Positions 1 through 64,000 of a stretch of 64,000 nucleotides of DNA are shown here, piece by piece (within the stretch, counting starts at the first letter, position 1; the number at the start of each line of letters is the position of its first letter). The notes under the pieces were generated by a model. It made no database searches. It saw only the letters and a program-made list of their open reading frames with translations, and was not told the DNA's origin. This DNA comes from an uncultured Gammaproteobacteria bacterium (GTDB lineage: Bacteria; Patescibacteriota; Patescibacteriia; UBA11705; JABHMO01): positions 7,133 through 71,132 of the forward strand of contig CAZMEQ010000002.1 of NCBI GenBank assembly GCA_964565345.1, in the 5' to 3' direction. The translations under genes and the position numbers were made by a program.

Positions 1-2540
1 ACCTCACCGCCAACAGCTGTAATTTGAATAGAATAAATATCAAAATCCGCTGTCGCTGCATAGTCAGGTTGTATCTTAATAATTTGATAAACCGTAACCC
101 AACTATCCAGAGGAGCCGAAGATAAGTCTGCTTTACCATTCTCTAATTCTTCTCCCCTAAATTTAGAATCTGTTTGAAACACGTCTGCAAGTAGTGTTTT
201 CCATTCAAATGTAACATTCGCTTCTGCTGTTTTTTTCTTAGCTTTAGCCGAAACCGCAAAATACCTCACATGGTCTTTGGCTGGCAAAGAAAATTGAGGC
301 TTCATATAAACATCCTCACCTGAGGCTAAAGATAATGCCGCCAAACCAGCAAATGAGTCAGACACTAGCTCAATCCCAACATCAGCCGGTAAATCAACCT
401 TATTCCACCACCCCTGCGCTTCATTATCATTCAAATCTGGCGAATTAATATCTCCAGTAAAAATTTCAAACCCGCCGTTTTCTATTAAGCTCGTGCCCGA
501 ACCAGCATAAGTTCGCACAAAACGAGTACAGCCTTCATCATTGGGCGAACATTCAAAATCTTTAATATTTTTATTTAATTGAATGCTATCATAAGTACAA
601 CTAGCACCGCCACAAGTATCATCATCAGGAAGCTTCCAATCCCAATTAGCAGCACTATTTCTAATTGTACTATATACTTTACAACCAGCATTATTAGGGT
701 CGCAACCAGTGGTATCGACCGTGTTCACCAAATAACTGGCCTTTTCTCCACCTTCAACTTTGGTTACTGTTCGACAACTATCATACTGAGCCGAACACTC
801 GGTGCCACCAAAGCGAAAAACGTTTTGTTCGGCCGCACAATACCCCCAGGCCTTGCATTTACCAGTCTCGTCTTGTTTAATACAAGTTTTTAAGTCGGCG
901 CAAACAGGTGCGCGCTTATCAGACCCAGCCCCAATTAAAGTTGGACCAAAAGCCTCAGCTTCACAACGAGCTAACGGTGCGCGCAAAATCCATTCTGGGT
1001 CAATCAACTTTTCGAACCTGTCTCCCGCTGTAGAGAACTGTTCCATGGCATATTTCAAAGTAATATTTTCACCTTCTTCAACTTTTCGCGCCGCGATTTC
1101 CCAGCCAATAGGGATTATACGGGCTGTGCGCAATTTAACCAAGTTAGAATAACACCACCCCTCTTCATAACAATTGCTCGACTGATTACGTCCATCTGTT
1201 GGTGGAATAAGTGGCAAGTTACCGTTCACTTTACCCGAAGCGATAGCTTCTTTAAGTGACAGTGGTTTATCCTGATCAGCCGAGCGCACTGCTTGGGCGA
1301 AATCATTATCAACCACACAATTATATATTTGTCTGTCTTGCGGGCAACTCGTAAATTGTGTTAACAAATCAATTTGTTTACTCGAAGTAGAAAAGCTAAC
1401 TTTTTGCACCTGAATCGCTTGCGCCATTTCCTTGGCAATTTGCTCTTTATCTTCAAAAATACCAGCCCGAGGTTGATAGCCTTTGGGACTCTTAGTAATA
1501 CCATCCCAAAGCTTTTTTAAGAATGCTTCGGAAAAGGCTTTAGACACAAAAGAATTCACAAAAGCAGCCACAACACTTTCTGGTATTTCTGTAATCACAT
1601 CCAATGATTGTTGCCCCTCGGACTTTTGCATCCCCTTGGTTTGTCTTATATCTTCTTTTGTTACTTCAGTGTTGGCTTCAGGTGGAGTTTTAACAGTGGT
1701 CCCTTCAACCGACGTGGTTGCTTTCATGCCGCCACCGGCTTCCTCACGTTGTTTGCCCTCTGCTTCTTTTAACTTTTGTTGCTCAGCCATTATCTCTTGA
1801 TTCATCTTAATCCACTGCCCCATGTCAGTATATTTCATATCAAAAGAAGCATCAGTCGCTTCTTGCAAAAAGGCTAAACTCATAGCCCCAGGTTTATCTA
1901 AAAACTGCTTGTATTTTGCTACTGTATTGTCATAAAGTGCCTCCCAATTATTAACCAACTTACTAAGAGAACAATCTGGTTGCTGTTGTTCTATCATTCC
2001 AGGATCATCAACATTGGGCAATTCCAACCCTATCATGATTTTTATTTTGATGTCTGGCGTTCTTGGTTCGCAAATATCAAAGCCTGTTTCGCTCCAGACA
2101 ACATCACGCAAATTATCTAACATTTGCCCCACAGTATAATTCATGATATCGCTAGTAAATTTATTCCAGGCTTGTTCATAAAACATGCCACCCTGCCCCC
2201 ATTCTCCAGTCGCCACCCAATCGAGTGTTTGCTCAGCCATTTTTTGTGATAAATAAACCAAAGCATTACGAACAGTTATGGAAGCCGAAAGTAACAGCCC
2301 CTTGTACAAACGCTCCCACACAGTCTGCTTAACCTCCTTAGTTGTTTCCGTTGTCGTCCGTTTCGTTTCTAAGCTAATTGTAGTACTTAAAAGACTGGCT
2401 TCACCAACTTCAGTATCTCCAGCATTAACGACCATCTTCTCCCTAAACAAAAAAGCAGGACTAAAAAGCTGAAAAATGGCTAACAGGATGACTAATCCAA
2501 AAGCACATTTTTTCAGCCATAAATAATTGGGGGCTTTCAT
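1..2540 (-). CDS. Large exported protein, partial because the C-terminus runs off the window start. It has an N-terminal TM or signal helix and a Cys-containing extracellular region.
   Basis: Open minus-strand frame from ATG at 2540 (MKAPNYLWLKKCAFGLVILLAIFQLF...) to position 1 with no stop. It is missing from the ORF track because it is truncated by the window edge. The plus-strand ORFs at 579-1800 are antisense shadows of it. Confidence 0.5.
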   Translation of the reverse strand, partial: MKAPNYLWLKKCAFGLVILLAIFQLFSPAFLFREKMVVNAGDTEVGEASLLSTTISLETKRTTTETTKEVKQTVWERLYKGLLLSASITVRNALVYLSQKMAEQTLDWVATGEWGQGGMFYEQAWNKFTSDIMNYTVGQMLDNLRDVVWSETGFDICEPRTPDIKIKIMIGLELPNVDDPGMIEQQQPDCSLSKLVNNWEALYDNTVAKYKQFLDKPGAMSLAFLQEATDASFDMKYTDMGQWIKMNQEIMAEQQKLKEAEGKQREEAGGGMKATTSVEGTTVKTPPEANTEVTKEDIRQTKGMQKSEGQQSLDVITEIPESVVAAFVNSFVSKAFSEAFLKKLWDGITKSPKGYQPRAGIFEDKEQIAKEMAQAIQVQKVSFSTSSKQIDLLTQFTSCPQDRQIYNCVVDNDFAQAVRSADQDKPLSLKEAIASGKVNGNLPLIPPTDGRNQSSNCYEEGWCYSNLVKLRTARIIPIGWEIAARKVEEGENITLKYAMEQFSTAGDRFEKLIDPEWILRAPLARCEAEAFGPTLIGAGSDKRAPVCADLKTCIKQDETGKCKAWGYCAAEQNVFRFGGTECSAQYDSCRTVTKVEGGEKASYLVNTVDTTGCDPNNAGCKVYSTIRNSAANWDWKLPDDDTCGGASCTYDSIQLNKNIKDFECSPNDEGCTRFVRTYAGSGTSLIENGGFEIFTGDINSPDLNDNEAQGWWNKVDLPADVGIELVSDSFAGLAALSLASGEDVYMKPQFSLPAKDHVRYFAVSAKAKKKTAEANVTFEWKTLLADVFQTDSKFRGEELENGKADLSSAPLDSWVTVYQIIKIQPDYAATADFDIYSIQITAVGGE

Positions 2541-2556
2541 AGTATTTTTGTAAATT

Positions 2557-3423
2557 TTATTTAATGCTTTTACTTGCTTCTTCGTACGCCTTTTTATAAA
2601 GATCTCTTAGGGTAGCGTCATCAACCTGATTTAAAGTTAAGTCATCAATTCCCTGCTGGCGCAAAATTCTTTTTATTTCTTCAACCGGCACCGTATCCAC
2701 TTCGGCCATAATTTGTTCTGGCGTCTTACCCTGCATAGAGGTATCTACGACGGCACTTTCTTCGGCTAACTGTTGTTGTATCTCGGGATTTTCTTTTAAA
2801 AAGTCCTGATAAAAAGCCTCCAAATCAGCGTCAGACACGGCCGTAACTTGTTCTTCGGTTAATTGCCCCGAAGCTAAAAGCAAAGATCTAATTTGACTGG
2901 CGTTTAGTTTTTGAACTGCAACCGCTGGGGAGACTGCTTCGTCTTGATATAACTCTTCGGTTCTAAAACAATTTTGACCTCGTGGACAATTAGGATCTTC
3001 TTGAGCTTTTATTTCTTCCAAATCATTAATACCATCACTATCTGAATCAGCCAAATAAACACTTGTTTTATAAATGTATAATTCTTCAAAGTCAGTTAGG
3101 CCATCAGCATCCGTATCACGCTGTTTTAAAACCTCTAAATCTTCATCTTTAATATCTTTAACAACCTCAGTATTGTTTTTACTGTTTACTTCAGCTTGTT
3201 TTTTTAAATTAGCGATGGTGATTCCTCCAGGTAACGGGATAGACAACAAATTTCTCATTTGGACTACACTAAAAATAGAAATTAAAATCGCCAGCATAGC
3301 CAAAAAGGCTAACGCGGCGATTTTTTGTCGTTTCTTTTTTTGATAAGCGTAAAAATCATTGCCCTCCTCTGGCGGCTGAAGATCAACTGCTTTATTTTCT
3401 TCTGGATTTAACTCCTCGGCCAT
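2557..3423 (-). CDS. Membrane-anchored hypothetical protein with thrombospondin-type-3-like DxDxDG calcium-binding motifs
   Basis: 288-aa ORF. TM helix (IAALAFLAMLAILISIFSVV). Motifs DTDADGLTDFEE and DSDSDGINDLEE. Confidence 0.55.
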   Translation of the reverse strand: MAEELNPEENKAVDLQPPEEGNDFYAYQKKKRQKIAALAFLAMLAILISIFSVVQMRNLLSIPLPGGITIANLKKQAEVNSKNNTEVVKDIKDEDLEVLKQRDTDADGLTDFEELYIYKTSVYLADSDSDGINDLEEIKAQEDPNCPRGQNCFRTEELYQDEAVSPAVAVQKLNASQIRSLLLASGQLTEEQVTAVSDADLEAFYQDFLKENPEIQQQLAEESAVVDTSMQGKTPEQIMAEVDTVPVEEIKRILRQQGIDDLTLNQVDDATLRDLYKKAYEEASKSIK

Positions 3424-3525
3424 AACGTAAAAAACTAAATTCTAAATATTTTAGGAATTTCGCTTATTTTACTTTTCCTATAAATTACGTCTGCAAACAA
3501 ATTATATCACAATTTGTGCTTTTCA

Positions 3526-3574
3526 ACAAAAAAAGTGGCTAGTTTTCCACAAGAGCACTAAACCACTTTTTTTG
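3526..3574. terminator. Bidirectional intrinsic terminator-like hairpin downstream of ksgA
   Basis: aaaaaaagtgg...ccactttttttg. Stem agtgg/ccact flanked by an A-run and a T-run. Confidence 0.4.
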
Positions 3575-3578
3575 AAAC

Positions 3579-4379
3579 TTATTTTTCGATTCCCTGCGCT
3601 AATTTTACCCAATCGAAAAGTGATAATTCTTCCGCCCGAACAGACTCTGAATACCCACGCTCAATTAAAAACTCTTGAATTTTCTGAGGACTATACTCTC
3701 TTAAATTATTCCTTAATTTTTTCCGTTTCTGACTAAACCCAGCCTTAACCAGTTCAAAAAATATTTGGGCTGTAACAGAAAACTTGTTTTTGCGGATATT
3801 CTTAAATTCAATAATAGCGCTCTCCACCTTTGGTGCTGGCTTGAAACTATTTTTTTTAACTGTAAAAAGTAGCTTGGGTTCACAATAAAAATGCACCGAT
3901 AAAGACAAAACACTGTTATTCTGGTCTTTATTACAAATTCGCTCTGCCACCTCTTTTTGCAGCATCAATAACATCGAAGTCGGAGCATATTCTCGCTCCA
4001 AATATAACTTTAGAAACTGACTTGATATGTTATAGGGTAAGTTAGCGATGATCCGGTAAGGTTCTCCCTGAAAAAAATCTTTTAGTTGCTCGTCCGAAAC
4101 CTTCAAAACATCATACTCCAACACGCGAACATTACTCCAGCCAGCAGTAGCTAAACCAGAAATTAAGTCACTGTCTTTTTCGACAGCTAAAACTCTTTTT
4201 GCTCGAGTGGCCAATTCTTGAGTCAAAACACCCCGCCCCGGCCCCACCTCCAAAACATTATCTGTTTTTTTGACTTGAGCCACCTCAATAATTTTTCGCA
4301 AGATATTCTTATCAACTAAAAAATTTTGCCCAAGATATTTTTTGGGTTGATGTTTATTGGTTGTTTTTTTTCCATTCAT
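3579..4379 (-). CDS. rsmA: 16S rRNA (adenine1518/1519-N6)-dimethyltransferase KsgA/RsmA
   Basis: LGQNFL near the N-terminus. SAM-binding VLEVGPGRGVLT. NLPYNISS motif. 266 aa. Confidence 0.9.
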   Translation of the reverse strand: MNGKKTTNKHQPKKYLGQNFLVDKNILRKIIEVAQVKKTDNVLEVGPGRGVLTQELATRAKRVLAVEKDSDLISGLATAGWSNVRVLEYDVLKVSDEQLKDFFQGEPYRIIANLPYNISSQFLKLYLEREYAPTSMLLMLQKEVAERICNKDQNNSVLSLSVHFYCEPKLLFTVKKNSFKPAPKVESAIIEFKNIRKNKFSVTAQIFFELVKAGFSQKRKKLRNNLREYSPQKIQEFLIERGYSESVRAEELSLFDWVKLAQGIEK

Positions 4380-4387
4380 GTTATTTT

Positions 4388-5326
4388 TTAGTTCTGCTGT
4401 TCATTTACAAACCATTCCACTGTTTTTTCAATACCATCCTCCATACTAACACGAGGCGACCACCCCAAAGCTTTTTTAATTTTTTCGGTATTTAAACAAC
4501 TTACCTTTTGGCCCGAAAAAACATCAACGTGTTTGGGCGCAAAATCTTTATCTAAACATCCCTGGACTAATTTAAAAACTTCATTAACAGTTGTTTGTCG
4601 TCCAGTTCCAACATTGTATGTATCACATTTGTCACTTTGAAAAACTTTTAGATTTGCTTCCACAACATCGCCCACATAAACAAAGTCCCTGGTTTGATGT
4701 CCATCGCCGTGAATAACAGGGTGTTCCCCAGCCAGTATTTTTTCAGCAAAAATTGAGACCACCCCAGCCTCGCCCTTACTGTTTTGCCGTGGTCCGTAAA
4801 CATTAGCGTAACGAGTAATCCCATATTTTAACCCACGATTCTCATAATAAAAACGAATATAATTTTCTACCGCTAATTTGGCTATACCATAAGGTGACAG
4901 TGGTGCACATGGATATTCCTCGGGAGTCGGGACAACTTCCGCCTCCCCGTATAGCGCTCCTCCGGTTGAAGAGAACATTATCTTTTTTACACCAAAATCA
5001 ACGCAATTATCTAAAACATTTAAACTCCCTATAACATTCACATCTGCGTCAAAGATGGGGTCTTCTACCGAACGATTAACATTAATTTGGGCCGCAAAAT
5101 GAAAAACATAGTCTGGCTGTTCTTTTTGAAAAATTTCTCTTAGCTCCGATTCTCGGATGTCCACCTGATAAAACACAACGCTTTCGGGTATGTTCTTTCT
5201 ATTGCCACTTGAGAGATCGTCCACCACCACAACCTTATACCCCTCCTTTAACAACATATCCACTTGGTGTGAACCAATAAACCCAGCTCCACCTGTAACT
5301 AATACTTTCCCTTTGTTTGTAAACAT
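4388..5326 (-). CDS. NAD-dependent epimerase/dehydratase (UDP-glucose 4-epimerase family)
   Basis: VLVTGGAGFIGSH Rossmann motif. YGIAK (YxxxK) catalytic motif. The ORF track extends to 5380, but the upstream part is a hydrophobic read-through. The likely start is the internal Met (MFTNKGKVLV). Confidence 0.8.
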   Translation of the reverse strand: MFTNKGKVLVTGGAGFIGSHQVDMLLKEGYKVVVVDDLSSGNRKNIPESVVFYQVDIRESELREIFQKEQPDYVFHFAAQINVNRSVEDPIFDADVNVIGSLNVLDNCVDFGVKKIMFSSTGGALYGEAEVVPTPEEYPCAPLSPYGIAKLAVENYIRFYYENRGLKYGITRYANVYGPRQNSKGEAGVVSIFAEKILAGEHPVIHGDGHQTRDFVYVGDVVEANLKVFQSDKCDTYNVGTGRQTTVNEVFKLVQGCLDKDFAPKHVDVFSGQKVSCLNTEKIKKALGWSPRVSMEDGIEKTVEWFVNEQQN

Positions 5327-5380
5327 ATAGGTCAAAATTATTATTACAATAATCAATAAAACAAAGAAACAATAAAACAA

Positions 5381-5740
5381 CTATTTTGCCGTACGTAATA
5401 AGTTCTTAATTTCTGTCCACAGCATGGCTCCGATTTCATCAACAAGTTTATCGGCTTTTTTGAAGTTAGTCTTATTTATTAATTTATCAAAAGCACAAAG
5501 TTCAACCAAGTATTTAGATTCTTTTAATGATCCGTAAGAAATTTCTAAAAAATTCAATCTAACTCGGCTTCGATTACGTGCATAACCTTCTACATAGTTG
5601 AGCGCAATGGATAATGTTGATCGTCGTAATTGAGATGTAATTCCATACATTTCGCTTACGGGGAAATCTTTTGTCCAACCGTAGATTAGTCGAACATATT
5701 CATCCATCTTTTGTTTTAACTTTACTTGATATTCGTTCAT
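5381..5740 (-). CDS. Four-helix-bundle protein of the 23S-rRNA-intervening-sequence / Avd-like family
   Basis: 119 aa. LRRSTLSIALNYVEGYARNRSRVRLNFLEISYGSLKESKYLVEL resembles the conserved core of the PF05635-type four-helix-bundle family, recalled from memory. Confidence 0.65.
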   Translation of the reverse strand: MNEYQVKLKQKMDEYVRLIYGWTKDFPVSEMYGITSQLRRSTLSIALNYVEGYARNRSRVRLNFLEISYGSLKESKYLVELCAFDKLINKTNFKKADKLVDEIGAMLWTEIKNLLRTAK

Positions 5741-5749
5741 AGCTCAACG

Positions 5750-5930
5750 TTTTGTTTTCTTGCTTTCTTGCTTTTTTGCTTTCTTGTTTTCTTGCTTTCT
5801 TGCTTTTTGCTTTCTTGCTTTTTTGCTTTCTTGTTTTCTTGCTTTTTTGCTTTTTTGTTTTCTTGCTTTTTTGCTTTTTTGCTTTCTTGCTTTTTTGTTT
5901 TCTTGCTTTTTTGCTTTCTTGCTTTCTTGA
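5750..5930. repeat. Tandem array of about 20 short T-rich units (TTTCTTGC, TTTTTTGC and TTTTCTTGC, 8-9 nt each)
   Basis: Visible as ...ttttcttgctttcttgcttttttgctttcttg... repeated for about 180 bp. The variable unit length breaks all reading frames. The FLAFLLFCF ORFs at 5726-5991 are translation artefacts of it. Confidence 0.8.
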
Positions 5931-5942
5931 CTCTAGTTTATT

Positions 5943-6109
5943 TATTTTGAATTACGCCACTGATCAAACGGAATCAATCCATCGACTTTAAACTCCTTAT
6001 TCACAGGTGGTGCATTGATTGGTTTTTTATTTTCTTGCCATAAATAAACGAACACAAAACCTAAAAGAACAATAATTAAAATCAGAAAAAATAAAATGGC
6101 GTAGCGCAT
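5943..6109 (-). CDS. Possible small single-TM membrane protein (about 55 aa)
   Basis: ATG at 6109 (MRYAILFFLILIIVLLGFVFVYLWQENKKP...), immediately downstream of the prfB stop. Below the ORF-track cutoff. Weak support. Confidence 0.25.
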
Positions 6110-6110
6110 A

Positions 6111-7205
6111 CTATTTTATTTGTGAGCGTAAATAACTTTCCATAAAAGGCAACAATTCCCCATCCAAAACATCATCAACATTAGTCGCTTCAAAATCGGT
6201 TCGATGATCTTTAACTAGTTTATACGGATGAATAACATACGAACGCGCTTGATTCCCCCAAGCTGCCTCAGTATATTCACCACGTAAACGGGCTCGTTCT
6301 TCTTCGACTTCTGTCTGATAATATTGTTGCAATTTAGATTTTAAAACTTTTAACGCTTTTTCTTTATTTTGCGCTTGAGACCGTTCGTTTTGACAACTGA
6401 CGACTATGTTTGTGGGTAAATGAGTAATACGGACTGCTGAATCAGTCGTGTTTACACTCTGCCCGCCCTTTCCGCTAGATCGAAAGGTGTCAATGCGTAA
6501 ATCATCCGACTTAATTCCTATTTCTACGCTATCCGGAAGAAATGGCAAAACCTCCACTAAAGCAAAAGAAGTATGCCGCATTTTTTCTGCATCAAAGGGC
6601 GAGATCCGCACTAAACGGTGCACCCCTGCTTCTGACTTTAAATAGCCATAAGCATGACGGCCTATAACCTCAAATAGGACGCTTTTTATACCCGCCTCCC
6701 CCCCATACGATGTTGTTATAATGTTTGTTTTCCAGCCTTGTTTTTCACAAAAGCGCAAATACATCCGTAACAACATTTCGGCCCAATCTTGAGCGTCGGT
6801 CCCACCAGCGCCCGCATGAATCGCAACTATGGTGTCTGCACCATCATAGTCGCCCGCAAAAAGTAGATTGAATTCTTCGGTAGCAAAAACAGTTTCTAAC
6901 TTAACAATTTGCTGCTCAACTTCTGTGCGCAAATTAACTGACTGGTCTTCGTCATCTAACTTAGTAATTTCTAGTAAATCACTTATATCACGTTTAATTT
7001 TTTGCCAAAATTGTACTTCTGTTTCTAAATCGCTGGCGCGACGAGCAATTAGCGTCGCCTTATCTTGGTTGTCCCAAAAACCAGGTGTACTCATTTCATT
7101 TTGCAAATGAATGCTTTCTTCTTTTTTCTCATCAATCTTAAGCAACTGCCATGCGCTTAACAATCTGTCCCGCAAGGCCGAAATACGATTGATAAGATCT
7201 TGCAT
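6111..7205 (-). CDS. prfB: Peptide chain release factor 2
   Basis: GGQ motif (SGKGGQSVNTTDSAVRITHLPT). SPF tripeptide (RISPFD) specifies RF2. 364 aa in a single frame, with no programmed frameshift. Confidence 0.9.
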   Translation of the reverse strand: MQDLINRISALRDRLLSAWQLLKIDEKKEESIHLQNEMSTPGFWDNQDKATLIARRASDLETEVQFWQKIKRDISDLLEITKLDDEDQSVNLRTEVEQQIVKLETVFATEEFNLLFAGDYDGADTIVAIHAGAGGTDAQDWAEMLLRMYLRFCEKQGWKTNIITTSYGGEAGIKSVLFEVIGRHAYGYLKSEAGVHRLVRISPFDAEKMRHTSFALVEVLPFLPDSVEIGIKSDDLRIDTFRSSGKGGQSVNTTDSAVRITHLPTNIVVSCQNERSQAQNKEKALKVLKSKLQQYYQTEVEEERARLRGEYTEAAWGNQARSYVIHPYKLVKDHRTDFEATNVDDVLDGELLPFMESYLRSQIK

Positions 7206-7206
7206 A

Positions 7207-8415
7207 TTACTCAGTCCTTTCTGTCAATTTAACTGTTACTGTTTTTTCTTCTTTTTCCCGTGCGTACTTTATGGTGACTTCATCACCTGGCTGATATTTA
7301 TTTACCTCTTGGACCAAAGGATGTTCAGCATCAATCTTAACACCATTAATTTCTAAAATAATGTCCTTTTCCTTTAACTCCGCACTAGCCGCTGGGCTGT
7401 CTGGCACTATGGCTGGTTCAGTTGCTCCACCACCGGTAATCAAGGCTCCGTATTGATAATCTAATTTTCTTTTTTCAGCTACTTCCTCGTCTATTTGAAC
7501 ATAGCGAACTCCAAGCCAAGGACGTACAATCTTGCCATATTTTTTAACACTCTCAATCACAGTTTTAGCTTGATTAATTGGGATAGAAAAACCAATGGCC
7601 TCAGCTTGCTGAGAGATAGCTGTATTAATAGCAATAACTTGCCCCGACAAGTTCATCAAAGGTCCACCAGAGTTTCCCGGATTAATAGCCGCGTCAGTCT
7701 GAATCGCCCCGTCAATAACTTCGGCTCCACTATAAAAATCGCCGGCCGTAATTCTTCTATTAATTCCACTGACAATGCCACGCGTTACAGTATTCCTGAA
7801 TTCACTTAAAGAATTTCCAATCGCAATTACTGTTTGCCCCAATTGCAAAGAATCCGAATCCCCTAGTTCTACGGTCGGTAAATTATTAGCTTCTATTTTT
7901 AAAACAGCTAAATCACTAACCACATCTCGTGCTAAAACTTTTGCAGGATACTTTTCACTACTATTCAAAATGACTGTATATTCTGCGTCTTCATCAAAAA
8001 CCACGTGTTTATTCGTAACAATAAGACCATCCTCAGAAACAATAAAGCCTGTCCCGCCACCTATTTCTTGTTTTTGTTTGGCTTCTGGTTTTAGGGTAAT
8101 TCCATTGTTTTCAAAGCCAAAGACATCGGGGCCAGTCTGATTAAACAAATTTGTTAACTCTTTACTAACAACAATACTAACCACGGCCGGCGCGGTTTTT
8201 TTAACTGCTGCGATAGTCGCAGACTCTTCTTCAAGCGTCACGGTTTTGTTAAAAATTCCGCCAGAATTAATTGTTGAATTTAAAAATTCTTGCCCCCAGT
8301 TTTGGCTCATGAGATATGGACGTAAAAAGAAAGAACCTAGCACGCCCCCCAAAGACCCCACCACTAAACTAATAATGATAATTAAGGCTAAATAGCCACG
8401 TGTTTCTTTTTGCAT
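7207..8415 (-). CDS. htrA: HtrA/DegP-family serine protease with PDZ domain
   Basis: N-terminal TM. Catalytic GNSGGPL motif. TNKHVV histidine region. C-terminal PDZ-like segment. Confidence 0.85.
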   Translation of the reverse strand: MQKETRGYLALIIIISLVVGSLGGVLGSFFLRPYLMSQNWGQEFLNSTINSGGIFNKTVTLEEESATIAAVKKTAPAVVSIVVSKELTNLFNQTGPDVFGFENNGITLKPEAKQKQEIGGGTGFIVSEDGLIVTNKHVVFDEDAEYTVILNSSEKYPAKVLARDVVSDLAVLKIEANNLPTVELGDSDSLQLGQTVIAIGNSLSEFRNTVTRGIVSGINRRITAGDFYSGAEVIDGAIQTDAAINPGNSGGPLMNLSGQVIAINTAISQQAEAIGFSIPINQAKTVIESVKKYGKIVRPWLGVRYVQIDEEVAEKRKLDYQYGALITGGGATEPAIVPDSPAASAELKEKDIILEINGVKIDAEHPLVQEVNKYQPGDEVTIKYAREKEEKTVTVKLTERTE

Positions 8416-8462
8416 ATTTTTTTATAATAAAACACTTTGCATTATACAAGGTGTTTAATTTA

Positions 8463-8768
8463 TCATTTCTTAATTAAATCGAAAACTCCATTATATACAG
8501 CGCCCGAACCAGTAGCTGCATTAAACTCTTGCATCATGTTCTGATATAACTTCATTGTTTCACGCAAATAAGGTACCGCAAAGAAAATTGCAAAAACCAG
8601 TGGAACAATAATTAAAATTAATTTTAATATGTTCATAATATGTTGCATGAAAATGAAACGCTTCACCTTCACCAACATTTTATGCATTTCTTTGGTGTAT
8701 TCGAGATTTTTCTGCAACAACTGCTTAATTTCCTCCTCGTGCATATAGATAATTAACGTACACGGCAA
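8463..8768 (-). CDS. Hypothetical small membrane protein
   Basis: 101-aa ORF with a central hydrophobic helix (ILKLILIIVPLVFAIFFAV). It overlaps the nrdG end by a few codons in the same operon. Confidence 0.4.
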   Translation of the reverse strand: MPCTLIIYMHEEEIKQLLQKNLEYTKEMHKMLVKVKRFIFMQHIMNILKLILIIVPLVFAIFFAVPYLRETMKLYQNMMQEFNAATGSGAVYNGVFDLIKK

Positions 8769-9439
8769 ACTTTAAACCAATCTTTAAATGTTTGCATGAT
8801 CTCGTTTAATTGTTTTTTGGTATAAGTCATCTTACTCAAAAATTCTGGGTCAACTAAAGCGGCCGCTGGACGAAATTGTTGTAAAAAATACTTGTCAGCG
8901 CCTCTAATTTGCCGCGCCATGGCTAAAATGTCTTTTTCGGGATGCAAAGCCGGTAAAACCGTAGAACGGAATTCATACGGAATCTTCCCCTCCTTAATAA
9001 TTAAAACACTTTCTTTTACTTTCTCCAAGTCCGAAGGTCGCACCACAATTCGATCATATTTCTTCCAGGGCGCCTTAATATCCATAGCAATATAATCAAT
9101 TAGGCCCTTATTGATCAACCTTTTTATAATAGAGGGACGATGGCCGTTTGTATCCAATTTAACTGCATAACCCAAATGTTTTACTCTTTTGATAAAATCA
9201 ACCAAGTCACTTTGCAAGGTTGGCTCTCCGCCGGTAATACAAACACCATCAACCAAATCTTTACGACTTTTTAAAAAATCAAAAATAGTTTCTTCGGGAA
9301 TAACTTTAGCTATTCCTTTTACTATTTCCGGATTATGACAAAAAGAGCAGCGATAATTGCATCCAATAGTGAAAATGGTCGCTGCTATTTTTCCCGGGTA
9401 ATCAACCAAAGTTGTTTTTTGTAATCCGCCGATAAGCAT
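8753..9439 (-). CDS. nrdG: Anaerobic ribonucleoside-triphosphate reductase activating protein (radical SAM)
   Basis: CNYRCSFCHN (CxxxCxxC) radical-SAM cluster motif. GGEPTLQ. Directly downstream of nrdD. Confidence 0.85.
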   Translation of the reverse strand: MLIGGLQKTTLVDYPGKIAATIFTIGCNYRCSFCHNPEIVKGIAKVIPEETIFDFLKSRKDLVDGVCITGGEPTLQSDLVDFIKRVKHLGYAVKLDTNGHRPSIIKRLINKGLIDYIAMDIKAPWKKYDRIVVRPSDLEKVKESVLIIKEGKIPYEFRSTVLPALHPEKDILAMARQIRGADKYFLQQFRPAAALVDPEFLSKMTYTKKQLNEIMQTFKDWFKVCRVR

Positions 9440-9472
9440 ATATTCGATCGCCTGGGGCGATGGCCAAAAGAA

Positions 9473-9667
9473 CTATTTTAAAGCTCGATCATATGTTTTT
9501 CTATCACCGAATTCCTCTCTTTTACCCTTATTCCAACGGTGAATTGGACTTAAATAGCCCACGACTCGAGAATATACTTCACACTTTTGACGCTCCATTT
9601 TTTGTGCAGTCATATTTTCTAGTAACCAGATGCTAGTAACAAGTAACCAACCAACCCAGTTACTCAT
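9473..9667 (-). CDS. nrdD: Detached C-terminal glycyl-radical domain of NrdD (RVVGY motif), in a different frame from the nrdD body
   Basis: SRVVGYLSPIHRWNKGKREEFGDRKTY matches the NrdD C-terminal glycyl-radical signature RVCGYLGSP...NAGKQEEV...R recalled for E. coli NrdD. The upstream part of this ORF (MSNWVGWLLVTSIWLLE) is a read-through of the GTAAC repeat element. The likely start is the internal Met (MTAQKMERQKCEV). Confidence 0.6.
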   Translation of the reverse strand: MSNWVGWLLVTSIWLLENMTAQKMERQKCEVYSRVVGYLSPIHRWNKGKREEFGDRKTYDRALK

Positions 9668-9700
9668 TACTCATTACCCGTTACTTATTATTTATTTTTA
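9600..9700. repeat. Short GTAAC/GTTAC-rich palindromic repeat element (copy A), inserted between the nrdD body and the glycyl-radical domain
   Basis: Minus-strand reading agtaacgggtaatgagtaatgagtaactgggttggttggttacttgttactagcatctggttactag. It aligns with the 60446-60516 copy: agtaacgagtaat, GGTTACT(G/T)GTTACT and CTGGTTACTA. Confidence 0.55.
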
Positions 9701-9701
9701 T

Positions 9702-11768
9702 TTAATTTAATATCTGTTTTTTGACGCTTCGAACGGCTTCGTCTGTATACCCCATTTCTTCATCACAATAAGGACAATACTCGTGTTCACCTTCTATATA
9801 ACCGTGCACAGGGCAGACACTAAAGGTGGGCGTAATAGTAAAATATGGTAAGCGAAAATTTTCGGCGATTTTTTTGACTAGAGCCTTAGTGCTTTCGGCA
9901 GAAGGCATCCGCTCTCCCACAAAACCATGAAGAACCGTCCCGCCTGTATAACGCGTTTGTAAATCGTCTTGCAAGCGTAGGGCTTCAAAAATATCGTCCG
10001 TATAACCAACAGGCAACTGTGTTGAATTAGTATAATACGGCGCAGCTTCACGTTCCTTAACAGCAGGCTCATTGGCCACAACAATATCCGGAAATTTTTC
10101 TTTATCCAAGCGCGCAAAACGATAGGCTGTTCCCTCGGCTGGAGTTGCCTCTAGGTTAAAAAGTTCATTTGTTTCATTTTGATAATCCATGCAACGTTCA
10201 CGCATAAAATCAAGAACTTCACGCGCGAACTTGTGGCCTTCTGGCTCCGAAATTGGCACTTTCAAAAGATTAAGGCAAGCCTCATTCATGCCATTTAAAC
10301 CAATGGTATTAAAATGATTTTTCCAATATTCACCGAAACGTTCTTTTATAGTATTCAAATAAAAACGAGAATATGGATAAAGACCGCCTTCAGTAAAACG
10401 CTCTAACGCGTTACGCTTAATTTTTAAACTTGTTTTAGCTAAATCCATCAAGACGCCTAATCGTTGTAAAAACTCTTCTTTGTTTTTTGATAGATAACCC
10501 AAACGCGCCATATTTACAGTGACCACACCAATTGAACCAGTCAATGGATTAGCGCCAAATAAACCACCGCCACGTCGTCTTAATTCACGATTGTCTAAAC
10601 GCAAGCGGCAACACATACTGCGCGCATCTTCTGGGCTCATGTCGCTGTTTACAAAGTTGGAAAAATAAGGAATGCCATATTTAGCAGTCATTTCCATTAT
10701 TTTATTAATAATGGGGGCCTCCCAATCCCAATTTTTGGTAACATTATATGTAGGTATTGGCCAACTTAAAACACGGCCTTTTCTATCCCCCTCTGTCATA
10801 ACTTCTATAAAAGCCGTGTTGAACATATCCATTTCTTTTTGGAATTCGCCGTAAGTTTCTTTCTGTGGTTCACCGCCACGAATAACAGCCTCCTTAGCTA
10901 AATTTGATGGTACAAATAAATCCAAGGTGACATTGGTAAAGGGCGTTTGAAAACCGACTCTAGTTGGAACGTTAATGTTAAACAAAAACATTTGGACCTG
11001 CTGTTTAACTTCGTCGTAGGTTAAATTGTCATAGCGGATGAAAGGCGCAACATAAGTATCTAAACTAGAAACCGCCTGAGCACCGGCCGCCTCGCCCTGT
11101 AAAGTATAGAAAAAATTAACCAGTTGACTTAAAGCAGTTGTAAAATGTTTAGGCGGTTTACTTTCAACTTTGCCTCGCACACCACCAAAGCCACGCAATA
11201 AAATATCTTTAAAATCCCATCCACAACAATATGGAGCTAAAAGCTGAAGATCGTGTATATGGAAATCACCACTGACATGTGCTTCACGAATGTCTGGTGA
11301 ATAAACCTTGTTTAACCAATAATTCGTACTAATACTAGAAGCCACATAGTTATTTAACCCTTGCAGTGAATAATCCATGTTGCTGTTTTCTTTTACTTTC
11401 CAATCGAGTTGGCTCAAATAGCTTTCCATGAGTTCATCAGAATTGATCATGCTTTGAATGTCTCGCATCTTGGAGTGCTGATCACGATAAACAATATACG
11501 CTTTGGCAACTTTTATTAACCTTTCTTCGATTAAAACTTCTTCAACTAAATCCTGAATTTCTTCGACCGCTGGGATAGAACGCTCATGAAATTTTTTATT
11601 CAAAAGTTCAACCACGCGATCAGACAAACGATCTGCGCGTTCTTGATCGGGTTCACCGACTGCGCGCATGGATTTAAAAATAGCTTGACCAATTTTTTCT
11701 TGTTCAAAGTCAACAATACGATCGTCGCGCTTTCGAATCTGAATAATTTTATTTGCTGTATAAACCAT
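9702..11768 (-). CDS. nrdD: Anaerobic ribonucleoside-triphosphate reductase, catalytic body ending after the Zn-ribbon Cys motifs
   Basis: N-terminal ATP-cone-like segment. Large class III RNR body. C-terminal CPVH...CPYC zinc-ribbon ligands. A stop follows directly after, so the glycyl-radical motif is absent from this ORF. Confidence 0.85.
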   Translation of the reverse strand: MVYTANKIIQIRKRDDRIVDFEQEKIGQAIFKSMRAVGEPDQERADRLSDRVVELLNKKFHERSIPAVEEIQDLVEEVLIEERLIKVAKAYIVYRDQHSKMRDIQSMINSDELMESYLSQLDWKVKENSNMDYSLQGLNNYVASSISTNYWLNKVYSPDIREAHVSGDFHIHDLQLLAPYCCGWDFKDILLRGFGGVRGKVESKPPKHFTTALSQLVNFFYTLQGEAAGAQAVSSLDTYVAPFIRYDNLTYDEVKQQVQMFLFNINVPTRVGFQTPFTNVTLDLFVPSNLAKEAVIRGGEPQKETYGEFQKEMDMFNTAFIEVMTEGDRKGRVLSWPIPTYNVTKNWDWEAPIINKIMEMTAKYGIPYFSNFVNSDMSPEDARSMCCRLRLDNRELRRRGGGLFGANPLTGSIGVVTVNMARLGYLSKNKEEFLQRLGVLMDLAKTSLKIKRNALERFTEGGLYPYSRFYLNTIKERFGEYWKNHFNTIGLNGMNEACLNLLKVPISEPEGHKFAREVLDFMRERCMDYQNETNELFNLEATPAEGTAYRFARLDKEKFPDIVVANEPAVKEREAAPYYTNSTQLPVGYTDDIFEALRLQDDLQTRYTGGTVLHGFVGERMPSAESTKALVKKIAENFRLPYFTITPTFSVCPVHGYIEGEHEYCPYCDEEMGYTDEAVRSVKKQILN

Positions 11769-11999
11769 AGTTTTTCTGATTTATTTATCCCCCCTAAATT
11801 TAATTAACTGACACAGGGACTAAAAAAATAGCCCCTAAAAAATCTTGCTTTGCAGCGAAATTCTTGTCTCTATTGTACCTTATTTTGAGGGACACAAGCA
11901 ACTTCCAAATTTTATATTTTCAAACCACTAAAATTATTAAAAATTATGTGTCGACAAACATGTTTTTTGCAATAAAAATTTTTACTGTGGATAAGTAAA

Positions 12000-12041
12000 A
12001 AAACACGGTGGGGAACAAAATTTTTTGTTCCCCACCGCGAG
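12000..12041 (-). terminator. Rho-independent terminator downstream of ftsZ
   Basis: Perfect inverted repeat ggtggggaacaaaa/ttttgttccccacc followed, on the minus strand, by a run of T. Confidence 0.6.
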
Positions 12042-12084
12042 GCATATACTTGTAGTCAGTAGCTCCAAAGGAAGGAGCGTAGGA

Positions 12085-13356
12085 CTACATCATCTTTCTT
12101 CTTATAAAAGCTGGAATTTCTAAATCCTCATCATCGCTAGCTGAGGCCGTTCCAGGCTGAACGACCATATCTTCTGGCCGTATCTTGTCTGGATCTTCTG
12201 GTGGTTGAGGAGCCAAAGTGCTTTGTTCTAATTTTTTAGCGTCAAAGTCCAGGCGTGGTTCACGTTTTTCGGGCGCAGTAGCAGAACTTAAACTGCTAGC
12301 CTGGCTAGCTGGAGCAGCAGGCGCCTCCTTTTTAATCGGAGCAAAATAATTTGGAGTTGATGGTTGCATAGCATTAACGCGAAGCAAATGACTTTGTACC
12401 CCGGGTTGATCAAATCCCGTTGCCACCACCGTTATCTTAATTCTATCCTTTAAATTTTCATCGACTACTGCGCCGAAGATAATACGAGCATCACTGTCAA
12501 CTGATTCAGTTATAGTTTTCGCAGCCTCGCTCACTTCGTACATTGTTAGATCTGGTCCACCGGTAATTGTAAATAAAATGCCTTTTGCACCTTCAATGGA
12601 CACCTCTAATAATGGACTGGCAATAGCGGCCTTAGCGGCTTCAATGGCACGATTGTCCCCTTGAGCTTCGCCCATACCCATTAGGGCTGAGCCACTATTT
12701 TCCATAATTGTTTTAACATCAGCAAAGTCCACGTTAATCAAACCAGGCAAAGTGATAAGCTCAGAGATTCCTTGAACACCTTGGCGTAAAACTTCATCAA
12801 CAACACCAAAAGCTTCAATTAAAGGTGTTTTTTTATCAATAATTTGCCAAATTCTATCATTAGGAATAGTAATCAAGGTGTCAACCTTAGTAGCCAACTC
12901 TTTTAAGCCTTCTTCGGCAATACGTTTACGTGGACCACCTTCAAATGAAAAAGGTTTGGTAACTACTGCAATCGTTAAAGCCCCCATCTCTTTGGCAATT
13001 TCGGCGACCTTAGGACCAGCTCCAGTTCCCGTACCACCACCAGAGCCATAAGTAATAAAAACCATATCCGCCCCTTTTAAAATTTCGCGGATTTCATTCT
13101 GAGCCTCCTCCGCAGCCTTACGCCCCACCGCAGGATTCATACCTGCGCCCAAACCACGAGTTGTGCTTTTGCCAATATGAATTCTTTCGGGCGCTAAATT
13201 AGACTGTAAAGCCTGTAAATCTGTATTAAGCGAAATGAACTCAACGCCCTTAATCTTGGCCTGAATCATTCGGTTGATAGCAGAATTACCGCCACCGCCG
13301 ACACCGACGACTTTAATTTTGGCATAAGTTTGTATCTCTGGTTTGACTTCTGGCAT
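12085..13356 (-). CDS. ftsZ: Cell division GTPase FtsZ
   Basis: [13 protein letters not shown] and the tubulin signature [13 protein letters not shown]-terminal Pro/Ala-rich tail. Confidence 0.95.
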
Positions 13357-13384
13357 ATCTTTTAAAAGTTATAAGCGAGATAAG

Positions 13385-13450
13385 CGAGATAAGCCTCAAT
13401 TCTTAATTTGCTTATCCACTTACTTACTTAACTAGCTTACTTTTTCGTTT
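13385..13450. repeat. Intergenic hairpin element with tandem 9-mers (ATAAGCGAG x2-3) and an opposing CTTAC-rich arm. Possibly a diverged relative of the GTAAC elements.
   Basis: ataagcgagataagcgagataagc ... gcttatccacttacttacttaactagcttac between ftsZ and ftsA. Confidence 0.3.
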
Positions 13451-13468
13451 CTCCCTCCCTTTTATATA

Positions 13469-14725
13469 TCATGATATTAAATTTTTAAACCATCCTTTAA
13501 CTTTATCAGCCGCTTCTTTAACATTATGAAATTTATGCGCAAAACTGAACTTACCGCCACCCTTTTCACTTAAAACGCTATAACCCCACATAACCAAGCC
13601 TAGGGCAGTTGAAAAAGAAACATCATGAACCTTATCTACCGCGGTATTAAAACGTTTATTACTTCCCAACGCAACAGGCAACATGGTTTTCTTTTTTCCT
13701 ACTTCGATCATGCCTGGCAATTTTGAACCCCCACCTATAAGGACTAGCCCCGCAGGAAGTAATCCACTTCTGTTAATTTTTTGTAACTCTAAATCGACTT
13801 TCTGAAAAATTTCCTCTACACGAGCCTCAATAATTTCGGCGATATATTTTTTAGAAAAGGTTTGATCTTCTCCACCATAGTCTCGAAGGTTTACTTCCTC
13901 TTCTTTGTTAAATTCTTTAACTAAGGCGCTTCCAATGTCGAGCTTGATGCGTTCGGCCACATCTAATGATGTTTGCAGCCCAATGGCCAGGTCAGCGGTA
14001 ATATGGTCAGCCCCAAGAGGTAAAATAGAGACATGGATGACATCGCCTTCTTCAAAAACAATTAATTTGGTTGTCGCCGCGCCAATGTCTACCAAAGCGA
14101 CCCCTAACTCTTTTTGCCGCACAGAGAGGACAGCCTCACTGGCCGCTAAAACGGACAGAACTAAATCATTAATATCTAGACCAGTACGATAAATGCTTTT
14201 AGTTAAATTTTTTATTTGTGAACTAAGTCCACGTATAACTTGGGTTGTCACTTCGAGCCGAATACCGCTCATGCCAATCGGATCTTTAACACCTGTTTGA
14301 TTATCAATTGAAAACGATTTTGGGATAACGTGTAAAACCTCGTAATTTACTGGCGCTGCTACGGCTCGGGCCGCCTCTATCACACGACCGACATCATTCT
14401 CTTGTATTTCGCCATTTGTTCTGGCGATGGCAATGACACCATTGCTTTCTTGCGAATTGATGTGCACACCGCCCAATCCAACCCAAACATTTTCAATGGG
14501 CAGACCGATCATCCGCTCTACTTTTTCTAGTCCGGCCGAAATGCTCGAGACAGTGTCCTCAATGCTAACAACCGAGCCCTTATTCATCCCTAGAGCCGGA
14601 ACTTCAATGACACCGATCACATTTAATTGCTCGTTATCACTATTATTATTTTTACTTAGCTGACCGACTACAATTCGGATGTTGGACGAACCGATATCAA
14701 GGCCAGCGATGATGTTTTCTGCCAT
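13469..14725 (-). CDS. ftsA: Cell division protein FtsA (actin-like ATPase)
   Basis: MAENIIAGLDIGSSNIRIVVG phosphate-1 motif. Actin-fold segments. Located upstream of ftsZ. The ORF track extends 7 codons further, to 14746. Confidence 0.9.
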   Translation of the reverse strand: MAENIIAGLDIGSSNIRIVVGQLSKNNNSDNEQLNVIGVIEVPALGMNKGSVVSIEDTVSSISAGLEKVERMIGLPIENVWVGLGGVHINSQESNGVIAIARTNGEIQENDVGRVIEAARAVAAPVNYEVLHVIPKSFSIDNQTGVKDPIGMSGIRLEVTTQVIRGLSSQIKNLTKSIYRTGLDINDLVLSVLAASEAVLSVRQKELGVALVDIGAATTKLIVFEEGDVIHVSILPLGADHITADLAIGLQTSLDVAERIKLDIGSALVKEFNKEEEVNLRDYGGEDQTFSKKYIAEIIEARVEEIFQKVDLELQKINRSGLLPAGLVLIGGGSKLPGMIEVGKKKTMLPVALGSNKRFNTAVDKVHDVSFSTALGLVMWGYSVLSEKGGGKFSFAHKFHNVKEAADKVKGWFKNLIS

Positions 14726-14837
14726 ACAATTTTCTGAACAATACAATTGGTCAACAACAGCGCATTGTTAACACTTTCTCTTATTTAATTATAGTATAAA
14801 AAGTTCTAGACTCCAACTATTACTAGTGATAATGCAA

Positions 14838-14870
14838 AAAGGCCTTATTTAAGGTCTTTTTTTATCCTTT
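14838..14870 (-). terminator. Intrinsic terminator-like hairpin downstream of dgkA (end of the long minus-strand operon)
   Basis: aaaaaggccttatttaaggtcttttttt. A GC-containing stem with flanking A-runs and T-runs. Confidence 0.4.
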
Positions 14871-14878
14871 TGCACAAA

Positions 14879-15244
14879 TTATGAGTTCAGTTGTAAATAG
14901 GGCAAAAAAATAATTAAACCCAAAACAACAGCCGACAAAGCAGCCACCAAAACCATTCCTGACAGGATGTCTTTTATTTCGCCCACGTAAGGATGCAATC
15001 GTGGCTTGAATAAATCGACTAATCTTTCAAAAACAGTATTCAACATTTCTAAAATAAAAATTAGTGCGATCATCATAATAATAATCGCCCATTGCCAAGC
15101 CCTAATATTAAAATAAAAACTAAAAAATAAAACAAAAAACGCTGCCAAAAGATGCAGTTTAAAATTTTGCTCTTTCTTTATCAACATTTTGAGCCCAGAA
15201 AGCGCATGTTCAAAACTTCTAAATAATCTATTCAACTTAAGCAT
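14879..15244 (-). CDS. dgkA: Diacylglycerol kinase family membrane protein
   Basis: 121 aa with 3 TM helices. ILEMLNTVFERLVDL resembles the DgkA E..LNTAIE..VD core. Confidence 0.6.
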   Translation of the reverse strand: MLKLNRLFRSFEHALSGLKMLIKKEQNFKLHLLAAFFVLFFSFYFNIRAWQWAIIIMMIALIFILEMLNTVFERLVDLFKPRLHPYVGEIKDILSGMVLVAALSAVVLGLIIFLPYLQLNS

Positions 15245-15656
15245 AAAATTTATTTAGGATTTTTTCTTCGAGTCTCTCCATTATAACTGCTTCTGTATTT
15301 TTGATGTGATCATAACCAGATAAATGGAGATAACCATGGAGCACAAGACGCAAGATCTCTTTTTCTAAACTGTGTTTTAATTCTCTAGCTTGTTTTTGCG
15401 CCCGCAGAGAACAAATAATTATCTCACCTAGCAGAGCATCTTGTGTGTTATCTTCAAAAGAAAGCACGTCTGTAACAGCAGCCTTATGCCGATACATATC
15501 ATTCATTCTTTTGATACTCGCTGGCACTACAAAAGCTAATGAGACCTGCTTATGACCTTTTTGGAGTATTGTTTTTTGGGCCAGATTTAAAATAGCGCTT
15601 ATCTTTTTTTGCGGAACACGAATTGCCGTTAAATTATTAATTTCGACCGATACCAT
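15237..15656 (-). CDS. ybeY: rRNA maturation endoribonuclease YbeY
   Basis: HGYLHLSGYDH metal-binding motif (HGxLHLxGYDH). Confidence 0.85.
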   Translation of the reverse strand: MVSVEINNLTAIRVPQKKISAILNLAQKTILQKGHKQVSLAFVVPASIKRMNDMYRHKAAVTDVLSFEDNTQDALLGEIIICSLRAQKQARELKHSLEKEILRLVLHGYLHLSGYDHIKNTEAVIMERLEEKILNKFYA

Positions 15657-15666
15657 AGGCTCGCGA

Positions 15667-17154
15667 CTAAGGGCGGATTAGCTGAGCTAATTCTCCGGTA
15701 CAGGTATCTGTTCGACTTATAGCGGTTTCAAAATTCTGTTCTGGATTATAAGTGCACTTCATAATTTTTCCAGCCCAGGCTGCCTCTGGATGTTTGGTAA
15801 AACGGGCAGAATAAACGCAATTACCTCCCTCCCTACCTCCGACACTGATTTCGTATGTAAGATTGTCAGCGAGCTTAAAAATCCCAATTACTGGTTCACA
15901 AGTTTCAAAAGAATCATAGAAGCAGGCTGTATTACCACAGGGGAATTCTGTAACAACCTTTTTATTATCAACCAAAACAGGAACCCCCAAAGACTCCATA
16001 ATACCCGCAAAATTGACGGCTGGAGCAGTGGCAACTGGCTCTATAACACCAAACTCAAAGCTATTTACCATCATAGCAAAAAGACCAGGGTAATTGGCTT
16101 CTTCATTCAATCCGATATTATAATTAATAATATAGACTCTAGTTCCATTAGCAACATAGGCAGTAAAACCATCAGGGCTTTCAATTACAGCGTTTTTCTT
16201 ATAGTTTTGGTATTTCTTTAGCTGAGTTGCGCTAATGCTTGGTGCTCTTTCTAAATACCAAGCATCCAATGTTTGTTCGGCTGGTTTTGTATCTACAAAA
16301 ATGTTTACGAACTCATTGCCCTTTGAGGTAAACATAACCTCTTTGGGATCATTTTCTTTTAAAGGACTAGCTAACCAAGTTGAGGGATATAACAATTTAT
16401 AACCATAGCTAGTATTCTCGTATGCTTTTGCAAAACCCTCTTCGTTTATTCTAGTACTACCGGCCTTAATTGGGCTGTAAAAATTTTTCATCTCATCGCC
16501 ATCGCGGTAAGTATCTTTGTCTGTGTCATTCATGTTTGGATCCGTACCGATCAATGCCTCCTCGGCATCAGTTAGCCCATCTTTATCTTTATCTAGGCTG
16601 GCCATTAAAGATAATGAAACATCACTTAATTTACTTGGATCAAAATTAATTTTTTCTTCGACTGCTGGTTGTTCCGTGGGAATGTCAACTGGTGGTGGGG
16701 TGTTCTCGTCCGGCTGAGCTGCCTCCTCTGTGGCAGGCTCTTCGACAACAGGCTGTTCTTCAACTACGGCCACCTGGTCTTCAACATTAACGTTTTGATT
16801 ATTGGCTGGTGCTTGATAGCTGGCATATAACAAGTAAGCCGAAATACCAACGACCAAAACTAAGACCACAATAATGGCGATGTTCATGATCTTTTTTTTG
16901 CCAGCTGGCGCACCTGAAGTTTGATAGGCCGGCGCCGTTGGTGCGGCTGACTGCATCACTGCTGGTTGTGGCCCTTTGGGGATATTAGCTGTTTTCCCGC
17001 CAGTATAATAGTCCATCGGCATAGTATGAATTTCTTCTGACCCAGACGTGGCTGTTGGCGCAGTTGGTGCGGGTGGCGCCACATTGGGAGTAGTCTGGGG
17101 CGCTGGGGTTGGTTGTACTGGTGGTGCTGATTGTGTATTTACATCATCAAACAT
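15667..17154 (-). CDS. Hypothetical exported protein, Pro/Thr/Ala-rich N-terminal region, with one DxDxDG calcium-binding motif
   Basis: 495 aa. Low-complexity PAPQTTPNVAPPAPTAP region, then a TM helix (IAIIVVLVLVVGISAYLL). DKDKDGLTDAEE. Confidence 0.5.
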   Translation of the reverse strand: MFDDVNTQSAPPVQPTPAPQTTPNVAPPAPTAPTATSGSEEIHTMPMDYYTGGKTANIPKGPQPAVMQSAAPTAPAYQTSGAPAGKKKIMNIAIIVVLVLVVGISAYLLYASYQAPANNQNVNVEDQVAVVEEQPVVEEPATEEAAQPDENTPPPVDIPTEQPAVEEKINFDPSKLSDVSLSLMASLDKDKDGLTDAEEALIGTDPNMNDTDKDTYRDGDEMKNFYSPIKAGSTRINEEGFAKAYENTSYGYKLLYPSTWLASPLKENDPKEVMFTSKGNEFVNIFVDTKPAEQTLDAWYLERAPSISATQLKKYQNYKKNAVIESPDGFTAYVANGTRVYIINYNIGLNEEANYPGLFAMMVNSFEFGVIEPVATAPAVNFAGIMESLGVPVLVDNKKVVTEFPCGNTACFYDSFETCEPVIGIFKLADNLTYEISVGGREGGNCVYSARFTKHPEAAWAGKIMKCTYNPEQNFETAISRTDTCTGELAQLIRP

Positions 17155-17165
17155 AAGATATAAGG

Positions 17166-17753
17166 TTATTGATTTGTATTTAATTGTTGCAAAGCCTCTT
17201 CGAAATTAAGCAACTTCCCCGCCCCACGTGGGTTATAACCAGCCTTCACTTCTTCTCCATCTAAAAAACCATCACCGTCTGAATCAGAAGCAAGTGGATC
17301 GGTTAAAAAATTCTTAACTTCGTCATAATCAGATAAACCATCATTATCTGTATCGCTCTTGTTGGGGTTAGTTTGTAAGATAATTTCCTCTTCCCGAGGC
17401 AAACCATCATTATCATAATCATCAACAGTCTCGATGCGTGGAGCGACAAAAACCTCTTGTTCTGGAACCACCACGGCTTCTTCCACCTCAATTTGAGTTA
17501 TTATGTCGGGCACAACTTCTTGTTTTTGGAATAGCCCAAACTGTTTAATCATAATAAAAATTACTCCACACAATATGGCTACCATTAAAAACAAACCAAG
17601 GCCGATAAATATTTTTTTGTTACTGCTAGGTGGAGTAGAATTCGTTGGAATCGTTCCTAGCGCTGGATTATTGTACATTAAATTACCCGGCACATTCTTG
17701 GGTGCTTTGTCGACTGCTTGAAAAATATCTTCGATTTGGTTATCGGTAGGCAT
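17166..17753 (-). CDS. Hypothetical membrane-anchored protein with three thrombospondin-type-3-like DxDxDG repeats
   Basis: TM helix (IFIGLGLFLMVAILCGVIFIMI). DYDNDGLPREEE, DTDNDGLSDYDE and DSDGDGFLDGEE. Confidence 0.5.
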   Translation of the reverse strand: MPTDNQIEDIFQAVDKAPKNVPGNLMYNNPALGTIPTNSTPPSSNKKIFIGLGLFLMVAILCGVIFIMIKQFGLFQKQEVVPDIITQIEVEEAVVVPEQEVFVAPRIETVDDYDNDGLPREEEIILQTNPNKSDTDNDGLSDYDEVKNFLTDPLASDSDGDGFLDGEEVKAGYNPRGAGKLLNFEEALQQLNTNQ

Positions 17754-17754
17754 A

Positions 17755-20700
17755 TTAGTAATTTAACTCATCTTCATCTGGTGGTGGAGGCGGTGGAAGC
17801 GTAGTGAACTTAGACATTAAATTCTTGAGCTTTGTTTCTAGTTCTGCTGTACTCCCCTGCATCCAAATTCCTTGATGATTTATATCATTTATACAAACAG
17901 AAGGTTCCGTGGTTGGCGCAATACAAACATTATTAACACAAGCATTAGAACAACTTGTTGAACTTACACAAGAAGCGCAATCAGTATTCGCCGTACACGC
18001 CTGTCCAGCACACAGGCCATGGTAACGATACCAAAAGTTAAAATTACTGACTCCTAACGCGCCTGTTTTAATATAAATAAAGTGTATCGGTATTCCTCTT
18101 GCATTAGCAGCTGTAATTGTCGCCGCTCTACTTTCGGGATTATAGGTATCATCAGCATCAGTGATAACAATGTAAACAGTTTGATCATAATCGACAGACG
18201 CTCCTGCTTTTGTCATCTTAGTATCATACACATTTAATGCATCCATAAAAACATTATCTATTCTCAAGGCCATATACGCATTCCCATCATAGATGTAAGG
18301 TGAACTACACACTGGGGCAGCACCACTACAAGTTCCCGAAGAACAAACGTTAGAAGAACATTGGTTGGCTTGTGTACAATAATTATACACACATCTTCCC
18401 GCCCCACCACAATTATAAGTTGCGTTACATGTTGCTATGTCTTGCGTTTTAACGCAGTTCTCCCAACCATTTGCACAATCCAACCAACCCAAGAAATGGT
18501 CAGCCTGACCGGCAGGAAAATATGCCCTTCTGGCATCTTCCGTCGGACTAGTTTTTGATGTCCCCAAGACGAAATAGGCATTATTGCCCATAACGTCACG
18601 GATTCCATCAATATGTGTGCAACCTGGGGCACCAGGAATACAACCAGCCGGAGTATCTATTCCATTAACAATTGAAAGAATTAAATCTTGATGAGCCATT
18701 TCTGGATCATGATCTTGCCATCTCATACTGCCGCTCGTATCAACAAAAAAGGCAAAAAGAACTTTTTTAGTTTCTTTATCATCATACTCACTTGAACAAG
18801 CTTTGTCACAAGTTGCCTCATTTGAACCATCTAGTTTACAGTAATCAATGTCGCCATCGCCGTCGTTATCCTGTCCGTCATTACATTGAGCTGGATAAAC
18901 CTCTGACTTGTGTGTCGACTTTTGTACACCATTCTCTTGGCAGCTATAATCTTTTTCTAACCAATTTACTGGCTGACCAGCGGCTTTATCGGCCAAGCAC
19001 TGTTGTTTTGTTTTCCCAATACCATTAATACAACAACCATCCCAATCACAACGCCCATCACCGTCATTATCAAGTCCATCTTTACAGTGATAAGGGTAAT
19101 CTTCTGTTTCGTCGCTAGAACTCGAGCAACCTTCATCATTTGGATAGTCGATTTTGCCATTTTTATCATTATCAATTCCATCCATACACTCGGGAGCGTC
19201 ACCTGGAGTCTCTGGAATTTCTTCTGGATCCTGCTTTATAGCATCCCAACCCACATTTGAAGTTTCTATGAGTGGAACATATTTATAATTTAACTGTGGT
19301 TGTTCGTAATAAACGCGTAACCGGTATTTAGTATAATCAAGATCATTTACTTCGTAAGTATAGGTTAAATTCTTCCCATAATCTTTATCAGTCTTATCCA
19401 ATATGGAATAATATCCATACAATGAATCGAATGTTTGAGTAGAACTGTTATAACAAGCTCTATTATCATAAACATTAGAACATTCAACACAGGACATCCC
19501 CGGAATAGCACATTGTTCGTCCGAACCACAGGCCAACGGATTAGAATAAACATCGGTACCGCATAAAACTGGCTTTGAAATATTATCACAAATACAATTA
19601 GTTTCTTGCTCCTGGCAGGCCGTTGTGGTTCCACTCAAGAAGCACTGTGGCTGTGGTGGGACATTATACAAAGCATTAATTGGATCTACCGGCATGTCGA
19701 AACCAATAGCCTTGGACAACTCATTTTTCCAGGAATCCCAAACGCTGTTGGAGAAGTGTCGTTGGAGAGTTCCAGATTCAAGTTGTGGCACATAACCGTT
19801 ATTTTGGGCTTTATAAACTTTTAGATATTCGTGCATCAACACAAAATCTTGTAAACGCTTTGTATCTCTAATTACCTTAAGTTTGTTAACATTTTCAGCA
19901 TTCAAAACATTCATGTTGAATTTTAAGAACTCAACCATTTGCCCAAAGATGTTTTGTGTGGCCGGATTAGAATTTTGTGAATAACTTAGAAGATAAATGT
20001 TGTTGTAAACATTGTTACCATTAACATTCGCGGCTGAAACATAAATTGTTCGTCCATCTTGAGTCCCGGCATAACAAAATTCACCAAAGCTGTCATACAA
20101 ACAATCGGATTTAGTTTCGGGCACAGAAGCCGCTGGATTTGGTGCGTACCGCTTATACCACAAACTCGGTGGCAACGCTTCTGGATTTTCGTATATGCGC
20201 AATGAGATTGCGTCTGGCACCATGTCGTTAGTACTCGGATAGTCCATATCATCCTTGCGGACAAAGAAATATTGGGCAAACAAAGCGGGGCTTTCCCACC
20301 CATCATTTGCCGAGGTGCATTTATGATCTTTAGTATCAATTAACCCGTTGCCATCATCGTCAACACCATTGCTACATTGATTTTCGACGTCGACATTCAA
20401 TTCTTGCCAACCTGAATTATCGCCATAGAAAATGCCTTTTTGTTTGGCGATATCTGTTATATTGTGGTGTTTAAATTTGAAACTTCCGCCATCTGGCAAA
20501 CATTGTGAAGTTATATTTACACAAGTACAACCTGGTTGATTCTTAACACAAGAAACCGGAGTACAATATTCAGCCGAATAATCAGCTGTACACTTGAAGG
20601 CGCCAATACCGTTGTTGGAATTAGTATCAGTATTAAAGGTCCAAGCAACGGCGAGACCTGTTTCTTCGTCAGTCTTTATAGCACTTGGTGTTTTTTCCCC

Positions 20701-23700
20701 ATGGAAAACTCTAAAATCATCAACATAACCACCAAAAGAGACTAAAGGAACGGTTGTTTTGCCTAAGCCACCAACATAGAGTTTGTCGTACATGCTAGGG
20801 GTGGCTATCACATCTAGCTTTTCGCTAGTACAAACGCAACCCGGAGTTCCACTATCGCAAATTGTTCCACCAGCTGTTTTACAATCTAAATTATCCCGTG
20901 GCCAAACAAACATAGACGCTGTTTCTTGCTCTGAAACATCTGCTTTTCCGTTAATCGATAAAATGGCGGATTTAGAATCCTTATTATAAGACAAAACTAT
21001 CTGATTAAAACCATTATTTAATAAACCAGCAGCATCGCGAATACCGCGATAAATAATGTTATTGCCATATTTAATCTTAAAGACAACTGATCGCTTAATA
21101 TTTTCGTCAGTACAGTTACAGGCAGACGGCTGTTTAGAGCCGTTTAACACCTCAAACCAACAAACTGGATCAACCGGCGTAGCACACCAACGACGCACAC
21201 CCAACTGAACATGATCTTGATTTGGGACAGAGGCTATATCTGTTGATAAATTTTTATAAAATAGACGGACATATCTGTCTTGTGGTAAATCATCGTTATA
21301 AACCCAAGCTGAAATGGTCCAAGATTCTTTGGCTGTTTCGCTAGCGCCGTCTCTATTTAAGAAGTCTAAGTTATCATTAGCGCCAGACACGACATAATCA
21401 TAATTACGATCAAAATAAACACCAAAGCGTGGTTTAGGATCAATCTCCGTGAACTCACCAGACATCAAACCAACAAGAGGTAAATCGTCGCTTAAAATTT
21501 TATCTTCACCAAAATCACGACAATAGAATAAACCAGCATTGAATTCTTTTTCAACTAAATAGCTTGGTTTTAATTGGCCATTGTTGGTTGTTTCAAGTCG
21601 TAAGTCAAATTTTTTACGAGTGGGTTGCCCGTCGACATATTGATACTCAGCCGGGATAGCCCGTCCATAACTATTATAAACATCGCCAAACCACGGGTTG
21701 TCGCAAATAAAGACTTTTATATTACCAAAGCCCGTAAACTTTGCACCTATCTGATTAAAATTCCCTTGGTCTTTTGCGCAAACACATGTTGCCCCACCAG
21801 CAACACATGGAGCACCAGTATCTTCATCAGTGCACAGTTGAGCGACAGAATCTTCGGTGATTGTTGCCGTAGCTTTAATTTGTCCCTGACCATTTTTAGT
21901 TTGAGTTGTAATAACGGCAGCATAAGCATTTGGATTTATTGTAGCAAGGGCTGTGTCTGTTGATTCCCAAGCCCAATTCCAACTATAAACACCTGGGACA
22001 GGGAAAATATTTTGTGCGCCACTACGTGGATAAGCATAATAGTTAAACTCTTGCTTTGACTGCATAACAAACAAATCACCAGGAGTTACAGCCACATTAT
22101 CTAAACGGCAGAGCTCAGATCCAGTGGTGAATGTGATTTTTTTAGGTAAATCAGTAAAACCAACATTACATTTATTCTTTAAATTTCTGAATAAAATTTT
22201 ATAGGTTGTATTAGGCAAAAGAAGTTCCGCCGGGATCCCCCTCATTTCGGTCCCATTACCAGTCACCTTTATATCGCTTGTCATTTCTGGACCACGGCAA
22301 TGTTTTAATGGACCAGCTAGACCTATCTTGAAAAGTAAATTTCTAACAAATTCAATAACCTTGTTATATGTTTTAACGAACCAGTTTTTACTAGAATTAG
22401 ATACAAACTCGTCGATTTCCCCAGATGATAATTCCCCATTGGCGCAAACTTCAGCATCATAGTAAAACAACATGCCACTCTTGCGTTCGCAGCCAACAAC
22501 CTTTGTTGCCCCGTCGCACTTGCTCATATCTGCCTTTCCGTCTGGCATGAGCTGTTCGCCTCCATCGGTACAAATACAACTGTCGCCGCCCTTTATCTCT
22601 CCCTTTACCGTTGAATATAAAACTATAATTGAATTACGACAAACATCCTGAGCACCGTTCGATGGCACCGAATACGAACTCCCTCCAAACAACTCGGTTT
22701 CAGCGGAACAAGAAGCAGTTACGGCCTCGTCATACACTGATTTAGGAACACGCAAAGCAATGTCCGTGTCCCCAGTCTTAGTTTGTGGCTGACCTTGAAT
22801 AGTTTCTAAAGTTTGAGCAATAATTTTTTTAGTCAAACTATAAGTCACTGGTGGTTTGTCAGGATTTTTAGAATCAATATCTGGCGTTAATCTTAATAAA
22901 ACGCTATAAACATTGAAGGTATTTTTTTCGGTATTAATAGTTGCTTGTTGATATGGGCTCCCCTTAGTACCTGTCCCCAAAGCCTCACAACCACTGTCTT
23001 CTCCTAATTCCTTAAGGCCATTACCACACAAAGAACCATATTCACTATCTGAACCTATGTTAGTACATTTATTGGTACACCAAGCTGGAAATTCGCAAAC
23101 ACAACCTGCTTCACCCACAGCACAAGCTTGTTGCATTTTGCCACCGGCAGGACAAGCTGTTACTTCGGCGCAAAAGCATTGGTTCCCCACTTTAGTACAA
23201 CCAGAATCCCCCGAATCACACTTAGCCATATTCTGAACCTGCGTTGGACATGTTACCTCTTTGAAACAGGCCGTTTTTTCACATTCCTCCATACTTAAAC
23301 CCGCACCCGTTAAGTCCTCAACAATGCTATTGCCACAGCAATTATTTTCGCCCGGATTAACGCAAGATGGAAAACCAGTTATCAAACATTTTTCATTACA
23401 TAAAGGATTGGCTGAATCGCATTCCTCGCCAGCATCGACAGTCCCATTACCGCAAATAGGAAGACCAGCTACAAATTTAACCTGAGCGCCCTCATTTAAA
23501 CATTTATTGTTTACCCCATCACCGGCTTTATTGTTGCCATCATCAACGTCTTCCCCTGGTTCTGGGACTTTATTCCCACAAGTATAGCCATCGGCTGTAC
23601 CAGTGTTCAAACAACCAGCTGAACAAGCTTTACTCTTAGATACCAAGACACAATTATCTTCGGGCTCTGCTGTGGTTGGGTCACATGCCTCTTTATCTTT

Positions 23701-26700
23701 ATCTAAATATTCTGCACCCAAATCACACTCTTCGTTACCATTTTTAACACCATTGCCACAGCAAGCTGAACTTCCAGACAATTCAGCGGGCGTGCAAGCC
23801 GCAAAATTATCCCAGAGACAAGTTTCAATGTTACAATTGGCGATTGGTGGCTCACACTCTTCGCCAGTTGAAATTGTTCCATCACCGCAAACAGCTCTAT
23901 ATTTTACACTTCCTTTCAACAAACAATTACTATTACAAGTTGTAGAAACCTGAGTATTATAAACATTATTAGTTATGGTCGCGAGTGGGGCTCCATCAGT
24001 TGCGCCATTATCGGGGTCATTTGTAGACCAGTCCCAGTCATAGTTGAGTGGGTTTAATAATTGGCCATTGGGCGAACACTTGTCTGGGGCACTGGCTGGT
24101 TGCACTGCGTAATTTATGGTCTCGCCTGGAACGCCAGCCACATAACCACCAGGAGTTACGCCAACTGAGTTAATGACGCACTGGTTAGGATCATTTTTTG
24201 TTTTAAAGACCCAGCTAAAACTATTAAATGCTGCCCCGGGGATAACACCCGTTGGATCATGGTGATAATTTAAGTCAATTAATTTTACCCCACTAATACT
24301 TTCCATATCTCCAGAAATTACAACGCGGTGGTAACGATTAGGCAACAAATTCATGTTATTTACCAAATCGATTGTTAACAAATTTTGACCGAAAGAAACG
24401 CCAGCAGCCGGCGCATACAAATAATTTAAATTCAAGGTAACACCAGGCAAAGCAGAAATTACGGTACACTCTTCAGTATCACAACTATAAACTTTTACAT
24501 TGTTTTGATTTTCCACCACAGACTCCTTCATCTTGGTGTTAAAGTTAACCCCCATTTGAGCGTTAATACAGGCTTCTTTACACTTTGGATAATAACTTGT
24601 AACACGTGGTTCACTAAAATTAATTTCTAAATCAGCTCCCTTCTCGTATAATAAGCTATCAGCTGGCACCACGGCGTTAGCCAATATCTGGACTAAATTA
24701 CTTTCGGTTGTTTCTAAATCAATAGTCGCATTACATTCACACCCCTCACTAAATTGAGAACAACCGCCAGGTTGGCAAACCAACTTATCCGTACGTGTAG
24801 CATAAACGCCAATGTCATTACGTCTTTCGGTTGCAGCTGTACAATATGGCAAAGCACCAGGAATCGGCTCAACTAAGCAGGCATAACCCTTAGCCTCGGC
24901 TTTTTGCGCATCTGCTGCATCTGGAACTGTCCAAACCCACGGCTTATCAATTAAACTTATTTCTTGACACTGGTACATGCCAGTAACCCAGTATTTTTGA
25001 ATTTGTTGTACTGAAGTTATTTTACCTTTAGAAGGCGTCATTAAAAAATTATCAGGGACACAGTCAGTGGCTTTAGTTTTAAAATTCCAAACATAGCTTT
25101 GCGTCATAGTTTTACCTGGAACACCTGGTGCAAAACTATTTGCCGCCACACCACCTGGGCCGCCAACTATTTCTACTTGATACCAAGAATTTGCAAATAA
25201 ATTATACTTATTGCCTGATTTTTGAATTATATTTGGATAGGCATTAGTTCCAGGAGCGCCACCACCAGCATAGCTGGCAAACAAAGAAAATGAAGTCATG
25301 TTTTCATTAGAAGCGGCACAAACACACCCCTCTGTTCCAGGCTCACACTTAGCGCCCAACTTTGTACAAACAATACTGGCCGGCTGAGTACCGACATCAC
25401 TGGGAGCGATATTAGATAATTGACTGGAAAGACAATTAGGTGCGGTACAAGCAGTAAAGTCACAAGGAGTCTCGCTATCCGAAGCAAGACAACGTCGAAT
25501 AATAACATTGCCATTCAAGCTTGCTTCGTTAATTAACATGTTAAAGGTTGCTGAAATCAACCCATTAGGACAAGCTAATTTATCCTCTTTTTTAGGCGAA
25601 GGCGATTGTCTATAACCAGCATCAGTAGCAAAATCAGTCACAAAACAATTTCGTTCAATAACAGCTGGAATTTTAGGGATTACTCCAGTACTCATAACCC
25701 AAGCATACTCAGACTCATGGGTTACAATAGTAGAGCCACAAACATCTTCTTTGGTTGTTTTCGTTCCTTTGTTTGTACAAACTCCATTAGAACAACAAAA
25801 TTGATCGGCCTTACAAGATTCGTCATTTTTACAAGCACCAACCTTAAATTCAATAGCATTGCTTGCAACTGAACAATCTCCTCCCTCCAAACGAACACCG
25901 CCCGTAATTGCCTCGGCCGGAACGCGTGCCTTTTCTATAGTTTCAGCGCCCCAAACAATATCCCCCGCTTCATTAACCGGAATACGGTTGTCCTTATCTT
26001 TTACAAAAGTTAAATTATATAAATCTTTAGTGCCAAAATTTTCACCTGTGACTGTAAATTCTGTAGCAGCCGGTCCATTGCTTGGAGATAAACCGCACAA
26101 ACCCGGACCCGGAGCATTAGTGTTTACCACAAAGAAACGGTTATTACTTGGTAAACTCTGGCTTGTAATAACCTGGACCCAATAATTACCAGGACTTAAA
26201 CTCATGGCCTGATCGCCCTGTAACTTATTTGCTTCGGGCACCTTAACTATAATCTCGGTATCAGACCAGCTTCCAGCACCACAAGCAAAATCAGCAATAA
26301 AAGCAGGCAAAGGATTTCCATCCTCATCAGTTGCCTCTACAAATCCACCCTCGCCATTGTCCTCCAAAAGTTTTAAAATTACTTGACCCTGGGCGTCGCC
26401 AAAATTACTGCCAGCAATACTGATCATTTGTTTTACCGGAGCACTTTCTACACAAGTACAATCTGGTGACCCCACGATACAACAACTGTCATCAGCCTTT
26501 TTGCATGTTTTTGGCGTAATTTCAGTGATCGTAGGTAGTGCTCCTGGGTTTCTTACCGTAAAAGAAACAGGATTACTCAAAACATTAAAACAACTACACC
26601 CTGGAGAGCCTTGCTCACAACTTTCAATACAAGATTCAGCGCCAGATTCACAACCGTCTTTAACTTTGGAACAACGCTCCCCCTTACCAACAACAACATC

Positions 26701-29097
26701 GTAAATACCTTTATCTATTTGTGGGACACGAGCCCCCTCTATCTTTGTATCAGACCATAAAATAGTAACAGCTGCTTCTGTATCACCAAAATAAACAGCA
26801 TCGTCTTCTGCTTTTAACTGCCCATCTGGAGGATTACCAAATTTTTCACCCGACAACTGAACCAAAGTCCCGGCGACACCGTCCGAAGGCACCAAAGGAG
26901 CGCACAACCCTGGATAACGTAAAATTGGGTTGCGCACAAAATCTCCCTGCCAACCTTCGTCATCATCTTCGGTATCATCGAATCTATTATTGCCTTCGTT
27001 ATCTTTATTTTTCGTAACAACCTTAATTGGACCTGTTCCTACACCTTCCGGGACTTTGACTATAATTTGATTATTAGTCCAAGCACCAGCAGAGTCACAA
27101 CCTAGTTCTGCAGGTAGAGTGTATTTTTGTCCTGCCTCAACACCCTCACTAAACAAAACTCGACTTTCATTAATATCATAAGAAGAAAATCCATTCCCAT
27201 ATATAGTCACAAAATTACCGTCAATGCCCTCTTTCGGATTCGCGTTATAAATTATCGGCAAAGACTTACAAACACCTGTTGTTTCACCTTCTTTAATTTC
27301 ACAATAACCATTGGCACAATCTGAATCCTGCGTACAAGGGCCCTCATCACATGCCCCACAAGCGGGATCACCACAAATTATTTCGCCAGCGTCGTCGCAA
27401 CAAAAATCTGGTCTTAAATAAACGTTTGTTTTCTTATTACTGCTATTACCATCAACATCATTCGCTTCTAGCATTAACCAATGTTCACCTAAAGCATACT
27501 TTTGTTTTCCGCCAGCATCCAAAACGTTAACTTCCCATGGCAACGAACCTGAATATATAAGAGGTGTTGAAGGCAAAGAAACTTCTCCTATTGCATCTTC
27601 CTGCCCAGTTACGTGATCAACATATAAAGAAATAAGTGCCAACCCAGCGTCATCTTCGGCTCCAAAAGGAATGTCCCTTGAATCTATGCTTTCCTCAGGG
27701 AATTTACACATGCTCTTATTAAGAGCATTAAAATATACTTTGGGTGGAGTAACATCGCATACATCCCCAGTAGTAAACTTTGCCGTACAAACACTGTCAG
27801 TGGCATTACAAATTAAAGGATCGCCATCAGCTGACGTTAAACCAGTGGCCCCCGCCTTTATGGTAATGGTATATTCAGTATCTTTTTTTAAGGCATATTT
27901 AGAAGAGTCAGCCTGGTCACACACTCCAGCTGGAACAAATTCCACTAACCGCCCACTATTTTTGACTACAAAAGTGCCGTCGACTGTACTAGGTACAGAC
28001 TCGACTATATCTAACCACATGTAATCAAACTTTAAACAGTTAGTGCCAGTACGTGCCCATTTAATATAAATCTTATCTCCGCCCAAACACGCAGCATCTA
28101 AATCGATTTCATTATTACCATTAGGCGGCAACCAATTTTCTTTTATTTTAACTAAGTCTGCTTCTGTTTTACCGCAAAAAATATCCATGGTGGCCTGATC
28201 GCCGGAAGATGAACTTTCGAATTTTAATTTACCTGATTTTTCTGTCGTAATTCCACTCACATCGTATTCAACCAACATCGGGGTTTCACCCAAATACGTA
28301 GCGCTACATATTACCCAATTAGGGTTAATTGTTCCATCATCTTCTTTTATTTGCGCTAAAATTTGGGCTCCATTACCTAGCACCTCCGTGACCTTAACTG
28401 GCTTAACTGTTATATTTTGATCGACCGTTTCTGCACTGCCAGATATTATAATATTGTTTTTTAATATTTCAGGAGTAGAAACAACCGCCTGGTTAAAAGA
28501 AATTCGCGGATGAACATTGATAATTTTTTGTTGGCCCACGGGAACTATTGCCTTTACCCTCAAATACGCCTCGCCATAAATATCAAGACCAGAATATTCT
28601 GTATAATGGGTGGCCGAAGTACAACCGGCATCTCCGGGAAAATCAATTGTGCCATCTTTATCATTGTCTTTACCATCAGAACAAGCATAATAATATGTGT
28701 CATCGGTCACTGCCCCTTGTAACTTACTTATGACAAATGAAACTATCGCATATGATAATAAGATAATGGCTAAACCAATGGCCGCATTGATTAAGTATTT
28801 TTTAGCTTTATCAACCTTGTCTGCTTCACCACCCGAAGTCATGTATAAATAGCCCCCATAAAGGGTTAAACAAAGAGCAATAACTCCCAAAAAACCTAAA
28901 ATTACTTTTATAATCTTTCCAATAACAACTTTTAAATCCGCCTTTTGTAAGCCAGCGCCCGATGCACCCGCAACAGTATCTAACCCAGCAGTAATATCAT
29001 CGTTAGCTAAGACAGAGGCACCAAGCGAAAAACAAAAACTCAAAACAATAAAGAAAGCGACAACAAAAATTAAATTACGAAAAAACTTTTTAGACAT
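17755..29097 (-). CDS. Giant (3780 aa) Cys-rich cell-surface protein. N-terminal signal followed by a pilin-like two-helix hydrophobic hairpin. Also Myxococcus-type Cys-rich CGNG..GEECD repeats, Cys-flanked DxDxDG calcium-binding repeats, a LamG/ConA-like segment and a C-terminal vWA (MIDAS DTSGS) domain.
   Basis: Single uninterrupted ORF. N-terminus ...VIGKIIKVILGFLGVIALCLTLYGGYLYMTSGGEADKVDKAKKYLINAAIGLAIILLSYAIV. Repeats CGDGTISTGEECE, CGNGVKNGNEECD and CGNGTVDAGEECD. CKDGLDNDGDGRCDWDGC. FAFFVDTSGSMRW. Ends in PPPPPPDEDELNY. Confidence 0.8.
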   Translation of the reverse strand: MSKKFFRNLIFVVAFFIVLSFCFSLGASVLANDDITAGLDTVAGASGAGLQKADLKVVIGKIIKVILGFLGVIALCLTLYGGYLYMTSGGEADKVDKAKKYLINAAIGLAIILLSYAIVSFVISKLQGAVTDDTYYYACSDGKDNDKDGTIDFPGDAGCTSATHYTEYSGLDIYGEAYLRVKAIVPVGQQKIINVHPRISFNQAVVSTPEILKNNIIISGSAETVDQNITVKPVKVTEVLGNGAQILAQIKEDDGTINPNWVICSATYLGETPMLVEYDVSGITTEKSGKLKFESSSSGDQATMDIFCGKTEADLVKIKENWLPPNGNNEIDLDAACLGGDKIYIKWARTGTNCLKFDYMWLDIVESVPSTVDGTFVVKNSGRLVEFVPAGVCDQADSSKYALKKDTEYTITIKAGATGLTSADGDPLICNATDSVCTAKFTTGDVCDVTPPKVYFNALNKSMCKFPEESIDSRDIPFGAEDDAGLALISLYVDHVTGQEDAIGEVSLPSTPLIYSGSLPWEVNVLDAGGKQKYALGEHWLMLEANDVDGNSSNKKTNVYLRPDFCCDDAGEIICGDPACGACDEGPCTQDSDCANGYCEIKEGETTGVCKSLPIIYNANPKEGIDGNFVTIYGNGFSSYDINESRVLFSEGVEAGQKYTLPAELGCDSAGAWTNNQIIVKVPEGVGTGPIKVVTKNKDNEGNNRFDDTEDDDEGWQGDFVRNPILRYPGLCAPLVPSDGVAGTLVQLSGEKFGNPPDGQLKAEDDAVYFGDTEAAVTILWSDTKIEGARVPQIDKGIYDVVVGKGERCSKVKDGCESGAESCIESCEQGSPGCSCFNVLSNPVSFTVRNPGALPTITEITPKTCKKADDSCCIVGSPDCTCVESAPVKQMISIAGSNFGDAQGQVILKLLEDNGEGGFVEATDEDGNPLPAFIADFACGAGSWSDTEIIVKVPEANKLQGDQAMSLSPGNYWVQVITSQSLPSNNRFFVVNTNAPGPGLCGLSPSNGPAATEFTVTGENFGTKDLYNLTFVKDKDNRIPVNEAGDIVWGAETIEKARVPAEAITGGVRLEGGDCSVASNAIEFKVGACKNDESCKADQFCCSNGVCTNKGTKTTKEDVCGSTIVTHESEYAWVMSTGVIPKIPAVIERNCFVTDFATDAGYRQSPSPKKEDKLACPNGLISATFNMLINEASLNGNVIIRRCLASDSETPCDFTACTAPNCLSSQLSNIAPSDVGTQPASIVCTKLGAKCEPGTEGCVCAASNENMTSFSLFASYAGGGAPGTNAYPNIIQKSGNKYNLFANSWYQVEIVGGPGGVAANSFAPGVPGKTMTQSYVWNFKTKATDCVPDNFLMTPSKGKITSVQQIQKYWVTGMYQCQEISLIDKPWVWTVPDAADAQKAEAKGYACLVEPIPGALPYCTAATERRNDIGVYATRTDKLVCQPGGCSQFSEGCECNATIDLETTESNLVQILANAVVPADSLLYEKGADLEINFSEPRVTSYYPKCKEACINAQMGVNFNTKMKESVVENQNNVKVYSCDTEECTVISALPGVTLNLNYLYAPAAGVSFGQNLLTIDLVNNMNLLPNRYHRVVISGDMESISGVKLIDLNYHHDPTGVIPGAAFNSFSWVFKTKNDPNQCVINSVGVTPGGYVAGVPGETINYAVQPASAPDKCSPNGQLLNPLNYDWDWSTNDPDNGATDGAPLATITNNVYNTQVSTTCNSNCLLKGSVKYRAVCGDGTISTGEECEPPIANCNIETCLWDNFAACTPAELSGSSACCGNGVKNGNEECDLGAEYLDKDKEACDPTTAEPEDNCVLVSKSKACSAGCLNTGTADGYTCGNKVPEPGEDVDDGNNKAGDGVNNKCLNEGAQVKFVAGLPICGNGTVDAGEECDSANPLCNEKCLITGFPSCVNPGENNCCGNSIVEDLTGAGLSMEECEKTACFKEVTCPTQVQNMAKCDSGDSGCTKVGNQCFCAEVTACPAGGKMQQACAVGEAGCVCEFPAWCTNKCTNIGSDSEYGSLCGNGLKELGEDSGCEALGTGTKGSPYQQATINTEKNTFNVYSVLLRLTPDIDSKNPDKPPVTYSLTKKIIAQTLETIQGQPQTKTGDTDIALRVPKSVYDEAVTASCSAETELFGGSSYSVPSNGAQDVCRNSIIVLYSTVKGEIKGGDSCICTDGGEQLMPDGKADMSKCDGATKVVGCERKSGMLFYYDAEVCANGELSSGEIDEFVSNSSKNWFVKTYNKVIEFVRNLLFKIGLAGPLKHCRGPEMTSDIKVTGNGTEMRGIPAELLLPNTTYKILFRNLKNKCNVGFTDLPKKITFTTGSELCRLDNVAVTPGDLFVMQSKQEFNYYAYPRSGAQNIFPVPGVYSWNWAWESTDTALATINPNAYAAVITTQTKNGQGQIKATATITEDSVAQLCTDEDTGAPCVAGGATCVCAKDQGNFNQIGAKFTGFGNIKVFICDNPWFGDVYNSYGRAIPAEYQYVDGQPTRKKFDLRLETTNNGQLKPSYLVEKEFNAGLFYCRDFGEDKILSDDLPLVGLMSGEFTEIDPKPRFGVYFDRNYDYVVSGANDNLDFLNRDGASETAKESWTISAWVYNDDLPQDRYVRLFYKNLSTDIASVPNQDHVQLGVRRWCATPVDPVCWFEVLNGSKQPSACNCTDENIKRSVVFKIKYGNNIIYRGIRDAAGLLNNGFNQIVLSYNKDSKSAILSINGKADVSEQETASMFVWPRDNLDCKTAGGTICDSGTPGCVCTSEKLDVIATPSMYDKLYVGGLGKTTVPLVSFGGYVDDFRVFHGEKTPSAIKTDEETGLAVAWTFNTDTNSNNGIGAFKCTADYSAEYCTPVSCVKNQPGCTCVNITSQCLPDGGSFKFKHHNITDIAKQKGIFYGDNSGWQELNVDVENQCSNGVDDDGNGLIDTKDHKCTSANDGWESPALFAQYFFVRKDDMDYPSTNDMVPDAISLRIYENPEALPPSLWYKRYAPNPAASVPETKSDCLYDSFGEFCYAGTQDGRTIYVSAANVNGNNVYNNIYLLSYSQNSNPATQNIFGQMVEFLKFNMNVLNAENVNKLKVIRDTKRLQDFVLMHEYLKVYKAQNNGYVPQLESGTLQRHFSNSVWDSWKNELSKAIGFDMPVDPINALYNVPPQPQCFLSGTTTACQEQETNCICDNISKPVLCGTDVYSNPLACGSDEQCAIPGMSCVECSNVYDNRACYNSSTQTFDSLYGYYSILDKTDKDYGKNLTYTYEVNDLDYTKYRLRVYYEQPQLNYKYVPLIETSNVGWDAIKQDPEEIPETPGDAPECMDGIDNDKNGKIDYPNDEGCSSSSDETEDYPYHCKDGLDNDGDGRCDWDGCCINGIGKTKQQCLADKAAGQPVNWLEKDYSCQENGVQKSTHKSEVYPAQCNDGQDNDGDGDIDYCKLDGSNEATCDKACSSEYDDKETKKVLFAFFVDTSGSMRWQDHDPEMAHQDLILSIVNGIDTPAGCIPGAPGCTHIDGIRDVMGNNAYFVLGTSKTSPTEDARRAYFPAGQADHFLGWLDCANGWENCVKTQDIATCNATYNCGGAGRCVYNYCTQANQCSSNVCSSGTCSGAAPVCSSPYIYDGNAYMALRIDNVFMDALNVYDTKMTKAGASVDYDQTVYIVITDADDTYNPESRAATITAANARGIPIHFIYIKTGALGVSNFNFWYRYHGLCAGQACTANTDCASCVSSTSCSNACVNNVCIAPTTEPSVCINDINHQGIWMQGSTAELETKLKNLMSKFTTLPPPPPPDEDELNY
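22980..23920 (-). repeat. Block of Myxococcus-type cysteine-rich repeats (CGNGxxExGEECD) inside the giant protein
   Basis: At least five units, CGNGLKELGEDSGCE, CGNSIVEDL...MEECE, CGNGTVDAGEECD, CGNGVKNGNEECD and CGDGTISTGEECE, located from the reverse complement of the nucleotide sequence. Confidence 0.6.
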
Positions 29098-29112
29098 TAT
29101 AAAAAATTATTT

Positions 29113-31266
29113 TTATCTTTCGATATTGCTCAAAACACATTCATTTAGATCTTCGGGGCTGGCTGGATTTATCCGAGTCGGCTTATAATCACCCTCCGAT
29201 GGACAACAGGAAACACCATAAGTTTCAGCTGTAATATCATCACCATCCGTATCAGTGCAGTCTAAATTGCTTTCATTCTGAACAGTTGATGTTTTTTGAG
29301 CATCTAAATTTCGGCTCGGCGTAAAACAATTTTGGCGCATATCACGGACTTGCGCCTTAATAACAGGCATATAAACTGGACCATCTGGAAGAGGTTCTCC
29401 CGGAGCCGGCTCTGGTACCTTGGCAAAAAGACCATGAGCCATATTTATCGTATTCATTAACGTACTTGGTGGGGCCGGAATTTCTAAATTCGGATCAAAC
29501 CAACTGCTGTAATTTTGACCATAAAGATAGACTTCGGTATCAACCGTAGCTGGATCTAACCCTTCATTAAAAATAGCTCTAATAGGAACATCAATCTCAA
29601 CATTTTCTGAAACATTTTTAGGTATTAATTCAACAATAGCTGGTGGAGTTAAATCTATGGCACTTCCCACACCAAAAGACCAGTCATCATAATTATCATC
29701 GGGCTGACCATCCGCCTTTCCATCATTATTACCATCAAGCGCATTACCCGCTAAATCAGCAATACCAGTTCCCAGTAAAGCGATTTCAGCCTCTTCATCA
29801 ATTTCGGCAGACTTAACCAATCCTTCTAAAATCTTATCAGCTGGTAAACAAAAAGCTTTTTCTCCGCAACTGTTTTCTTCTACCCCCTCACACTCCATTG
29901 AAGATATAAATTGAATTGTTCGGTATTGATTAATCCCGGTTAACCATTTACCAGGGACATACGAAGTAGTACAAGTCCCCACTTTTTCACCTGCGGCTAA
30001 TTTTAACTGCGCCTCGTTCACATCGCTTGTCGCATTACAAGCTGTTTGGTCTGTTCCGCCCAATAAAGGTAAAACTGGCTCATTAAAATTAACAACCACT
30101 ATTTGATTACGGAAAACTTTTGGCACAGCGCAATCGGCGTCCACACCAGGAGTACACAAGCTACTATCTGTTACTTTATCATCAATTCCAGCTTGATTAA
30201 CAGGAATAACGGAGACTATTTTCGGCGGTGTCAGATCAACGGCTGTACTGGTAGTGAAGCGCCAATAATAATCCCGAGGGTTGCTAAAAACAGACATCCC
30301 TGCCGGAGATAAACGCTTTATGCCATTGGCTCCACTCAACATATGAACCACGTAAGTTACGTTTTCTTCTGAACTTCCCAAATAATTAGACGAGCCAACC
30401 CCATTACCATAGGGATTAAAAACAACGGAACGTCTATCCTCTGTTATTAAAACAAAACCAGGAACAATGTCTTCAAAGTTCTCTGGGTCACTAATTTGTG
30501 CGTTTAAACAATCCGAGGGTGGAGTTCCATCTGGCCAATCAGGCATTTTATCGCAACGATATAACTTAAACGTATTCTTATTAATTGGACCACAAACAGA
30601 CGAATCGGCTGGACAGTCATCATTGGTACATTTAGTAATCGCTTCTGGACAACCTGTATAAGCCGAACTTGAGTCCATATCAATAAAAGATTTTTCTTCA
30701 ATTGGCATTTTAAATGTAACCACGACCATGGTATTGCGTGGTACGCCGGTTTGCTCCGGATATGGTGAATGCCCCGACAGAATTTCACCAAAAGCATTAC
30801 CCGAAAGACTATAACCCAAACCCTTGGGAATAGTAGAAGTAATAGTATAAGTACCGGTATCCTTATTTAGTAGGGCATTTAAAATAAAGGAAACAATCGA
30901 ATAGGCCGCAAAAATGATGATTAAACCAATGGTCGCATTAGTCATCCACTGTTTGGCCGTTTGCACCTTGGTCGGATCGCCTCCAGAAGTCATATAAACA
31001 TAGCCAGCGTAGAGGATAATAACAAAGAAAACGATCCCCAAGATACCAAGGAAAACCTTAATAATTTTCCCTATGGTTAAACGGATATCGCTCTTTACCA
31101 AACCAGCTTGAGTCCCAACTGTGTCCAACCCCTCCATAGCATCATCGGCCGCGGCCTGAACCGGTGAACTTAAAACTGGCATAAATAAAATAACTGCCAA
31201 CATAAACAACAAACAACTGGCAGTTATCCAAAAAATAAACTGATTTTGATTTTTTTTGACAAGCAT
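29113..31266 (-). CDS. Large (717 aa) exported Cys-containing protein. Its N-terminus is paralogous to that of the giant protein (signal plus pilin-like hairpin).
   Basis: ...TIGKIIKVFLGILGIVFFVIILYAGYVYMTSGGDPTKVQTAKQWMTNATIGLIIIFAAYSIVSF closely parallels the giant-protein N-terminus. Also GLDTV in both. DGNNDGKADGQPDDNYDDW. Confidence 0.7.
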   Translation of the reverse strand: MLVKKNQNQFIFWITASCLLFMLAVILFMPVLSSPVQAAADDAMEGLDTVGTQAGLVKSDIRLTIGKIIKVFLGILGIVFFVIILYAGYVYMTSGGDPTKVQTAKQWMTNATIGLIIIFAAYSIVSFILNALLNKDTGTYTITSTIPKGLGYSLSGNAFGEILSGHSPYPEQTGVPRNTMVVVTFKMPIEEKSFIDMDSSSAYTGCPEAITKCTNDDCPADSSVCGPINKNTFKLYRCDKMPDWPDGTPPSDCLNAQISDPENFEDIVPGFVLITEDRRSVVFNPYGNGVGSSNYLGSSEENVTYVVHMLSGANGIKRLSPAGMSVFSNPRDYYWRFTTSTAVDLTPPKIVSVIPVNQAGIDDKVTDSSLCTPGVDADCAVPKVFRNQIVVVNFNEPVLPLLGGTDQTACNATSDVNEAQLKLAAGEKVGTCTTSYVPGKWLTGINQYRTIQFISSMECEGVEENSCGEKAFCLPADKILEGLVKSAEIDEEAEIALLGTGIADLAGNALDGNNDGKADGQPDDNYDDWSFGVGSAIDLTPPAIVELIPKNVSENVEIDVPIRAIFNEGLDPATVDTEVYLYGQNYSSWFDPNLEIPAPPSTLMNTINMAHGLFAKVPEPAPGEPLPDGPVYMPVIKAQVRDMRQNCFTPSRNLDAQKTSTVQNESNLDCTDTDGDDITAETYGVSCCPSEGDYKPTRINPASPEDLNECVLSNIER

Positions 31267-31304
31267 GTTTTTACCGCCTAAGCGGATTATGGCAAATTAT
31301 GTTT

Positions 31305-31763
31305 TTATTTTTGCAACAGGGTTTTTACAACCTGACTTATAACCTTGCCATCTGCACCCCCCTGTAACTCGGCCATGACCTTTTTCATAACCAAACCAAA
31401 ATTCCCTTTTTCTTCATCACTCAAACTAGCAACAACTTCTGTGGCTTTAGCCAAAACTTCAGCCTCAGACATTTGTGCTGGTAAATACTTATTAAGTATT
31501 TCAATTTCAATTACTTCTTTATCAGCCAAGTCAGCACGATTCCCTTGTTTATATACTTCAATTGAATCTTGCCTTTTTTTTATTTCTGACTTTAACACCG
31601 CCACGGCTTCGTTTTCTTCTAAAACCTTTTTCCCCATTTCAATCGCCTTATACATAAAAGACGAACGCAACATGCGTAACACGCCTAAAGTTGGCTCATT
31701 TTTTGCTTTCATGGCCATTAAAAAGTCAGAATCAATGTCCTTGATTATCGCCATAACTTTCAT
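31305..31763 (-). CDS. yqeY: GatB/YqeY-domain protein
   Basis: 152 aa. LKSEIKKRQDSIEVYKQGNRADLADKEVIEIEILNKYLP and the C-terminal LVMKKVMAELQGGADGKVISQVVKTLL are typical of the YqeY family. Confidence 0.7.
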   Translation of the reverse strand: MKVMAIIKDIDSDFLMAMKAKNEPTLGVLRMLRSSFMYKAIEMGKKVLEENEAVAVLKSEIKKRQDSIEVYKQGNRADLADKEVIEIEILNKYLPAQMSEAEVLAKATEVVASLSDEEKGNFGLVMKKVMAELQGGADGKVISQVVKTLLQK

Positions 31764-31808
31764 TCAAATTATACAACATTTATCAATAATCCCAAAATAA
31801 CTTGGGGA

Positions 31809-32054
31809 TTAACGTCGTTTTGTTTTCTTCTTATCTTCAACTAAACGACCAGTCTTTTTCATGAATTCTAATTTTTCGCGATATTTTTTTCGTTCTACCG
31901 CTAATAAATTCTGTTTATTGCGGCTATGTTTTTTTTGTTCATGTGCGCGTCCCTTAAACTCCAAAATAACCTTGCTTTGAATCAAGCGTTTATTAAAACG
32001 TCTTAAAAAAGATTCGAATGTCTCTCCTTTTTTGCGCTTTACTTCAATTGCCAT
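31809..32054 (-). CDS. rpsU: 30S ribosomal protein S21
   Basis: 81 aa, very basic. ESFLRRFNKRL...KGRAHEQKKHSRNKQ resembles the S21 consensus (ALRRFKR...FYEKP..RKR). Confidence 0.75.
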   Translation of the reverse strand: MAIEVKRKKGETFESFLRRFNKRLIQSKVILEFKGRAHEQKKHSRNKQNLLAVERKKYREKLEFMKKTGRLVEDKKKTKRR

Positions 32055-32134
32055 GTTAAAACAACTCCTTAAAGTTTATTTTTCTAACTGCTCAACTTTA
32101 AACTAAATTTAAACAAAAGTCAAGACAGCAAACA

Positions 32135-33454
32135 CTATTTTTTCAATCTCTTTTTTATCTCGGGAATAATACGGTTTTGATTAATTACCTCTTGAATACC
32201 ACTCTCCAAATCACGCAAGAGCACAGTACCTTCGACTATCTCCTTTTGCCCAAATATTAGAACTAATTTAGCATTTGCCTTTTTGGCTAATTCTAGTTGT
32301 GCTTTTAAACTGCTCTTAGAGAAATTAGCTCGGACAGTGAAGTCTTCGTGTCTAATTTTTTCATAAATAGCAAAAGCTTTTTGCCGAGCCTGTTCACTTA
32401 GCTGTGTAACAAAAACATCTAAATCTGGTCCAGCTGGAAGTTCCACTTTACTGTTTTTCATCTGGTTAACTAATCGCTCTAAGCCAAAAGCAAAACCAGC
32501 TGCTGGAGTTCGGTCGCCACCAACCATTTCAATTAAATAATCATAACGTCCGCCACCAGCCAAAACCACCGGAGGCGTTTTTTCATCGTCAGACTTAGTT
32601 GTAATTTCAAAAACAGTTTTTGAATAATAATCAAAGGTGCGCAACAAGAAAGGATCCAAACGATAGGGGATTTTTAATTCATCGAGATATTCCAACACTT
32701 TAAATAAATGACTACGACATTCATCGCACAGCCAATCAATGGTCTGGGGCATTTCTTCGCGCAACTTTAAACACTTTGCATTATCGCAAGAGAAGAAACG
32801 CATTGGATCGCGCCCGGCGCTCTTGCGGCAATCAGCACAAACAGCAGCACGTTTTGACTTTAAAAAGCCGGCTAATGTTTTTTTGTATTCCGGACGACAA
32901 ACAGCGCACCCCAAACTATTCAAACGGATCTCGGACTCAAGCATTAAATTCTTTAACAAATAATGCCCTAGAATTATCAATTCAGCATCTATGGCTGCCG
33001 TAGCGTCACCAATAATTTCGAAACCAACCTGGGTGAATTGTCTAAAGGTATTTTCTTCCACTCTGCCCTGTCTGAACATGGGCCCCCAATAATAAACTTT
33101 TAATGGCATGGTTTGATTAACCATGTTGTGCGCCACAAAAGCGCGGGCGATTGAAGTTGTTGCTTCTGGACGCAAAGCCAATTTTTCACCACGATCAATA
33201 AAACTAAAGAGTTCTTTATCAGCTAAACCGTTTTGTTTAAATAAGGTGTGATTAAAAAGTTCATACTTCTCGATGACCGGAGTTTCAATTCTTTTAAAAC
33301 TATAATCATCAATAAGCTTGACCACTGTTCTCTCAACAAATTCCCAGTAACGGGCGTCTGTTGGCAAAACATCCTTCATCCCCATAATTAGGGGTGGAGT
33401 TTTCATCGAACGGATATCCTCCTGTGGTTGATCCTCTTTTTTGCGTCGTGGCAT
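32135..33454 (-). CDS. hisS: Histidine--tRNA ligase (class IIa) with an inserted Cys-rich zinc-ribbon-like segment
   Basis: Motif 2 MFRQGRVEENTFRQFTQVGFEIIG (compare FRYERPQKGRYRQFHQ). Motif 3 LAGGGRYDYLIEMVGG...PAAGFAFGLERLV. Insertion CAVCRPEYKK...CADCRKS...CDNAKC...CDEC. Confidence 0.85.
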   Translation of the reverse strand: MPRRKKEDQPQEDIRSMKTPPLIMGMKDVLPTDARYWEFVERTVVKLIDDYSFKRIETPVIEKYELFNHTLFKQNGLADKELFSFIDRGEKLALRPEATTSIARAFVAHNMVNQTMPLKVYYWGPMFRQGRVEENTFRQFTQVGFEIIGDATAAIDAELIILGHYLLKNLMLESEIRLNSLGCAVCRPEYKKTLAGFLKSKRAAVCADCRKSAGRDPMRFFSCDNAKCLKLREEMPQTIDWLCDECRSHLFKVLEYLDELKIPYRLDPFLLRTFDYYSKTVFEITTKSDDEKTPPVVLAGGGRYDYLIEMVGGDRTPAAGFAFGLERLVNQMKNSKVELPAGPDLDVFVTQLSEQARQKAFAIYEKIRHEDFTVRANFSKSSLKAQLELAKKANAKLVLIFGQKEIVEGTVLLRDLESGIQEVINQNRIIPEIKKRLKK

Positions 33455-33538
33455 ATTTTTATGTTTTACAAATTTTATCCCTGCCCATAGACGGGCTTAT
33501 CAAAACTTGTTTCTTATATATAAATAATCATTTTTTTG

Positions 33539-34159
33539 CTATTGCTTATCTTCGGTAACAAAAGGAGTAGCTTCGTATTTAACGCCAGAAAATATTTTGG
33601 CACGCCAAACTGGCCAACCTCGCAACCAAACTCGTCCAATTATCAAATCTTTAAAAACTGGGCCAAAACTTCGGGAGTCCAGACTTTCCCCCCTATTATC
33701 GCCCAGTACATAATACTCATCTGGACCCAATGTCCAAACATTGTTGCCAGTTGTTTCTATGTCCGGCAAATAAGCGTTTTCATCTAGAATAAACTTTTTC
33801 CCTTCTTTGGGATATATGTAAACTTTTTTGTCTTTTATTTCAACTTTTTCACCAGGCAGACCAACTACTCTTTTAATAAAATATTGTGATGGTACTTTAG
33901 GATACCTAAAAACAATAATATCACCGCGTTCCGGCTCCCCAAATCGATAGGATATTTCATCAACGATTAAATATTCATGATCATAAAAACTTGGCTCCAT
34001 CGACGCCCCTTTAACATAAAAGGGCTGGATAACAAAATATCGTACCGGGATAATTATAGCCAATGAGATTGTGACAACTTTTAAAAGGTCCCAAATAAAC
34101 TGAATAACTTTTTGGCCGAAACTTAAGTCTTCTTCGTCGTAATTATTATATTCATTCAT
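33539..34159 (-). CDS. lepB: Signal peptidase I (S26 family)
   Basis: GASMEPSF (catalytic Ser box). GDNRGESLDSR box. N-terminal TM. Confidence 0.85.
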   Translation of the reverse strand: MNEYNNYDEEDLSFGQKVIQFIWDLLKVVTISLAIIIPVRYFVIQPFYVKGASMEPSFYDHEYLIVDEISYRFGEPERGDIIVFRYPKVPSQYFIKRVVGLPGEKVEIKDKKVYIYPKEGKKFILDENAYLPDIETTGNNVWTLGPDEYYVLGDNRGESLDSRSFGPVFKDLIIGRVWLRGWPVWRAKIFSGVKYEATPFVTEDKQ

Positions 34160-34329
34160 GTAATTAAAAGGTAAATTTATAATACAAAGAACAATAAAAT
34201 TTGTTCTTTTTTACTAGCAAGGGTCATTATACCACTCCAGGGCGGAATAAGCAAACCACTTTCTTGTAAACTTAGAGTTAATCAACTATAATATCTAAGT
34301 AAAATATTTTTACGCAAAAATTTTTTATT

Positions 34330-35757
34330 ATGAAAAAAAATATCTTCTCGAATTCAGGCTTCGAACCACCCCGTATCAACCTACTATCTCGTGATGATAA
34401 TCGCCAGCCACGCGGCAAAAAAGTCTTCCGCATCAGCCGATTTATTCTCTATCTTTTTACGATTTTAATAATTGCTTTTGTTGCTTTTTCTTACGAGGTA
34501 CTTATAACTAACAACAGCATTACAGATGTTTTTTCCGGAAAAATAAACATTTTTAAACAACTCAATATCTTGGCTGGTGATGGCAGTCGCCTCCAAGGTG
34601 AGGCTGAAGATCGCATCAATATTTTGCTCTTAGGCATGGGTGGAGCCGAACATGATGGCCCATATCTAACCGACACCCTAATTCTCGTAAGTATAAAACC
34701 TTCAACTAAGCGCGTGGCAATGATTTCTATCCCCCGAGATTTATTGGTTGAAATCCCTGGCTATGGCTGGTGGAAAATAAATAGCGCCAACTCCTTTGGA
34801 GAAAAACAAAGTTCTGGTAATGGCGCTAATCTTTCCAAAGAAGTAGTCAAAAATATCTTTGGTTTACCCATACATTATTATGTCCGGGTTGACTTCTCTG
34901 GTTTTGAACAAATGATTGACACTGTTGACGGAATAAAAGTTGAAGTTGATAAAAGTTTTGTTGATTATCAATACCCCACTAATGATTATAAATATCAAAT
35001 TATCTCCTTTGAACAGGGCTGGCAAACCATGGATGGTGATGCTGCTTTAAAATATGCCCGCTCACGCCATGGGAACAATGGTGAAGGTTCTGATTTTGCA
35101 CGCAGCAAACGTCAACAAAAGATTTTGCAAGCCTTTAAACAACGCGTTTTATCAAAAGAGGTGCTTCTTAGTCCGCGCAAAATCAGCAATCTCTCGCGTG
35201 ATTTAGCCGAGCACCTTAGAACTGATTTAGAACCGTGGGAGGTTGTAAAACTGGCGCAACTAATGAAAGATATCAACACAGACGAAATTATAAATCGCGT
35301 CTTAGACGATAGCCCTGGTGGTTATCTGTATCCCAACTTTGTAAACTCGGCCTATGTCCTCCAACCGCGAGGCAACGATTTTGGACAAATCCAAGAATTA
35401 GCACACAACATTTTTACTATTTCAGAGCCAGGTCAAACCTTAACGCACACAGCAATTAATGTTGAAATTAAAAATGGAACAACAATAACAGGGCTGGGAT
35501 CGCGCCATGCGCAAGAGCTGAAACTTAGTGGGTATCGGGTACTACAAGTTGGCAACGCTCCGAGTCAAGACTATGCAGCTACCGAAATATATAAGCTAAG
35601 CGGACGCGAATTGCCGGACCAAATTACTGAGCTTGAAAAAAAATATCAAACAACTGTAATCAAAAACACCGTGCCTGACTGGATAAAAAACATGGCGGCA
35701 CCCGACCTTGACTTCTTTATAATATTAGGAGAGAATTCAGATTCTAGAGCAAATTAA
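34330..35757 (+). CDS. LytR-CpsA-Psr (LCP) family cell-envelope phosphotransferase
   Basis: N-terminal TM. NILLLGMGGAEHDGPYLTDTLILVSIKP...AMISIPRDLLVEIPGYG...KINSA is the LCP core. Confidence 0.8.
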   Translation: MKKNIFSNSGFEPPRINLLSRDDNRQPRGKKVFRISRFILYLFTILIIAFVAFSYEVLITNNSITDVFSGKINIFKQLNILAGDGSRLQGEAEDRINILLLGMGGAEHDGPYLTDTLILVSIKPSTKRVAMISIPRDLLVEIPGYGWWKINSANSFGEKQSSGNGANLSKEVVKNIFGLPIHYYVRVDFSGFEQMIDTVDGIKVEVDKSFVDYQYPTNDYKYQIISFEQGWQTMDGDAALKYARSRHGNNGEGSDFARSKRQQKILQAFKQRVLSKEVLLSPRKISNLSRDLAEHLRTDLEPWEVVKLAQLMKDINTDEIINRVLDDSPGGYLYPNFVNSAYVLQPRGNDFGQIQELAHNIFTISEPGQTLTHTAINVEIKNGTTITGLGSRHAQELKLSGYRVLQVGNAPSQDYAATEIYKLSGRELPDQITELEKKYQTTVIKNTVPDWIKNMAAPDLDFFIILGENSDSRAN

Positions 35758-35759
35758 CT

Positions 35760-37166
35760 ATGCGACGCATAATCGAAAATTATCCCCTCATCACTCTCGT
35801 AGGCCGGACCAACGTGGGAAAATCAACACTTTTTAACCGCTTAGTCGGAGACAAAAAAGCTTTGGTTTCTTCTATTCCCGGGACCACGCGCGACCAACGC
35901 GTGGGCATTTGTAATTGGCAAAATAAAAATATTCAAGTCTGCGACACCGCGGGATTAGATGTTTCGTTGGAAGAAGAAATAGACAAACAATCAGTAAAAA
36001 AGGCAGAGGCCATGGCTAAAAAAGCTGACATTGTATTACTTGTTGTAGATATTCGTGATGGGCTACTACCACAAGACAAGGAATATGCTCAAAAACTGAA
36101 AAGAATGAAAAAAAAAGTCTATGTTGTAGTTAATAAAGTAGACTCCCAAAAACAATTAGCAGAAACTAATACATTTTATCGCTTAGGCTTTAAAGACCTT
36201 TTTATTATTTCTTCTAAATCAGGTGCCGGCGTGGGCGATTTGCTTGACGCTATAATGAAAAATTTTAATAGCGCAAAAACTAAAGAACAACACATTGATG
36301 AATATACCAATGAAATAAAAATTGCCATTGTAGGCAAACCAAATGTGGGAAAATCCTCCCTGATAAATAAAATAGCGGGTGAAGATCGCGCCATTGTTTC
36401 TTCTATCCCCCACACCACGCGCGACAGCCAAGACATAACCGTTGAACATAACGACGACAAAGGGCAAACCTACAATCTGACCTTTATTGATACTGCAGGG
36501 ATAATAAAACAACGGAAAATAAACGATAAATTAAAAGAACAAAGCATCGAACAAAGTTATGAAATGATTCGTCGTAGCGATTTAGTTTTGTTAGTTTTAG
36601 ATGGAGCCAGCGAGGTTACAGTACAAGATAAAAGCTTGGCCGGAGAAATCTTAGAGAACAACAAATCGCTCATCTTTGTTATTAACAAATGGGATTTGAT
36701 TCCCGAAAAAGATACTCATAGCGACAAAAAATATATTGAATTTTTGCATAAGCATTTTGCTTACCTAACCTGGGCGCCGGTAATTTTCGTTTCAGCTAAA
36801 ACCGGCTTTAAAGTTGATCGTTTAGTAAAAATAGTAACCGAAATTTATCAAAATCAAAACTTAATTATTCCTCAAGCATCTTTAGACGAACTGCTTAAAA
36901 AAATCTTACGCAAGCAAACACCAAAAGTAGCCATGGGAGCACTACTCCCCAAAATTTATACACTCGAACAAATAAGAACAAATCCACAAACATTTTTACT
37001 TTCCGCCAAAAACATAAAGAACATTCATTTCTCGTATCGTCGCTTTATTCAAAACCAAATTCGTGAAAAATACAAATTGTCCGGTTGCGGAATAAAAATA
37101 AAATTAGAAGAAATTCAGGATGTTCGAAAAATTGATCCAACCTTTAAGAATAAGAGATCAAAATAA
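35760..37166 (+). CDS. der: Ribosome biogenesis GTPase Der (EngA) with two GTPase domains
   Basis: Two P-loops, GRTNVGKST and GKPNVGKSS, each followed by DTAG. C-terminal KH-like domain. Confidence 0.9.
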   Translation: MRRIIENYPLITLVGRTNVGKSTLFNRLVGDKKALVSSIPGTTRDQRVGICNWQNKNIQVCDTAGLDVSLEEEIDKQSVKKAEAMAKKADIVLLVVDIRDGLLPQDKEYAQKLKRMKKKVYVVVNKVDSQKQLAETNTFYRLGFKDLFIISSKSGAGVGDLLDAIMKNFNSAKTKEQHIDEYTNEIKIAIVGKPNVGKSSLINKIAGEDRAIVSSIPHTTRDSQDITVEHNDDKGQTYNLTFIDTAGIIKQRKINDKLKEQSIEQSYEMIRRSDLVLLVLDGASEVTVQDKSLAGEILENNKSLIFVINKWDLIPEKDTHSDKKYIEFLHKHFAYLTWAPVIFVSAKTGFKVDRLVKIVTEIYQNQNLIIPQASLDELLKKILRKQTPKVAMGALLPKIYTLEQIRTNPQTFLLSAKNIKNIHFSYRRFIQNQIREKYKLSGCGIKIKLEEIQDVRKIDPTFKNKRSK

Positions 37167-37172
37167 AAACGC

Positions 37173-37718
37173 ATGAAACTTCTTGTTGGCCTGGGAAACC
37201 CAGGTAAAAATTACGACAACACACGCCACAACATTGGCTTCGCCATGATTGATTTTTTATATTCAGAATGGCTTAAAAAAGAAAACTTTGATGCTTGGGG
37301 CATTAACAAAAAATTTAAAGCTGAGCTCACGGTTGGGATTATTAATGGAGACAAAGTAATGCTGGTAAAACCGCTAACCTTTATGAACAACTCCGGCGAA
37401 ACGGTTCAAGCGCTAGCGGGTTATTTTAAAATAGCCAATAAAGACATTTACATCTTTCACGATGAATTAGATTTACTCTGCGGTAATTATAAAATCCAAT
37501 TCAATCGCTCTGGCGCTGGCCACAATGGGGTCCTTTCCATTATCGAAAAACTGGGCTCACAGGAATTCAATCGCATCCGTATAGGCATCGCCAAGCCTGA
37601 TAAACAAAAACAAGGCCAAGGTGCCGATTATGTGTTAAATAAATTTAATCTTATAGAAAAAATAAAATTAAAAGAGGTTAAAAAGAAAATTCTAGAAGAA
37701 ATAAAAAAAATTATATAA
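37173..37718 (+). CDS. pth: Peptidyl-tRNA hydrolase
   Basis: MKLLVGLGNPGKNYDNTRHNIGF N-terminal signature. FHDELDL. Confidence 0.9.
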   Translation: MKLLVGLGNPGKNYDNTRHNIGFAMIDFLYSEWLKKENFDAWGINKKFKAELTVGIINGDKVMLVKPLTFMNNSGETVQALAGYFKIANKDIYIFHDELDLLCGNYKIQFNRSGAGHNGVLSIIEKLGSQEFNRIRIGIAKPDKQKQGQGADYVLNKFNLIEKIKLKEVKKKILEEIKKII

Positions 37719-37721
37719 AAA

Positions 37722-37748
37722 AAGTCGGCCTGCAGCCGTCTTTTTTTG
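37722..37748 (+). terminator. Intrinsic terminator after pth
   Basis: aaaagtcggcctgcagccgtcttttttt. GC stem followed by a T-run. Confidence 0.5.
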
Positions 37749-37966
37749 TTATATCCCAACGCTTTAATGCTTACCAGAAAGAATACTCCGACAGTAGAGG
37801 AGGGGCCACTGATCGTTTTTGCTAACTGATAAGCATGAAAGCGCTGATAACCAGCAATATTTCACACAACTTTAAGGCATTCACCTCTCTCTGTCAAGAA
37901 AGCAAAGTATAACACAGCCTATTTCAGCTTTCTTTAGACTAAATTTAGATAAATATTCACCTAAAA

Positions 37967-39103
37967 TTGAAAACTGATCTTCTCTGCCCTATCCTTACTA
38001 TCATGGAGAATAATGAAGAACTGAAATATTGGCTTGCTTTTGCCAAGATCAAAAATCTACGGCACAAACAGTTTCTTTTTTTTAGAAAAAAGTTCCAGTC
38101 CTTAGCTCACTTTTGGCATGCTTCTGTAAAAGAATTGCTTACCGCCGACCTTCCCCAATCCACAATTCAAGAAATTATTCAGCAAAAAAATACTATATAC
38201 CCCGAGAAAGCTCTCGCGGAAATCAAAAAAAATGACATCCAGGTTATAACCTACGACTCGGCAGAATTCCCGCCTTTATTAAAACAAATTGCTTGTCCGC
38301 CACTTCTTCTTTTTTGTCGTGGCAACATAGATATCCTGAAACAAAATTTATTGGCCATAGTGGGCACAAGAAAATTTTCTTCTTATGGAAAAATCGTCAG
38401 CGAAAAAATAACGCAAGAGGCCCTAGACCACCAGTTAATTCCGATTAGTGGACTGGCCCTTGGTATAGATGCGCTCGTTCATAACACTTGCGTTCAAAAC
38501 AAATTTTCTACCCTGGCCGTGCTTGGTGCCGGAGTTGATAATGATAACATATATCCGCGACAAAACTTTTTTTTAGCTCAACAAATAATAAAAAATAATG
38601 GCTTAATTATTTCTGAATATGCGCCTGGCACAAAAGTACAAAAATATCACTTTCCAGCACGTAATCGCTTGATTTCTGGATTATCTCTTGGTACGCTTGT
38701 GACCGAAGCCAAAGAAAAATCCGGAGCACTAATTACAGCTCACTTTGCACTAGAGCAAAATCGCGAAGTTTTTGCCATCCCAGGACCAATTAACAGCCCC
38801 ACCTCGTATGGTACAAATAAATTAATCCAACAAGGAGCAAAACTTGTTTCTTCTATTAACGATGTTTTAGAAGAATTGAATCTAACCCAGGTACAAAAAG
38901 TCGAAAAAACAAAACCGATGTTTCAGCTATCTCCTGAGGAACAAATAATAGTTAACTTCTTATCCGGTGGCAAAAAACATATTAATGAAATCGCTCAAAA
39001 TTGTAACATCCCAACCGCCACAATTAATTCATTGCTAATTCAGATGGAGCTTTCCAACAGAATAAAAAATAACGGAAACCTGTATTATTCAAATAACATT
39101 TAA
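37967..39103 (+). CDS. dprA: DNA processing protein DprA (Smf)
   Basis: LLAIVGTRKFSSYGK Rossmann-like core. GLALGIDALVH. C-terminal winged-helix-like tail. The start may be the downstream Met (MENNEELKYW, about 38003). Confidence 0.8.
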   Translation: MKTDLLCPILTIMENNEELKYWLAFAKIKNLRHKQFLFFRKKFQSLAHFWHASVKELLTADLPQSTIQEIIQQKNTIYPEKALAEIKKNDIQVITYDSAEFPPLLKQIACPPLLLFCRGNIDILKQNLLAIVGTRKFSSYGKIVSEKITQEALDHQLIPISGLALGIDALVHNTCVQNKFSTLAVLGAGVDNDNIYPRQNFFLAQQIIKNNGLIISEYAPGTKVQKYHFPARNRLISGLSLGTLVTEAKEKSGALITAHFALEQNREVFAIPGPINSPTSYGTNKLIQQGAKLVSSINDVLEELNLTQVQKVEKTKPMFQLSPEEQIIVNFLSGGKKHINEIAQNCNIPTATINSLLIQMELSNRIKNNGNLYYSNNI

Positions 39104-39106
39104 TAT

Positions 39107-40375
39107 ATGCAACTCACAAAATATCGAGCTTTTTTAACTGCTCTAAATTATTTAGAATCATTGGGAAATTTAAAAGAAAAAGACTTTTTTGCTGGTCACA
39201 AAGATCCACGACCGCAGTTTAAACGCATGCAACACTTATTAAAATTAGCTGGACACCCGGATCAAAAATTAAAAATAATTCACATCACCGGAACTAGTGG
39301 CAAGGGCAGCACTGCCAACCATATATATAATATTTTGCAAAAAGCAGGTTATAAGGTTGGCGCATATTTTTCGCCCCATGTTTCTGTCCCCACAGAAAAA
39401 ATTCAAATCAACAATAAGTTTATTTCAACGGATGAATTTTGTTCCTTGGTCGAAAAAATGAAACCAATTATCGAACGCTGTTATAAAACCTTGGACACCC
39501 CAAGCCATTTTGAAGTTTGGTTTCTTTTATCACTTCTTTATTTCAAAGAACAAAAGTGCGACTATGTTGTACTTGAAGTTGGCTGCGGAGGCCGACATGA
39601 CGCTACTAATGCTGTACAAAAAACTATTCTTTCTACCATAACAAATATTGGTCTAGATCATACCCACATTTTGGGAAATACCTACGAAGAAATAGCGTAC
39701 GAAAAAGCAGGCATTATTCGTCCCAAGGGAGTTGTGTTTACGGCAACTGAAAGACCCAGCGCGCTGAAAGTAATTCAAGATGAAGCTGATAAGAAAAAAG
39801 CTGACTTAACCATTCTGCAAAACCAGAATGATCCCAATGCCGCCTTAGCCATAGCCATGGCCGAACATTTAAATGTTTCAGAGAAGCATATTACGCAAGG
39901 CCTCAAACAAAAAAAACTTCCAGCCCGTTTTGAAGTTGTCCAAAAAAAACCTTTTGTCATTCTAGACGGTGCGCACAACATTGATAAGATGAACTTTTTT
40001 ATTAACAAGTTAAATCAATTTAAAAGAGAACAAGCCCCTAAAGCTAAAATAATCGCCATTTGCGCTTTAACCAGTCAAAAAGATAGCCGAGCCATACTCG
40101 GACCCCTCTTTAAATCGGTCGATAAAATTTTATTAACTCGTTTTACCACAACCTTCCGCAAAGTCACTCCTCCCTTAGAAATAAAAAAACATTGTCCCAA
40201 AAAGAAACTCGGGGCCCTGTATCTAAACCCCGAGGCGGCATTAAAGCAAGCTCTTAAAATCGCCAAGCCAGAAGACATTATTATTATAACGGGCTCCTTC
40301 TTTTTGTGTGGTGATTTACGCGGTTACTGGCACGATGAAGTTGAACAACTCGAAAAAAGAACAAACTTTGTTTAA
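39107..40375 (+). CDS. folC: Mur-ligase-family protein (folylpolyglutamate synthase / FolC-like)
   Basis: IIHITGTSGKGST P-loop typical of Mur ligases/FolC. DHTHILGNTYEEIAYEKAGI. ILDGAHN. Confidence 0.65.
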   Translation: MQLTKYRAFLTALNYLESLGNLKEKDFFAGHKDPRPQFKRMQHLLKLAGHPDQKLKIIHITGTSGKGSTANHIYNILQKAGYKVGAYFSPHVSVPTEKIQINNKFISTDEFCSLVEKMKPIIERCYKTLDTPSHFEVWFLLSLLYFKEQKCDYVVLEVGCGGRHDATNAVQKTILSTITNIGLDHTHILGNTYEEIAYEKAGIIRPKGVVFTATERPSALKVIQDEADKKKADLTILQNQNDPNAALAIAMAEHLNVSEKHITQGLKQKKLPARFEVVQKKPFVILDGAHNIDKMNFFINKLNQFKREQAPKAKIIAICALTSQKDSRAILGPLFKSVDKILLTRFTTTFRKVTPPLEIKKHCPKKKLGALYLNPEAALKQALKIAKPEDIIIITGSFFLCGDLRGYWHDEVEQLEKRTNFV

Positions 40376-40457
40376 TAAAAAATTATTGATTAAAATAAAA
40401 TAAAAATTTGACAAAAAAAATGTCGTCTGGCATATTAAGTCAGAAATCAATATCTTT

Positions 40458-42662
40458 ATGAAGCATCTTGTTATTGTAGAAAGTCCTACTAAGGCAAAAA
40501 CTATTTCTAAATTTTTAAGCCGCGACTATAAGGTCGAGTCTTCTTTTGGCCATGTTAGCGACTTGCCTACATCTAAACTTGGCGTTGACGTAGAAGACAA
40601 TTTTAAGCCAAGCTATGTCATCCCAGTCAAAGCGAAAAAGCAAGTTACCAAGCTAAAAGAGCTCGCTAGTAAAGCAGATGAAATTATTTTGGCTACCGAC
40701 CAAGACCGTGAAGGTGAGGCCATTGCTTGGCACTTAAAAAACATTTTAAAACCAACTAAATATACCCGCATTGCTTTTCATGAAATTACCAAAAAAGCGA
40801 TTGAAGAAGCCCTCGCTAAACCCATGGATTTAAACCTCAATTTGGTCGATGCTCAGCAAGCACGCCGTGTGCTAGACCGTTTAGTGGGCTATCAACTTTC
40901 GCCGTTCTTATGGAAAAAAGTGGCTCGCGGATTATCAGCTGGGCGCGTTCAAAGCGTAGCTGTCCGTTTGGTTGTCGAAAAAGAACGCGAACGTGACGCA
41001 TTTAAACAAACTGAGTATTGGACTATTGCTGGTGTTTTCTTTAAAGAAGAATCTAACAAGTTTCCAGCAACTCTTTTTGCTATAAAGGGTAAATCACTCG
41101 GGAAGCTCGGTCTAAAAAATCAAGAACAAAGTGAGAACATATTAAAAGAATTAACTGATGCTAATTTTTATATTGCTAAAATCACAAAAAAAACTAGTCA
41201 AAAAAAACCGCCAGTCCCGTTTACGACTTCAACCTTACAACAAGCAGCTAATAATCAACTAAATTTTTCGGCCAAACAAACCATGAAGTTAGCTCAAGAA
41301 TTATATGAAGGTATTAAGGTTGATCAAGAATCTGTCGGTCTTATCACCTACATGAGAACTGACTCTTTAAATTTATCCGACTCCTATTTAAACCCAGCCA
41401 GAGAATTCATCACCAAACAATTTGGTTCAGAATATTTACCCAGCAAAGCAGTCCGCTATAAAACTAATAGCAAGGGGGCGCAAGAAGCACACGAGGCAAT
41501 CAGACCAACCGATGTTTTTAAAACGCCTGAGTTAGTCAAGCCTTATTTAGAAGCAAATCAATACAAACTTTATAAATTAATCTGGGAACGCACTTTAGCC
41601 ACACAAATGACACCCGCTGTAATTGATGCCACAGCGCTAGATATAAATGATAACAACAACGTATATACTTTTCGAACCACTGGACAAACCATTAACTTCC
41701 CCGGCTTTTTGAAGGTTTATCCTACAGGCACTAAAGAAACAATTTTACCCACCTTAGTAGAAAAGGATTCTGTTAAGGCTGAAAATCTAAAACCCGAACA
41801 ACACTTTACTCAACCACCGGCCCGCTACACCGAAGCTTCGCTAGTTAAAGTTTTAGAGGAATATGGTATTGGTCGACCTTCAACTTATGCCCCAACCATC
41901 GCGACTATAATTGAACGTGGTTATGTTGAAAAAGAAGCCAAAGCCTTAAAACCTACAGAGATAGGCTGTTTGGTAAACGATATTTTAGTCGAACATTTTA
42001 AAGACATAGTTGATTATGACTTTACAGCCGAAATGGAAAATCAATTTGACCAAATCGAAGCAGGAAAAAAAGAATGGCAACCTGTTATTGCTAGCTTTTA
42101 TGGACCTTTCAAAAAAAATCTAGATGAGAAAACAGCCGAATTAACTAAAAAAGGCTTAACCGAAGAAAAAACTTCTGAAATTTGCGACAAATGTGGCTCT
42201 CCAATGGTAATTAAAGTAAGTCGTCATGGTAAATTCTTGGCTTGTACTAAATACCCTGAATGCAAAAACACTAAATCCATTGATGATAATGGTAAAATTG
42301 AAGCTAAAGCTCCAGAAAAAGTATTAGAGGAAAAATGCCCTGACTGTGGCTCCCCACTAGTAGAAAAAACCGGACGCTTTGGTCCTTTTGTTGGTTGCTC
42401 TAATTATCCCAAATGCAAATATATCAAGAAGAAAGACTATGGCACTGGCGTGCATTGTCCCCAATGCGAAACCGGAGAAATAGTCAGTAAGCGCGCTCGT
42501 GGAGGAAAAATATTTTTTGCTTGCAATAAATACCCTGACTGTAAATTCACTTTATGGAGCAAACCAACGGGCGAAAAATGTCCAAACTGCCAATCTCTTA
42601 TGGTCTATGCGGCCGAAGGTAAAACCGTTTGCAGTAATAAAGAGTGTTCCGCGAATAAATAA
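40458..42662 (+). CDS. topA: DNA topoisomerase I with C-terminal zinc ribbons
   Basis: MKHLVIVESPTKAKTISKFL TOPRIM start. Active-site Tyr region. Several C-terminal CxxC...CxxC ribbons (CDKCGSPM, CPDCGSPL, CPQCETGE, CPNCQS). Confidence 0.9.
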   Translation: MKHLVIVESPTKAKTISKFLSRDYKVESSFGHVSDLPTSKLGVDVEDNFKPSYVIPVKAKKQVTKLKELASKADEIILATDQDREGEAIAWHLKNILKPTKYTRIAFHEITKKAIEEALAKPMDLNLNLVDAQQARRVLDRLVGYQLSPFLWKKVARGLSAGRVQSVAVRLVVEKERERDAFKQTEYWTIAGVFFKEESNKFPATLFAIKGKSLGKLGLKNQEQSENILKELTDANFYIAKITKKTSQKKPPVPFTTSTLQQAANNQLNFSAKQTMKLAQELYEGIKVDQESVGLITYMRTDSLNLSDSYLNPAREFITKQFGSEYLPSKAVRYKTNSKGAQEAHEAIRPTDVFKTPELVKPYLEANQYKLYKLIWERTLATQMTPAVIDATALDINDNNNVYTFRTTGQTINFPGFLKVYPTGTKETILPTLVEKDSVKAENLKPEQHFTQPPARYTEASLVKVLEEYGIGRPSTYAPTIATIIERGYVEKEAKALKPTEIGCLVNDILVEHFKDIVDYDFTAEMENQFDQIEAGKKEWQPVIASFYGPFKKNLDEKTAELTKKGLTEEKTSEICDKCGSPMVIKVSRHGKFLACTKYPECKNTKSIDDNGKIEAKAPEKVLEEKCPDCGSPLVEKTGRFGPFVGCSNYPKCKYIKKKDYGTGVHCPQCETGEIVSKRARGGKIFFACNKYPDCKFTLWSKPTGEKCPNCQSLMVYAAEGKTVCSNKECSANK

Positions 42663-42664
42663 AA

Positions 42665-42694
42665 AAAAGCCCCGAAAAAATCGGGACTTTTTTA
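42665..42694 (+). terminator. Intrinsic terminator after topA
   Basis: aaaaaaaagccccgaaaaaatcgggactttttt. Confidence 0.6.
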
Positions 42695-43016
42695 GTGTAG
42701 GGATCTGGATAGAAACCCCAATAACATTGTTGATGATAGGGTAATCACAGATACCCTACAGCGACAGTATAGCGAAATATTTTCAATAAAACAACAAAGC
42801 CGCCTTGCCATACTTCGAGAGCCTCAGTACGACAAAGCAGCTTATTCATAATAATCTTTAAATAAAACGAAAACTCCTAGACCATAGAGCCCAGGAGTTT
42901 TCAATTGAAGTTTCACCTATCATCAACAACATCAGTATAGCAAATTTTTCTCTTGCTGTCAATAGAAAGCCAAAAATAACTTGCATTTTAGAGCGATTGT
43001 GGTTAAATACAATTAT

Positions 43017-44657
43017 ATGACCTATGCGAAAATTAGCGAAATAATTACCCAAAAACAACCAGAATCAACTTTTATTTTTCTAGAAAAAACATACGCTTTA
43101 TTAAAAGACGGCACCAAAGAGCTGTCTTTTATAGAACGAAATAGAGTCTATAATGCAGCTATCAATAGAGCTTACGAAGCCGCGCTCCAGGGCGCTAGAA
43201 CAGAATTTGTTTGTGCGACCATGCTTTTTGATTTAGCAGAAAAAACACCAAACTTTACTACCAAAATACTCCAAACCGTAAACGATAACGTCGCTAATTT
43301 TACTTATTGCTACATACTAGCCAAGCAACGCTTAACCGAAGTCTCCCAACTCGATCATAGCTATCGGACAGCCTTGAGACTAGCCACAATTAAAATAAAT
43401 TTCCCGGCCATTTGCGCGGCCATGCTCCACGAACTTCCAATTCATTCTGATACAAAAGTAGAAGAATTGGCTAAACTTTTTGGCGAGGAAGTTGGAACTC
43501 TTGTAACCAAATTTTTAAATATCCGTGTTATCAAGACTGCCAATAGTAGTCAGTATATTGCACACTTACGCGAGATGGTCGTAGCTATGGCGCAGGACCT
43601 ACGTGTGATAATTATAAAAATGTGTTCAAACATTGATCGCATGGAAAGCTATGGCGTAAACTATACCGCCGAAAAACTTCATGCTGTGGCGACTGAATCG
43701 ATGGAAATTTTAGCCCCATTGGCAAATGTTTTAGGTATCTGGGAGTTGCGTTGGAGGCTTGAGGATTTATCCTTCAAGATTTTACAGCCCGAAGAATACA
43801 AAAAAATTAACCAGCGTTTTAATCCAGACGAGCAAAAAAATAGACAAAGGCACATTCAAAAAATGATAACCCTAATTGAAAAAGAAGCTAAAGCCAAAAA
43901 CATCAAATGCCAAGTCGAAGGACGCTTTAAACACTACTACAGTATCTACCAAAAAATGAAGAACAAGAAAAAAGCCTTCAGCGAAATTTGTGATGTTTTT
44001 GCTTTACGCATTATTGTCTCTGAAATCGACGACTGTTATAGAATGCTCGGCCTTATTCATCAAAACTGGCGACCAAAAAAACGACGCATAAAAGATTATA
44101 TTGCGGCGCCTAAAAGCAATAATTATCGCAGTCTGCACACAACTGTTTTTGGCGTTAATGGGAGACCCACCGAATTTCAAATAAGGACCAAAGAAATGGA
44201 TGACCTAGCGAATTTTGGTATTGCGGCTCACTGGTTTTACAAAAATCCTAAAACAAAAACACCAAACTGGATGCAAGAACTGCTTATTCAACAACAAAGT
44301 TTTAAAGACGATGAAGAATTTTTAGCCGCTTTTTCATCCAGAATTCTCCAAGACCGCATTTATGTTTATACACCAAAGGGAGACGTTATTGCCTTGCCCG
44401 CGAAATCAACACCGGTTGATTTCGCCTATGCCATACACTCAGAAGTAGGCAATAAATGCTCTGGAGCCACTATTAATGATGTGGCGGCGCCTCTTAATGC
44501 CCAACTTTCCACCAACGATGTAGTCGAAATAACTCTGAATCGCGATCAAGCAGGGCCAAAACCTGAATGGTTAAATTTTGTGCAATCAAATAATGCCAAA
44601 AAACACATTCAGGAATATTTGGACAAGTTCCCAGTAGAACGTTCCTTTAGACTTTGA
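43017..44657 (+). CDS. RelA/SpoT-homolog paralog 1. Degenerate HD hydrolase motif, intact (p)ppGpp synthetase and TGS domains, no ACT domain.
   Basis: HD region reads AAMLHELPIHSD (His-Glu instead of His-Asp). Synthetase RIIVSEIDDCYRMLGLIHQNWRP...YRSLHTTVFG...IRTKEMD...GIAAHWFYK. TGS YVYTPKGDVIALPAKSTPVDFAYAIH. The ORF track starts at 42981, but MTYAKISEI is the likelier start. Confidence 0.7.
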   Translation: MTYAKISEIITQKQPESTFIFLEKTYALLKDGTKELSFIERNRVYNAAINRAYEAALQGARTEFVCATMLFDLAEKTPNFTTKILQTVNDNVANFTYCYILAKQRLTEVSQLDHSYRTALRLATIKINFPAICAAMLHELPIHSDTKVEELAKLFGEEVGTLVTKFLNIRVIKTANSSQYIAHLREMVVAMAQDLRVIIIKMCSNIDRMESYGVNYTAEKLHAVATESMEILAPLANVLGIWELRWRLEDLSFKILQPEEYKKINQRFNPDEQKNRQRHIQKMITLIEKEAKAKNIKCQVEGRFKHYYSIYQKMKNKKKAFSEICDVFALRIIVSEIDDCYRMLGLIHQNWRPKKRRIKDYIAAPKSNNYRSLHTTVFGVNGRPTEFQIRTKEMDDLANFGIAAHWFYKNPKTKTPNWMQELLIQQQSFKDDEEFLAAFSSRILQDRIYVYTPKGDVIALPAKSTPVDFAYAIHSEVGNKCSGATINDVAAPLNAQLSTNDVVEITLNRDQAGPKPEWLNFVQSNNAKKHIQEYLDKFPVERSFRL

Positions 44658-44682
44658 TATAATAACAATATCACTTCCCAAA

Positions 44683-46134
44683 ATGATTAGCTTACGACAC
44701 TTAATTGATGAAATTCAAAAAAACGATTCCACTGCCGATACTTCATTGGTGGAGCGTGCTTATAATTTTGCCGAAGAAGCACATCGCGGCCAAAAAAGAG
44801 CTAGCGGAGAAGATTATATTCAACACTCTTTGTTAACAGCAAAAACTTTAGCTGAGCTAAAACTACCCATTCCCATTATTATTGCAGGTTTATTGCATGA
44901 TGTGCCCGAAGACACCACCAAAACTTTAGATGAAATAAGAAAAATTTTCGGCTCTGATATTGCCAAAATGGTTGAAGGCATTACCAAACTCGGAAAAATC
45001 AAGTATCGTGGTATGGATCGCTACATAGAAAATTTGCGTAAAATGTTTGTGGCCATGGCTCAAGATATTCGTGTCATTTTGATAAAATTTGCCGACCGCT
45101 TGCACAACCTTAAAACACTTTATGCCCTACCCGAACCAAAACAAAAGCGAATAGCCCTAGAAACTTTAGAAATATATTCTCCAATAGCCAATCGACTGGG
45201 AATTGGAGAACTTCAAGCCCAACTAGAAGATGCTGCATTTAAATATGCTTATCCAGAGGATTTTATAAACATCGAACAAGTCATCAAAAAAAATTACCCC
45301 CTCAAAAAGAAGACTCTTAACAGCATGATCCGGAAAATTAAAAACCGACTAGAACAAGACAACGTTAAATATTCCGACGTATATGGGAGAACAAAACATT
45401 ACTATAGTTACTACCGTAAATATTTAAAATACAATGCGGATCCCAAACAAATATATGACTTAGTGGCTATTCGCGTGATTGTTGAAAATGTCGCTGACTG
45501 CTACACTGTATTGGGAGCCGTGCACAATATTTGGCGGCCTATACGAGGGAGGATTAAAGACTATATTGCTCAACCAAAACCAAACGGCTACCAATCTTTA
45601 CACACTGCTGTTTTTGGCGATGAACAAGAAATTGTCGAAATACAAATTAGAACTAAAGAAATGCACGAGCAAGCGGAGTATGGTATTGCCGCACATTGGA
45701 ATTATAAAGAAGGCAAAAAAAGCCAACAGGAATTGGCCTGGGTTCAGGATTTGGCCAATTGGCTAAAAAACATAAACGACAATGATAAATTTTTAGAAGG
45801 AGCCAAAATTGATGTTTTTCAAAATAGAATTTTTGTTTTTACACCCCAGGGCGATGTCATTGATTTGCCCGACGGAGCCACCCCGGTAGATTTTGCCTAC
45901 CACATTCATACCGACATTGGCGATAAATGTTCCCAGGCGCGTATTAATAATGAAATAGTCTCTTTAAACTATAGGATTCGAAACGGTGATGTAGTCCAAA
46001 TAATCACAGATAAAAATCGTAAAGGTCCCAACCCCGATTGGCTGAGCTTTGTAAAAACCAGAACAGCCAGGCAACACATAGAAAACTACAAAAATAAAAG
46101 TTGGAAATCTTTTTTACCAATATTTTCAAAATAA
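44683..46134 (+). CDS. rel: RelA/SpoT-homolog paralog 2, bifunctional-type with intact HD. It has HD hydrolase, synthetase and TGS domains and no ACT domain.
   Basis: HRGQKRASGEDYIQHSL...GLLHDVPEDT (HD motif). VAIRVIVENVADCYTVLGAVHNIWRP...YQSLHTAVFG...IRTKEMHEQAEYGIAAHWNYK. TGS VFTPQGDVIDLPDGATPVDFAYHIH. Confidence 0.8.
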   Translation: MISLRHLIDEIQKNDSTADTSLVERAYNFAEEAHRGQKRASGEDYIQHSLLTAKTLAELKLPIPIIIAGLLHDVPEDTTKTLDEIRKIFGSDIAKMVEGITKLGKIKYRGMDRYIENLRKMFVAMAQDIRVILIKFADRLHNLKTLYALPEPKQKRIALETLEIYSPIANRLGIGELQAQLEDAAFKYAYPEDFINIEQVIKKNYPLKKKTLNSMIRKIKNRLEQDNVKYSDVYGRTKHYYSYYRKYLKYNADPKQIYDLVAIRVIVENVADCYTVLGAVHNIWRPIRGRIKDYIAQPKPNGYQSLHTAVFGDEQEIVEIQIRTKEMHEQAEYGIAAHWNYKEGKKSQQELAWVQDLANWLKNINDNDKFLEGAKIDVFQNRIFVFTPQGDVIDLPDGATPVDFAYHIHTDIGDKCSQARINNEIVSLNYRIRNGDVVQIITDKNRKGPNPDWLSFVKTRTARQHIENYKNKSWKSFLPIFSK

Positions 46135-46138
46135 AATT

Positions 46139-48254
46139 TATGAAACACAAAGGTTTATTAATGCCACTGCTTTTAACGTTTGTTCTGTCTTTATTTTTTG
46201 TCCTGACAGGCAATGTCCAGGACACTTTTGCCACAGATAATAAATACTGGGCCACAACTTACTACCAGGCAACCATAACAAACAGCCAGGGGAACAGCAT
46301 GATCATATGCTGTGTTGGTAATTACATGGCCTGTCTAAATTCAAAAGCAACACAACAACCCTGCCCAGATGCTTCAGGTGGCAAGTGTGACACATTCTCA
46401 GAATTAGAAACATTCAACCCCGCTGCCGCCATAGTTGTTAGAAACCAATGTTACCAGGAATCATATTGTTTCCAAAAATTAGACAACCCCGGCTGGGATG
46501 GGCAAGATGAATGCAAACTTTCTGCTCCAGATAATTGCACCTCCAACTCACAATGTTCATCGACTGAATATTGCGACCTAACATCACAACCCAAAGCCTG
46601 TTTCCCCAAAAAAGCTAACGGTAAAATGTGTACCAATGATGATGAATGTTTATACAAAAATTGCCAAAAGCCAACAGCTGGGGGAGTTGGAACTGGTTTT
46701 TGCAATAGTCCTGAATGTAAAACCTGGACCTATTCAGCTTGGTCCCCCTGTGTCGCAGGCGAACAAGCCAGAACCAAGTCAAACCCAATGCCTTTGGGGT
46801 GTACTGGTGGCACCTCGGAACCGCTCATAAGAGCTTGTGGGCCTGGCACAACTTGCACCTGGACCTACTCACCTTGGTCGCCCGCCACTTGCACTGCCGG
46901 GCAAAAACAAAATCGCACAAAATTTAACCCACAACCAGATGGTTGTGACCAAATAAACAGTCCTGCTGAACCCTTACAACAAGATTGTCTTGTAATACCA
47001 AATTGCAATACCTTCGAATACAGTGAATGGGGCGCCTGTGTAGATGGACAAAAAACACGTACGATTAACGAAGCTTCAAAACAACCCACTGGATGTAATG
47101 TTGTAAATCCAACTCTGACCCAAGCCTGCGGGGCTGGTATAGTCGATTGTACTCCAGAATCTTTTACCTACTCAGCCTGGAGTTCCTGTGTAGCTGGTAA
47201 AAAAACTAGAACACTCGTGTCCCGTAATCCCGCTAACTGCGTCGGCGATCCACCCGGTCCCTTTCAACAAACATGCACTCTAACTTGTACTGCCTGGACC
47301 TATTCACCATGGAGCGAATGTGGCAAAGCACCTGCTGGAATAACCGCTGAACCCAATAAACAAAAGCGAACAATTTTAACTTCTACTCCGCAAGGTTGCA
47401 CGGGTGGAGCATCTGGACCTCTAGAAAAAGGCTGTGCATCAGCCCCGGCCGCGACCTCTTGTACCCCAAATCCATGTCCCAAAGGACAATATTGTAACGG
47501 GACTGCTTGTGTTGCTGGTGTTCCAAAGGGTCAAGCCTGTGCTGGAGACTTTCAATGCGCTGCCGGTTTTTGCTACAATAGCGTTTGTAGCGATGCCCTC
47601 TCTGATGATTGCGCCGCACTAAGTGGCGATCCAACTGGTTGCGAAACACAACCCAACTGTATGATAGGAGAAGGTACAACTTGTGTGGCTCGAGCCACCT
47701 ATGGCATGGCTTGTACTGGCTCAGGACAAGGAAATTGTTCTGAGGGCGAGTGTATCCCATTCTTAGGGAAATCCGAATGTCGAAAAACTTGTACTAAACA
47801 CAGCGACTGTCCTGAAGGAAATTATTGTATGGATACTAATACTGCAAAGTTTTGTAAGGTTCGCGAAAAAGAAGGTGCTGTCTGTAACGCTGATGGAGAC
47901 GTTTGTATATCAGGTATTTGCGAATCAGGTAAATGTAAAGGCAACGCACCACCCACGGTTGATGCTAGCGGTGGAATCGTTAAAGCCCAATCAGAATTTG
48001 AGCTGCCTAATTTCTTACGAGTAGACGACCCGAATGTAGTAGTAGGTAGAATTATTAAATATATTATTGGCTTTGCCGGGACTATTGCGCTATTAACCTT
48101 TATGTATGGCGGTACTCTTTGGCTAATTTCCGCCGGCAGAACTGATTATGTGACTAAAGGGAAAAATTATATGATTTGGTCCGCCATTGGTCTGGCCATT
48201 GTCTTTGGATCATACGTTCTTGTCTCTCAGGTCCTGGCTTTATTCGGTCAATAA
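46139..48254 (+). CDS. Secreted Cys-rich protein with five thrombospondin-type-1-like repeats (W-x-Y-S-x-W-S-x-C ... RT) and a C-terminal pilin-like two-helix hydrophobic hairpin
   Basis: Signal peptide MKHKGLLMPLLLTFVLSLFFVLTG. Repeats KTWTYSAWSPCVAGEQARTKS, CTWTYSPWSPATCTAGQKQNRTK, NTFEYSEWGACVDGQKTRT, ESFTYSAWSSCVAGKKTRT and TAWTYSPWSECG. C-terminus VVGRIIKYIIGFAGTIALLTFMYGGTLWLISAGRTDYVTKGKNYMIWSAIGLAIVFGSYVLVS. The ORF track starts at 46101. Confidence 0.6.
46690..47420 (+). repeat. Five tandem TSP1-like WSxWS repeats (about 45 aa each) within the secreted protein
   Basis: Periodic W..YS.WS.C ... K/Q.RT motif in the translation. Confidence 0.55.
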
Positions 48255-48298
48255 AGTAAAATTTAGCTAAATTTAGGTCAACCTCACTGCCAACGGGG

Positions 48299-48326
48299 TT
48301 GACTTTTTTATATTTTGTGCTATAAT
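48299..48326 (+). promoter_or_regulatory. Consensus-like sigma70 promoter (TTGACT, 16-nt spacer, TATAAT) with SD AAGGAGG at 48372-48378, driving the GC-rich cassette 1
   Basis: ttgacttttttatattttgtgctataat read directly. AAGGAGG lies 5 nt before the ATG at 48384. Confidence 0.5.
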
Positions 48327-48383
48327 GTAAGGTCGTAAAAACGACAAAAAGTTCTCTACAACAACGCTCGCAAGGAGGTTCCC

Positions 48384-49418
48384 ATGTCTCTGACCCTCAT
48401 CGGTATCATCGGTCTGTCCGTGATCGCGATGGCCGCCCTGGTGACCATGGTGCTGAAGAAGTGCCTGGTCGTCACCGAGTCGCCCAACCTGACCGTCGTC
48501 GGCGACTGGGGGAAGTCGCCGACCGACATCCTCAACCCGCCCTGGGAATTGATCTTCTACCCCGTCACCCAGGTGATGGGGGTCATCACGACCGAGGTGC
48601 AGCGGTACAACATGCCGCAGTGTACCCTGTCGTGCAGAATGCCCGACCCCAACGGTGGGGCAGGCATCGGGAAGATCAACACGAAGGAGGTTTCGCTCTG
48701 CTACCATTTCTACTTCTGGACCAGCAGCGAAATCCGCCTCCACTCACCTGGCACATCACTTCCCGCCGGCTTCTCGAAACTGATGCAACTGCGTAAGTTC
48801 TTCCAGTTCGTGGGATTCCTGGCCGACGGCAAGGTCGACTTCCCCAGCATGGAAGAGGCCCTGAAGGACAGCCTGCAAGGAGCCTTCTCCCAGATCAGCC
48901 GCACGCTGGAACTGGAAGAGGCCATCAACTTCCCGCAGGACAAGCTGGATGAGATCGCGCACGCACTACAGCAGGAGTTCTGGACCGAGGGCCTGCCCGT
49001 CAAGGTGGTGTCGCTCCAGAGGAATGCCCCGTTCGAACCGGAAGGTGAACTGGGCAAGTCCATCGCCGCACGTGTGGCGGCACTGGCCGCACTACCCACC
49101 AAGGTGGCCGAGGCCGAGAATGCCCGCCGTCTGGCGGTCATCAACGCCAATACCGCCCGTGAGGTGGCTGGCATCGAAGTCGAGACGGCAAAGCTGCAGG
49201 GCGACAAAGAAGTCGTCCGCATCGGCAAGGTGCTCGAGGCTTACCGCCTCGTGGCCCTGCCGCCCGAAGAGCAGGTGCGGCAACTCATGAACCTGGAACA
49301 GCTCCAGGTCTATCGCGAGATGGCCGCAAGCTCGAGTGCCAAAATCATGCTGGTGCCGACCGATGTTCTGTCCGGAATCGGCCGCGCGCTCAGCGCTTTC
49401 ACCGGAGGTCATCCATGA
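48384..49418 (+). CDS. SPFH/band-7 (stomatin/HflC/QmcA-like) membrane protein, GC-rich foreign-looking gene
   Basis: N-terminal TM. EAENARRLAVINANTAREVAGIEVETAKLQGDKEV ... LEQLQVYREMAASSSAKIMLVPTD resembles the Glu/Ala-rich helix and SSS.K..MP ending of QmcA/HflC-type SPFH proteins. GC in nearly every third codon position. Confidence 0.65.
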   Translation: MSLTLIGIIGLSVIAMAALVTMVLKKCLVVTESPNLTVVGDWGKSPTDILNPPWELIFYPVTQVMGVITTEVQRYNMPQCTLSCRMPDPNGGAGIGKINTKEVSLCYHFYFWTSSEIRLHSPGTSLPAGFSKLMQLRKFFQFVGFLADGKVDFPSMEEALKDSLQGAFSQISRTLELEEAINFPQDKLDEIAHALQQEFWTEGLPVKVVSLQRNAPFEPEGELGKSIAARVAALAALPTKVAEAENARRLAVINANTAREVAGIEVETAKLQGDKEVVRIGKVLEAYRLVALPPEEQVRQLMNLEQLQVYREMAASSSAKIMLVPTDVLSGIGRALSAFTGGHP

Positions 49419-50059
49419 ACCGAACCGTCACCATCTTCCTGTCCTCTGCCCTTGTGTTCGCGGGGCTCATCCTCGCGGACAGCATGTTCAACTGGGCGTG
49501 GTACTGGAAGGTGGGCGCGGCGGTGGGCCTGGGGATCATCCCCTGGTTCTTCGTTCGTCGATCGACCTCTGCCACCCCCGCAACCCCGGCCGCACCCGCG
49601 GCTGGCACTCGCCCCACCTGCCCCACCACCGCCCGCAGAGACTTCTGGGGCGACACGGCCATCCCGGCGGCAATCACGGTCGCTCTCTGGGCCGCGCTCG
49701 CCTACGGAGTCTGGTTCTGGGTCGTCATCCCGGTCGTGGAATCGGGCAAGGCAGACCCGCAGACCCGCGTCGTGAATAATGGGTTCGCCCATCACGACGC
49801 GACTTACCCGCGGGAAGTCAGTACCCACCCCTTCGAGGCCACCCTGTCGGCCAACCAGCCGACTGCGGTGTTCGAGGTCAAGGCCGGTGATCCCATCAAG
49901 ATCTACCGGCTGGACGCCCCGATCCGCGTCTGGGTCAAGGGGCAGAAGGGCTGGACGGAGTTTTCCACCCCCTACCGGTTCCGCCCCAAGCAGGACGGGA
50001 CACTCATGATTTCCTCTCCAACCCCGGGGAATCATGTGTACATTCACAACGAGGGTTAA
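49415..50059 (+). CDS. Membrane protein (3 predicted TM helices plus a C-terminal beta-rich soluble domain), plausibly the NfeD-like partner of the SPFH protein
   Basis: ATGA start/stop overlap with the SPFH gene. Hydrophobic helices IFLSSALVFAGLILA, VGAAVGLGIIPWFFV and ITVALWAALAYGVWFWVVIPVV. C-terminal beta-rich segment VFEVKAGDPIKIYRLDAPIRVWVKGQKGW. SPFH genes are commonly paired with nfeD (established pairing). The assignment here is an inference. Confidence 0.45.
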   Translation: MNRTVTIFLSSALVFAGLILADSMFNWAWYWKVGAAVGLGIIPWFFVRRSTSATPATPAAPAAGTRPTCPTTARRDFWGDTAIPAAITVALWAALAYGVWFWVVIPVVESGKADPQTRVVNNGFAHHDATYPREVSTHPFEATLSANQPTAVFEVKAGDPIKIYRLDAPIRVWVKGQKGWTEFSTPYRFRPKQDGTLMISSPTPGNHVYIHNEG

Positions 50060-50102
50060 AAAACGCCCCACTGCAGCAACTGCAGCGGGGCGTCATTTTT
50101 TG
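50060..50102. terminator. Bidirectional intrinsic terminator shared by cassette 1 and the convergent lipoprotein gene
   Basis: aaaaaacgccccactgcagcaactgcagcggggcgtcatttttt. An 11-12 bp GC stem with an A-run upstream and a T-run downstream. Confidence 0.6.
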
Positions 50103-50107
50103 TAATT

Positions 50108-50704
50108 TTATTTCATGTCAGAAGGGGAGGCGTTGGGATAAAAGGTCATACTATTCAAAATTGTTTTAATATCATCCCAATATTGTTTTTCATGAATTTC
50201 TATTTCCAATATTCTGTCACCTAAATCAAGCGCCACTAAATCAACTAAAACTTCTGGCTTTTCAAAGTTTCTGTTTCTGACATCTTTGAACCAAACACCT
50301 TCAATACCACCCACAAAAACTTTTTCTTGCTGATAATTTCCTAAAAATAAATTCTCAGTTGCTTGTCTGTAAAAATCCTCCAATGTATATTTTGTTTGCC
50401 AATTAGAATGAGCCAAAATGACCAAAGACCCGTAATAAGTTTCATTATTCTTTTGAACCTCTACTCCACGCTCTTCTGGATAAAAGGCCGCTTGCTTACC
50501 GTCCTCACCAGAATCATAAACTAACCAATTGTTTGGAAAACGTAATTCATAACGATAGGCGGGGTTTGTATACAACTTCCAAGAATAAACTTGCCTGGCC
50601 ACCTCCGAACTATTCATAGCAAAGCCACTATTTTCTTTTTTAGTACAAGCAGAAAAAGAAAAAACTAACATCAGAATAACTAAACCAACAAATACTTTTT
50701 TCAT
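50108..50704 (-). CDS. Hypothetical lipoprotein
   Basis: Signal peptide with lipobox-like LVFSFSAC. 198 aa. No recognised catalytic motif. Confidence 0.5.
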   Translation of the reverse strand: MKKVFVGLVILMLVFSFSACTKKENSGFAMNSSEVARQVYSWKLYTNPAYRYELRFPNNWLVYDSGEDGKQAAFYPEERGVEVQKNNETYYGSLVILAHSNWQTKYTLEDFYRQATENLFLGNYQQEKVFVGGIEGVWFKDVRNRNFEKPEVLVDLVALDLGDRILEIEIHEKQYWDDIKTILNSMTFYPNASPSDMK

Positions 50705-50705
50705 A

Positions 50706-51584
50706 CTAGTTTAAAATTTGATTAATAATCGACAACAATTCCTCCTCTGAATAAAATTCTATTGCTATTTCCCCCTGCCCGCCCTTTTTACTTATTCTTA
50801 CTTTTGTATTTAGCTTTTCTCTCAACAAGTTTTCTTTTTCTTCAACTTCATAATCCCGCGCTTTTGTTGCCCCTACCCTTCGAGTTCCTTTGGGAGCACG
50901 CGCCTGCTCAGCCTCACGCACGGTAAAATTATATTGCACTATTTTTTTTAAAAAGTCTAGCTGTTCTTTTTCTGATTTTAAACCAGCAATTATTTTAGCA
51001 TGTCCCTCAGATATTTCTTCTCTGGCCAAAGAACGTTGAATCTCGGCTGACAATTCTAAAAAACGTAGAGTATTAGCCAAAGAAGAACGGCTCACACCAA
51101 GCTTTTCAGCGGCTTCTTCTTGCGATAAATTATATTCGTCAATTAACTTTTGATAAGCAATGGCTTTTTCAATAGGATTTAAATTTCGGCGCTGAATATT
51201 TTCAATTAATGCTAATTCTAATTTTTCTTGTTCACCGGCTTCGCGAACGATAACCGGAACAGTGGCTAGACCCAAAATTTTTGAGGCGCGCAAACGTCTT
51301 TCCCCAGCAATTAATTCATATCCTTCGCCTGTTTTTGTCACTACCAAAGGTTGAATAATCCCATGTACTCGTATGGATTCAATTAGAGACTCCAGGTCTT
51401 CGTGATCAAAAACTGTTCGAGGCTGTTGCGGGTTAGCCGAAATTCTATCAACCGGGACTTGAAGTATTTGATTTTTGGTATCATTTAACAAAAACTCTCG
51501 ATGTGGTTCCGAAATAGTATCTTTTAAAACTTTTCTTGGAATTAACGAATCCAGCCCTTTACCGAGACCAGTGATCTTGGCCAT
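50706..51584 (-). CDS. parB: Chromosome partitioning protein ParB/Spo0J
   Basis: GIIQPLVVTKTGEGYELIAGERRLRASKILGLATVPVIVRE (ParB box). HTH region. Directly downstream of parA. Confidence 0.85.
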   Translation of the reverse strand: MAKITGLGKGLDSLIPRKVLKDTISEPHREFLLNDTKNQILQVPVDRISANPQQPRTVFDHEDLESLIESIRVHGIIQPLVVTKTGEGYELIAGERRLRASKILGLATVPVIVREAGEQEKLELALIENIQRRNLNPIEKAIAYQKLIDEYNLSQEEAAEKLGVSRSSLANTLRFLELSAEIQRSLAREEISEGHAKIIAGLKSEKEQLDFLKKIVQYNFTVREAEQARAPKGTRRVGATKARDYEVEEKENLLREKLNTKVRISKKGGQGEIAIEFYSEEELLSIINQILN

Positions 51585-51600
51585 AACTATATTTTTATTT

Positions 51601-52362
51601 TTATAATATTTCTAACAATTCGCGCGCTAATTTTTCATAAGCTTTTGCCCCCTTAGAAGCTGGGTCATAATGCAAAATAGATTTGCCATGACTGGGAGCT
51701 TCTGTTAGGCGCACGTTACGCGGAATAACAGTTCTAAAAATTTTATCAGGAAAATGTTTATAGAGTTCTTGCAACACCTGATCAGACAAACGCAACCGTT
51801 TATCGTACATGGTAATCAAAGCTCCTAAAATTTCTAATTCTGGTTTGATGTTTTCTTGTATTAAAGAAATAGTATTCATCAATTGTCCCAAACCCTCTAA
51901 TGCATAATATTCAGCTTGTACCGGAATTAAAACCATATCAGCCGCAACCAAGCCATTAACAGTTAGTAATCCCAAAGACGGCGGGCAATCAATAATAATA
52001 ACATCATAATCACCTCTTACTTCTAATAAAGTATCGTACAAACGAAATTCACGTCTATCAAGACCCACTAATTCAACCGTTGCTCCGGCTAAGCCCGGTG
52101 TGGCGGGTGCAATACGAAAACCAACATGGCCTGTTGGTTGAAGAACCTCTCGCATTAAACAAGAACCGGACAAGGCTTCATAAATACCCTTAGAAATGTT
52201 TTGATAATCCAAGCCCAAACCAGAACTCGCATTAGCCTGCGGATCCAAATCAACCAATAAGACATATTTACCAAGATGCGCCAAATAAGCGGCCAAATTA
52301 ACGGCTGTAGTTGTTTTTCCTACTCCGCCCTTCTGATTAACAACAGTTATTATCTTAGCCAT
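51601..52362 (-). CDS. parA: Chromosome partitioning ATPase ParA/Soj
   Basis: KIITVVNQKGGVGKTTTAVNLAAYLA deviant Walker A. DCPPSLG. Confidence 0.9.
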   Translation of the reverse strand: MAKIITVVNQKGGVGKTTTAVNLAAYLAHLGKYVLLVDLDPQANASSGLGLDYQNISKGIYEALSGSCLMREVLQPTGHVGFRIAPATPGLAGATVELVGLDRREFRLYDTLLEVRGDYDVIIIDCPPSLGLLTVNGLVAADMVLIPVQAEYYALEGLGQLMNTISLIQENIKPELEILGALITMYDKRLRLSDQVLQELYKHFPDKIFRTVIPRNVRLTEAPSHGKSILHYDPASKGAKAYEKLARELLEIL

Positions 52363-52474
52363 AAAAATTTAAATTCTTAGTAAATTATACTATAAACGAA
52401 GTCCTTTGACAACTTAAAATTTTTGCTTTATAATGGCCCATAGTTCTGTTAATTTAAGGAAAATATCAGGTGAC

Positions 52475-52559
52475 GGGCGAGTGGCGAAGTTGGTAGACGC
52501 GCACGACTCAAAATCGTGTGGGGAAACTCATGAGAGTTCGACTCTCTCCTCGCCCACCA
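52475..52559 (+). tRNA. tRNA-Leu (anticodon CAA) with long variable arm and an encoded CCA
   Basis: Acceptor GGGCGAG/CTCGCCC. Anticodon stem cacga/tcgtg with loop cuCAAaa. T-arm gagag-ttcgact-ctctc. Discriminator A then CCA. Preceded by TTGACA-17-TATAAT. Confidence 0.75.
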
Positions 52560-52576
52560 TCTGGTATTTTTTCTTT

Positions 52577-52615
52577 TAAAAAAATAGCGACCGCAGGAGT
52601 GTTCCTTTGGTCGCA
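52577..52615 (-). terminator. Intrinsic terminator downstream of the GC-rich cassette-2 gene, also placed just after tRNA-Leu
   Basis: aaaaaaatagcgaccgcaggagtgttcctttggtcgc. Stem gcgacc/ggtcgc, with a U-run on the minus strand. Confidence 0.45.
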
Positions 52616-52621
52616 CATGAG

Positions 52622-53488
52622 TCAGGCCTGACGCACGGGCTTCCACTTGCCCGTGAGGTTCGTCCTTTCCCAGAGACGGATGTACTGTTCCGTCTTCTCG
52701 GATCGGATGCTCTGCTTCAGCAGGTTCTGCGCCTCGACAAGCTCGGGGAAGACCGACCGATCCAGATCCAGCCGCAAGAACCGATACAGATCCGGACCGA
52801 CCTTGAAGGCCGTACGCTGTACCAGAAGCTGGTCAGTCAGCTCGAAGAGCATGTTGGTCGTGGCATCCGTGATGGTGGGATCAGGGCGCACCCGCGCCTT
52901 GAACGCCTCGATGAGCTCGAGCGCGCGCTCGGCCAGGGTCCGATCCACGATGGTGATCGTGTTCACCCGGGCCATGACCCGCTTCAGTCCGTCGGTGCTG
53001 GTGAAGGTCACCTGCGAACGCAGGTTGCCCTTGGCATCTAGCAGATGCGAGAAGACGTGGGCCGTCACGTAGCCCTCGCGCGCGATGCTGGCCAGGACTA
53101 CTGCGCTGTTCAGCGCAAAGACCTGGGTCACCACTTCGTCCGTGGCCTGGCAACGTGCCCGCTCTTCGGCCATGACACGATCGAGCTCGCGCTGCTTCTG
53201 CGCCAGTTCTTCCTGTGCCGCACGCACGGCGTCACGTGCCTCGTCACGCTTCCTGGTCAATTCGCGCGATTTGTCCCGAAAGGCCTTAATGATGCCCTTT
53301 AGACCGGCTTCACGCTTGGTGCCATGTCGCACCAGATCGGCCAGAGCTTCCGAAGCATCGACGTACTGATGGTGCAACCTAGTCCAGGCTGCACGGGCCT
53401 TGGCCTCCGTCTTCTCCAAGACCTCGAGCTTTTTCTCGAGTGCTTTGACAGCGGACTGCAAGGTCCCAATAACTGTTTTGTGTCCCAT
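52622..53488 (-). CDS. GC-rich foreign-looking gene. Hypothetical protein with an N-terminal coiled coil of about 120 aa and a C-terminal globular domain of about 160 aa, of unknown function.
   Basis: 288 aa. Heptad-like Glu/Lys/Arg/Ala-rich N-terminal half (LEKKLEVLEKTEAKARAAW ... RKRDEARDAVRAAQEELAQKQRELDRVMAEERAR). No recognisable catalytic motif. Preceded on the minus strand by TTGACG-17-TATTAT and GAAGGAGG. Confidence 0.6.
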   Translation of the reverse strand: MGHKTVIGTLQSAVKALEKKLEVLEKTEAKARAAWTRLHHQYVDASEALADLVRHGTKREAGLKGIIKAFRDKSRELTRKRDEARDAVRAAQEELAQKQRELDRVMAEERARCQATDEVVTQVFALNSAVVLASIAREGYVTAHVFSHLLDAKGNLRSQVTFTSTDGLKRVMARVNTITIVDRTLAERALELIEAFKARVRPDPTITDATTNMLFELTDQLLVQRTAFKVGPDLYRFLRLDLDRSVFPELVEAQNLLKQSIRSEKTEQYIRLWERTNLTGKWKPVRQA

Positions 53489-53530
53489 GAAAACCTCCTT
53501 CAGGGAACTGCTCTCTTACTAGAACTTAAT

Positions 53531-53559
53531 ATAATAGCCAATAACCTGTTGTCCGTCAA
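53531..53559 (-). promoter_or_regulatory. Sigma70-like promoter (TTGACG, 17 nt, TATTAT) plus SD GGAGG for cassette 2, divergent from the tRNA promoter
   Basis: The reverse complement of 53525-53575 reads ...ttgacggacaacaggttattggctattat... The SD is the reverse complement of cctcc at 53495-53499. Confidence 0.45.
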
Positions 53560-53623
53560 TTGCAAGGCTTGCAGAAATTGTAATTTTAGCCTATAATGAA
53601 GTCACGATCGATTGCCACATTAA

Positions 53624-53699
53624 CGCGGGATAGAGCAGTTGGCAGCTCGCCAGGCCCATAACCTGGAGGTCGCAGGTTCGAGTCCTGCTCCCGCTACCA
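53624..53699 (+). tRNA. tRNA with anticodon CAT (Met, fMet or Ile-lysidine type). Position 1:72 is a C:U mismatch.
   Basis: Acceptor CGCGGGA/TCCCGCT. D-arm gagc-agttggcag-gctc. Anticodon stem ccagg/cctgg with loop ccCATaa. T-arm gcagg-ttcgagt-cctgc. Encoded ACCA. Confidence 0.65.
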
Positions 53700-53724
53700 A
53701 ATTTAAAAAGTTTATATATACCGC

Positions 53725-53801
53725 ACCAGGGTAGCTCAGATGGTTAGAGCGAGGGAATCATAACCCCTAGGTCGGCGGTTCGATTCCGCCCCCTGGTACC
53801 A
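53725..53801 (+). tRNA. Second tRNA with anticodon CAT (Met/fMet/Ile2 type)
   Basis: Acceptor ACCAGGG/CCCTGGT. D-arm gctc-agatggtta-gagc. Anticodon loop atCATaa with a GGG/CCC run in the stem. T-arm ggcgg-ttcgatt-ccgcc. Encoded ACCA. Confidence 0.65.
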
Positions 53802-53883
53802 TTCTTCGCACAGCGAAGAATGCCCTGCGTAGCGTGCAAAGCGAAGCATGGGCTGTGCTTCGAATGGCAAGCCATAATACTAT

Positions 53884-54835
53884 GCGTTTTATTTTCGACT
53901 TTGTTATAGTTTTGGTCTTATTACTTAGTGCTTATTGGATGTATGTTATCATACGTTCTTTTTTTATACCTGAAAACAAAAAAGTCAAAACGAAAATATT
54001 TCGCATTGTTTTGGCTATTTGTTTAGGTATAATAGCGGTTGTTATCTTTTATGGCAGCTTCATTGAACCAAGAAGAATAAAGGTTAAAACAATTGAAATT
54101 AACATTGGTAAAACAGCATCAGAAGAAAAACTAACCATCGTTTTTTTAAGCGATCTCCATGTAGGCCCGTACAAAAAAGATGACTATGTAAAAAAAATCA
54201 TTAAAAACATAGAACGAATTAACCCTGACTTAATTTTCTTGGGTGGAGATATGCTCTTTGGCAAAGAACATGAAGCAAAATATTTATATCCTTTTAAATC
54301 TTTAGCTCATGAGTATAAAATCTATGCCATTACTGGTAATCATGAATACAATGCTGGTAAATATGGGGATCCAAAACGGCTTGATCAAACAAGATTATTA
54401 CGCCAAAATTTTAATGACTGGGGCATTACTTTATTAGACAATCTAACCATTGAGTATGACCATAAGGGTGAGAAAATAACCATTAGCGGAATCGAAGATA
54501 TTTGGACCGGCAAAGCAGACCTTAAAAAAGTAAGATCCAATATTGATGCACAAAAAACTAATCTCTTATTGGCTCATAACCCAGACGTTATTCTGGACAA
54601 GGATCATGATGGCTTTGATTTAATTCTTTCTGGTCACACACACGCGGGACAAATACGTTTACCTTGGATTGGAGCGCTTATGGGAGTCCCCACTATTCTG
54701 GGACGGAATTACGATCACGGACTTTTCAAGTTTGACGAGAATTACTTATATATTTCCGCTGGTTTAGGAGAATCTGGCACCAGAGCGCGCCTCTTTAATC
54801 CGCCAGAACTGACAATAATAAAAATAGATCCATAA
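53884..54835 (+). CDS. Membrane-anchored calcineurin-like metallophosphoesterase
   Basis: FLSDLHVGP (DxH). FLGGDMLFG (GDxxD). ITGNHEYN (GNHE). LSGHTHAGQ (GHxH). Two N-terminal TM helices. The ORF track start at 53834 overlaps hairpins downstream of the tRNAs. MRFIFDFV is the likelier start. Confidence 0.75.
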
Positions 54836-54858
54836 ATAAATCCGCCTCAAGGGCGGAT

Positions 54859-56001
54859 TTATTTTAGTAAGATTTGAAATTTTTTTATTGTTGTTTCCCA
54901 TTTAAACTGCTCAGAGCGAGCTTCACCCTTTTGCACCAAGCCCTGCCGGACAAGCTTGTCTTGTAAAATAGTTTTTAACGCTGACTTAATCTCGCCAGGA
55001 TCTTCAGGATCAACCAAAATAGCTTCCCCTGTCCCAGCGATCTCTTTTAAAGATGAGTTATTTCCTGTAATCACAGGAACTCGCAAAGCCATCGCCTCTA
55101 ATATAGGAAAACCGAAGCCTTCATAGCGCGAAGGAAAAACAAAAACACTAGAATTTTTTAACAGAATATTGCGTTCGCGATTACTAACCTTACCAATATA
55201 TTTTATTTGGGCTTGAGTAAAACGCTGATTCGATTCATTTAAAAATTTAAATATCGGTTGGAACTTCCAACCTTTTATTCCAGCCAATACTAGCGAAACT
55301 TTACTCTCTTCATTCTCAAAAAGATAATTTGTGAAGGCTTTAATTAAATTTTTAATATTCTTTCTCGGTTCTATGGTTCCCAAATATAACACGTAATTGG
55401 TAAGAATATTAAACTTCTCTAAAACCTTCTTATTTTCATCTTCAATATAATTTTCCTTTACTATAACGCCAGGATATATTACTCTAATTTTCTCTGGATC
55501 TACCTTAAACAAAGAAATTAAATCATCTTTTGTGTTATGGGATATGGCGACAACTGTTTTTGCCTTCTTTAAACTTAGAGGGACTAAAATTTTAGTTGAA
55601 AACCACTGTCTTTCCGGAAACCACTCTGGATGCAAATAGATCGCTAAATCATGAACAACCAATATCGATTTTTTAAAATAAAACAAAGGCATAACATTAG
55701 CCGGGAAGATAGCCAAGTCCAATTTAGCTGTATTTAGTAACATGCTAAAACGAATATGATTCTCCAATAACGGAATTTTCGAGCTAGAACGAAACAACTT
55801 AACAATTTTTACTCGATCATTCCCAGCACGAACCTTGTGTATAGTTTCAGGGCTCATGTCGCTATGAAAAAACAGAACAAATTCATTGCTTTCGTCGAGT
55901 TTTAAAAGTGTTTTCACAAAATGATAAACATAACGTTCGACTCCAGCGCCGATATTCGCATGAACGTCATAAAAATTTCGGCAATCAATACCTATCCGCA
56001 T
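54859..56001 (-). CDS. Glycosyltransferase family 1 (GT4-like)
   Basis: C-terminal VFVFPSRYEGFGFPILEAMALRVPVITGNNSSLKEIAG is the GT1/GT4 EX7E-region signature. Confidence 0.8.
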   Translation of the reverse strand: MRIGIDCRNFYDVHANIGAGVERYVYHFVKTLLKLDESNEFVLFFHSDMSPETIHKVRAGNDRVKIVKLFRSSSKIPLLENHIRFSMLLNTAKLDLAIFPANVMPLFYFKKSILVVHDLAIYLHPEWFPERQWFSTKILVPLSLKKAKTVVAISHNTKDDLISLFKVDPEKIRVIYPGVIVKENYIEDENKKVLEKFNILTNYVLYLGTIEPRKNIKNLIKAFTNYLFENEESKVSLVLAGIKGWKFQPIFKFLNESNQRFTQAQIKYIGKVSNRERNILLKNSSVFVFPSRYEGFGFPILEAMALRVPVITGNNSSLKEIAGTGEAILVDPEDPGEIKSALKTILQDKLVRQGLVQKGEARSEQFKWETTIKKFQILLK

Positions 56002-56007
56002 ATTTCG

Positions 56008-56910
56008 TTAATTTTCCCATTCATAATTATTAAAAACCCAATCTGCAATAACTTTGACATCTTGGAAACGAGCCTCTATATCGCTACTATTAAGTACAGT
56101 GATCAAAACTGGATGATTATTACTAGTAATTTGCACTGTTAGACAATAACCAGCTTCTGGAATGTACCCTGTTTTGCCTCCAAACAATGTATAACCATAC
56201 TTAGGCTGATTTAAAAAACTATCTAACAGAATATCAGTGCTAGTAACCGTCCTTTTTTTAGCACTGTTTATTATTTCAAACGAATACTTTTTCTTTGTCA
56301 CTGTTTCCTGAATCTTTTTTTGATTTAAAGCAGCATATAGTAGCCGAGAAACATCTAATGCAGTCGAGTAATTTTCCGTTGCCAGGCCAGTTGGGTCAGC
56401 AAACTTTGTATTATACATCTGCAAGGCCCGTGCTTTTTCATTCATTTTTTTAACAAACTCATCCTGTGAAAACCCTAAAGCCCGAACCATGGCCATAATA
56501 GAATTATTATCTGAACTTATTAAGGCTGCATGCCACAAATCAGCGAAAGTGACTTTTTCACCTCTATAAATATGTGCAAAAGCACCCTCCGTTTCATCGC
56601 TAGCAGTCATTTCTACTACCTTGTCCCAATTTGTCACTTCATCCAAAACAACTAGTGCCGTCATTAACTTGGTTATGCTAGCAATTGGTTGCACAGAATC
56701 AACATTTTTTTGAATTAATATTTTCCCGCTCGCGACATCCAGAGCAACATATTTTTCAGCACTGATTTCTACACCCACATTTTCCGGGTTAATTCTTTTC
56801 GGTGGACTTGCCTCAACTGCTTTAGCCACATGGAAAAAATCACGATCAGCAGGATAAGCACTGCTGAACGGATTTAAAAATAGTAGAACCAGTAAAATAT
56901 TAATTAGCAT
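56008..56910 (-). CDS. D-alanyl-D-alanine carboxypeptidase (S11, PBP5/DacA-like)
   Basis: Signal peptide. PIASITKLMTALVVL (SxxK active site). SDN-like ISSDNNS. KTG-like GGKTGY. Confidence 0.8.
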   Translation of the reverse strand: MLINILLVLLFLNPFSSAYPADRDFFHVAKAVEASPPKRINPENVGVEISAEKYVALDVASGKILIQKNVDSVQPIASITKLMTALVVLDEVTNWDKVVEMTASDETEGAFAHIYRGEKVTFADLWHAALISSDNNSIMAMVRALGFSQDEFVKKMNEKARALQMYNTKFADPTGLATENYSTALDVSRLLYAALNQKKIQETVTKKKYSFEIINSAKKRTVTSTDILLDSFLNQPKYGYTLFGGKTGYIPEAGYCLTVQITSNNHPVLITVLNSSDIEARFQDVKVIADWVFNNYEWEN

Positions 56911-57466
56911 TTGTTTTTTCGGCTTGCACTAAATAGTTTTCTAAATTTTCAACTTGATGTAGTCGTTCATAATCAGGCAATTCTGTAACAGAGTTAATTC
57001 CCAGATACTTCAAAAACTCAACTGTTGGTTCATAAACCACGCGCATCTTCTCTTTTTCTTCGGTTACATTGATAAGACCGCGGATCAATAAATTCCGAAT
57101 AATTAGACTACAATTTACCCCGCGAATTTGCTCCAGCTCTGTTTTTGTAATAGGACCGCGATACGCAATAACTGTCAGAGCCTCTAATGAAGCCGGCGTT
57201 AACTCGCCTGTTAAATCTTCTTTTAAAAACTGTTTAACCAAACCACTGGCTTCTTGATTACTGACAAATTGCACCGAATCCGCTGCCTGAATCAATTGGA
57301 GTCCGCTTTCTGGATTGTTATATTTTAATTTTAATTCTTCGATGACACTTAAAACTTCATCCGAAGTTGTTTTTTCGCCTTGTTTGTTGAGGAAACTTAC
57401 CAAACTCCCTATTGTCATAGGCTTGGGTGACACAAAGAGCAAAGATTCTACTTTTGTTTTAAGCAT
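56900..57466 (-). CDS. scpB: Segregation and condensation protein B
   Basis: Two winged-helix repeats. TLAIIAYRGPITKTELEQIRGVNCS-type segment (ALTVIAYRGPITKTELEQIRGVNCSLIIRNL). Confidence 0.85.
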   Translation of the reverse strand: MLKTKVESLLFVSPKPMTIGSLVSFLNKQGEKTTSDEVLSVIEELKLKYNNPESGLQLIQAADSVQFVSNQEASGLVKQFLKEDLTGELTPASLEALTVIAYRGPITKTELEQIRGVNCSLIIRNLLIRGLINVTEEKEKMRVVYEPTVEFLKYLGINSVTELPDYERLHQVENLENYLVQAEKTNAN

Positions 57467-57468
57467 AT

Positions 57469-58161
57469 CTATATTTTTTCGATAATAATATCATTAAAAG
57501 TCCCCTGTTGCTTAACTTTTAAATGGCGCTGTTTCAGTAATTCCAAGATTGCCAAAAAATTAATAATTATTTCTGTTCTATTTTGCGCATTACTGATTAG
57601 ATGCTGAAAATTTACATTCTTTTTTGCGGAGATAAAATCTTTAAGCTCTAATATTTTCTGTTGAAGGCTAATCGTTTTTTCCATCATCTGCTTTGGCAGC
57701 TTAACTAATGGATCCAACCTTTTGAGCACTACCAAGAATGAATTCTTTAATGTCTCTAAATTAGCGTTAGGCGGCGGGGAAAATTCAATTTCTGTTTTAG
57801 CCGGTGGGCGAGTACGTGCAAATGAAAAATGTTCTGCTTTAAGCATGGCTTCAATCTTTTTTGAGGCCTCCAGAAAATCCTTATACAACTTCAATTGAGA
57901 CTCTAAACTTTCCTCCTCTACCTCAGTCTCTAGATAAGGCAATAAAGCTCGAGATTTTAACAAGAGCAAACGACCGGCTACAACCAAAAAATCAGCTAAA
58001 TCATCCGGCTCTAACTCGGTTAGCTGATTTAGGTGCTCAATGTACTGTTCAGTAACTTGAGCCAAAGAAATTTCGGTAATGTTCAAATCTTCCTTTTCTA
58101 TTAGCTGTAATAATAGGTCCAAGGGCCCGTTAAATTTTTCTGATTTTACTTCGTACGACAT
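57469..58161 (-). CDS. scpA: Segregation and condensation protein A
   Basis: MSYEVKSEKFNGPLDLLLQLIEKEDLNITEISLAQVTEQY is the characteristic ScpA N-terminus. Upstream of scpB. Confidence 0.85.
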   Translation of the reverse strand: MSYEVKSEKFNGPLDLLLQLIEKEDLNITEISLAQVTEQYIEHLNQLTELEPDDLADFLVVAGRLLLLKSRALLPYLETEVEEESLESQLKLYKDFLEASKKIEAMLKAEHFSFARTRPPAKTEIEFSPPPNANLETLKNSFLVVLKRLDPLVKLPKQMMEKTISLQQKILELKDFISAKKNVNFQHLISNAQNRTEIIINFLAILELLKQRHLKVKQQGTFNDIIIEKI

Positions 58162-58775
58162 TTTATTAAAAATTCTTTTATTTTTTGTTTGGATTCAACC
58201 ATTTGCTTCTTGAGTTTTTCTGGTGTTTCGTTGTAAAAAGTATAAACGAAAGGCAAATTAATGTTTTTATGTAAGGGTTTTCGTTTAAAATAATTTTCGA
58301 TGGCTTCCGGACCACGGTACTTTCTTTTTTTATTATCTACTGCGAGCCTCGCCAAAATAATTTTCTCTGACACCTCTATTTTTATCCAAACCAGTGGAAT
58401 TCTGTACTTTTTACTTTTGGCTAACAACCCTTTAATAATTTCCGGCCGTGCGCAGTCAGCGTCAATGGCCACGCCGATTTTTTGCTTTATTAATCTACTA
58501 ATGACGGTTTCCATTACTTCGGCTGCCAGCTCAGTATTATAACCAAGCTTATTCAAATATGCACGCATCTCATCTGCGGAACCTCTAACTAAACCAAAAT
58601 GACGTGCTAGTTTCTTGACAATTGTGGTTTTTCCAGAACCGATTAAACCAATAGGGCAAATTAAACAATAATTCTTTGTTGGACGATCAAGTTTTTTCAA
58701 CTGAATAAAGCTCTTGGCTACTTGTTCAAATTTACTCGCAGACAACTTCTCGTCTTGTTTTTTAAATTGAGCCAT
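58146..58775 (-). CDS. P-loop NTPase, nucleotide/nucleoside-kinase-like
   Basis: Walker A GLIGSGKTT. 209 aa. No further diagnostic motif recognised. Confidence 0.4.
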   Translation of the reverse strand: MAQFKKQDEKLSASKFEQVAKSFIQLKKLDRPTKNYCLICPIGLIGSGKTTIVKKLARHFGLVRGSADEMRAYLNKLGYNTELAAEVMETVISRLIKQKIGVAIDADCARPEIIKGLLAKSKKYRIPLVWIKIEVSEKIILARLAVDNKKRKYRGPEAIENYFKRKPLHKNINLPFVYTFYNETPEKLKKQMVESKQKIKEFLIKCRTK

Positions 58776-58776
58776 A

Positions 58777-59082
58777 TTATTTAATCGGAAGCTTCAATTG
58801 TTCGCCCACTAATTTTTTTGTTATTTTTAAACCCTTATCGGTTAATTTTATTTCGGTGATAAACCACTTATGCGGAGTTCTTAGCCCATAACCAACCAAG
58901 AATTCACGATCAATGAGGCTCTCGATGCTTTGAGTAATAATCTTCGCTCGCAATTCTTTTTTTGATTTGGCATCTTGCTGATAAAAATCTAAAAGTTCCT
59001 CCCTATCAAGCCGATATCCTTTGACATTAAAGCACTGTCGCAAGATATATTTTTGTAAATTGGAGAGCCTCATAATCGTCAA
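58777..59082 (-). CDS. Hypothetical small protein
   Basis: 101-aa ORF in the operon. No recognised motif. Confidence 0.35.
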   Translation of the reverse strand: MTIMRLSNLQKYILRQCFNVKGYRLDREELLDFYQQDAKSKKELRAKIITQSIESLIDREFLVGYGLRTPHKWFITEIKLTDKGLKITKKLVGEQLKLPIK

Positions 59083-59100
59083 ATTATGAAGACTATATTT

Positions 59101-60441
59101 TTAGCCTTTATTTAATGTTTCATCAATTCTAGTACGATCGCGTGGGAATAGAGTGGCCTTCTTGATATTATCAAGTCCTAATAATTGCCAAGTAACACGC
59201 TCCAAACCCATGCCAATTCCACCTTCAGGTGGCATGCCATATTTAAACGCTTGTAAATAATAGGCATAACCTTCTGGTTTTAAGCCGAATTTGATCATGT
59301 TGTTAACTAACTTTTCGTATTCATTGATACGCTGGCCACCAGTGACAATTTCTGTACCACGGAACAAGACATCAAAACTGCCAGTGAACCCTGGATCGGC
59401 TGGATCTTCATAAGTATACATTGGTCGTTTAGAAACTGGGTAGTGTGTAATGACTAAAAAATCTGAGTTCCACTTTTTCTTAGCGTATTCGCAAATTTGT
59501 CGTTCTTGATGCGGTTCTAAATCTGGTTCATTTAAACAGCCTTTTTCATTATACTCATCTTCAAGAATTTTTTGAGCTTCTTTTAACTTCATTTGTGGTA
59601 CGGGATGGACAAATTCTGGTAATTGAACGTTCAAAAGTTTAACTTCTTCTGGGCAAGCTTCACGAACACTGGCAATCATGGCCTCCAGAGTGCCGTAAAC
59701 CATTTCCATTACATCTTTGTAGCTGTTTATGTAACCCATTTCAAAGTCCAAACTTGTATATTCATTAATGTGACGATTGGTGTCGTGTTCTTCGGCGCGA
59801 TAAACATTCCCAGTTGTAAAAACTCTTTCGTAAATTCCAACCATTATTTGTTTATAAAACTGAGGGCTCTGGCCTAAGTACGCTTTGTTACCAAAATAGT
59901 CGATAGTAAAAACATTAGCACCGCCCTCAGTGGCACCAGCCACAATTTTTGGTGATTGAAACTCAGTAAAATCATTAGCTGTTAAATGTTTTCTAAATCC
60001 TTGAACCAAAGCGGCTTGAATTTTGAAAATAGCTCTTTGTTTATCAGCTCTTAAGTTGAACGGCATGTTGTCGAGATATGCATCCATGTGTAATTCCGCG
60101 TCTAAATCGTAAGGTAAGGTTTCAGCGGCCGCTAAAATCTTTATTTCCTTTGCCAAAACTTCCACATTACCAGTGGCTTGATTAGGATTCTTTTGTTTTT
60201 CTCCACGTTCATTTACAATACCGCGAATTTCTAAAACATATTCAGGTCGTAATTCTGGCAAAACGTTTTTTGACGCTTCATCTAACTCTGCTGGCACCAT
60301 AACCACTTGGACCAAACCACTGCGGTCGCGCATATCACAAAAAACAATCTTGCCCATGTTACGGCGGGCGTTAATCCAACCTTTTATGGTTATCTCTTTC
60401 CCTATTTTTTCTGTAGTTTCACGATTTAATGTTCTTTCCAT
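59101..60441 (-). CDS. aspS: Aspartate--tRNA ligase, archaeal/eukaryotic-type class IIb (possibly non-discriminating)
   Basis: Short (446 aa) class IIb enzyme. Motif 2 YRAEEHDTNRHINEYTSLDFEMGYI. Motif 3 GGIGMGLERVTWQLLG. OB-fold N-terminus. Distinct from the adjacent AsnRS. Confidence 0.7.
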   Translation of the reverse strand: MERTLNRETTEKIGKEITIKGWINARRNMGKIVFCDMRDRSGLVQVVMVPAELDEASKNVLPELRPEYVLEIRGIVNERGEKQKNPNQATGNVEVLAKEIKILAAAETLPYDLDAELHMDAYLDNMPFNLRADKQRAIFKIQAALVQGFRKHLTANDFTEFQSPKIVAGATEGGANVFTIDYFGNKAYLGQSPQFYKQIMVGIYERVFTTGNVYRAEEHDTNRHINEYTSLDFEMGYINSYKDVMEMVYGTLEAMIASVREACPEEVKLLNVQLPEFVHPVPQMKLKEAQKILEDEYNEKGCLNEPDLEPHQERQICEYAKKKWNSDFLVITHYPVSKRPMYTYEDPADPGFTGSFDVLFRGTEIVTGGQRINEYEKLVNNMIKFGLKPEGYAYYLQAFKYGMPPEGGIGMGLERVTWQLLGLDNIKKATLFPRDRTRIDETLNKG

Positions 60442-60445
60442 ATGT

Positions 60446-60516
60446 AGAAAGTAACGAGTAATTAGTAACGAGTAACGAGCTTTACTGGTTACTGGTTACT
60501 GGCCCCTGGTTACTAA
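60446..60516. repeat. Short GTAAC/GTTAC-rich palindromic repeat element (copy B) between aspS and asnS
   Basis: agtaacgagtaattagtaacgagtaacgag ctttactggttactggttactgg cccctggttactaa. The two arms are near reverse complements with an 8-nt periodicity of GTAAC. It matches the copy at 9600-9700. Confidence 0.55.
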
Positions 60517-60517
60517 T

Positions 60518-61819
60518 TTAAGGATAAATTCTATTAATCATACGTGGGAATGGAATAGTTTCGCGGACATGCTGCACACCACACATCCAACCAACCAAAC
60601 GTTCCAATCCAATTCCGAAGCCCGAATGAGGTACACTGCCGTATTTGCGCAATTCCAGATACCAAGTGAACGCCTCTTCGGGCAGCTTATCATCGACGAT
60701 ACGCTTTTTCATGGTAGCATAATCATCTTCACGCTCAGATCCACCAATAACTTCGCCATGGCCCTCGGGAGCAATCATGTCAGCGCATAAAGCTAGATCA
60801 CCTTCGCGCTTCATGTAGAAGGCCTTGATATCAGCCGGCCACTTTTCAATAAATAATGGCTTATCAAACTTGCTCATGATCAAAGTCTCGTCATCATTAC
60901 CTAAATCTTCCCCGTCTTTGATATCGGACCCTAATTCTTGCAACATTTTTATTGCTTCTTTATAAGTTAAACGATTGAACGGAGCTTTAATTTTTTCTAA
61001 AGCCGTTTTATCGCGTTCTAAAATGTCTAATTCTTTTTGATTAATTTCTAAAACTTTTTTAGCTACGTGCGCAATTAAATTTTCTTGCACTTCTAAATTC
61101 ATTTTATGATCATAAAAAGCCATTTCTGCATCCATCATCCAGAATTCAGTTAAATGTCTCTTGGTTTTTGATTTTTCGGCGCGGAAAACTGGGCCAAAGT
61201 CAAAAACTTTTCCGAACGAAGCGATCGCTGCTTCGATGTATAATTGTCCGCTTTGTGAAAGATAAGCCTTACCTTCGTCAAAATATTTCATTTCGAATAA
61301 TTCAGTTGTTCCTTCGCAAGCAGCGGGTGTTAAAATTGGTGAATCAATTTTAATAAAACCTTCGTTATTCAAAAATTCATAAATCGCATTAATAACTGTG
61401 TTGCGCACACGTTGGATTGCCCATTGTTTGGGTGAGCGTAACCATAAATGTCTATTTTCAAGTAAGAAATCCGGGCCATGTTCTTTTTTACCAATCGGAT
61501 AATCTTCAGCGCGTTGAAAAAATCTTAAGGACTTAACTTGAACTTCATATTCATCTAATTTGGGGTGTTTAGAAACAGTACCCACAATTTCAACTGTACT
61601 TTCTAAGGTCATTTCTTCCATAACTTTCCATGTCTCAGCATCGACGGCTGGTTGACTAACGATGCACTGAGCAAAGCCAGAGCCATCGCGCAATTGAAGG
61701 AAACCAATCTTGCCCGAAGAACGAAAATTATAAACCCAACCCTTTAACAAAACTTCTTTGTCTAAATTTGCTTTAAGATCTTTAATGTATGTTTGTCCCA
61801 TAGAATTATTATTGTTCAA
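60518..61819 (-). CDS. asnS: Asparagine--tRNA ligase
   Basis: FRAEKSKTKRHLTEFWMMDAEMAF matches AsnRS motif 2 ([21 protein letters not shown]). GFGIGLERLVGWM motif 3. Confidence 0.85.
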   Translation of the reverse strand: MNNNNSMGQTYIKDLKANLDKEVLLKGWVYNFRSSGKIGFLQLRDGSGFAQCIVSQPAVDAETWKVMEEMTLESTVEIVGTVSKHPKLDEYEVQVKSLRFFQRAEDYPIGKKEHGPDFLLENRHLWLRSPKQWAIQRVRNTVINAIYEFLNNEGFIKIDSPILTPAACEGTTELFEMKYFDEGKAYLSQSGQLYIEAAIASFGKVFDFGPVFRAEKSKTKRHLTEFWMMDAEMAFYDHKMNLEVQENLIAHVAKKVLEINQKELDILERDKTALEKIKAPFNRLTYKEAIKMLQELGSDIKDGEDLGNDDETLIMSKFDKPLFIEKWPADIKAFYMKREGDLALCADMIAPEGHGEVIGGSEREDDYATMKKRIVDDKLPEEAFTWYLELRKYGSVPHSGFGIGLERLVGWMCGVQHVRETIPFPRMINRIYP

Positions 61820-61879
61820 TGGTTAAATTATAGCTTAATTACGTGTTTCTGTAAATCTGTTTTGGAGTAAAAATCCATC

Positions 61880-61912
61880 AAAAAAGCCCCTTTGGCGGGG
61901 CTTAATTTTATT
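61880..61912. terminator. GC-stem hairpin with flanking A-runs and T-runs (terminator-like) in the AT-rich spacer before cassette 3
   Basis: aaaaaagcccctttggcggggcttaatttta. Confidence 0.35.
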
Positions 61913-62067
61913 ATTTTATTTTAACAAAATTAGAACCCGCAAATAGGGCTGTCATTGTTATTATCCAAGGTGGTAATGCGAATCGATTGCATATAAATAT
62001 ATCTTTTCATATCTAATTTAATTTGACAATATCCTTTGACAAAATTAACCGATAAGGTTATCATTAA

Positions 62068-62979
62068 ATGTCCCGAGTGAGGACAAGATCAACCATTTCG
62101 GACACTCGAATGCTAAGTGAATGGGTCCTTCCTGGTGGACTGTACTACCCCGCTTCAACCTGCGTCTTGGGCGTTGCTATTGCACTGCATGGTGCGCACA
62201 AGAAGAATGAGTTCGGCCTCGGGCTGGGAGTAGGAATCGTCCTCTTGTCGATTTCCACCATACTCATGCTCTCTCCCTCCGTACAGGCTGCATCGGAAAT
62301 CCCCTCCTGCCCGACCTGCTTCATGGTTCCGGGCGAGAAGACCAAGCCCAAGAGCGTCCTGACCACGTCCGAAGTCAATGCCACAAAGACGCCCCAGGCC
62401 TATCCGCAGACCTACTTCGTCGGCCACTACCAGGTCGCGGTGGAACTCTACGAAAACGGCACCACGGCCGTCAGCGGAGAGCTCTACAAGCTCACCATCC
62501 TATCGTACGACGGGCGGATCCAACACGCACAGTTCGTGAATGTCGACCCCACGGTCAAATCCAGCACCGAACCGAACTGCTGGATCATCATGACCAACGA
62601 CTTCCGCGAACTGGAGGGCCTGAGCTTCCACGACGGCCCCCTGGTACCAATGTCCATCTGCTACCAGGAGGGACGCTTCAAGGACGATTCCGAGAGTGAG
62701 CTCTTCCGCTACTTCTCGGATCGCAAGGCCGACATCCTCCAATTGACCCGCGACTGCCGGGCCAAGCAGAGCTGCCTCCTGGACCGCGAAACCACGGCCC
62801 TCATCGTCGAGCTCTTCATCGCCAAGGCGTACCTCGAGCTGTCGGGCTTCAAGCCCGCCCTGCCCGAGAACTGGCACTGCGGGATGTCGCTCGACGAGCA
62901 ACGCCTCCTGGAGATGCGAATCCTGAATCGAATCAAGACGCGTCTCATCGACCACGTGATCCACAAGTCACGTCCGTAG
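62068..62979 (+). CDS. GC-rich foreign-looking gene. Hypothetical membrane-anchored protein with an extracytoplasmic Cys-containing domain. Paralog of the 63115-63816 product.
   Basis: Hydrophobic helices (LGVAIALHG, GLGLGVGIVLLSISTILML). CPTCF. NCWIIMTNDFRELEGLSFHDGPLVPMSICYQ aligns with WCVLVEDTADFYGMAELPMSAGPSVPMVMCLD of the next gene. TTGACA-17-TATCAT lies only 3 nt before the first ATG, so the start may instead be MLSEWV at 62107. Confidence 0.55.
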   Translation: MSRVRTRSTISDTRMLSEWVLPGGLYYPASTCVLGVAIALHGAHKKNEFGLGLGVGIVLLSISTILMLSPSVQAASEIPSCPTCFMVPGEKTKPKSVLTTSEVNATKTPQAYPQTYFVGHYQVAVELYENGTTAVSGELYKLTILSYDGRIQHAQFVNVDPTVKSSTEPNCWIIMTNDFRELEGLSFHDGPLVPMSICYQEGRFKDDSESELFRYFSDRKADILQLTRDCRAKQSCLLDRETTALIVELFIAKAYLELSGFKPALPENWHCGMSLDEQRLLEMRILNRIKTRLIDHVIHKSRP

Positions 62980-62985
62980 CCCTAC

Positions 62986-63023
62986 ACCCCCCCTCCTTTC
63001 CTCTGATCGGAGGGGTGTTTTTA
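62986..63023 (+). terminator. Intrinsic terminator after cassette 3
   Basis: cccccctcctttcctctgatcggaggggtgttttta. Stem cccctcc/ggagggg followed by a T-run. Confidence 0.5.
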
Positions 63024-63056
63024 TACGCAAATTTACCTAAATTTAGGCAAAAACTA

Positions 63057-63085
63057 TTGACATTACCTGTGTTTTATGATATCAT
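63057..63085 (+). promoter_or_regulatory. Sigma70-like promoter (TTGACA, 17 nt, TATCAT) for cassette 4, preceded by the palindrome CCTAAATTTAGG at 63036-63047
   Basis: ttgacattacctgtgttttatgatatcat read directly. Confidence 0.5.
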
Positions 63086-63114
63086 ATAAGCAACCAACTG
63101 CCTTAGGGCACATC

Positions 63115-63816
63115 ATGTTCGACCTGAACAAGATCGTCCGTCGCGTCGCGCTCGAGAACCTCCTGAAGATCGTGCTGCTCGTGGCGGCGCTGATCCTCGT
63201 CATCTTCCGCCTCTCCGGGGAGCTCCAGGCCCAGCCCCGCCCCACGATCGAAGCTGCCGAGTACGCCACCACCTGCTACGAGGACAACCAGTTCCATGTG
63301 CGCAGCACCCCGTCCTGCGGCGCCTCGCACTGCACGTACTTCATCGAGATCTCGAACCGCAAGAACGATGAAGTCCTCATGTTCTTCTGGGCCGACTCGC
63401 CGTTCGTGCAGGTTCTCTCGCCCTGGTGCGTGCTGGTCGAAGACACCGCCGACTTCTACGGCATGGCCGAGCTCCCCATGAGCGCCGGCCCCAGCGTCCC
63501 CATGGTCATGTGTCTCGACAAGCACAGCCGGTGGTACGAAGCCCCCCAGATGGCCATCTACACCTTCCGCTCACGCCTGCGCGAGCTCCTGCCCACCATC
63601 AACAACGGTTCGGGCCAGGACCTGAAGGTCGCCATCGTCGAAGCCCTGGCGCTGCAGGAGATCCTGCTTCGTGCCGGGCAGAGCAGCAACCTGCCGAACC
63701 TCGAGCAGGCGCTCCGTCTCGCCGCCGCTCGCGCCAAGCTCTCCTACTCGCTCATCGAGATGGAGGTCAAGGAACGTTGTGACCGGCGCCTCCAGTTCCG
63801 CGGGCTCTCCAAGTAG
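63115..63816 (+). CDS. GC-rich foreign-looking gene. Hypothetical N-terminally TM-anchored protein with an extracytoplasmic Cys-containing domain. Paralog of the 62068-62979 product.
   Basis: TM LLKIVLLVAALILVIF. Conserved block PWCVLVEDTADFYGMAELPMSAGPSVPMVMCLDKH shared with the upstream gene. The ORF-track start at 63076 lies inside the AT-rich promoter. The composition switch and MFDLNK mark the real start. Confidence 0.55.
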   Translation: MFDLNKIVRRVALENLLKIVLLVAALILVIFRLSGELQAQPRPTIEAAEYATTCYEDNQFHVRSTPSCGASHCTYFIEISNRKNDEVLMFFWADSPFVQVLSPWCVLVEDTADFYGMAELPMSAGPSVPMVMCLDKHSRWYEAPQMAIYTFRSRLRELLPTINNGSGQDLKVAIVEALALQEILLRAGQSSNLPNLEQALRLAAARAKLSYSLIEMEVKERCDRRLQFRGLSK

Positions 63817-63837
63817 ACCCGCACACCTGCTACGCAG

Positions 63838-63876
63838 CTCCCTACCTTTCCGCGGATCGGTAGGGAGTTTTCTTTT
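63838..63876 (+). terminator. Intrinsic terminator after cassette 4
   Basis: ctccctacctttccgcggatcggtagggagttttctttt. Confidence 0.55.
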
Positions 63877-63883
63877 ATTCCAA

Positions 63884-63912
63884 TTGACAAAAAGACCCTA
63901 TCAAGTTAAACT
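63884..63912 (+). promoter_or_regulatory. Sigma70-like promoter (TTGACA, 17 nt, TAAACT) for cassette 5
   Basis: ttgacaaaaagaccctatcaagttaaact. It is followed by the inverted repeat at 63917-63935 and SD GGGGAGG at 63944-63950. Confidence 0.45.
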
Positions 63913-63916
63913 CCTT

Positions 63917-63935
63917 TGATGCCATGACGGCATCA
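63917..63935. promoter_or_regulatory. Operator-like inverted repeat TGATGCC-atgac-GGCATCA between promoter and SD of cassette 5
   Basis: Perfect 7-bp arms separated by 5 nt, positioned at the expected transcription start region. Confidence 0.4.
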
Positions 63936-63957
63936 CGAATTCTGGGGAGGATACACC

Positions 63958-64000
63958 ATGCCCGAACAGACCACTCCCTGTGGCCGCGTCGTGACCACCA
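63958..64000 (+). CDS. Start of a fifth GC-rich gene (MPEQTTPCGRVVTT...), truncated by the window end
   Basis: ATG 8 nt after GGGGAGG. GC-rich codons. It continues beyond the window. Confidence 0.4.
   Translation, partial: MPEQTTPCGRVVTT

Follow-up and report, generated by a model that had tools for sequence, protein, structure and literature searches.

The closest known counterparts of the locus described here are the SPFH-NfeD operons of the QmcA (YbbK)-YbbJ or SPFH1/stomatin type (PDB 8z5g; Hinderhofer et al. 2009, PMC2636767). The NfeD partners encoded in such operons diverge to ~21% identity and escape sequence searches (PMC2636767). Other SPFH subfamilies, that is SPFH3/4 and SPFH6 to 12, which include HflK/C and prohibitin-like proteins, are found without an identifiable NfeD (Hinderhofer et al. 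2009, PMC2636767). A search of the literature returned no relevant work on SPFH modules, or on GC-rich gene sets, in CPR/Patescibacteria.

Here, we describe a gene pair in a 64,000-nt stretch of DNA from a member of the Parcubacteria, henceforth called the window. As in E. coli qmcA-ybbJ, the pair begins with the SPFH gene, which shares 4 nt with a small gene for a partner with several transmembrane (TM) segments. The product of gene 1 also resembles QmcA in its N-terminal TM anchor that has no charge before it, in the SPFH domain that follows directly, and in a long Ala/Glu-rich helix followed by an S-rich C-terminus that closes with K..(L/M).P. The differences, which concern the sequence of gene 1, the identity of its partner, the genomic neighbourhood and the base composition, are presented below.

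A translationally coupled gene pair with its own expression signals

Both open reading frames, encoding 344 and 214 amino acids, respectively, were confirmed in frame (Table 1). At their junction, ...ggaggtcatccATGAacc..., the ATG of gene 2 (49415-49417) overlaps the TGA of gene 1 (49416-49418), and a GGAGG is located 7 nt 5' of this ATG, which bears out the two-gene operon with ATGA coupling proposed in an earlier note on this DNA. The ..TGG.. tail of gene 1 is kept across the family alignment A1.

Table 1. Features of the operon and its surroundings (positions within the window).
Feature	Position	Strand	Description or basis
Pilin-domain neighbour	46101..48254	+	717-aa Cys-rich surface protein with C-terminal T4SS_pilin (PF18895) two-helix membrane domain
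Palindromic 19-nt motif AAATTTAGCTAAATTTAGG	48259..48277	.	between pilin stop codon and pilin terminator
Pilin-gene terminator hairpin and T-run	48276..48309	+	sequence
Sigma-70-type promoter	48299..48326	+	TTGACT, 16-nt spacer, TG-extended TATAAT; 11/12 positions match
Shine-Dalgarno AAGGAGG, gene 1	48372..48378	+	sequence; GGAGG invariant in orthologue alignment A7
Gene 1	48384..49418	+	N-terminal TM anchor, SPFH/band-7 domain, Ala/Glu-rich helical region, SSSAKIMLVP C-terminus
Internal Shine-Dalgarno GGAGG, gene 2	49404..49408	+	doubles as codons for conserved Gly-Gly in gene-1 tail
Gene 2	49415..50059	+	TM1-TM2 hairpin, basic Pro/Thr/Ala-rich loop, TM3, C-terminal seven-strand beta domain
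Intrinsic terminator after gene 2	50063..50101	+	13-bp interrupted stem, then CATTTTTT
Lipoprotein-like convergent neighbour	50108..50704	-	198 aa, signal ..FSFSAC, precedes parB-parA; GC3 0.29

The -35 and -10 boxes of the operon promoter are almost unvaried across six lineages. The 3' arm of the terminator of the upstream pilin-domain gene overlaps this -35 box, and its stem is preserved in the orthologues through changes on both arms (alignment A7). At the other end, the operon terminator is placed between gene 2 and the convergent 198-aa gene; its predicted RNA fold has a free energy of -25.2 kcal/mol (z=-4.9), and none of 200 shuffled sequences was equally stable. The 19-nt palindrome upstream of the promoter occurs in exact copies at 48259 and 63029, the latter 5' of another GC-rich gene, and in a copy with three mismatches at 37938, while 0.1 copies are expected from shuffles. 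Its core is preserved in relatives L001, L005, L007 and L012, and the motif may represent an operator. Long antisense reading frames that cover the region (e.g. 49409-50071 on the minus strand) were treated as by-products of the elevated GC3; gene callers chose antisense frames of this kind over gene 2 in two public assemblies.

Gene 1 encodes a highly divergent SPFH protein

The assignment of gene 1 to the SPFH proteins, made in the earlier note, holds at the level of the family and its profiles, whereas the protein itself remains below the Pfam threshold. PF01145 (Band_7) matches gene 1 with E=0.049 and 14.1 bits, as compared to a gathering cut-off of 23.6 bits, and covers residues 154-247 only. 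However, the same domain is matched by 19 of 38 relatives of gene 1 at E<=0.01, the best reaching E=5.3e-11, and family member P0024, which carries PF01145, is found by the gene-1 profile with E=6e-22. When the family profile was compared to the PDB, QmcA was matched with E=4.6e-4, followed by weaker matches to HflC, erlin-2 and prohibitin. Alignment of the profile with E. coli QmcA using hhalign yielded a probability of 95.8% (E=6.9e-9). In the comparison to the PDB, the long helix of gene 1 (residues 222-272) and the C-terminal part align with residues 171-297 of QmcA. The SSS-K-..P ending, which the earlier note had likened to that of QmcA/HflC-type proteins, aligns with SSSNSKVVMMP of QmcA. 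A TM anchor is present at approximately residues 5-23, and a helix is found there in 37 of 38 family members.

An AF2 model of gene 1, built from a six-sequence alignment, is unreliable (pLDDT 49.6), and the fold is therefore deduced from homology rather than observed in the model. Foldseek searches with this low-confidence model returned prohibitin and stomatin as the best six PDB matches, all of them non-significant (E>=0.8). Judged by profile homology, gene 1 thus encodes a highly divergent member of the SPFH (stomatin/prohibitin/flotillin/HflKC) superfamily. It departs from QmcA not only in the sub-threshold Band_7 match, but also in that the first half of the domain carries an insertion containing Cys.

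The distribution of the family is narrow. Among 1.84 billion proteins, the profile from alignment A1 detected just 43 representatives, all of them full-length and ~320-420 aa long. They form ~40 sequence clusters, every one in a single CPR clade, and a search of genome loci with A1 recovered one GTDB species only, in addition to four metagenome loci. This restriction, together with a pilin-domain gene that always adjoins, sets the family apart from QmcA-YbbJ. Both genes of the operon are under purifying selection: between the close relatives L001 and L017, dN/dS is 0.13 in gene 1 and 0.27 in gene 2.

Gene 2 takes the place of NfeD in the operon

As the earlier note had described, the product of gene 2 has three hydrophobic helices and, after them, a beta-rich tail. 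This tail is ~75 aa long and bears a conserved NGF..HD motif. A family of this kind, with three TM helices and a beta domain, is encoded 3' of the SPFH gene in every lineage, and the 4-nt overlap is present in at least five. The same note had taken this partner for an NfeD protein. Such a reading, in which a canonical SPFH-NfeD operon would contain gene 2 as an NfeD of extreme divergence with an OB-fold barrel on the SPFH side of the membrane, has the shared class of architecture (TM helices and a small beta domain) and the matching gene order and overlap of E. coli qmcA-ybbJ in its favour, and the known divergence of NfeD partners to ~21% identity could hide the relationship from sequence searches (PMC2636767). 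However, PF01957 (NfeD) had no match at E<=1 in gene 2 or in five orthologues, comparison of the gene-2 family profile to the PDB retrieved no NfeD chain, and hhalign of the family against E. coli YbbJ gave a probability of 0.3%.

A model of gene 2 built from four sequences has a pLDDT of 62 overall and of ~80 in the beta domain, which comprises seven strands over ~75 residues as compared to five in NfeD. In Foldseek searches, the modelled beta domain resembled folds of the jelly-roll, cupin and double-stranded beta-helix type, whereas OB folds were not among 50 PDB and 50 viral matches. Furthermore, the charge bias would put the beta domain outside of the cell. We therefore regard an NfeD in disguise as quite unlikely. 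What can be said from the comparisons is that gene 2 is located where an NfeD gene would be expected but shows no homology to NfeD, and that it differs from YbbJ in the lack of an NfeD/OB signal, in a longer, probably extracellular beta domain and in a Pro/Thr-rich cytoplasmic loop.

A positive-inside charge pattern is consistent across the families of gene 1 and gene 2. From this charge bias alone, the beta domain of gene 2 is predicted to be probably extracellular and the SPFH domain to be probably cytoplasmic. If this topology is right, both domains reside on opposite sides of the membrane, and contact between the two proteins would have to occur via the TM helices and the loop only. In its non-NfeD operon partner and in the weak profile matches to HflC, erlin and prohibitin, the locus resembles SPFH3/4 and SPFH6-12. 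It is nevertheless distinct from HflK/C, as the locus contains neither a second SPFH paralogue nor an FtsH gene, and as the predicted orientation of gene 1 is QmcA-like, that is cytoplasmic, rather than extracytoplasmic as in HflK/C.

The pair is conserved in synteny with a pilin-domain surface protein

Orthologues of the operon were found in seven distinct lineages. The gene order pilin-SPFH-partner-lipoprotein-ParB-ParA is kept in L001-L009, and the trio of the pilin-domain gene, the SPFH gene and the partner gene is also kept in L013 and L014. Pfam identifies the pilin-domain gene directly 5' of the SPFH gene in L001, L008, L009 and L013, and in L014 it was recognised by reading the C-terminal sequence. 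In the window, the upstream neighbour matches T4SS_pilin with E=3e-6 and carries weak TrbC/VirB2 domains; its start codon is uncertain. The extracellular part of the protein is hypervariable, and identity to the L001 orthologue is 33% as compared to 93% for ParA.

One might suspect from these domains that gene 2 belongs to a type IV secretion system, as a component of the TrbD/VirB3 type, and that the locus is the remnant of a virB2-virB3-type cluster, all the more as the gene-2 relative P0007 is named 'type IV secretory pathway TrbD component' by JGI. However, gene 2 has no match to VirB3/TrbD models of Pfam or NCBIfam (E<=1 or E<=0.1), and genes for VirB4, VirB6 or VirD4 were not found in the annotated parts of the window or in the orthologous loci. 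Moreover, the SPFH gene separates the 'pilin' gene from gene 2, and the pilin-domain proteins of these loci are large surface proteins rather than pilin subunits. A secretion-system remnant is hence highly improbable.

The earlier note had considered the operon as foreign, and its composition, detailed in the following section, could indeed suggest recent acquisition from a GC-rich donor. The genomic context speaks a different language. Every relative sampled has the coupled pair at this locus, even those with no more than 24-29% identity, and the promoter region 5' of gene 1 is preserved in the closer ones, including the ribosome-binding site. The identity matrices of gene 1 and gene 2 agree with the matrices obtained for ParB and for the 198-aa gene, so that the divergence of the pair fits the host clade. 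No integrase, transposase or repeat boundary was found at the operon, and no homologue was found in a GC-rich or viral context; scans of viral contigs with gene 1 and with the GC-rich gene at 52622-53488 gave no match. PHROGs, NCBIfam and PADLOC had nothing for genes 1 and 2. The neighbouring genes are housekeeping genes, and the empty PADLOC result gives no support to a role of the pair in anti-phage defence. On the evidence of synteny and congruent divergence, the pair is inherited vertically in a small group of Parcubacteria.

A GC-rich composition confined to the reading frames

The reading frames of the operon have 62-65% GC in a genome of 38% GC. The step coincides exactly with the gene limits: at the start codon, GC rises from 0.40 to 0.63, and past the stop codon it falls from 0.60 to 0.33. 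GC3 amounts to 0.81 in gene 1 and 0.83 in gene 2, as compared to a range of 0.28-0.37 across 36 further genes of the window, and codon usage is fully inverted, with CTG, ATC, AAG and TTC in place of TTA, ATT, AAA and TTT. GC1, GC2 and amino-acid usage are shifted as well (fewer K, I and N; more A and R). Four other genes of the window share this composition. [quoted passage not shown] They deviate from such islands in that the atypical genes have orthologues in syntenic positions and follow the host phylogeny across saturating synonymous divergence, and in that the break tracks start and stop codons instead of island borders.

Between these genomes, the flanking genes have reached saturation at synonymous sites (pS 0.65-0.78), and the orthologues of the GC-rich genes nonetheless hold a GC3 of 0.73-0.90 amid surroundings of ~0.3; according to our calculation, passive drift over that time would erase ~90% of the GC excess. 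In addition, the 5'UTR is AT-rich, as are the spacers that separate GC-rich genes, even where their sequence varies. Recent acquisition of an operon whose composition has not yet adjusted to the host is thus most implausible. Saturation of the flanking sites and the retained GC3 of the orthologues rather lead to the conclusion that a persistent force limited to the reading frames maintains the composition. Rather than being the trace of a recent transfer, the GC-rich codon usage is under active maintenance, and this in the reading frames only.

With regard to composition only, GC-biased gene conversion (gBGC), acting where fast-evolving, surface-related genes are recombination hot spots, could raise GC3 as a by-product and without selection on the reading frames. 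Reported effects of gBGC in bacteria amount to a few GC3 points, not to 50. The proteins encoded by the GC-rich genes evolve two- to five-fold faster than their neighbours, the concomitant shift in GC1, GC2 and amino-acid usage fits a pressure at the nucleotide level, and effects on GC3 that resemble gBGC have been documented for bacteria (PMC4450053). However, confinement of the shift to reading frames flanked by AT-rich 5'UTR and spacers is at odds with this process, and the adjoining hypervariable pilin-domain gene has a normal GC3 of 0.35. Likewise, dS is not raised in the GC-rich genes (0.33-0.57 vs 0.55-1.19). Gene conversion is therefore an unlikely source of this composition. A k-mer search of the GC-rich islands revealed no repeated GC-rich motif such as an uptake sequence or a Chi-like element. 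An adenine-specific process resembling that of DGRs was ruled out, as A and T are depleted to the same extent at third positions (A3 0.05-0.12, T3 0.06-0.14).

Tentatively, and with considerable reservation, the maintained composition might be viewed as a second, selectively maintained codon dialect that marks a small set of envelope or host-interface genes, exceeds reported gBGC and does not stem from horizontal transfer. The set comprises at least five vertically inherited genes of the window, including the SPFH pair, with a GC3 of 0.76-0.89 in the reading frames only, and a sixth GC-rich reading frame begins at 63959; persistence across synonymous saturation was established for G1, G2 and G3. 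Possible purposes of such a dialect are insulation of translation or mRNA stability from the remaining genome, or a match to the codons preferred by a GC-rich host or partner.

A putative role at the cell surface

We consider it likely that the pair constitutes a vertically inherited, clade-specific membrane module of Parcubacteria, in which a divergent SPFH protein and a dedicated non-NfeD partner serve a surface complex. The SPFH protein would be anchored by one N-terminal helix, with the SPFH domain and the coiled coil probably in the cytoplasm as in QmcA, and by analogy to solved SPFH proteins it may form a ring- or cage-like oligomer around a patch of membrane and fence it off. Through the ATGA overlap, gene 2 would be translated in a fixed ratio to gene 1. 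Its product could act as the dedicated membrane partner, whose three TM helices might sit in or at the cage, exposing a basic Pro/Thr-rich loop to the cytoplasm and a fast-evolving, small beta-sandwich domain probably to the outside.

Most likely, the module would organise or stabilise a membrane complex at the cell surface, possibly one for host contact. This role is proposed because the pair always adjoins the gene for a hypervariable Cys-rich surface protein with a T4SS-pilin-type anchor, which could be the client of the cage. The link is one of adjacency only, as a terminator and a promoter separate the pilin-domain gene from the operon. The earlier note had envisaged a membrane scaffold for the other GC-rich products; nothing points that way, and the conserved neighbour is the pilin-domain surface protein.

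Judged by their GC content, GC3 and codon usage, these genes would be labelled recent horizontal transfers, although their inheritance is old and vertical. If a force that acts on reading frames only indeed holds a handful of genes at a GC3 of 0.8-0.9 in a genome with a GC3 of 0.3, calls of horizontal gene transfer that rely on composition need caution in CPR bacteria, and the maintaining force, be it an uncommon type of conversion or selection that acts on codons or mRNA, would be worth identifying. Beyond composition, the locus adds a CPR-restricted and very divergent subfamily to the SPFH proteins, with a partner that stands in the position of NfeD without NfeD homology and with a link to pilin-anchored surface proteins. 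The module thus provides a lead on how ultra-small episymbionts may arrange their contact surface.

A coupled two-gene operon in a housekeeping region

The window is housekeeping chromosome of a Parcubacteria (CPR) genome with ~38% GC, encoding FtsZ/FtsA, anaerobic RNR, HisRS, TopA, DprA, two RelA/SpoT proteins, ParAB and ScpAB, and its nearest named relatives are Parcubacteria GW2011_GWC2_39_14 and GW2011_GWA2_40_23. The two-gene operon with ATGA coupling reported in the earlier note is present: the start codon of the second gene (G2) overlaps the TGA of the first (G1), and GGAGG is located 7 nt upstream of the G2 ATG. G1 is preceded by a promoter matching at 11 of 12 positions (TTGACT-16-TG-TATAAT) and then by AAGGAGG, and a strong terminator (-25.2 kcal/mol, z=-4.9) lies downstream of G2. 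The pair is co-transcribed and translationally coupled, and both genes are under purifying selection, with dN/dS values of 0.13 (G1) and 0.27 (G2) in the close pair of related loci L001/L017. These values, together with orthologues in several lineages, show that both frames are real genes.

[quoted passage not shown]
Feature	Coordinates	Strand	GC3	Remark
Giant ORF, 3780 aa	17755-29097	-		directly downstream of second T4SS_pilin-domain gene
Second T4SS_pilin-domain protein, 717 aa	29113-31266	-		with Big_5 domain
19-nt palindromic motif, 3-mismatch copy	37938-37956			upstream of dprA
RelA/SpoT-type gene, tandem	42981-44657	+		HD_4, RelA_SpoT, TGS domains in orthologues
RelA/SpoT-type gene, tandem	44683-46134	+		as preceding
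19-nt palindromic motif AAATTTAsCTAAATTTAGG	48259-48277			upstream of G1
G1, 344 aa	48384-49418	+	0.81	
G2, 214 aa	49415-50059	+	0.83	
Lipoprotein-like gene, 198 aa	50108-50704	-		signal MKKVF...FSFSAC
tRNA-Leu	52475-52559			adjoins the following gene
GC-rich gene, 288 aa	52622-53488	-	0.76-0.89	
Class-II aaRS paralogue, tandem	59101-60441	-		27% identity to the following
Class-II aaRS paralogue, tandem	60518-61819	-		
GC-rich gene	62068-62979	+	0.76-0.89	
19-nt palindromic motif, second copy	63029-63047			upstream of GC-rich gene at 63076
GC-rich gene	63076-63816	+	0.76-0.89	
GC-rich ORF	63959-64000	+		runs off window

G1 as a divergent SPFH protein

Taken alone, G1 scores below the Band_7 (PF01145) cut-off (E=0.049; 14.1 bits against 23.6 bits), and searches of PHROGs, NCBIfam and PADLOC gave no match. 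However, 19 of the 38 family members scanned do match Band_7 (E<=0.01, best 5e-11). The family is tiny, with six matches among 5.8 billion clustered proteins; the G1 profile returned 43 sequences from 1.84 billion representatives, nearly all of them full-length (320-420 aa), and P0024, one of the 19 Band_7-matching members (E=6e-22 to this profile), has PF01145 on record. In the PDB, the family profile matched QmcA (E=4.6e-4), HflC, erlin-1/2 and prohibitin-1/2, and hhalign of the family with E. coli QmcA gave 95.8% probability (E=6.9e-9). The QmcA-like C-terminal motif is real, as 'AASSSAKIMLVP' of G1 aligns to 'GSSSNSKVVMMP' of QmcA. An AF2 model of G1 built on six sequences has low confidence (pLDDT 50), and its best PDB matches in a Foldseek search, prohibitin and stomatin, are non-significant. 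On the homology evidence, that is the family-level Band_7 matches, the QmcA profile match and hhalign, we accept G1 as a very divergent member of the SPFH superfamily, as had been proposed. Across the family, K/R residues are absent before the TM helix and present after it, as in QmcA, from which a cytoplasmic SPFH domain appears probable.

G2 occupies the position of NfeD

G2 and its orthologues share a common plan, in which a TM1-TM2 hairpin is followed by a basic Pro/Thr/Ala-rich loop, TM3 and a C-terminal domain of ~95 aa in which an NGF..HD motif is conserved. Again consistently across the family, G2 carries K/R residues at its N-terminus and in its second loop, and loop 1 is acidic; from this charge bias, an extracellular beta domain is probable. 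Our data show SPFH homology of G1 and a conserved partner with three TM helices and a beta domain.

In E. coli qmcA-ybbJ, the SPFH gene likewise comes first and is followed by its partner with a 4-nt overlap; from this arrangement, G2 takes the genomic position of NfeD. The proposed pairing with a membrane partner holds at the level of arrangement, whereas NfeD homology of G2 is not supported. A Pfam scan of six G2 family members gave no match at E<=1, to PF01957 or any other family, no NfeD chain was found in the PDB by the family profile, and hhalign of the family with E. coli YbbJ yielded 0.3% probability only. An AF2 model from four sequences (pLDDT 62 overall, ~80 in the beta domain) has seven strands in this domain. 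Its Foldseek matches were double-stranded beta-helix, cupin, cNMP-binding-roll and enterotoxin-type sandwiches in the PDB, all with E>=2e-3, and unnamed virion and jelly-roll-like proteins in BFVD, the OB fold being absent from both lists. NfeD homologues may be extremely diverged (PMC2636767), and for this reason a small chance is left that G2 is such a case, although these searches make it improbable. The protein P0007, identical to G2, is named 'type IV secretory pathway TrbD component' in one JGI record; neither Pfam nor NCBIfam support was found for this name.

The pair keeps its locus across relatives

The pair is found at the same locus in every relative with readable context. The order RelA, RelA, T4SS-pilin-domain protein, G1, G2, convergent 198-aa lipoprotein-like gene, ParB, ParA is kept at G1 identities of 60-66% (loci L001-L007), 41% (L008) and 29% (L009/L010), and the pilin-G1-G2 trio also in L013 (~24% G1 identity) and L014; the pair is obligatorily adjacent to the gene for a pilin-domain surface protein. 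In the closer relatives (L001, L005, L007, L008, L012), a 130-nt upstream region holding the pilin-gene terminator, -35 and extended -10 boxes and GGAGG is conserved better than coding sequence, and the terminator stem is maintained through changes on both arms. Pairwise identity matrices reveal the same hierarchy for G1 and G2 as for ParB and the 198-aa gene. No G1 homologues were found on viral contigs, nor any homologue in another genomic context by G1 profile and related-locus searches. The shared locus, the conserved promoter region, the congruent matrices and the lack of another context show that the pair is ancestral to this clade and vertically inherited, leaving the 'foreign' origin unsupported. 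The pair evolves faster than neighbouring genes, identities between window and L001 being 93% for ParA, 85% for ParB, 60% for G1 and 33% for G2.

All relatives sampled have the 198-aa gene between G2 and parB, and it has no family match in Pfam or NCBIfam. The contigs of L001, L002, L003 and L011 come from independent samples and show 100% identity over >10 kb; they differ solely by a 3-nt indel within the sequence for the Pro/Thr-rich G2 linker (L001 11026-11655). In two public assemblies, a long antisense ORF is annotated in place of the G2 orthologue (L007, 1071-1877 (-); L008, 2960-3661 (-)); the G2 family is under-annotated in databases because high GC3 yields stop-free antisense frames.

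An ORF-limited GC-rich composition

GC3 in the window is strictly bimodal, with 36 genes at 0.28-0.37 and five at 0.76-0.89. At the operon start codon, GC steps up from 0.40 to 0.63, and just past the stop codon it drops from 0.60 to 0.33. Flanking genes have reached synonymous saturation when the window is compared with L001, L005, L007 and L008 (pS 0.65-0.78; four-fold-site identity 0.23-0.41, ~0.29 being expected by chance), yet G1/G2 orthologues retain a GC3 of 0.73/0.76 (L001), 0.79/0.78 (L012), 0.82/0.81 (L008) and 0.89/0.90 (L005). A two-state model of drift towards host composition (equilibrium GC3 0.3) predicts loss of ~90% of an inherited GC3 excess per one synonymous substitution per site and lineage. 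This rules out the remnant of an ancient transfer and calls for a force that acts persistently. Among distant relatives, GC3 is 0.51/0.57 in L009 (versus 0.33-0.45) and 0.50 in L014 (versus 0.33), with no excess in L013; the trait is intensified in one subclade.

The shift does not extend beyond the start and stop codons; both the 5'UTR and the spacers that separate GC-rich genes remain AT-rich, including where they vary in sequence, and GC3 is normal in the adjoining hypervariable pilin gene. Shifts are also seen in GC1, GC2 and amino-acid usage, and dS is not elevated. Third-position A and T are depleted to equal extent, which excludes a DGR-like adenine-specific process. GC-biased gene conversion (gBGC) as known from bacteria is far smaller in magnitude than the shift seen here and is not expected to stop at ORF limits. 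As a source of the high GC3, it acts in the right direction (PMC4450053). Selection on codon or mRNA composition is compatible with the ORF limitation and fits as a candidate cause.

Each further GC-rich gene has a separate set of AT-rich expression signals (promoter, RBS, terminator). In relatives, the gene next to tRNA-Leu likewise keeps its synteny and its high GC (65% identity to L001; dN/dS 0.10, L001 versus L017). Its product has an N-terminal coiled coil; the C-terminal half has a match to phrog_846 (E=1e-7) and a weak one to the Mu-like phage family DUF3164; no viral-contig homologue of the gene was found. The 19-nt palindromic motif, for which 0.1 matches are expected from shuffles, may be a shared operator.

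Proposed function

Taken together, the observation in the earlier note is confirmed, and its interpretation is upheld only in part. A defence role is unsupported, PADLOC giving no match for G1 or G2, and no support was found for a membrane scaffold serving other GC-rich products. SPFH cages are established for QmcA, HflK/C, prohibitin, erlin and flotillin, represented by PDB entries matched by the G1 profile. By analogy, G1 would use its helical region to form an oligomeric ring or cage that is attached to the membrane and delimits a microdomain, and G2, in fixed ratio to G1, would be a resident partner or client through which the cage is linked to an extracellular, rapidly evolving beta domain. 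Pilin-type domains seem to be membrane anchors of large surface proteins in this genome. Together, G1 and G2 would organise or stabilise surface complexes; one component may be the Cys-rich, pilin-anchored protein encoded next to them, at the site where the presumably episymbiotic cell makes contact. The part worth follow-up is the GC-rich recoding, which is ORF-limited, old and vertically inherited.

Follow-up and report, generated by a model that had tools for sequence, protein, structure and literature searches.

The stretch of DNA analysed here (the window, 64 kb long) belongs to a small genome of the Parcubacteria group (CPR/Patescibacteria), a relative of GW2011_GWC2_39_14. It carries two copies of a short palindromic repeat, each of which fills the spacer between two co-transcribed genes. 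Copy 1 (60450-60514) is found between the gene of a class IIb aminoacyl-tRNA synthetase of the Asp/Asn/Lys type (60518-61819, minus strand; Pfam tRNA-synt_2 and tRNA_anti-codon) and, downstream, that of an archaeal-type aspartyl-tRNA synthetase (59101-60441, minus strand), assigned by Pfam and by the NCBI name of a member of its cluster at an identity of at least 90%. A promoter consensus scan places a promoter-like site at 61855-61827, upstream of this gene pair. Copy 2 (9621-9685) separates two open reading frames (ORFs) of nrdD. The upstream one is a large fragment of 688 residues (9702-11768, minus strand), which includes an ATP-cone and positions 1-530 of the 562 positions of the NRDD profile. 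The downstream one is a small fragment of 46 residues (9473-9613, minus strand), which covers profile positions 530-562 and includes the glycyl-radical motif RVVGY; nrdG comes next after it. All the genes flanking the two copies are on the minus strand, and they frame the hairpins tightly, the upstream stop codon being located 3 nt before copy 1 and 16 nt before copy 2, and the downstream AUG 8 and 7 nt after them, respectively. The top strand, defined as the one on which AGTAACG comes first, is the plus strand at copy 1, antisense to the flanking genes, and the minus strand at copy 2, where it corresponds to the mRNA sense. A first-pass annotation of the same DNA had placed the two copies at 60446-60516 and 9600-9700, in opposite orientations, and it was right on both points.

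The AUG of the aspartyl-tRNA synthetase gene, after copy 1, is devoid of a Shine-Dalgarno motif. Only about 5 of the 50 ORFs of the window have a motif of this kind, their leaders being A/T-rich, and translation initiation in this genome seems to proceed largely without Shine-Dalgarno pairing. The absence of such a motif after the window hairpins is thus normal for the genome.

Sequence and folding of the window copies

Both copies are built on the same plan, (AGTAACN)3-4, a loop and (NGTTACT)3-4. Copy 1, detected by pattern matching, Tandem Repeats Finder and folding, reads AGTAACG AGTAATT AGTAACG AGTAACG agc TTTACTG GTTACTG GTTACTG GCCCCTG GTTACT on its plus strand, with the left arm at 60450-60479 and the right arm at 60482-60514. 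Copy 2, recognized by folding and by its 80% identity to copy 1 over a common core length of 65 nt, reads AGTAACG GGTAATG AGTAATG AGTAACT ggg ttggttg GTTACTT GTTACTA GCATCTG GTTACT on its minus strand. The ends are conserved (AGTAACGRGTAAT ... CTGGTTACT). The layout is also common to the two copies and comprises an outer helix of 6 bp, one mismatch followed by another 2 bp, an internal loop of 5x5 in which GTAAT is opposite a degenerate GCNNCTG unit, and inner helices made of heptamers. A recurrence of GTAAC every 8 nt had been proposed; the period given by Tandem Repeats Finder is 7 nt in all arms, with 4.3 and 4.7 repeats in the arms of copy 1. The hairpin pattern has three matches in the window versus 0.00 in shuffled sequences, and GTAACNNGTAAC occurs 11 times versus 3.0 by chance. 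The density of GTAAY/RTTAC motifs reaches 7 per 80 nt, versus 0.33 expected, solely at copies 1 and 2, and the AGTAACN family has exactly two members within the window.

Both copies fold as hairpins. The predicted RNA folding energies of copy 1 are -29.2 kcal/mol on the plus strand and -21.1 on the minus strand (z-scores of -4.5 and -3.8), and those of copy 2 are -26.2 kcal/mol on the minus strand (z-score of -6.0) and -13.5 on the plus strand. The z-scores of the window copies range from -3.8 to -6.0 for RNA and from -2.3 to -4.5 for DNA.

A further structure lies between ftsA and ftsZ (13371-13441, minus strand; Tandem Repeats Finder and folding, with FtsA and FtsZ identified by Pfam) and had initially been taken for a looser relative. 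It is a different repeat-built hairpin, in which a perfect ATAAGCGAG array of 2.7 copies (13371-13394) faces a GTAAG/GATAAGC arm (13410-13441). Since its unit differs and its fold is weaker than that of the AGTAACN copies (z-scores of -2.1 to -3.0), it is not a member of this family. A strong Shine-Dalgarno-like GGGAGG is found just past the ftsA stop (window 13440-13468), and another one just past the stop of the nrdD large fragment in a related genome (L123, 885-900). At both sites, the next AUG is 95-165 nt further downstream with a repeat-built structure in between, as if the insertion of these structures had separated an old ribosome-binding site from its start codon. Another repeat, the octamer TTGCTTTC (GAAAGCAA on the gene strand), forms an array of about 22 copies at 5752-5929. 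A peptide-chain release factor gene (6111-7205, minus strand) lies upstream of this array, and a 23S-rRNA-intervening-sequence-protein/bAvd-like gene (5381-5740, minus strand) starts 11 nt downstream of it. The same octamer provides one arm of the structure in the nrdD spacer of L123.

Two other features of the window may be mentioned. A single ORF of 3780 residues (17755-29097, minus strand), preceded by an ORF of 717 residues and followed by a small protein with bacterial TSP3 repeats, probably encodes a giant surface protein typical of CPR genomes. Three GC-rich islands (48300-50100, 52400-53800 and 62000-64000; 50-65% GC in a genome of about 39% GC) contain open frames on both strands, with a strong Shine-Dalgarno sequence before some ORFs, and show no Pfam or Rfam matches. 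Homologues of one of their ORFs (48384-49418, 344 residues) are confined to close Parcubacteria relatives, GW2011_GWC2_39_14 among them. Clade-specific genes, foreign DNA and structured RNA are candidate natures for these islands.

The split nrdD gene and spacer turnover among relatives

The nrdD split was analysed with a query in which the end of the large ORF was fused to the small ORF. Two classes of homologues were retrieved. The first comprises intact NrdDs, about 55% identical, which span the junction. The second comprises closer relatives (52-90% identity), from Magasanikbacteria, Falkowbacteria and others, which end at the same point after CPxCDEE-GY. The split falls at position 530 of the Pfam NRDD profile both in the window and in the Magasanikbacteria- and Falkowbacteria-type relatives. 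Separate glycyl-radical ORFs of 46 and 53 residues are called in L123 and L124; in L125, the motif is encoded past the stop, at a place where no gene is called. Three different states of the spacer could be observed. The hairpin is kept in L157, where an AGTAACN hairpin orthologous to copy 2 lies in an alignment that runs through the spacer with 79% nucleotide identity. It is replaced in L123 by a different, 8-mer-based hairpin within a spacer of 180 nt, and it is absent from L124, where the spacer is only 5 nt long.

Judging from these alignments, the nrdD fission is old and conserved in the clade, and the hairpin is one of several occupants of the spacer. Because the split is common to relatives with a 5-nt spacer or with a different repeat, it was not caused by the hairpin. 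The split nrdD looks like a functional two-piece glycyl-radical enzyme of this Patescibacteria clade, of which a keyword search of the literature returned no description. Copy 2 had been described as lying inside the nrdD locus, which is correct in the sense that it stands between two nrdD ORFs, but it is not an insertion disrupting an intact gene. The mobility that had been read from this interruption loses its basis, since the split is ancestral and also present in L124 and L123. A false lead is thereby removed: nrdD is here an old conserved two-piece gene rather than one broken by a mobile element.

The spacer upstream of the aspartyl-tRNA synthetase gene (aspS) was compared among relatives in which the downstream protein shows an identity of 90% or more. 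In L174-176, the whole element is inverted, including the asymmetry between its G-G and C-C mismatches. In L169-173, only the GGTTACT arm is present, as a direct array of four units that does not fold (z-score of -0.1), and the hairpin is thus not indispensable at this site. The three lineages also differ in the few bases that separate the element from the stop and start codons. These inverted and one-armed copies suggest dynamics at the DNA level, although an inversion that keeps the mismatch asymmetry is not predicted by simple template switching. Changes of another type are seen in Chloroflexota, where the arms differ by whole units at four loci (L131, L152, L156 and L166) judged by eye to be orthologous from their common loop and flanking sequence.

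The main rival explanation is a mobile element of non-autonomous type (MITE, PATE or REP-like), for which a hairpin-recognizing enzyme encoded elsewhere, for example an IS200/IS605-type or RAYT Y1 transposase, would provide mobility in trans. Single-stranded hairpins would be excised and re-inserted preferentially beside stop codons. Several observations are in line with this possibility: the copies are dispersed, have a defined length of 65 nt and conserved ends, lie tight against stop codons, and occur in opposite orientations within the same aspS spacer of related genomes, and their unit is constant across phyla and GC contents. IS608 is known to insert 3' of TTAC, and this tetranucleotide is contained in every GTTACT unit. 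Moreover, the aspS-spacer copy of the window is closer to the nrdD-spacer copy of L157 (86% identity) than the members of the orthologous pair are to each other (75%), but these values are inflated by the repeats. Other data are less favourable. No target-site duplication could be detected by eye at either window copy or in the three orthologous versions of the aspS spacer, and no conserved flanking target emerges, the bases on the two sides being gaa and aat at copy 1, and aata and agaa at copy 2. Pfam revealed no transposase or RAYT in 30 ORFs of the window, although 64 kb is a small sample. No candidate parent insertion sequence is present within the window, the whole element being itself an inverted repeat. 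Among the loci compared, no precise pair of empty and filled sites was found, and the in-register change of unit number at apparently orthologous sites points to slippage rather than to transposition. Transposition in trans is thus considered unlikely. From the initial description of the copies as REP/MITE-like, the REP-type character can be retained (dispersed, short, quasi-palindromic, outside genes), in contrast to the MITE character, for lack of a target-site duplication and of a transposase.

Hosts, gene position and base pairing across the family

The distribution of the family was explored with a strand-symmetric pattern (two AGTAAY/C units, a gap of 5-35 nt and two complementary units) in a sample of one genome per GTDB species, which yielded at least 120 loci. 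Among the 120 matches listed, 94 are from Chloroflexota, 8 from Patescibacteria and 18 from scattered other taxa, according to the record titles. The Chloroflexota hosts among these matches include Thermomicrobiales, Anaerolineae, Chloroflexia, Thermoflexales, Caldilineales, Dehalococcoidia and others, and individual metagenome-assembled genomes (MAGs) contribute 5-9 of the listed loci each. The typical form is (AGTAACG)n, a loop and (CGTTACT)n. A second pattern, derived from the ends common to both window copies, matched 43 metagenome loci with a GC content from 29% to 66%, and the family pattern had only 2 matches in viral contigs. The case envisaged at the outset, of only two copies without any conserved structure, is far from what is observed: copies are present in relatives and in many other genomes, and their arms covary. 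The AGTAACN unit is nearly identical in genomes of 29% to 68% GC and in different phyla. Local slippage alone can hardly account for this constancy, which points to a possible sequence-specific factor or to horizontal spread.

The flanks of the loci analysed contain about 58 additional hairpins built in the same way, many of them with other units, such as AATTTTC, GGGGTTC, AGGACTG, AGCAATG, AAGTGCA and others. The heptamer-hairpin architecture is thus generic in these genomes, with AGTAACN as its commonest unit, a dominance that is biased by the selection of the genomes for AGTAACN. In an Anaerolineae MAG (L035), a run of N corresponding to a scaffold gap (about 7600-7644) directly adjoins an (AGTAACA)n array, which suggests that arrays of this type break short-read assemblies. 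In a Thermomicrobia MAG locus with heptamer hairpins (L008), two tandem c-di-GMP-II-GAG riboswitch aptamers were detected at 3810-3895 and 4034-4118, both with scores that narrowly exceed the gathering threshold.

The family appears to be undescribed so far. No paper was found with the exact sequence GTAACGAGTAAC or a similar one, keyword searches on heptamer repeats in Chloroflexota, Patescibacteria or CPR did not retrieve the AGTAACN family, and a Thermomicrobium genome paper contains nothing relevant to these hairpins. Rfam 15 gave no match at the gathering score in the window or in 18 hairpin-carrying Chloroflexota loci, and only noise for the element itself at E-values up to 10. A relationship with integron attC sites was considered and rejected: only AAC and GTT match the RYYYAAC ... 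GTTRRRY consensus, the flanking genes are housekeeping genes and no integrase was found in the scanned ORFs. Uptake-signal-like sequences were another candidate that was set aside.

The position of the hairpins relative to genes was derived from heuristic gene calls on 168 loci and the window, high-GC loci included. As many as 175 of the 178 hairpins lie outside ORFs, with 3 inside; 85 are located between co-directional genes, 21 between convergent and 7 between divergent ones. In 74 of the 85 co-directional cases, the upstream stop codon is within the array or at most 20 nt away from it, and in 38 of them it is one of the TAA triplets of the array itself, in phase with the heptamers (offsets -12, -5 and +2). 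Every reading frame of an AGTAAC arm indeed contains a TAA, and the 5' arm is of this kind on both strands. Since TAA recurs every 7 nt and three units close all frames, the array often supplies the stop, and for the same reason a copy can survive only outside coding sequences. The next start codon is at a median distance of 24 nt overall. In low-GC loci, the distance from the stop codon to the hairpin is 0-16 nt, and that from the hairpin to the start codon is 1-11 nt.

A stable stem-loop directly after stop codons is reminiscent of an intrinsic transcription terminator or attenuator, and the excess of convergent over divergent spacers (21 versus 7) would fit this function. The stems, however, are AT-rich with regular mismatches and are not followed by a U-tract; in the window copies, UUUCUACAU or AGAAAAU comes after the stem, and then the AUG. 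A start codon 7-8 nt away (24 nt as a median elsewhere) leaves no room for a promoter. Neither the terminator nor the promoter consensus scan picks out the hairpins, yet the former calls canonical GC-rich, U-tailed terminators in the window, for example at 12039-12004. A terminator or attenuator function is thus very unlikely.

Another candidate function, in genomes nearly free of Shine-Dalgarno motifs, is that of a translational device, in which the upstream stop and the downstream AUG would be brought close to each other by the stem (3-16 nt plus 2-8 nt across the helix foot). On terminating, a ribosome would open the outer helix and start again on the next cistron, so that cistrons such as those of the two NrdD halves would be coupled. 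The scarcity of Shine-Dalgarno-like motifs in the window and the tight flanks of the low-GC loci are consistent with such a role, as is the fact that a split nrdD needs both products, even if L124 manages with a 5-nt spacer. The device would moreover depend neither on orientation nor on the nature of the repeat unit, in agreement with the observed variants. In Chloroflexota, however, the hairpin is followed by an ordinary spacer, in many cases with a visible Shine-Dalgarno motif. Genes separated by the one-armed variant or by the 5-nt spacer evidently function with no hairpin between them, and random insertion into very short spacers would also produce tight flanks. A dedicated coupling role is therefore judged rather improbable.

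The pairing between the arms is maintained across the family. The variable seventh base is engaged in a Watson-Crick pair in 88 of 123 cases, versus 55 expected, with all four pair types represented. At the Y:R position, T-A is found 20 times, versus about 10 expected, AGTAAT being matched by ATTACT at twice the expected rate. A conserved hairpin with covarying arms, adjoining start codons in low-GC genomes, could in principle be a strand-specific cis-regulatory RNA or a small RNA (riboswitch, protein-binding leader or thermometer), and a structured RNA motif had indeed been one of the initial suggestions. The data do not bear this out. The better-folding strand is the mRNA sense strand in 34 cases and the antisense strand in 44, nor do the wobble pairs favour the sense strand. 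The two orientations are about equally frequent among low-GC loci, and both orientations relative to genes are found even within one orthologous spacer. The loops are not conserved among the family loci, the flanking genes are unrelated housekeeping genes, and no Rfam family matches. This absence of strand bias argues against an orientation-specific RNA, which is scarcely credible here, and for a symmetric element at the level of DNA.

Proposed origin and comparison with known repeats

The interpretation retained, with a probability of roughly 0.55, is that the AGTAACN hairpins are REP-like or STRR-like palindromic repeats outside genes, generated and maintained at the DNA level. Each comprises three to six AGTAACN heptamers in tandem, a loop that varies and the complementary NGTTACT heptamers. 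The number of units would change through replication slippage, and the complementarity of the arms would be kept by selection or by template switching within the palindrome. Whole elements might flip, lose one arm or be replaced. In compact genomes, a copy would come to fill the spacer between two cistrons, from the upstream stop, often its own, to the next ribosome-binding region. Within an operon, its transcript would fold into a stable stem-loop whichever way the copy is oriented. By comparison with REP elements, the most plausible role of this stem-loop would be that of a barrier, or of a processing site, at the place where the upstream cistron ends, and it might also be a translational insulator.

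A more ambitious proposal is that the AGTAACN "heptad palindrome" represents a distinct, undescribed repeat class of Chloroflexota and Patescibacteria. It would either be propagated by a dedicated, sequence-specific machinery or pass horizontally from host to epibiont and back, and it would have been co-opted in Shine-Dalgarno-poor CPR genomes as a stem bridging stop and start, coupling cistrons that include those of the split reductase. This combination of features is a speculative and quite unlikely one. Some rooted phylogenies place Chloroflexota and Patescibacteria as relatives.

If the family is real at the suggested scale, so that each Chloroflexota genome carries many loci and the unit stays the same from 29% to 68% GC, it would be a major unannotated intergenic feature of two large, mostly uncultured lineages. 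Its practical consequences concern gene calling, which is affected by the stop codons that the arrays supply, and assembly, as illustrated by the gap found beside one array. The family may also serve as a marker, either in binning or of exchange between host and epibiont. It lends itself to the study of how simple-sequence repeats turn into structured, dispersed elements, and would make it possible to test, in genomes devoid of Shine-Dalgarno sites, if the stoichiometry of operons is set by hairpins placed against stop and start codons. Its significance would be higher if the conservation of the unit across phyla reflects a dedicated machinery or a coupling function.

Among known systems, the STRR of Cyanobacteria come close to the AGTAACN family, as tandem heptanucleotide units dispersed between genes. 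These short tandemly repeated repetitive heptamers were reportedly described by Mazel et al. in 1990. Their units are CCCCAGT, TTGGTCA and CAACAGT, mostly described as direct arrays, whereas the present unit is AGTAACN and its hosts are Patescibacteria and Chloroflexota. In Anabaena, the nif intergenic regions are said to have been characterized by Jackman and Mulligan in 1995 as "highly variable but structured"; here as well, close relatives differ in sequence but retain the potential to form hairpins.

MITEs and miniature elements of the Correia/NEMIS type are likewise small, non-coding, bearing inverted repeats and co-transcribed with their neighbours. MITEs differ in having terminal inverted repeats that match a parent insertion sequence and target-site duplications, neither of which was found for the AGTAACN hairpins. 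In their behaviour, the REP and BIME elements of Proteobacteria come closest. These are also short imperfect palindromes outside genes, present in many copies and in either orientation, for the most part within operons or at the 3' ends of genes. REPs form mRNA stem-loops without being terminators, as would be expected of the AGTAACN hairpins, which have no U-tract. In both cases the elements often abut ORFs and can even supply their stop codon; GTAG-type REPs are reported to do so through their TAG (PMC3733652). On the other hand, REPs are single palindromes of 20-40 nt, linked to a RAYT and with an unpaired GTAG or CGTC head. Such a head is absent from the window copies, which begin with AGTAACG and end with GGTTACT. 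The AGTAACN hairpins are 50-90 nt long and have arms of tandem 7-nt units, with GTAA(C) repeated within the stem.

A last comparison can be made with the TAACTGA direct heptamer repeats reported in intergenic regions of marine Beggiatoaceae, Cyanobacteria and Bacteroidetes (MacGregor 2015; PMC4679880). Both types are TAAC-containing heptamers placed directly upstream of starts that lack a Shine-Dalgarno motif, with stops in all frames and a patchy spread across phyla (PMC4679880), and the one-armed variant of L169-173 resembles such a direct array. The TAACTGA arrays have no predicted structure and a strong orientation bias (PMC4679880). The AGTAACN units, in contrast, rotate to TAACCAG or TAACGAG, and they are inverted, form hairpins and show no bias of orientation.

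Follow-up and report, generated by a model that had tools for sequence, protein, structure and literature searches.

Tandem paralogs of a previously undescribed, apparently exported protein family in a variable island of Patescibacteria genomes

Genes 1 and 2 of the window (the whole stretch of DNA that was analysed, 64,000 nucleotides) encode true, strongly diverged paralogs, P1 and P2, of a previously undescribed protein family. Every copy of the family formed its own cassette, in which a near-consensus sigma-70 promoter and a 5′ stem-loop precede the CDS and a terminator follows it. On balance, though with some reserve, we regard the family as exported, disulfide-stabilized, variable binding proteins of a flexible island in CPR (Patescibacteria) genomes, which would act as independent units and not as a two-gene system.

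Both ORFs were present as originally described (62068/62110–62979 and 63115–63816). P1 probably starts at ATG 62110 rather than at ATG 62068, because the latter lies 3 nt past the −10 element and within the conserved 5′ stem-loop. ATG 63076 was rejected as the start of P2, as it falls within the gene 2 promoter. The features of the two genes and of the following cassette are listed in Table 1.

Table 1. Predicted features of the two family cassettes and of the cassette that follows them
Feature	Position	Strand	Remarks
Gene 1 promoter (sigma-70 type)	62036–62064	+	TTGACA-17-TATCAT; 11/12 positions
Gene 1 probable 5′ leader	62068–62109	+	Contains the annotated, probably false ATG 62068
Gene 1 leader stem-loop	62070–62084	+	GTCC-N7-GGAC; folds and alignment
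Gene 1 (P1) CDS	62110–62979	+	289 aa; 303 aa from start 62068
Gene 1 signature block	62575–62667
Gene 1 intrinsic terminator	62994–63015	+	7-bp stem then TGTTTTTAT; fold
Gene 2 promoter	63057–63085	+	TTGACA-17-TATCAT with TG extended −10; 11/12 positions
Gene 2 5′-UTR hairpin	63099–63110	+	TGCC-N4-GGCA; overlaps Shine–Dalgarno-like AGGG
Gene 2 (P2) CDS	63115–63816	+	233 aa
Gene 2 signature block	63421–63519
Gene 2 intrinsic terminator	63836–63878	+	11-bp stem then TTTTCTTTT
Next cassette	63884–64000	+	Shine–Dalgarno GGGGAGG; ATG 63959; CDS cut at window end
Next cassette promoter	63884–63912	+	Promoter scan
Next cassette 5′ hairpin (palindrome of the original prediction)	63917–63935	+	Stem TGATGCC/GGCATCA

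Direct comparison of P1 with P2 was marginal (BLASTP E=0.042, 22 % identity over 99 residues) and, taken by itself, would suit a chance likeness of two unrelated GC-rich ORFans. However, an HMM built only from P2 and P0002 ranked P1 first among 6368 six-frame ORFs (E=8e-4, with the runner-up at E=2), which places the similarity above chance. A tblastn search with P1 found the P2 homologue of locus L001 at 0.003 (0.004 in the reverse direction), and two bridging sequences matched both proteins, namely L082_1 (1e-26 for P1, 5e-15 for P2) and L084_A (4e-31 and 2e-14, respectively). The AlphaFold models (pLDDT 84 for P1, with residues 36–226 mostly in blocks above 90; pLDDT 84.6 and pTM 0.81 for P2) shared one architecture, such that the exported domain of the family is predicted to comprise about 190 residues, with an eight-stranded beta part followed by four helices. 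The evidence from profiles, from transitive matches, from structure and from architecture agreed on homology; chance likeness can practically be dismissed, and the tandem divergent paralogs that had been proposed were confirmed.

The best-conserved stretch of the family was the signature block C-x4-5-T-x-D-F-x-G-x3-L-P-x3-G-P-x2-P-x-V-x-C, the last cysteine of which was invariant in 22 sequences. This loop (C..T.DF.G...LP...GP..P.V.C) is flanked by cysteine at either end, in a domain with conserved Cys pairs, and the cysteine conservation suggests disulfides, for which Cys171 and Cys198 of P1, or Cys105 and Cys133 of P2, are the candidate residues. The shared block noticed originally is therefore real and family-wide, whereas the tryptophan of its ‘CW/WC’ element and its ‘PVPM’ element were not kept across the family. 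The two subfamilies could be told apart by the patterns ‘CRAxxxC ... PENW-x-GG ... RL-x-x-HV’ (P1) and ‘P-x-CGAS-x-C-x-Y ... RC-x-x-RL-x-x-RGL’ (P2).

Both proteins started with hydrophobic segments, as had been claimed. In P1 the segment spans approximately residues 49–73 (303-aa numbering), with an AxA-type site, SVQA↓AS, behind it that ends at 62289; in P2 the signal or anchor segment comprises residues 10–38 and is followed by LQA↓QP, ending at 63231. As to the further description of the proteins as membrane-anchored, the segment may instead be a cleaved signal peptide. Export signals were recognized, by hydropathy and motif, in all full-length members, and both export and cleavage are predictions of this kind. 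The N-terminus would consist of one to several hydrophobic helices, with the signal-peptidase-type site [ST]P-x2-3-[AC]-x-[AST]↓Q at its end. Bacterial lipoproteins were rejected as a class, as the site is of the signal peptidase I type ([ST]P-x2-3-[AC]-x-[AST] then Q/A); some members had a cysteine near the cleavage site, outside a lipobox context.

When 1.84e9 representatives were searched exhaustively with HMMER, 22 proteins scored E≤1e-3. Four of these were long cadherin-like/SprB-repeat proteins and were discarded as spurious, repeat-summed artefacts (hhalign probability 1.3 %), so the family appears to be very small, with about 18 credible representatives in 1.84 billion. Word-indexed protein searches recovered only the query itself and one homologue. 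Nothing was found with P2 in genome contigs, with the P2 and P0002 alignment in metagenomes, with P2 and P0002, P1, G288 and G344 as queries in viral contigs, or by tblastn in phage and plasmid records. The original statement that no known domain could be recognized also stood: P1 and P2 had no Pfam match at E≤1, scans of the 22 members against Pfam-A, NCBIfam and PADLOC gave scattered single-member matches of which none recurred, and the PHROGs profiles did not match the family. The best PDB sequence-profile match had an E value of 0.052, whilst the best Foldseek matches had E values of 0.14 in PDB (TM≤0.26) and 0.056 in BFVD; no consistent match resulted from any of these sources.

Separate transcription of the two genes, which had been proposed, agrees with the finding that each has its own terminator and its own promoter, with 11/12 consensus positions. 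Five promoter-like sites were observed in the region, compared with 1.3±1.3 in shuffled sequences. The architecture of the gene 1 promoter recurred ahead of family genes in L082, L084 and L092, and P1-type cassettes carried a TGTYCC-loop-GGRACA element approximately 3 nt past the −10 element and a TTGAGG Shine–Dalgarno sequence ahead of the aligned ATG. The gene 2 promoter could be aligned as homologous to those of L084_B, L084_E, L092_3 and L082_3, its 5′ hairpin was conserved, a single compensatory change distinguishing TGCC/GGCA from TCCC/GGGA, and its terminator was homologous to those behind L084_B and L084_E; the hairpin and U-run folded at −22.5 kcal/mol (63814–63885). No Rfam family scored above its gathering score over 61.8–64 kb. 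The leaders of ompA and aprE are 5′-terminal stem-loop mRNA stabilizers, and every cassette resembled them in having a short stem-loop only a few nucleotides from where transcription is predicted to start, 5–9 nt after the −10 element. Unlike those leaders, the class II hairpins, known here from sequence, overlap the Shine–Dalgarno sequence and could regulate translation.

The hairpin stem of the next cassette was also present ahead of FdtA-like cupin genes in L001 (12166–12681; PF05523, E 4e-10) and L084, and this sharing suggests that the gene at 63959 probably encodes an FdtA/WxcM-like cupin. The palindrome had been called operator-like. Its loop length varied, however (5, 3 and 3 nt), and therefore an RNA 5′ hairpin fits better. 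The link that had been drawn between the pair and this gene comes down to co-location.

All 12 placed members of the family were found in AT-rich CPR genomes, and 10 of the 12 lay in one variable neighbourhood extending from asnS to rluD/gmk; the credible members P0018 and P0019 are outside this placed set. The neighbourhood was common to eight distinct loci with one to four family copies. There was a single copy in L001, L085, L094 and L095, two in the window, L086 and L089, three in L082 (L082/L083) and four in L084 (L084/L093) and in L092. Family copies were found downstream of asnS in L001, L082/L083, L084/L093, L092 and L086, and between rluD and gmk in L089 and L094. The island was absent from L002, whose AsnRS is 80 % identical and in which asnS directly adjoins rluD. 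Housekeeping genes flanked the island at all loci, a GT4 glycosyltransferase and a Peptidase_S11 gene were present upstream at all loci, and the cupin cassette, a surface-related neighbour, belonged to the same island in L001 and L084.

The content of the island varied in kind as well as in number. The P1 slot was occupied in L001 by an unrelated 194-aa membrane protein, and all three copies in L082 were of the P1 type, with the P2 type absent. Cassettes B and E of L084 had near-identical 5′ and 3′ flanks around proteins that were approximately 30 % identical, whilst L001_1 was a mosaic in which a P1-type promoter, leader and two-helix N-terminus were joined to a P2-type ectodomain. Assembly chimerism was rejected, as GC-rich CDSs with AT-rich flanks were found alike in independent NCBI, ENA, JGI and Logan assemblies. 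With a shared site, one to four copies and the island-free L002, the locus has the properties of a flexible island with a variable exported multigene family, where export is judged by hydropathy and the AxA motif and the family is known from only about 10 distinct genomes, so that generalization is thin.

The family evolved far faster than its neighbours. The AsnRS of the window was 92–93 % identical to those of L082, L084 and L092, whereas the best family identities in these loci were 41 % for P1 and 31–33 % for P2, and overall the window copies had only 25–41 % identity to those of genomes with 92 % identical AsnRS; the nearest relative of P2 (48 %) was found in L001, a more distant genome. 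In the same genome pairs, dN was 0.19–0.50 for the family compared with 0.013–0.10 for AsnRS, amounting to 4–17 times that of AsnRS/AspRS, and dN/dS was 0.18–0.72 compared with about 0.03–0.05 for AsnRS and AspRS. With ratios below 1, relaxed constraint would also fit the fast evolution and positive selection is not demonstrated.

Flexible (‘metagenomic’) islands encode variable surface components and are usually AT-richer than the genome, and the Mycoplasma vlp/vsp and Borrelia paralogous families are variable surface or secreted multigene families of host-dependent bacteria. The island resembles all of these in occupying one site with contents that vary among close relatives, and in its tandem diverged exported paralogs, deviant composition and quick evolution. 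It differs from them in its unrelated fold and family, in that machinery for phase variation (invertible promoters, homopolymeric tracts and silent donor cassettes, for instance) was not seen, and in that its composition deviates upwards (GC3 about 0.9). Two other known arrangements were rejected. A diversity-generating retroelement target is contradicted by the absence of a TR/VR pair and of any direct or inverted repeat of ≥30 nt involving 62–64 kb within the 64-kb window. As for integron gene cassettes, every cassette here has a near-consensus promoter, and those of the window have no shared attC-like repeat.

On the preferred reading, P1 and P2 are old paralogs in a small, presumably Sec-exported family whose members would be exposed on the cell or released from it. 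Cassettes have been duplicated, lost and reordered among close relatives and 5′ modules have recombined with differing ectodomains; the resulting repertoire of one to four diverged copies may provide variable specificities towards the host cell surface, phage or competitors. A function in binding and variation is what we infer for them. The original prediction had instead proposed a toxin/immunity, receptor or sensor module. A two-gene module of this sort (toxin/immunity, a pair of sensors, or a heterodimer of receptor and co-receptor, in which the next gene might take part) would suit two adjacent genes on the same strand that share an exported Cys-containing domain and are regulated separately, and heterodimers of diverged paralogs are common generally. 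However, P1 and P2 share one predicted fold, toxin, immunity, defence and signalling domains were not detected, and neither the single-copy loci, the arrays of three or four copies, the P1-only set of L082 nor the replaced P1 slot of L001 fit an obligate pair. Because pairing is not conserved, the toxin/immunity and sensor readings are unsupported, and a two-gene module of any of these kinds is very unlikely. Polymorphic toxin/immunity pairs were rejected on these same grounds. A membrane sensor was rejected because the proteins end at the exported domain: no cytoplasmic output domain was present, the cytoplasmic parts being short N-terminal segments apart from N-terminal multi-helix regions in some members, and no signalling domain recurred (PF22309 matched in a single member, E 2.7e-4).

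It is also improbable that the proteins have a clade-specific role in housekeeping or assembly of the cell envelope, for example as a pilus, wall or S-layer chaperone or accessory protein, and that they duplicated and diverged neutrally. Their apparent export, the conserved place near the GT4 glycosyltransferase and Peptidase_S11 genes and the dN/dS below 1 would agree with such a role; the lack of a copy between asnS and rluD in L002, the change in copy number from one to four, the low identity of the window copies despite 92 % identical AsnRS and the independent strong promoter on each copy speak against it. The preferred reading as variable, exported binding proteins leaves one property of the genes, their extreme G/C codon usage, unaccounted for.

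The aberrant composition that had been pointed out was evident. GC3 was 0.79–0.81 for P1 and 0.91 for P2, and 0.8–0.9 (maximum 0.96) for the family, in genomes of GC3 about 0.32; CDS GC was 0.59–0.64 (up to 66 %) compared with 37–38 % for native genes, and the distribution of GC across the genes of the window was strictly bimodal. In contrast, GC2 (0.39–0.42) and GC1 (0.52–0.62) were much nearer to native values than a GC3 of 0.9 predicts, and the promoters and spacers were AT-rich, host-like and homologous between loci. Intermediates with GC3 of 0.51–0.69 existed, and P0011 of L094 had native composition (GC3 0.35) although its position corresponds to that of P0013 (GC3 0.91). Orthologous pairs had diverged at synonymous sites much as their genomes had, yet both copies held GC3 at 0.8–0.96. 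Silent-site changes indicated sustained retention of G/C; in the two-state decay calculation only the SW:SS ratio is informative, as S/W patterns alone cannot separate decay from equilibrium.

The original designation as foreign DNA is thus right about the odd composition, whilst a simple foreign origin is weakened by the finding of every placed member in an AT-rich CPR genome and of 10 of the 12 in this neighbourhood, by P0011, by the modest rise in GC2 and by the silent-site retention of G/C. Ordinary recent horizontal transfer, in which unameliorated moron-like cassettes arrived from a GC-rich donor, phage or plasmid and have their home elsewhere, is accordingly a doubtful explanation. Phage morons, as reportedly described by Hendrix and colleagues, are single genes that lie inserted among other genes, with their own sigma-70 promoter and factor-independent terminator and a composition unlike that of their neighbours. 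The cassettes share these properties, but they do not lie in a prophage, their neighbours being asnS, aspS, rluD, gmk and rplS, they had no PHROG match and no phage or viral relatives, and together they make up an array of paralogs that is conserved from genome to genome; the location led to the rejection of a phage moron. For transfer speak the bimodal composition itself, the moron-like promoter and terminator of each gene, the differing island content of close relatives and a GC-rich gene between tRNA genes (52622–53488) with weak phrog_846 and DUF3164 matches; copies diverging inside a GC-rich reservoir would, moreover, also give G/C-conserving silent changes. No member was placed outside AT-rich CPR genomes in the HMMER search, however, with P0018 and P0019 unplaced, and phage records, plasmid records and viral contigs were all without a match. 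The host-like promoters and spacers shared across loci, the P0011/P0013 contrast with its intermediates and the orthologues that kept their GC3 likewise argue against it, and near-native GC1 and GC2 with high GC3 is the reverse of amelioration, which should lower GC3 first.

A tentative alternative, which we can advance as a possibility only, is that a directional force acting in situ keeps a class of accessory genes of this CPR clade in a separate compositional regime, such that the composition would not be a foreign trace. The class would comprise the exported-protein family, a cupin and a few further ORFans, and the regime would extend over entire transcription units from start site to terminator (GC3 approximately 0.8–0.96), with promoters and spacers left AT-rich. 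The cause may be selection specific to this gene class that acts on its mRNAs or codons, or targeted W→S mutation or repair. Candidate effects are very stable, nuclease-resistant transcripts formed by the 5′ hairpin, GC-rich body and terminator, or tRNAs reading G/C-ending codons that gate translation. GC-biased gene conversion is disfavoured, as long island spacers had 35–45 % GC (L084 9600–9990 and 12270–12630), and a high-expression codon effect was rejected, as rplS had a GC3 of 0.18–0.28.

A smaller shift has been described for the lgr ‘large G+C-rich genes’ of Protochlamydia amoebophila, which have 41–43 % GC compared with about 35 %, are 4.5–5.6 kb in length, encode LRR proteins and are dispersed, and whose composition was ascribed by the authors to foreign origin (PMC2216083). 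Like the lgr genes (PMC2216083), the present genes are lineage-specific paralogs, GC-richer than an AT-rich symbiont genome, with their own promoter carrying TG at −15 and with C enriched at third codon positions; unlike them, they are arrayed and reach 59–66 % compared with 37–38 %.

The composition of the family calls into question the common practice of reading a deviating GC content as a sign of recent horizontal transfer, given a GC3 of 0.9 compared with 0.3, a shift confined to transcription units, a near-native GC at the amino-acid level and a turnover of silent sites in which G/C is conserved. Should an in situ force indeed be responsible, this would be an intragenomic partition of codon usage of a kind new to bacteria. 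Attachment to other cells is the presumed lifestyle of CPR/Patescibacteria, and to our knowledge almost nothing is known of the proteins that mediate or vary their cell contact. The family described here, which can be recognized by its signature loop, provides a concrete set of candidates for determinants of host range or phage interaction.

The two ORFs of the original prediction, gene 1 (product P1) and gene 2 (product P2), were both present, and each product had an AxA-type site behind its N-terminal hydrophobic segments. Each gene also had its own promoter and terminator: TTGACA-17-TATCAT upstream, matching 11 of 12 positions and with a TG extended -10 in gene 2, and a hairpin plus U-run downstream of the ORF. 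Because the gene 2 promoter contains the ATG at 63076, gene 2 starts at 63115. In gene 1, the ATG at 62068 comes 3 nt past the -10 of the promoter, within a stem-loop that aligned with non-coding leaders of related cassettes (promoter, 5' stem-loop, CDS and terminator); in these, a TTGAGG Shine-Dalgarno sequence precedes the aligned ATG, which points to 62110 as the probable true start of gene 1.

Features of the window and of related loci
Locus	Position	Strand	Feature
Window	5752-5929		Intergenic tandem array of 8-bp unit TTGCTTTC, ~22 copies, 86 % matches; between small four-helix-type ORF (5381-5740) and upstream region of prfB-like 6111-7205
Window	46101-48254	+	717-aa cysteine-rich protein, C-terminal T4SS-pilin domain (PF18895, E 3e-6); GC2 raised (0.53-0.54), GC3 native (0.35)
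Window	48384-50059		GC-rich block
Window	48384-49418	+	GC-rich ORFan, GC3 within 0.76-0.84; weak sub-threshold SPFH/Band_7 match
Window	49415-50059	+	GC-rich ORFan, GC3 within 0.76-0.84; ATGA overlap with preceding ORF, both downstream of T4SS-pilin-like gene
Window	52622-53488	-	GC-rich block and ORFan, GC3 within 0.76-0.84; between tRNA-Leu and tRNA-Met; weak matches phrog_846, DUF3164
Window	61884-61903		Bidirectional terminator-like hairpin, within 61877-61975 (L001 9095-9215), between asnS and island
Window	62068 to window end		Last GC-rich block, with genes 1 and 2
Window	62068/62110-62979	+	Gene 1
Window	63115-63816	+	Gene 2
Window	63917-63935		Palindrome TGATGCC-loop-GGCATCA, directly past TTGACA-17-TAAACT promoter
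L001	12122-12138		Same palindrome, upstream of FdtA/WxcM-like cupin gene
L084	13593-13609		Same palindrome, upstream of FdtA/WxcM-like cupin gene
L084	9858-9889, 12492-12523		REP-like palindrome GTACGTGCAGGTCGCGACCTGCACGTAC
L082	10312-10339, 10360-10387		REP-like palindrome GTACGTGCAGGTCGCGACCTGCACGTAC
L084	9491-9601, 12155-12268		Small hydrophobic ORFs, ~36 aa
L092	~7900-8330		Multi-helix membrane ORF

The palindrome beyond gene 2, described earlier as operator-like, had an identical stem at all three sites and a loop of 5 nt in the window and 3 nt in L001 and L084; this varying loop length is more in keeping with a putative 5'-terminal RNA hairpin than with an operator of fixed spacing. The ~50 nt past the hairpin ahead of the island (aacccgcaaatagggctgtcattgttattatccaaggtgg) were kept in L001, not in L084, and could represent a small RNA or small ORF; Rfam gave just a sub-threshold chance match in 61877-61975.

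Divergent paralogy of P1 and P2 was confirmed by profile, tblastn, intermediate sequences and predicted fold. Aligned directly, the two proteins gave a marginal match, with a BLASTP E of 0.042 and 22 % identity across 99 residues. P0002 was the sole homologue of P2 (48 % identical) in a collection of 5.8 billion clusters, and an HMM built from these two proteins alone ranked P1 first (E 8e-4; runner-up E 2) among 6368 six-frame ORFs from the window and 81 loci. Reciprocal tblastn matches between P1 and the P2 homologue in L001 gave 0.003 and 0.004, whilst L082_1 (P0004) matched both P1 (1e-26) and P2 (5e-15), as did L084_A (4e-31 and 2e-14). When 1.84 billion representatives were searched exhaustively with HMMER, 22 proteins scored E<=1e-3; four of these, long cadherin-like/SprB-repeat proteins, were discarded because their scores were summed from many weak repeat matches and their hhalign probability was 1.3 %. 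AlphaFold models of P1 (pLDDT 84.2, residues 36-226 mostly in blocks >90) and P2 (pLDDT 84.6, pTM 0.81) had the same architecture of eight strands then four helices. The predicted Cys/Trp/PVPM block survived as a family signature, C..T.DF.G...LP...GP..P.V.C, with an invariant last Cys, but the Trp and the exact PVPM were not conserved.

All full-length members carried one to several N-terminal hydrophobic helices ending in [ST]P-x2-3-[AC]-x-[AST] then Q or A, followed by a domain of ~190 residues; the motif has the form of a signal-peptidase-I site rather than of a lipobox. Two subfamilies were visible, P1-like (extra CRAxxxC pair, PENW-x-GG, C-terminal RL..HVP) and P2-like (P-x-CGAS-x-C-x-Y, C-terminal RC..RL..RGL), with P0011 and P0013 forming a third type. 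The small hydrophobic ORFs lay downstream of some cassettes in the same transcription unit, and the L092 multi-helix ORF, which stops directly past an AxA-like site, looks like the family N-terminal module without its ectodomain.

Members on readable contigs all belonged to AT-rich genomes of Patescibacteria (CPR) type, mostly in one neighbourhood. Family copies followed asnS in the window (two seen, the island being truncated by the window end at 64000), L001 (one), L082/L083 (three), L084/L093 (four), L092 (four) and L086 (two), and lay between rluD and gmk in L089 (two) and L094 (one); L085 and L095 each had one elsewhere. L002, whose AsnRS is 80 % identical to that of the window, had no island, asnS adjoining rluD. 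The copies were separate cassettes with near-perfect promoters (several 12/12 with TG), strong terminators and conserved leaders, either a stem-loop directly past the -10 (class I) or a hairpin overlapping the Shine-Dalgarno sequence (class II). The cassettes were mosaic: B and E of L084 had near-identical 5' and 3' flanks around proteins just ~30 % identical, and in L001_1 a P2-type ectodomain followed a promoter and leader of class I and a two-helix N-terminus. Subfamily combinations varied between loci, and in L001 an unrelated 194-aa membrane protein occupied the slot upstream of the P2-type gene; there is therefore no conserved 'pair'. The REP-like perfect palindrome (12-14-bp stem) was repeated in AT-rich island spacers of L082/L083 and L084, was absent from the window and yielded a spurious 49-aa ORF call in L082; L084 spacers were also strewn with TACGAAT-type short repeats.

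AsnRS of the window was 92-93 % identical to that of L082, L084 and L092, whilst the best family matches there reached 41 % to P1 and 31-33 % to P2; the nearest P2 relative (48 %) was in L001, a more distant genome (AsnRS 86 % identical). Orthologous cassette pairs had dN of 0.19-0.50, compared with 0.013-0.10 for AsnRS of the same genome pairs, and dN/dS of 0.18-0.72, compared with ~0.03-0.05 for AsnRS and AspRS. The family is fast-evolving, and its members are exchanged or replaced.

The window is AT-rich (GC ~38 %) with gene-sized GC-rich blocks, and is of CPR type; its genes include ScpA/B, AspRS, AsnRS, ParAB and a T4SS-pilin-like protein, and the nearest species-representative genome by AsnRS was 'Patescibacteria group bacterium'. 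ORFs of >=150 aa fell into two GC3 groups with a gap between, ~40 native genes at 0.28-0.38 and five genes at 0.76-0.89. GC3 was 0.81 for P1 and 0.91 for P2 (native ~0.32), C making up 51-58 % of third positions; GC2 was 0.40 (native ~0.33) and GC1 0.57-0.62 (native ~0.50). The shift spanned the entire transcription unit: promoters had a GC of 0.20-0.31, leaders 0.51-0.53 and the stretch between stop codon and terminator 0.61-0.67. GC3 was 0.18-0.28 in the genes for ribosomal protein L19, which rules out a general expression effect. Family genes were shifted alike in almost every locus (GC3 up to 0.96), with intermediate members at 0.51-0.69; P0011 had native composition (GC3 0.35) and is the positional counterpart of P0013 (0.91). 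L084 and L093 each had an orthologue of the 52622-53488 ORF at the corresponding site, 61-65 % identical and likewise GC-rich.

Silent sites were compared at third bases of codons with the amino acid and first two bases unchanged. Ratios of strong/weak (G/C versus A/T) to G<->C differences were 9:21 (L092_3/L082_3), 19:16 (P2/L001_1), 29:13 (L092_4/L084_C), 41:10 (L092_1/L082_2) and 47:6 (L084_A/L092_2) for cassette pairs, against 87:3 (L092/L082), 123:5 (window/L001) and 63:3 (L084/L092) for AsnRS. In cassettes, G<->C changes build up whilst changes to A/T are not kept. A directional force holding these sites at G/C in place would fit this pattern. So would divergence of the copies in an unsampled GC-rich reservoir with repeated import to the same neighbourhood; however, no member with readable context lay outside CPR-type genomes, phage, plasmid and viral sets gave no match, promoters and leaders were AT-rich, host-like and homologous across loci, and GC1 and GC2 were near native, the reverse of an amelioration gradient. 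'Foreign DNA' describes the composition but is inadequate as an account of origin. GC-biased gene conversion is disfavoured because the ~400-bp spacers within the L084 island remain AT-rich. Candidate forces for directional retention of G/C are mRNA stability, codon-gated translation, or targeted mutation/repair. Full-text literature searches found no description of a transcription-unit-limited G/C codon regime in CPR; the nearest case found, the lgr family of Protochlamydia, has a far milder shift (PMC2216083).

The original observation was thus confirmed and its interpretation supported in part: P1 and P2 did not show what defines a toxin/immunity module, receptor pair or sensor, and no pair was conserved. 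The evidence fits best with a variable repertoire, specific to this clade, of proteins that are exported and disulfide-stabilised and that are each expressed from a strong cassette of its own within a flexible island. In view of the episymbiotic life attributed to CPR bacteria, these proteins may contact the host cell surface or serve in evasion of phage or competitors. The protein family is new and its kind familiar; the surprising element is the G/C codon regime confined to transcription units.
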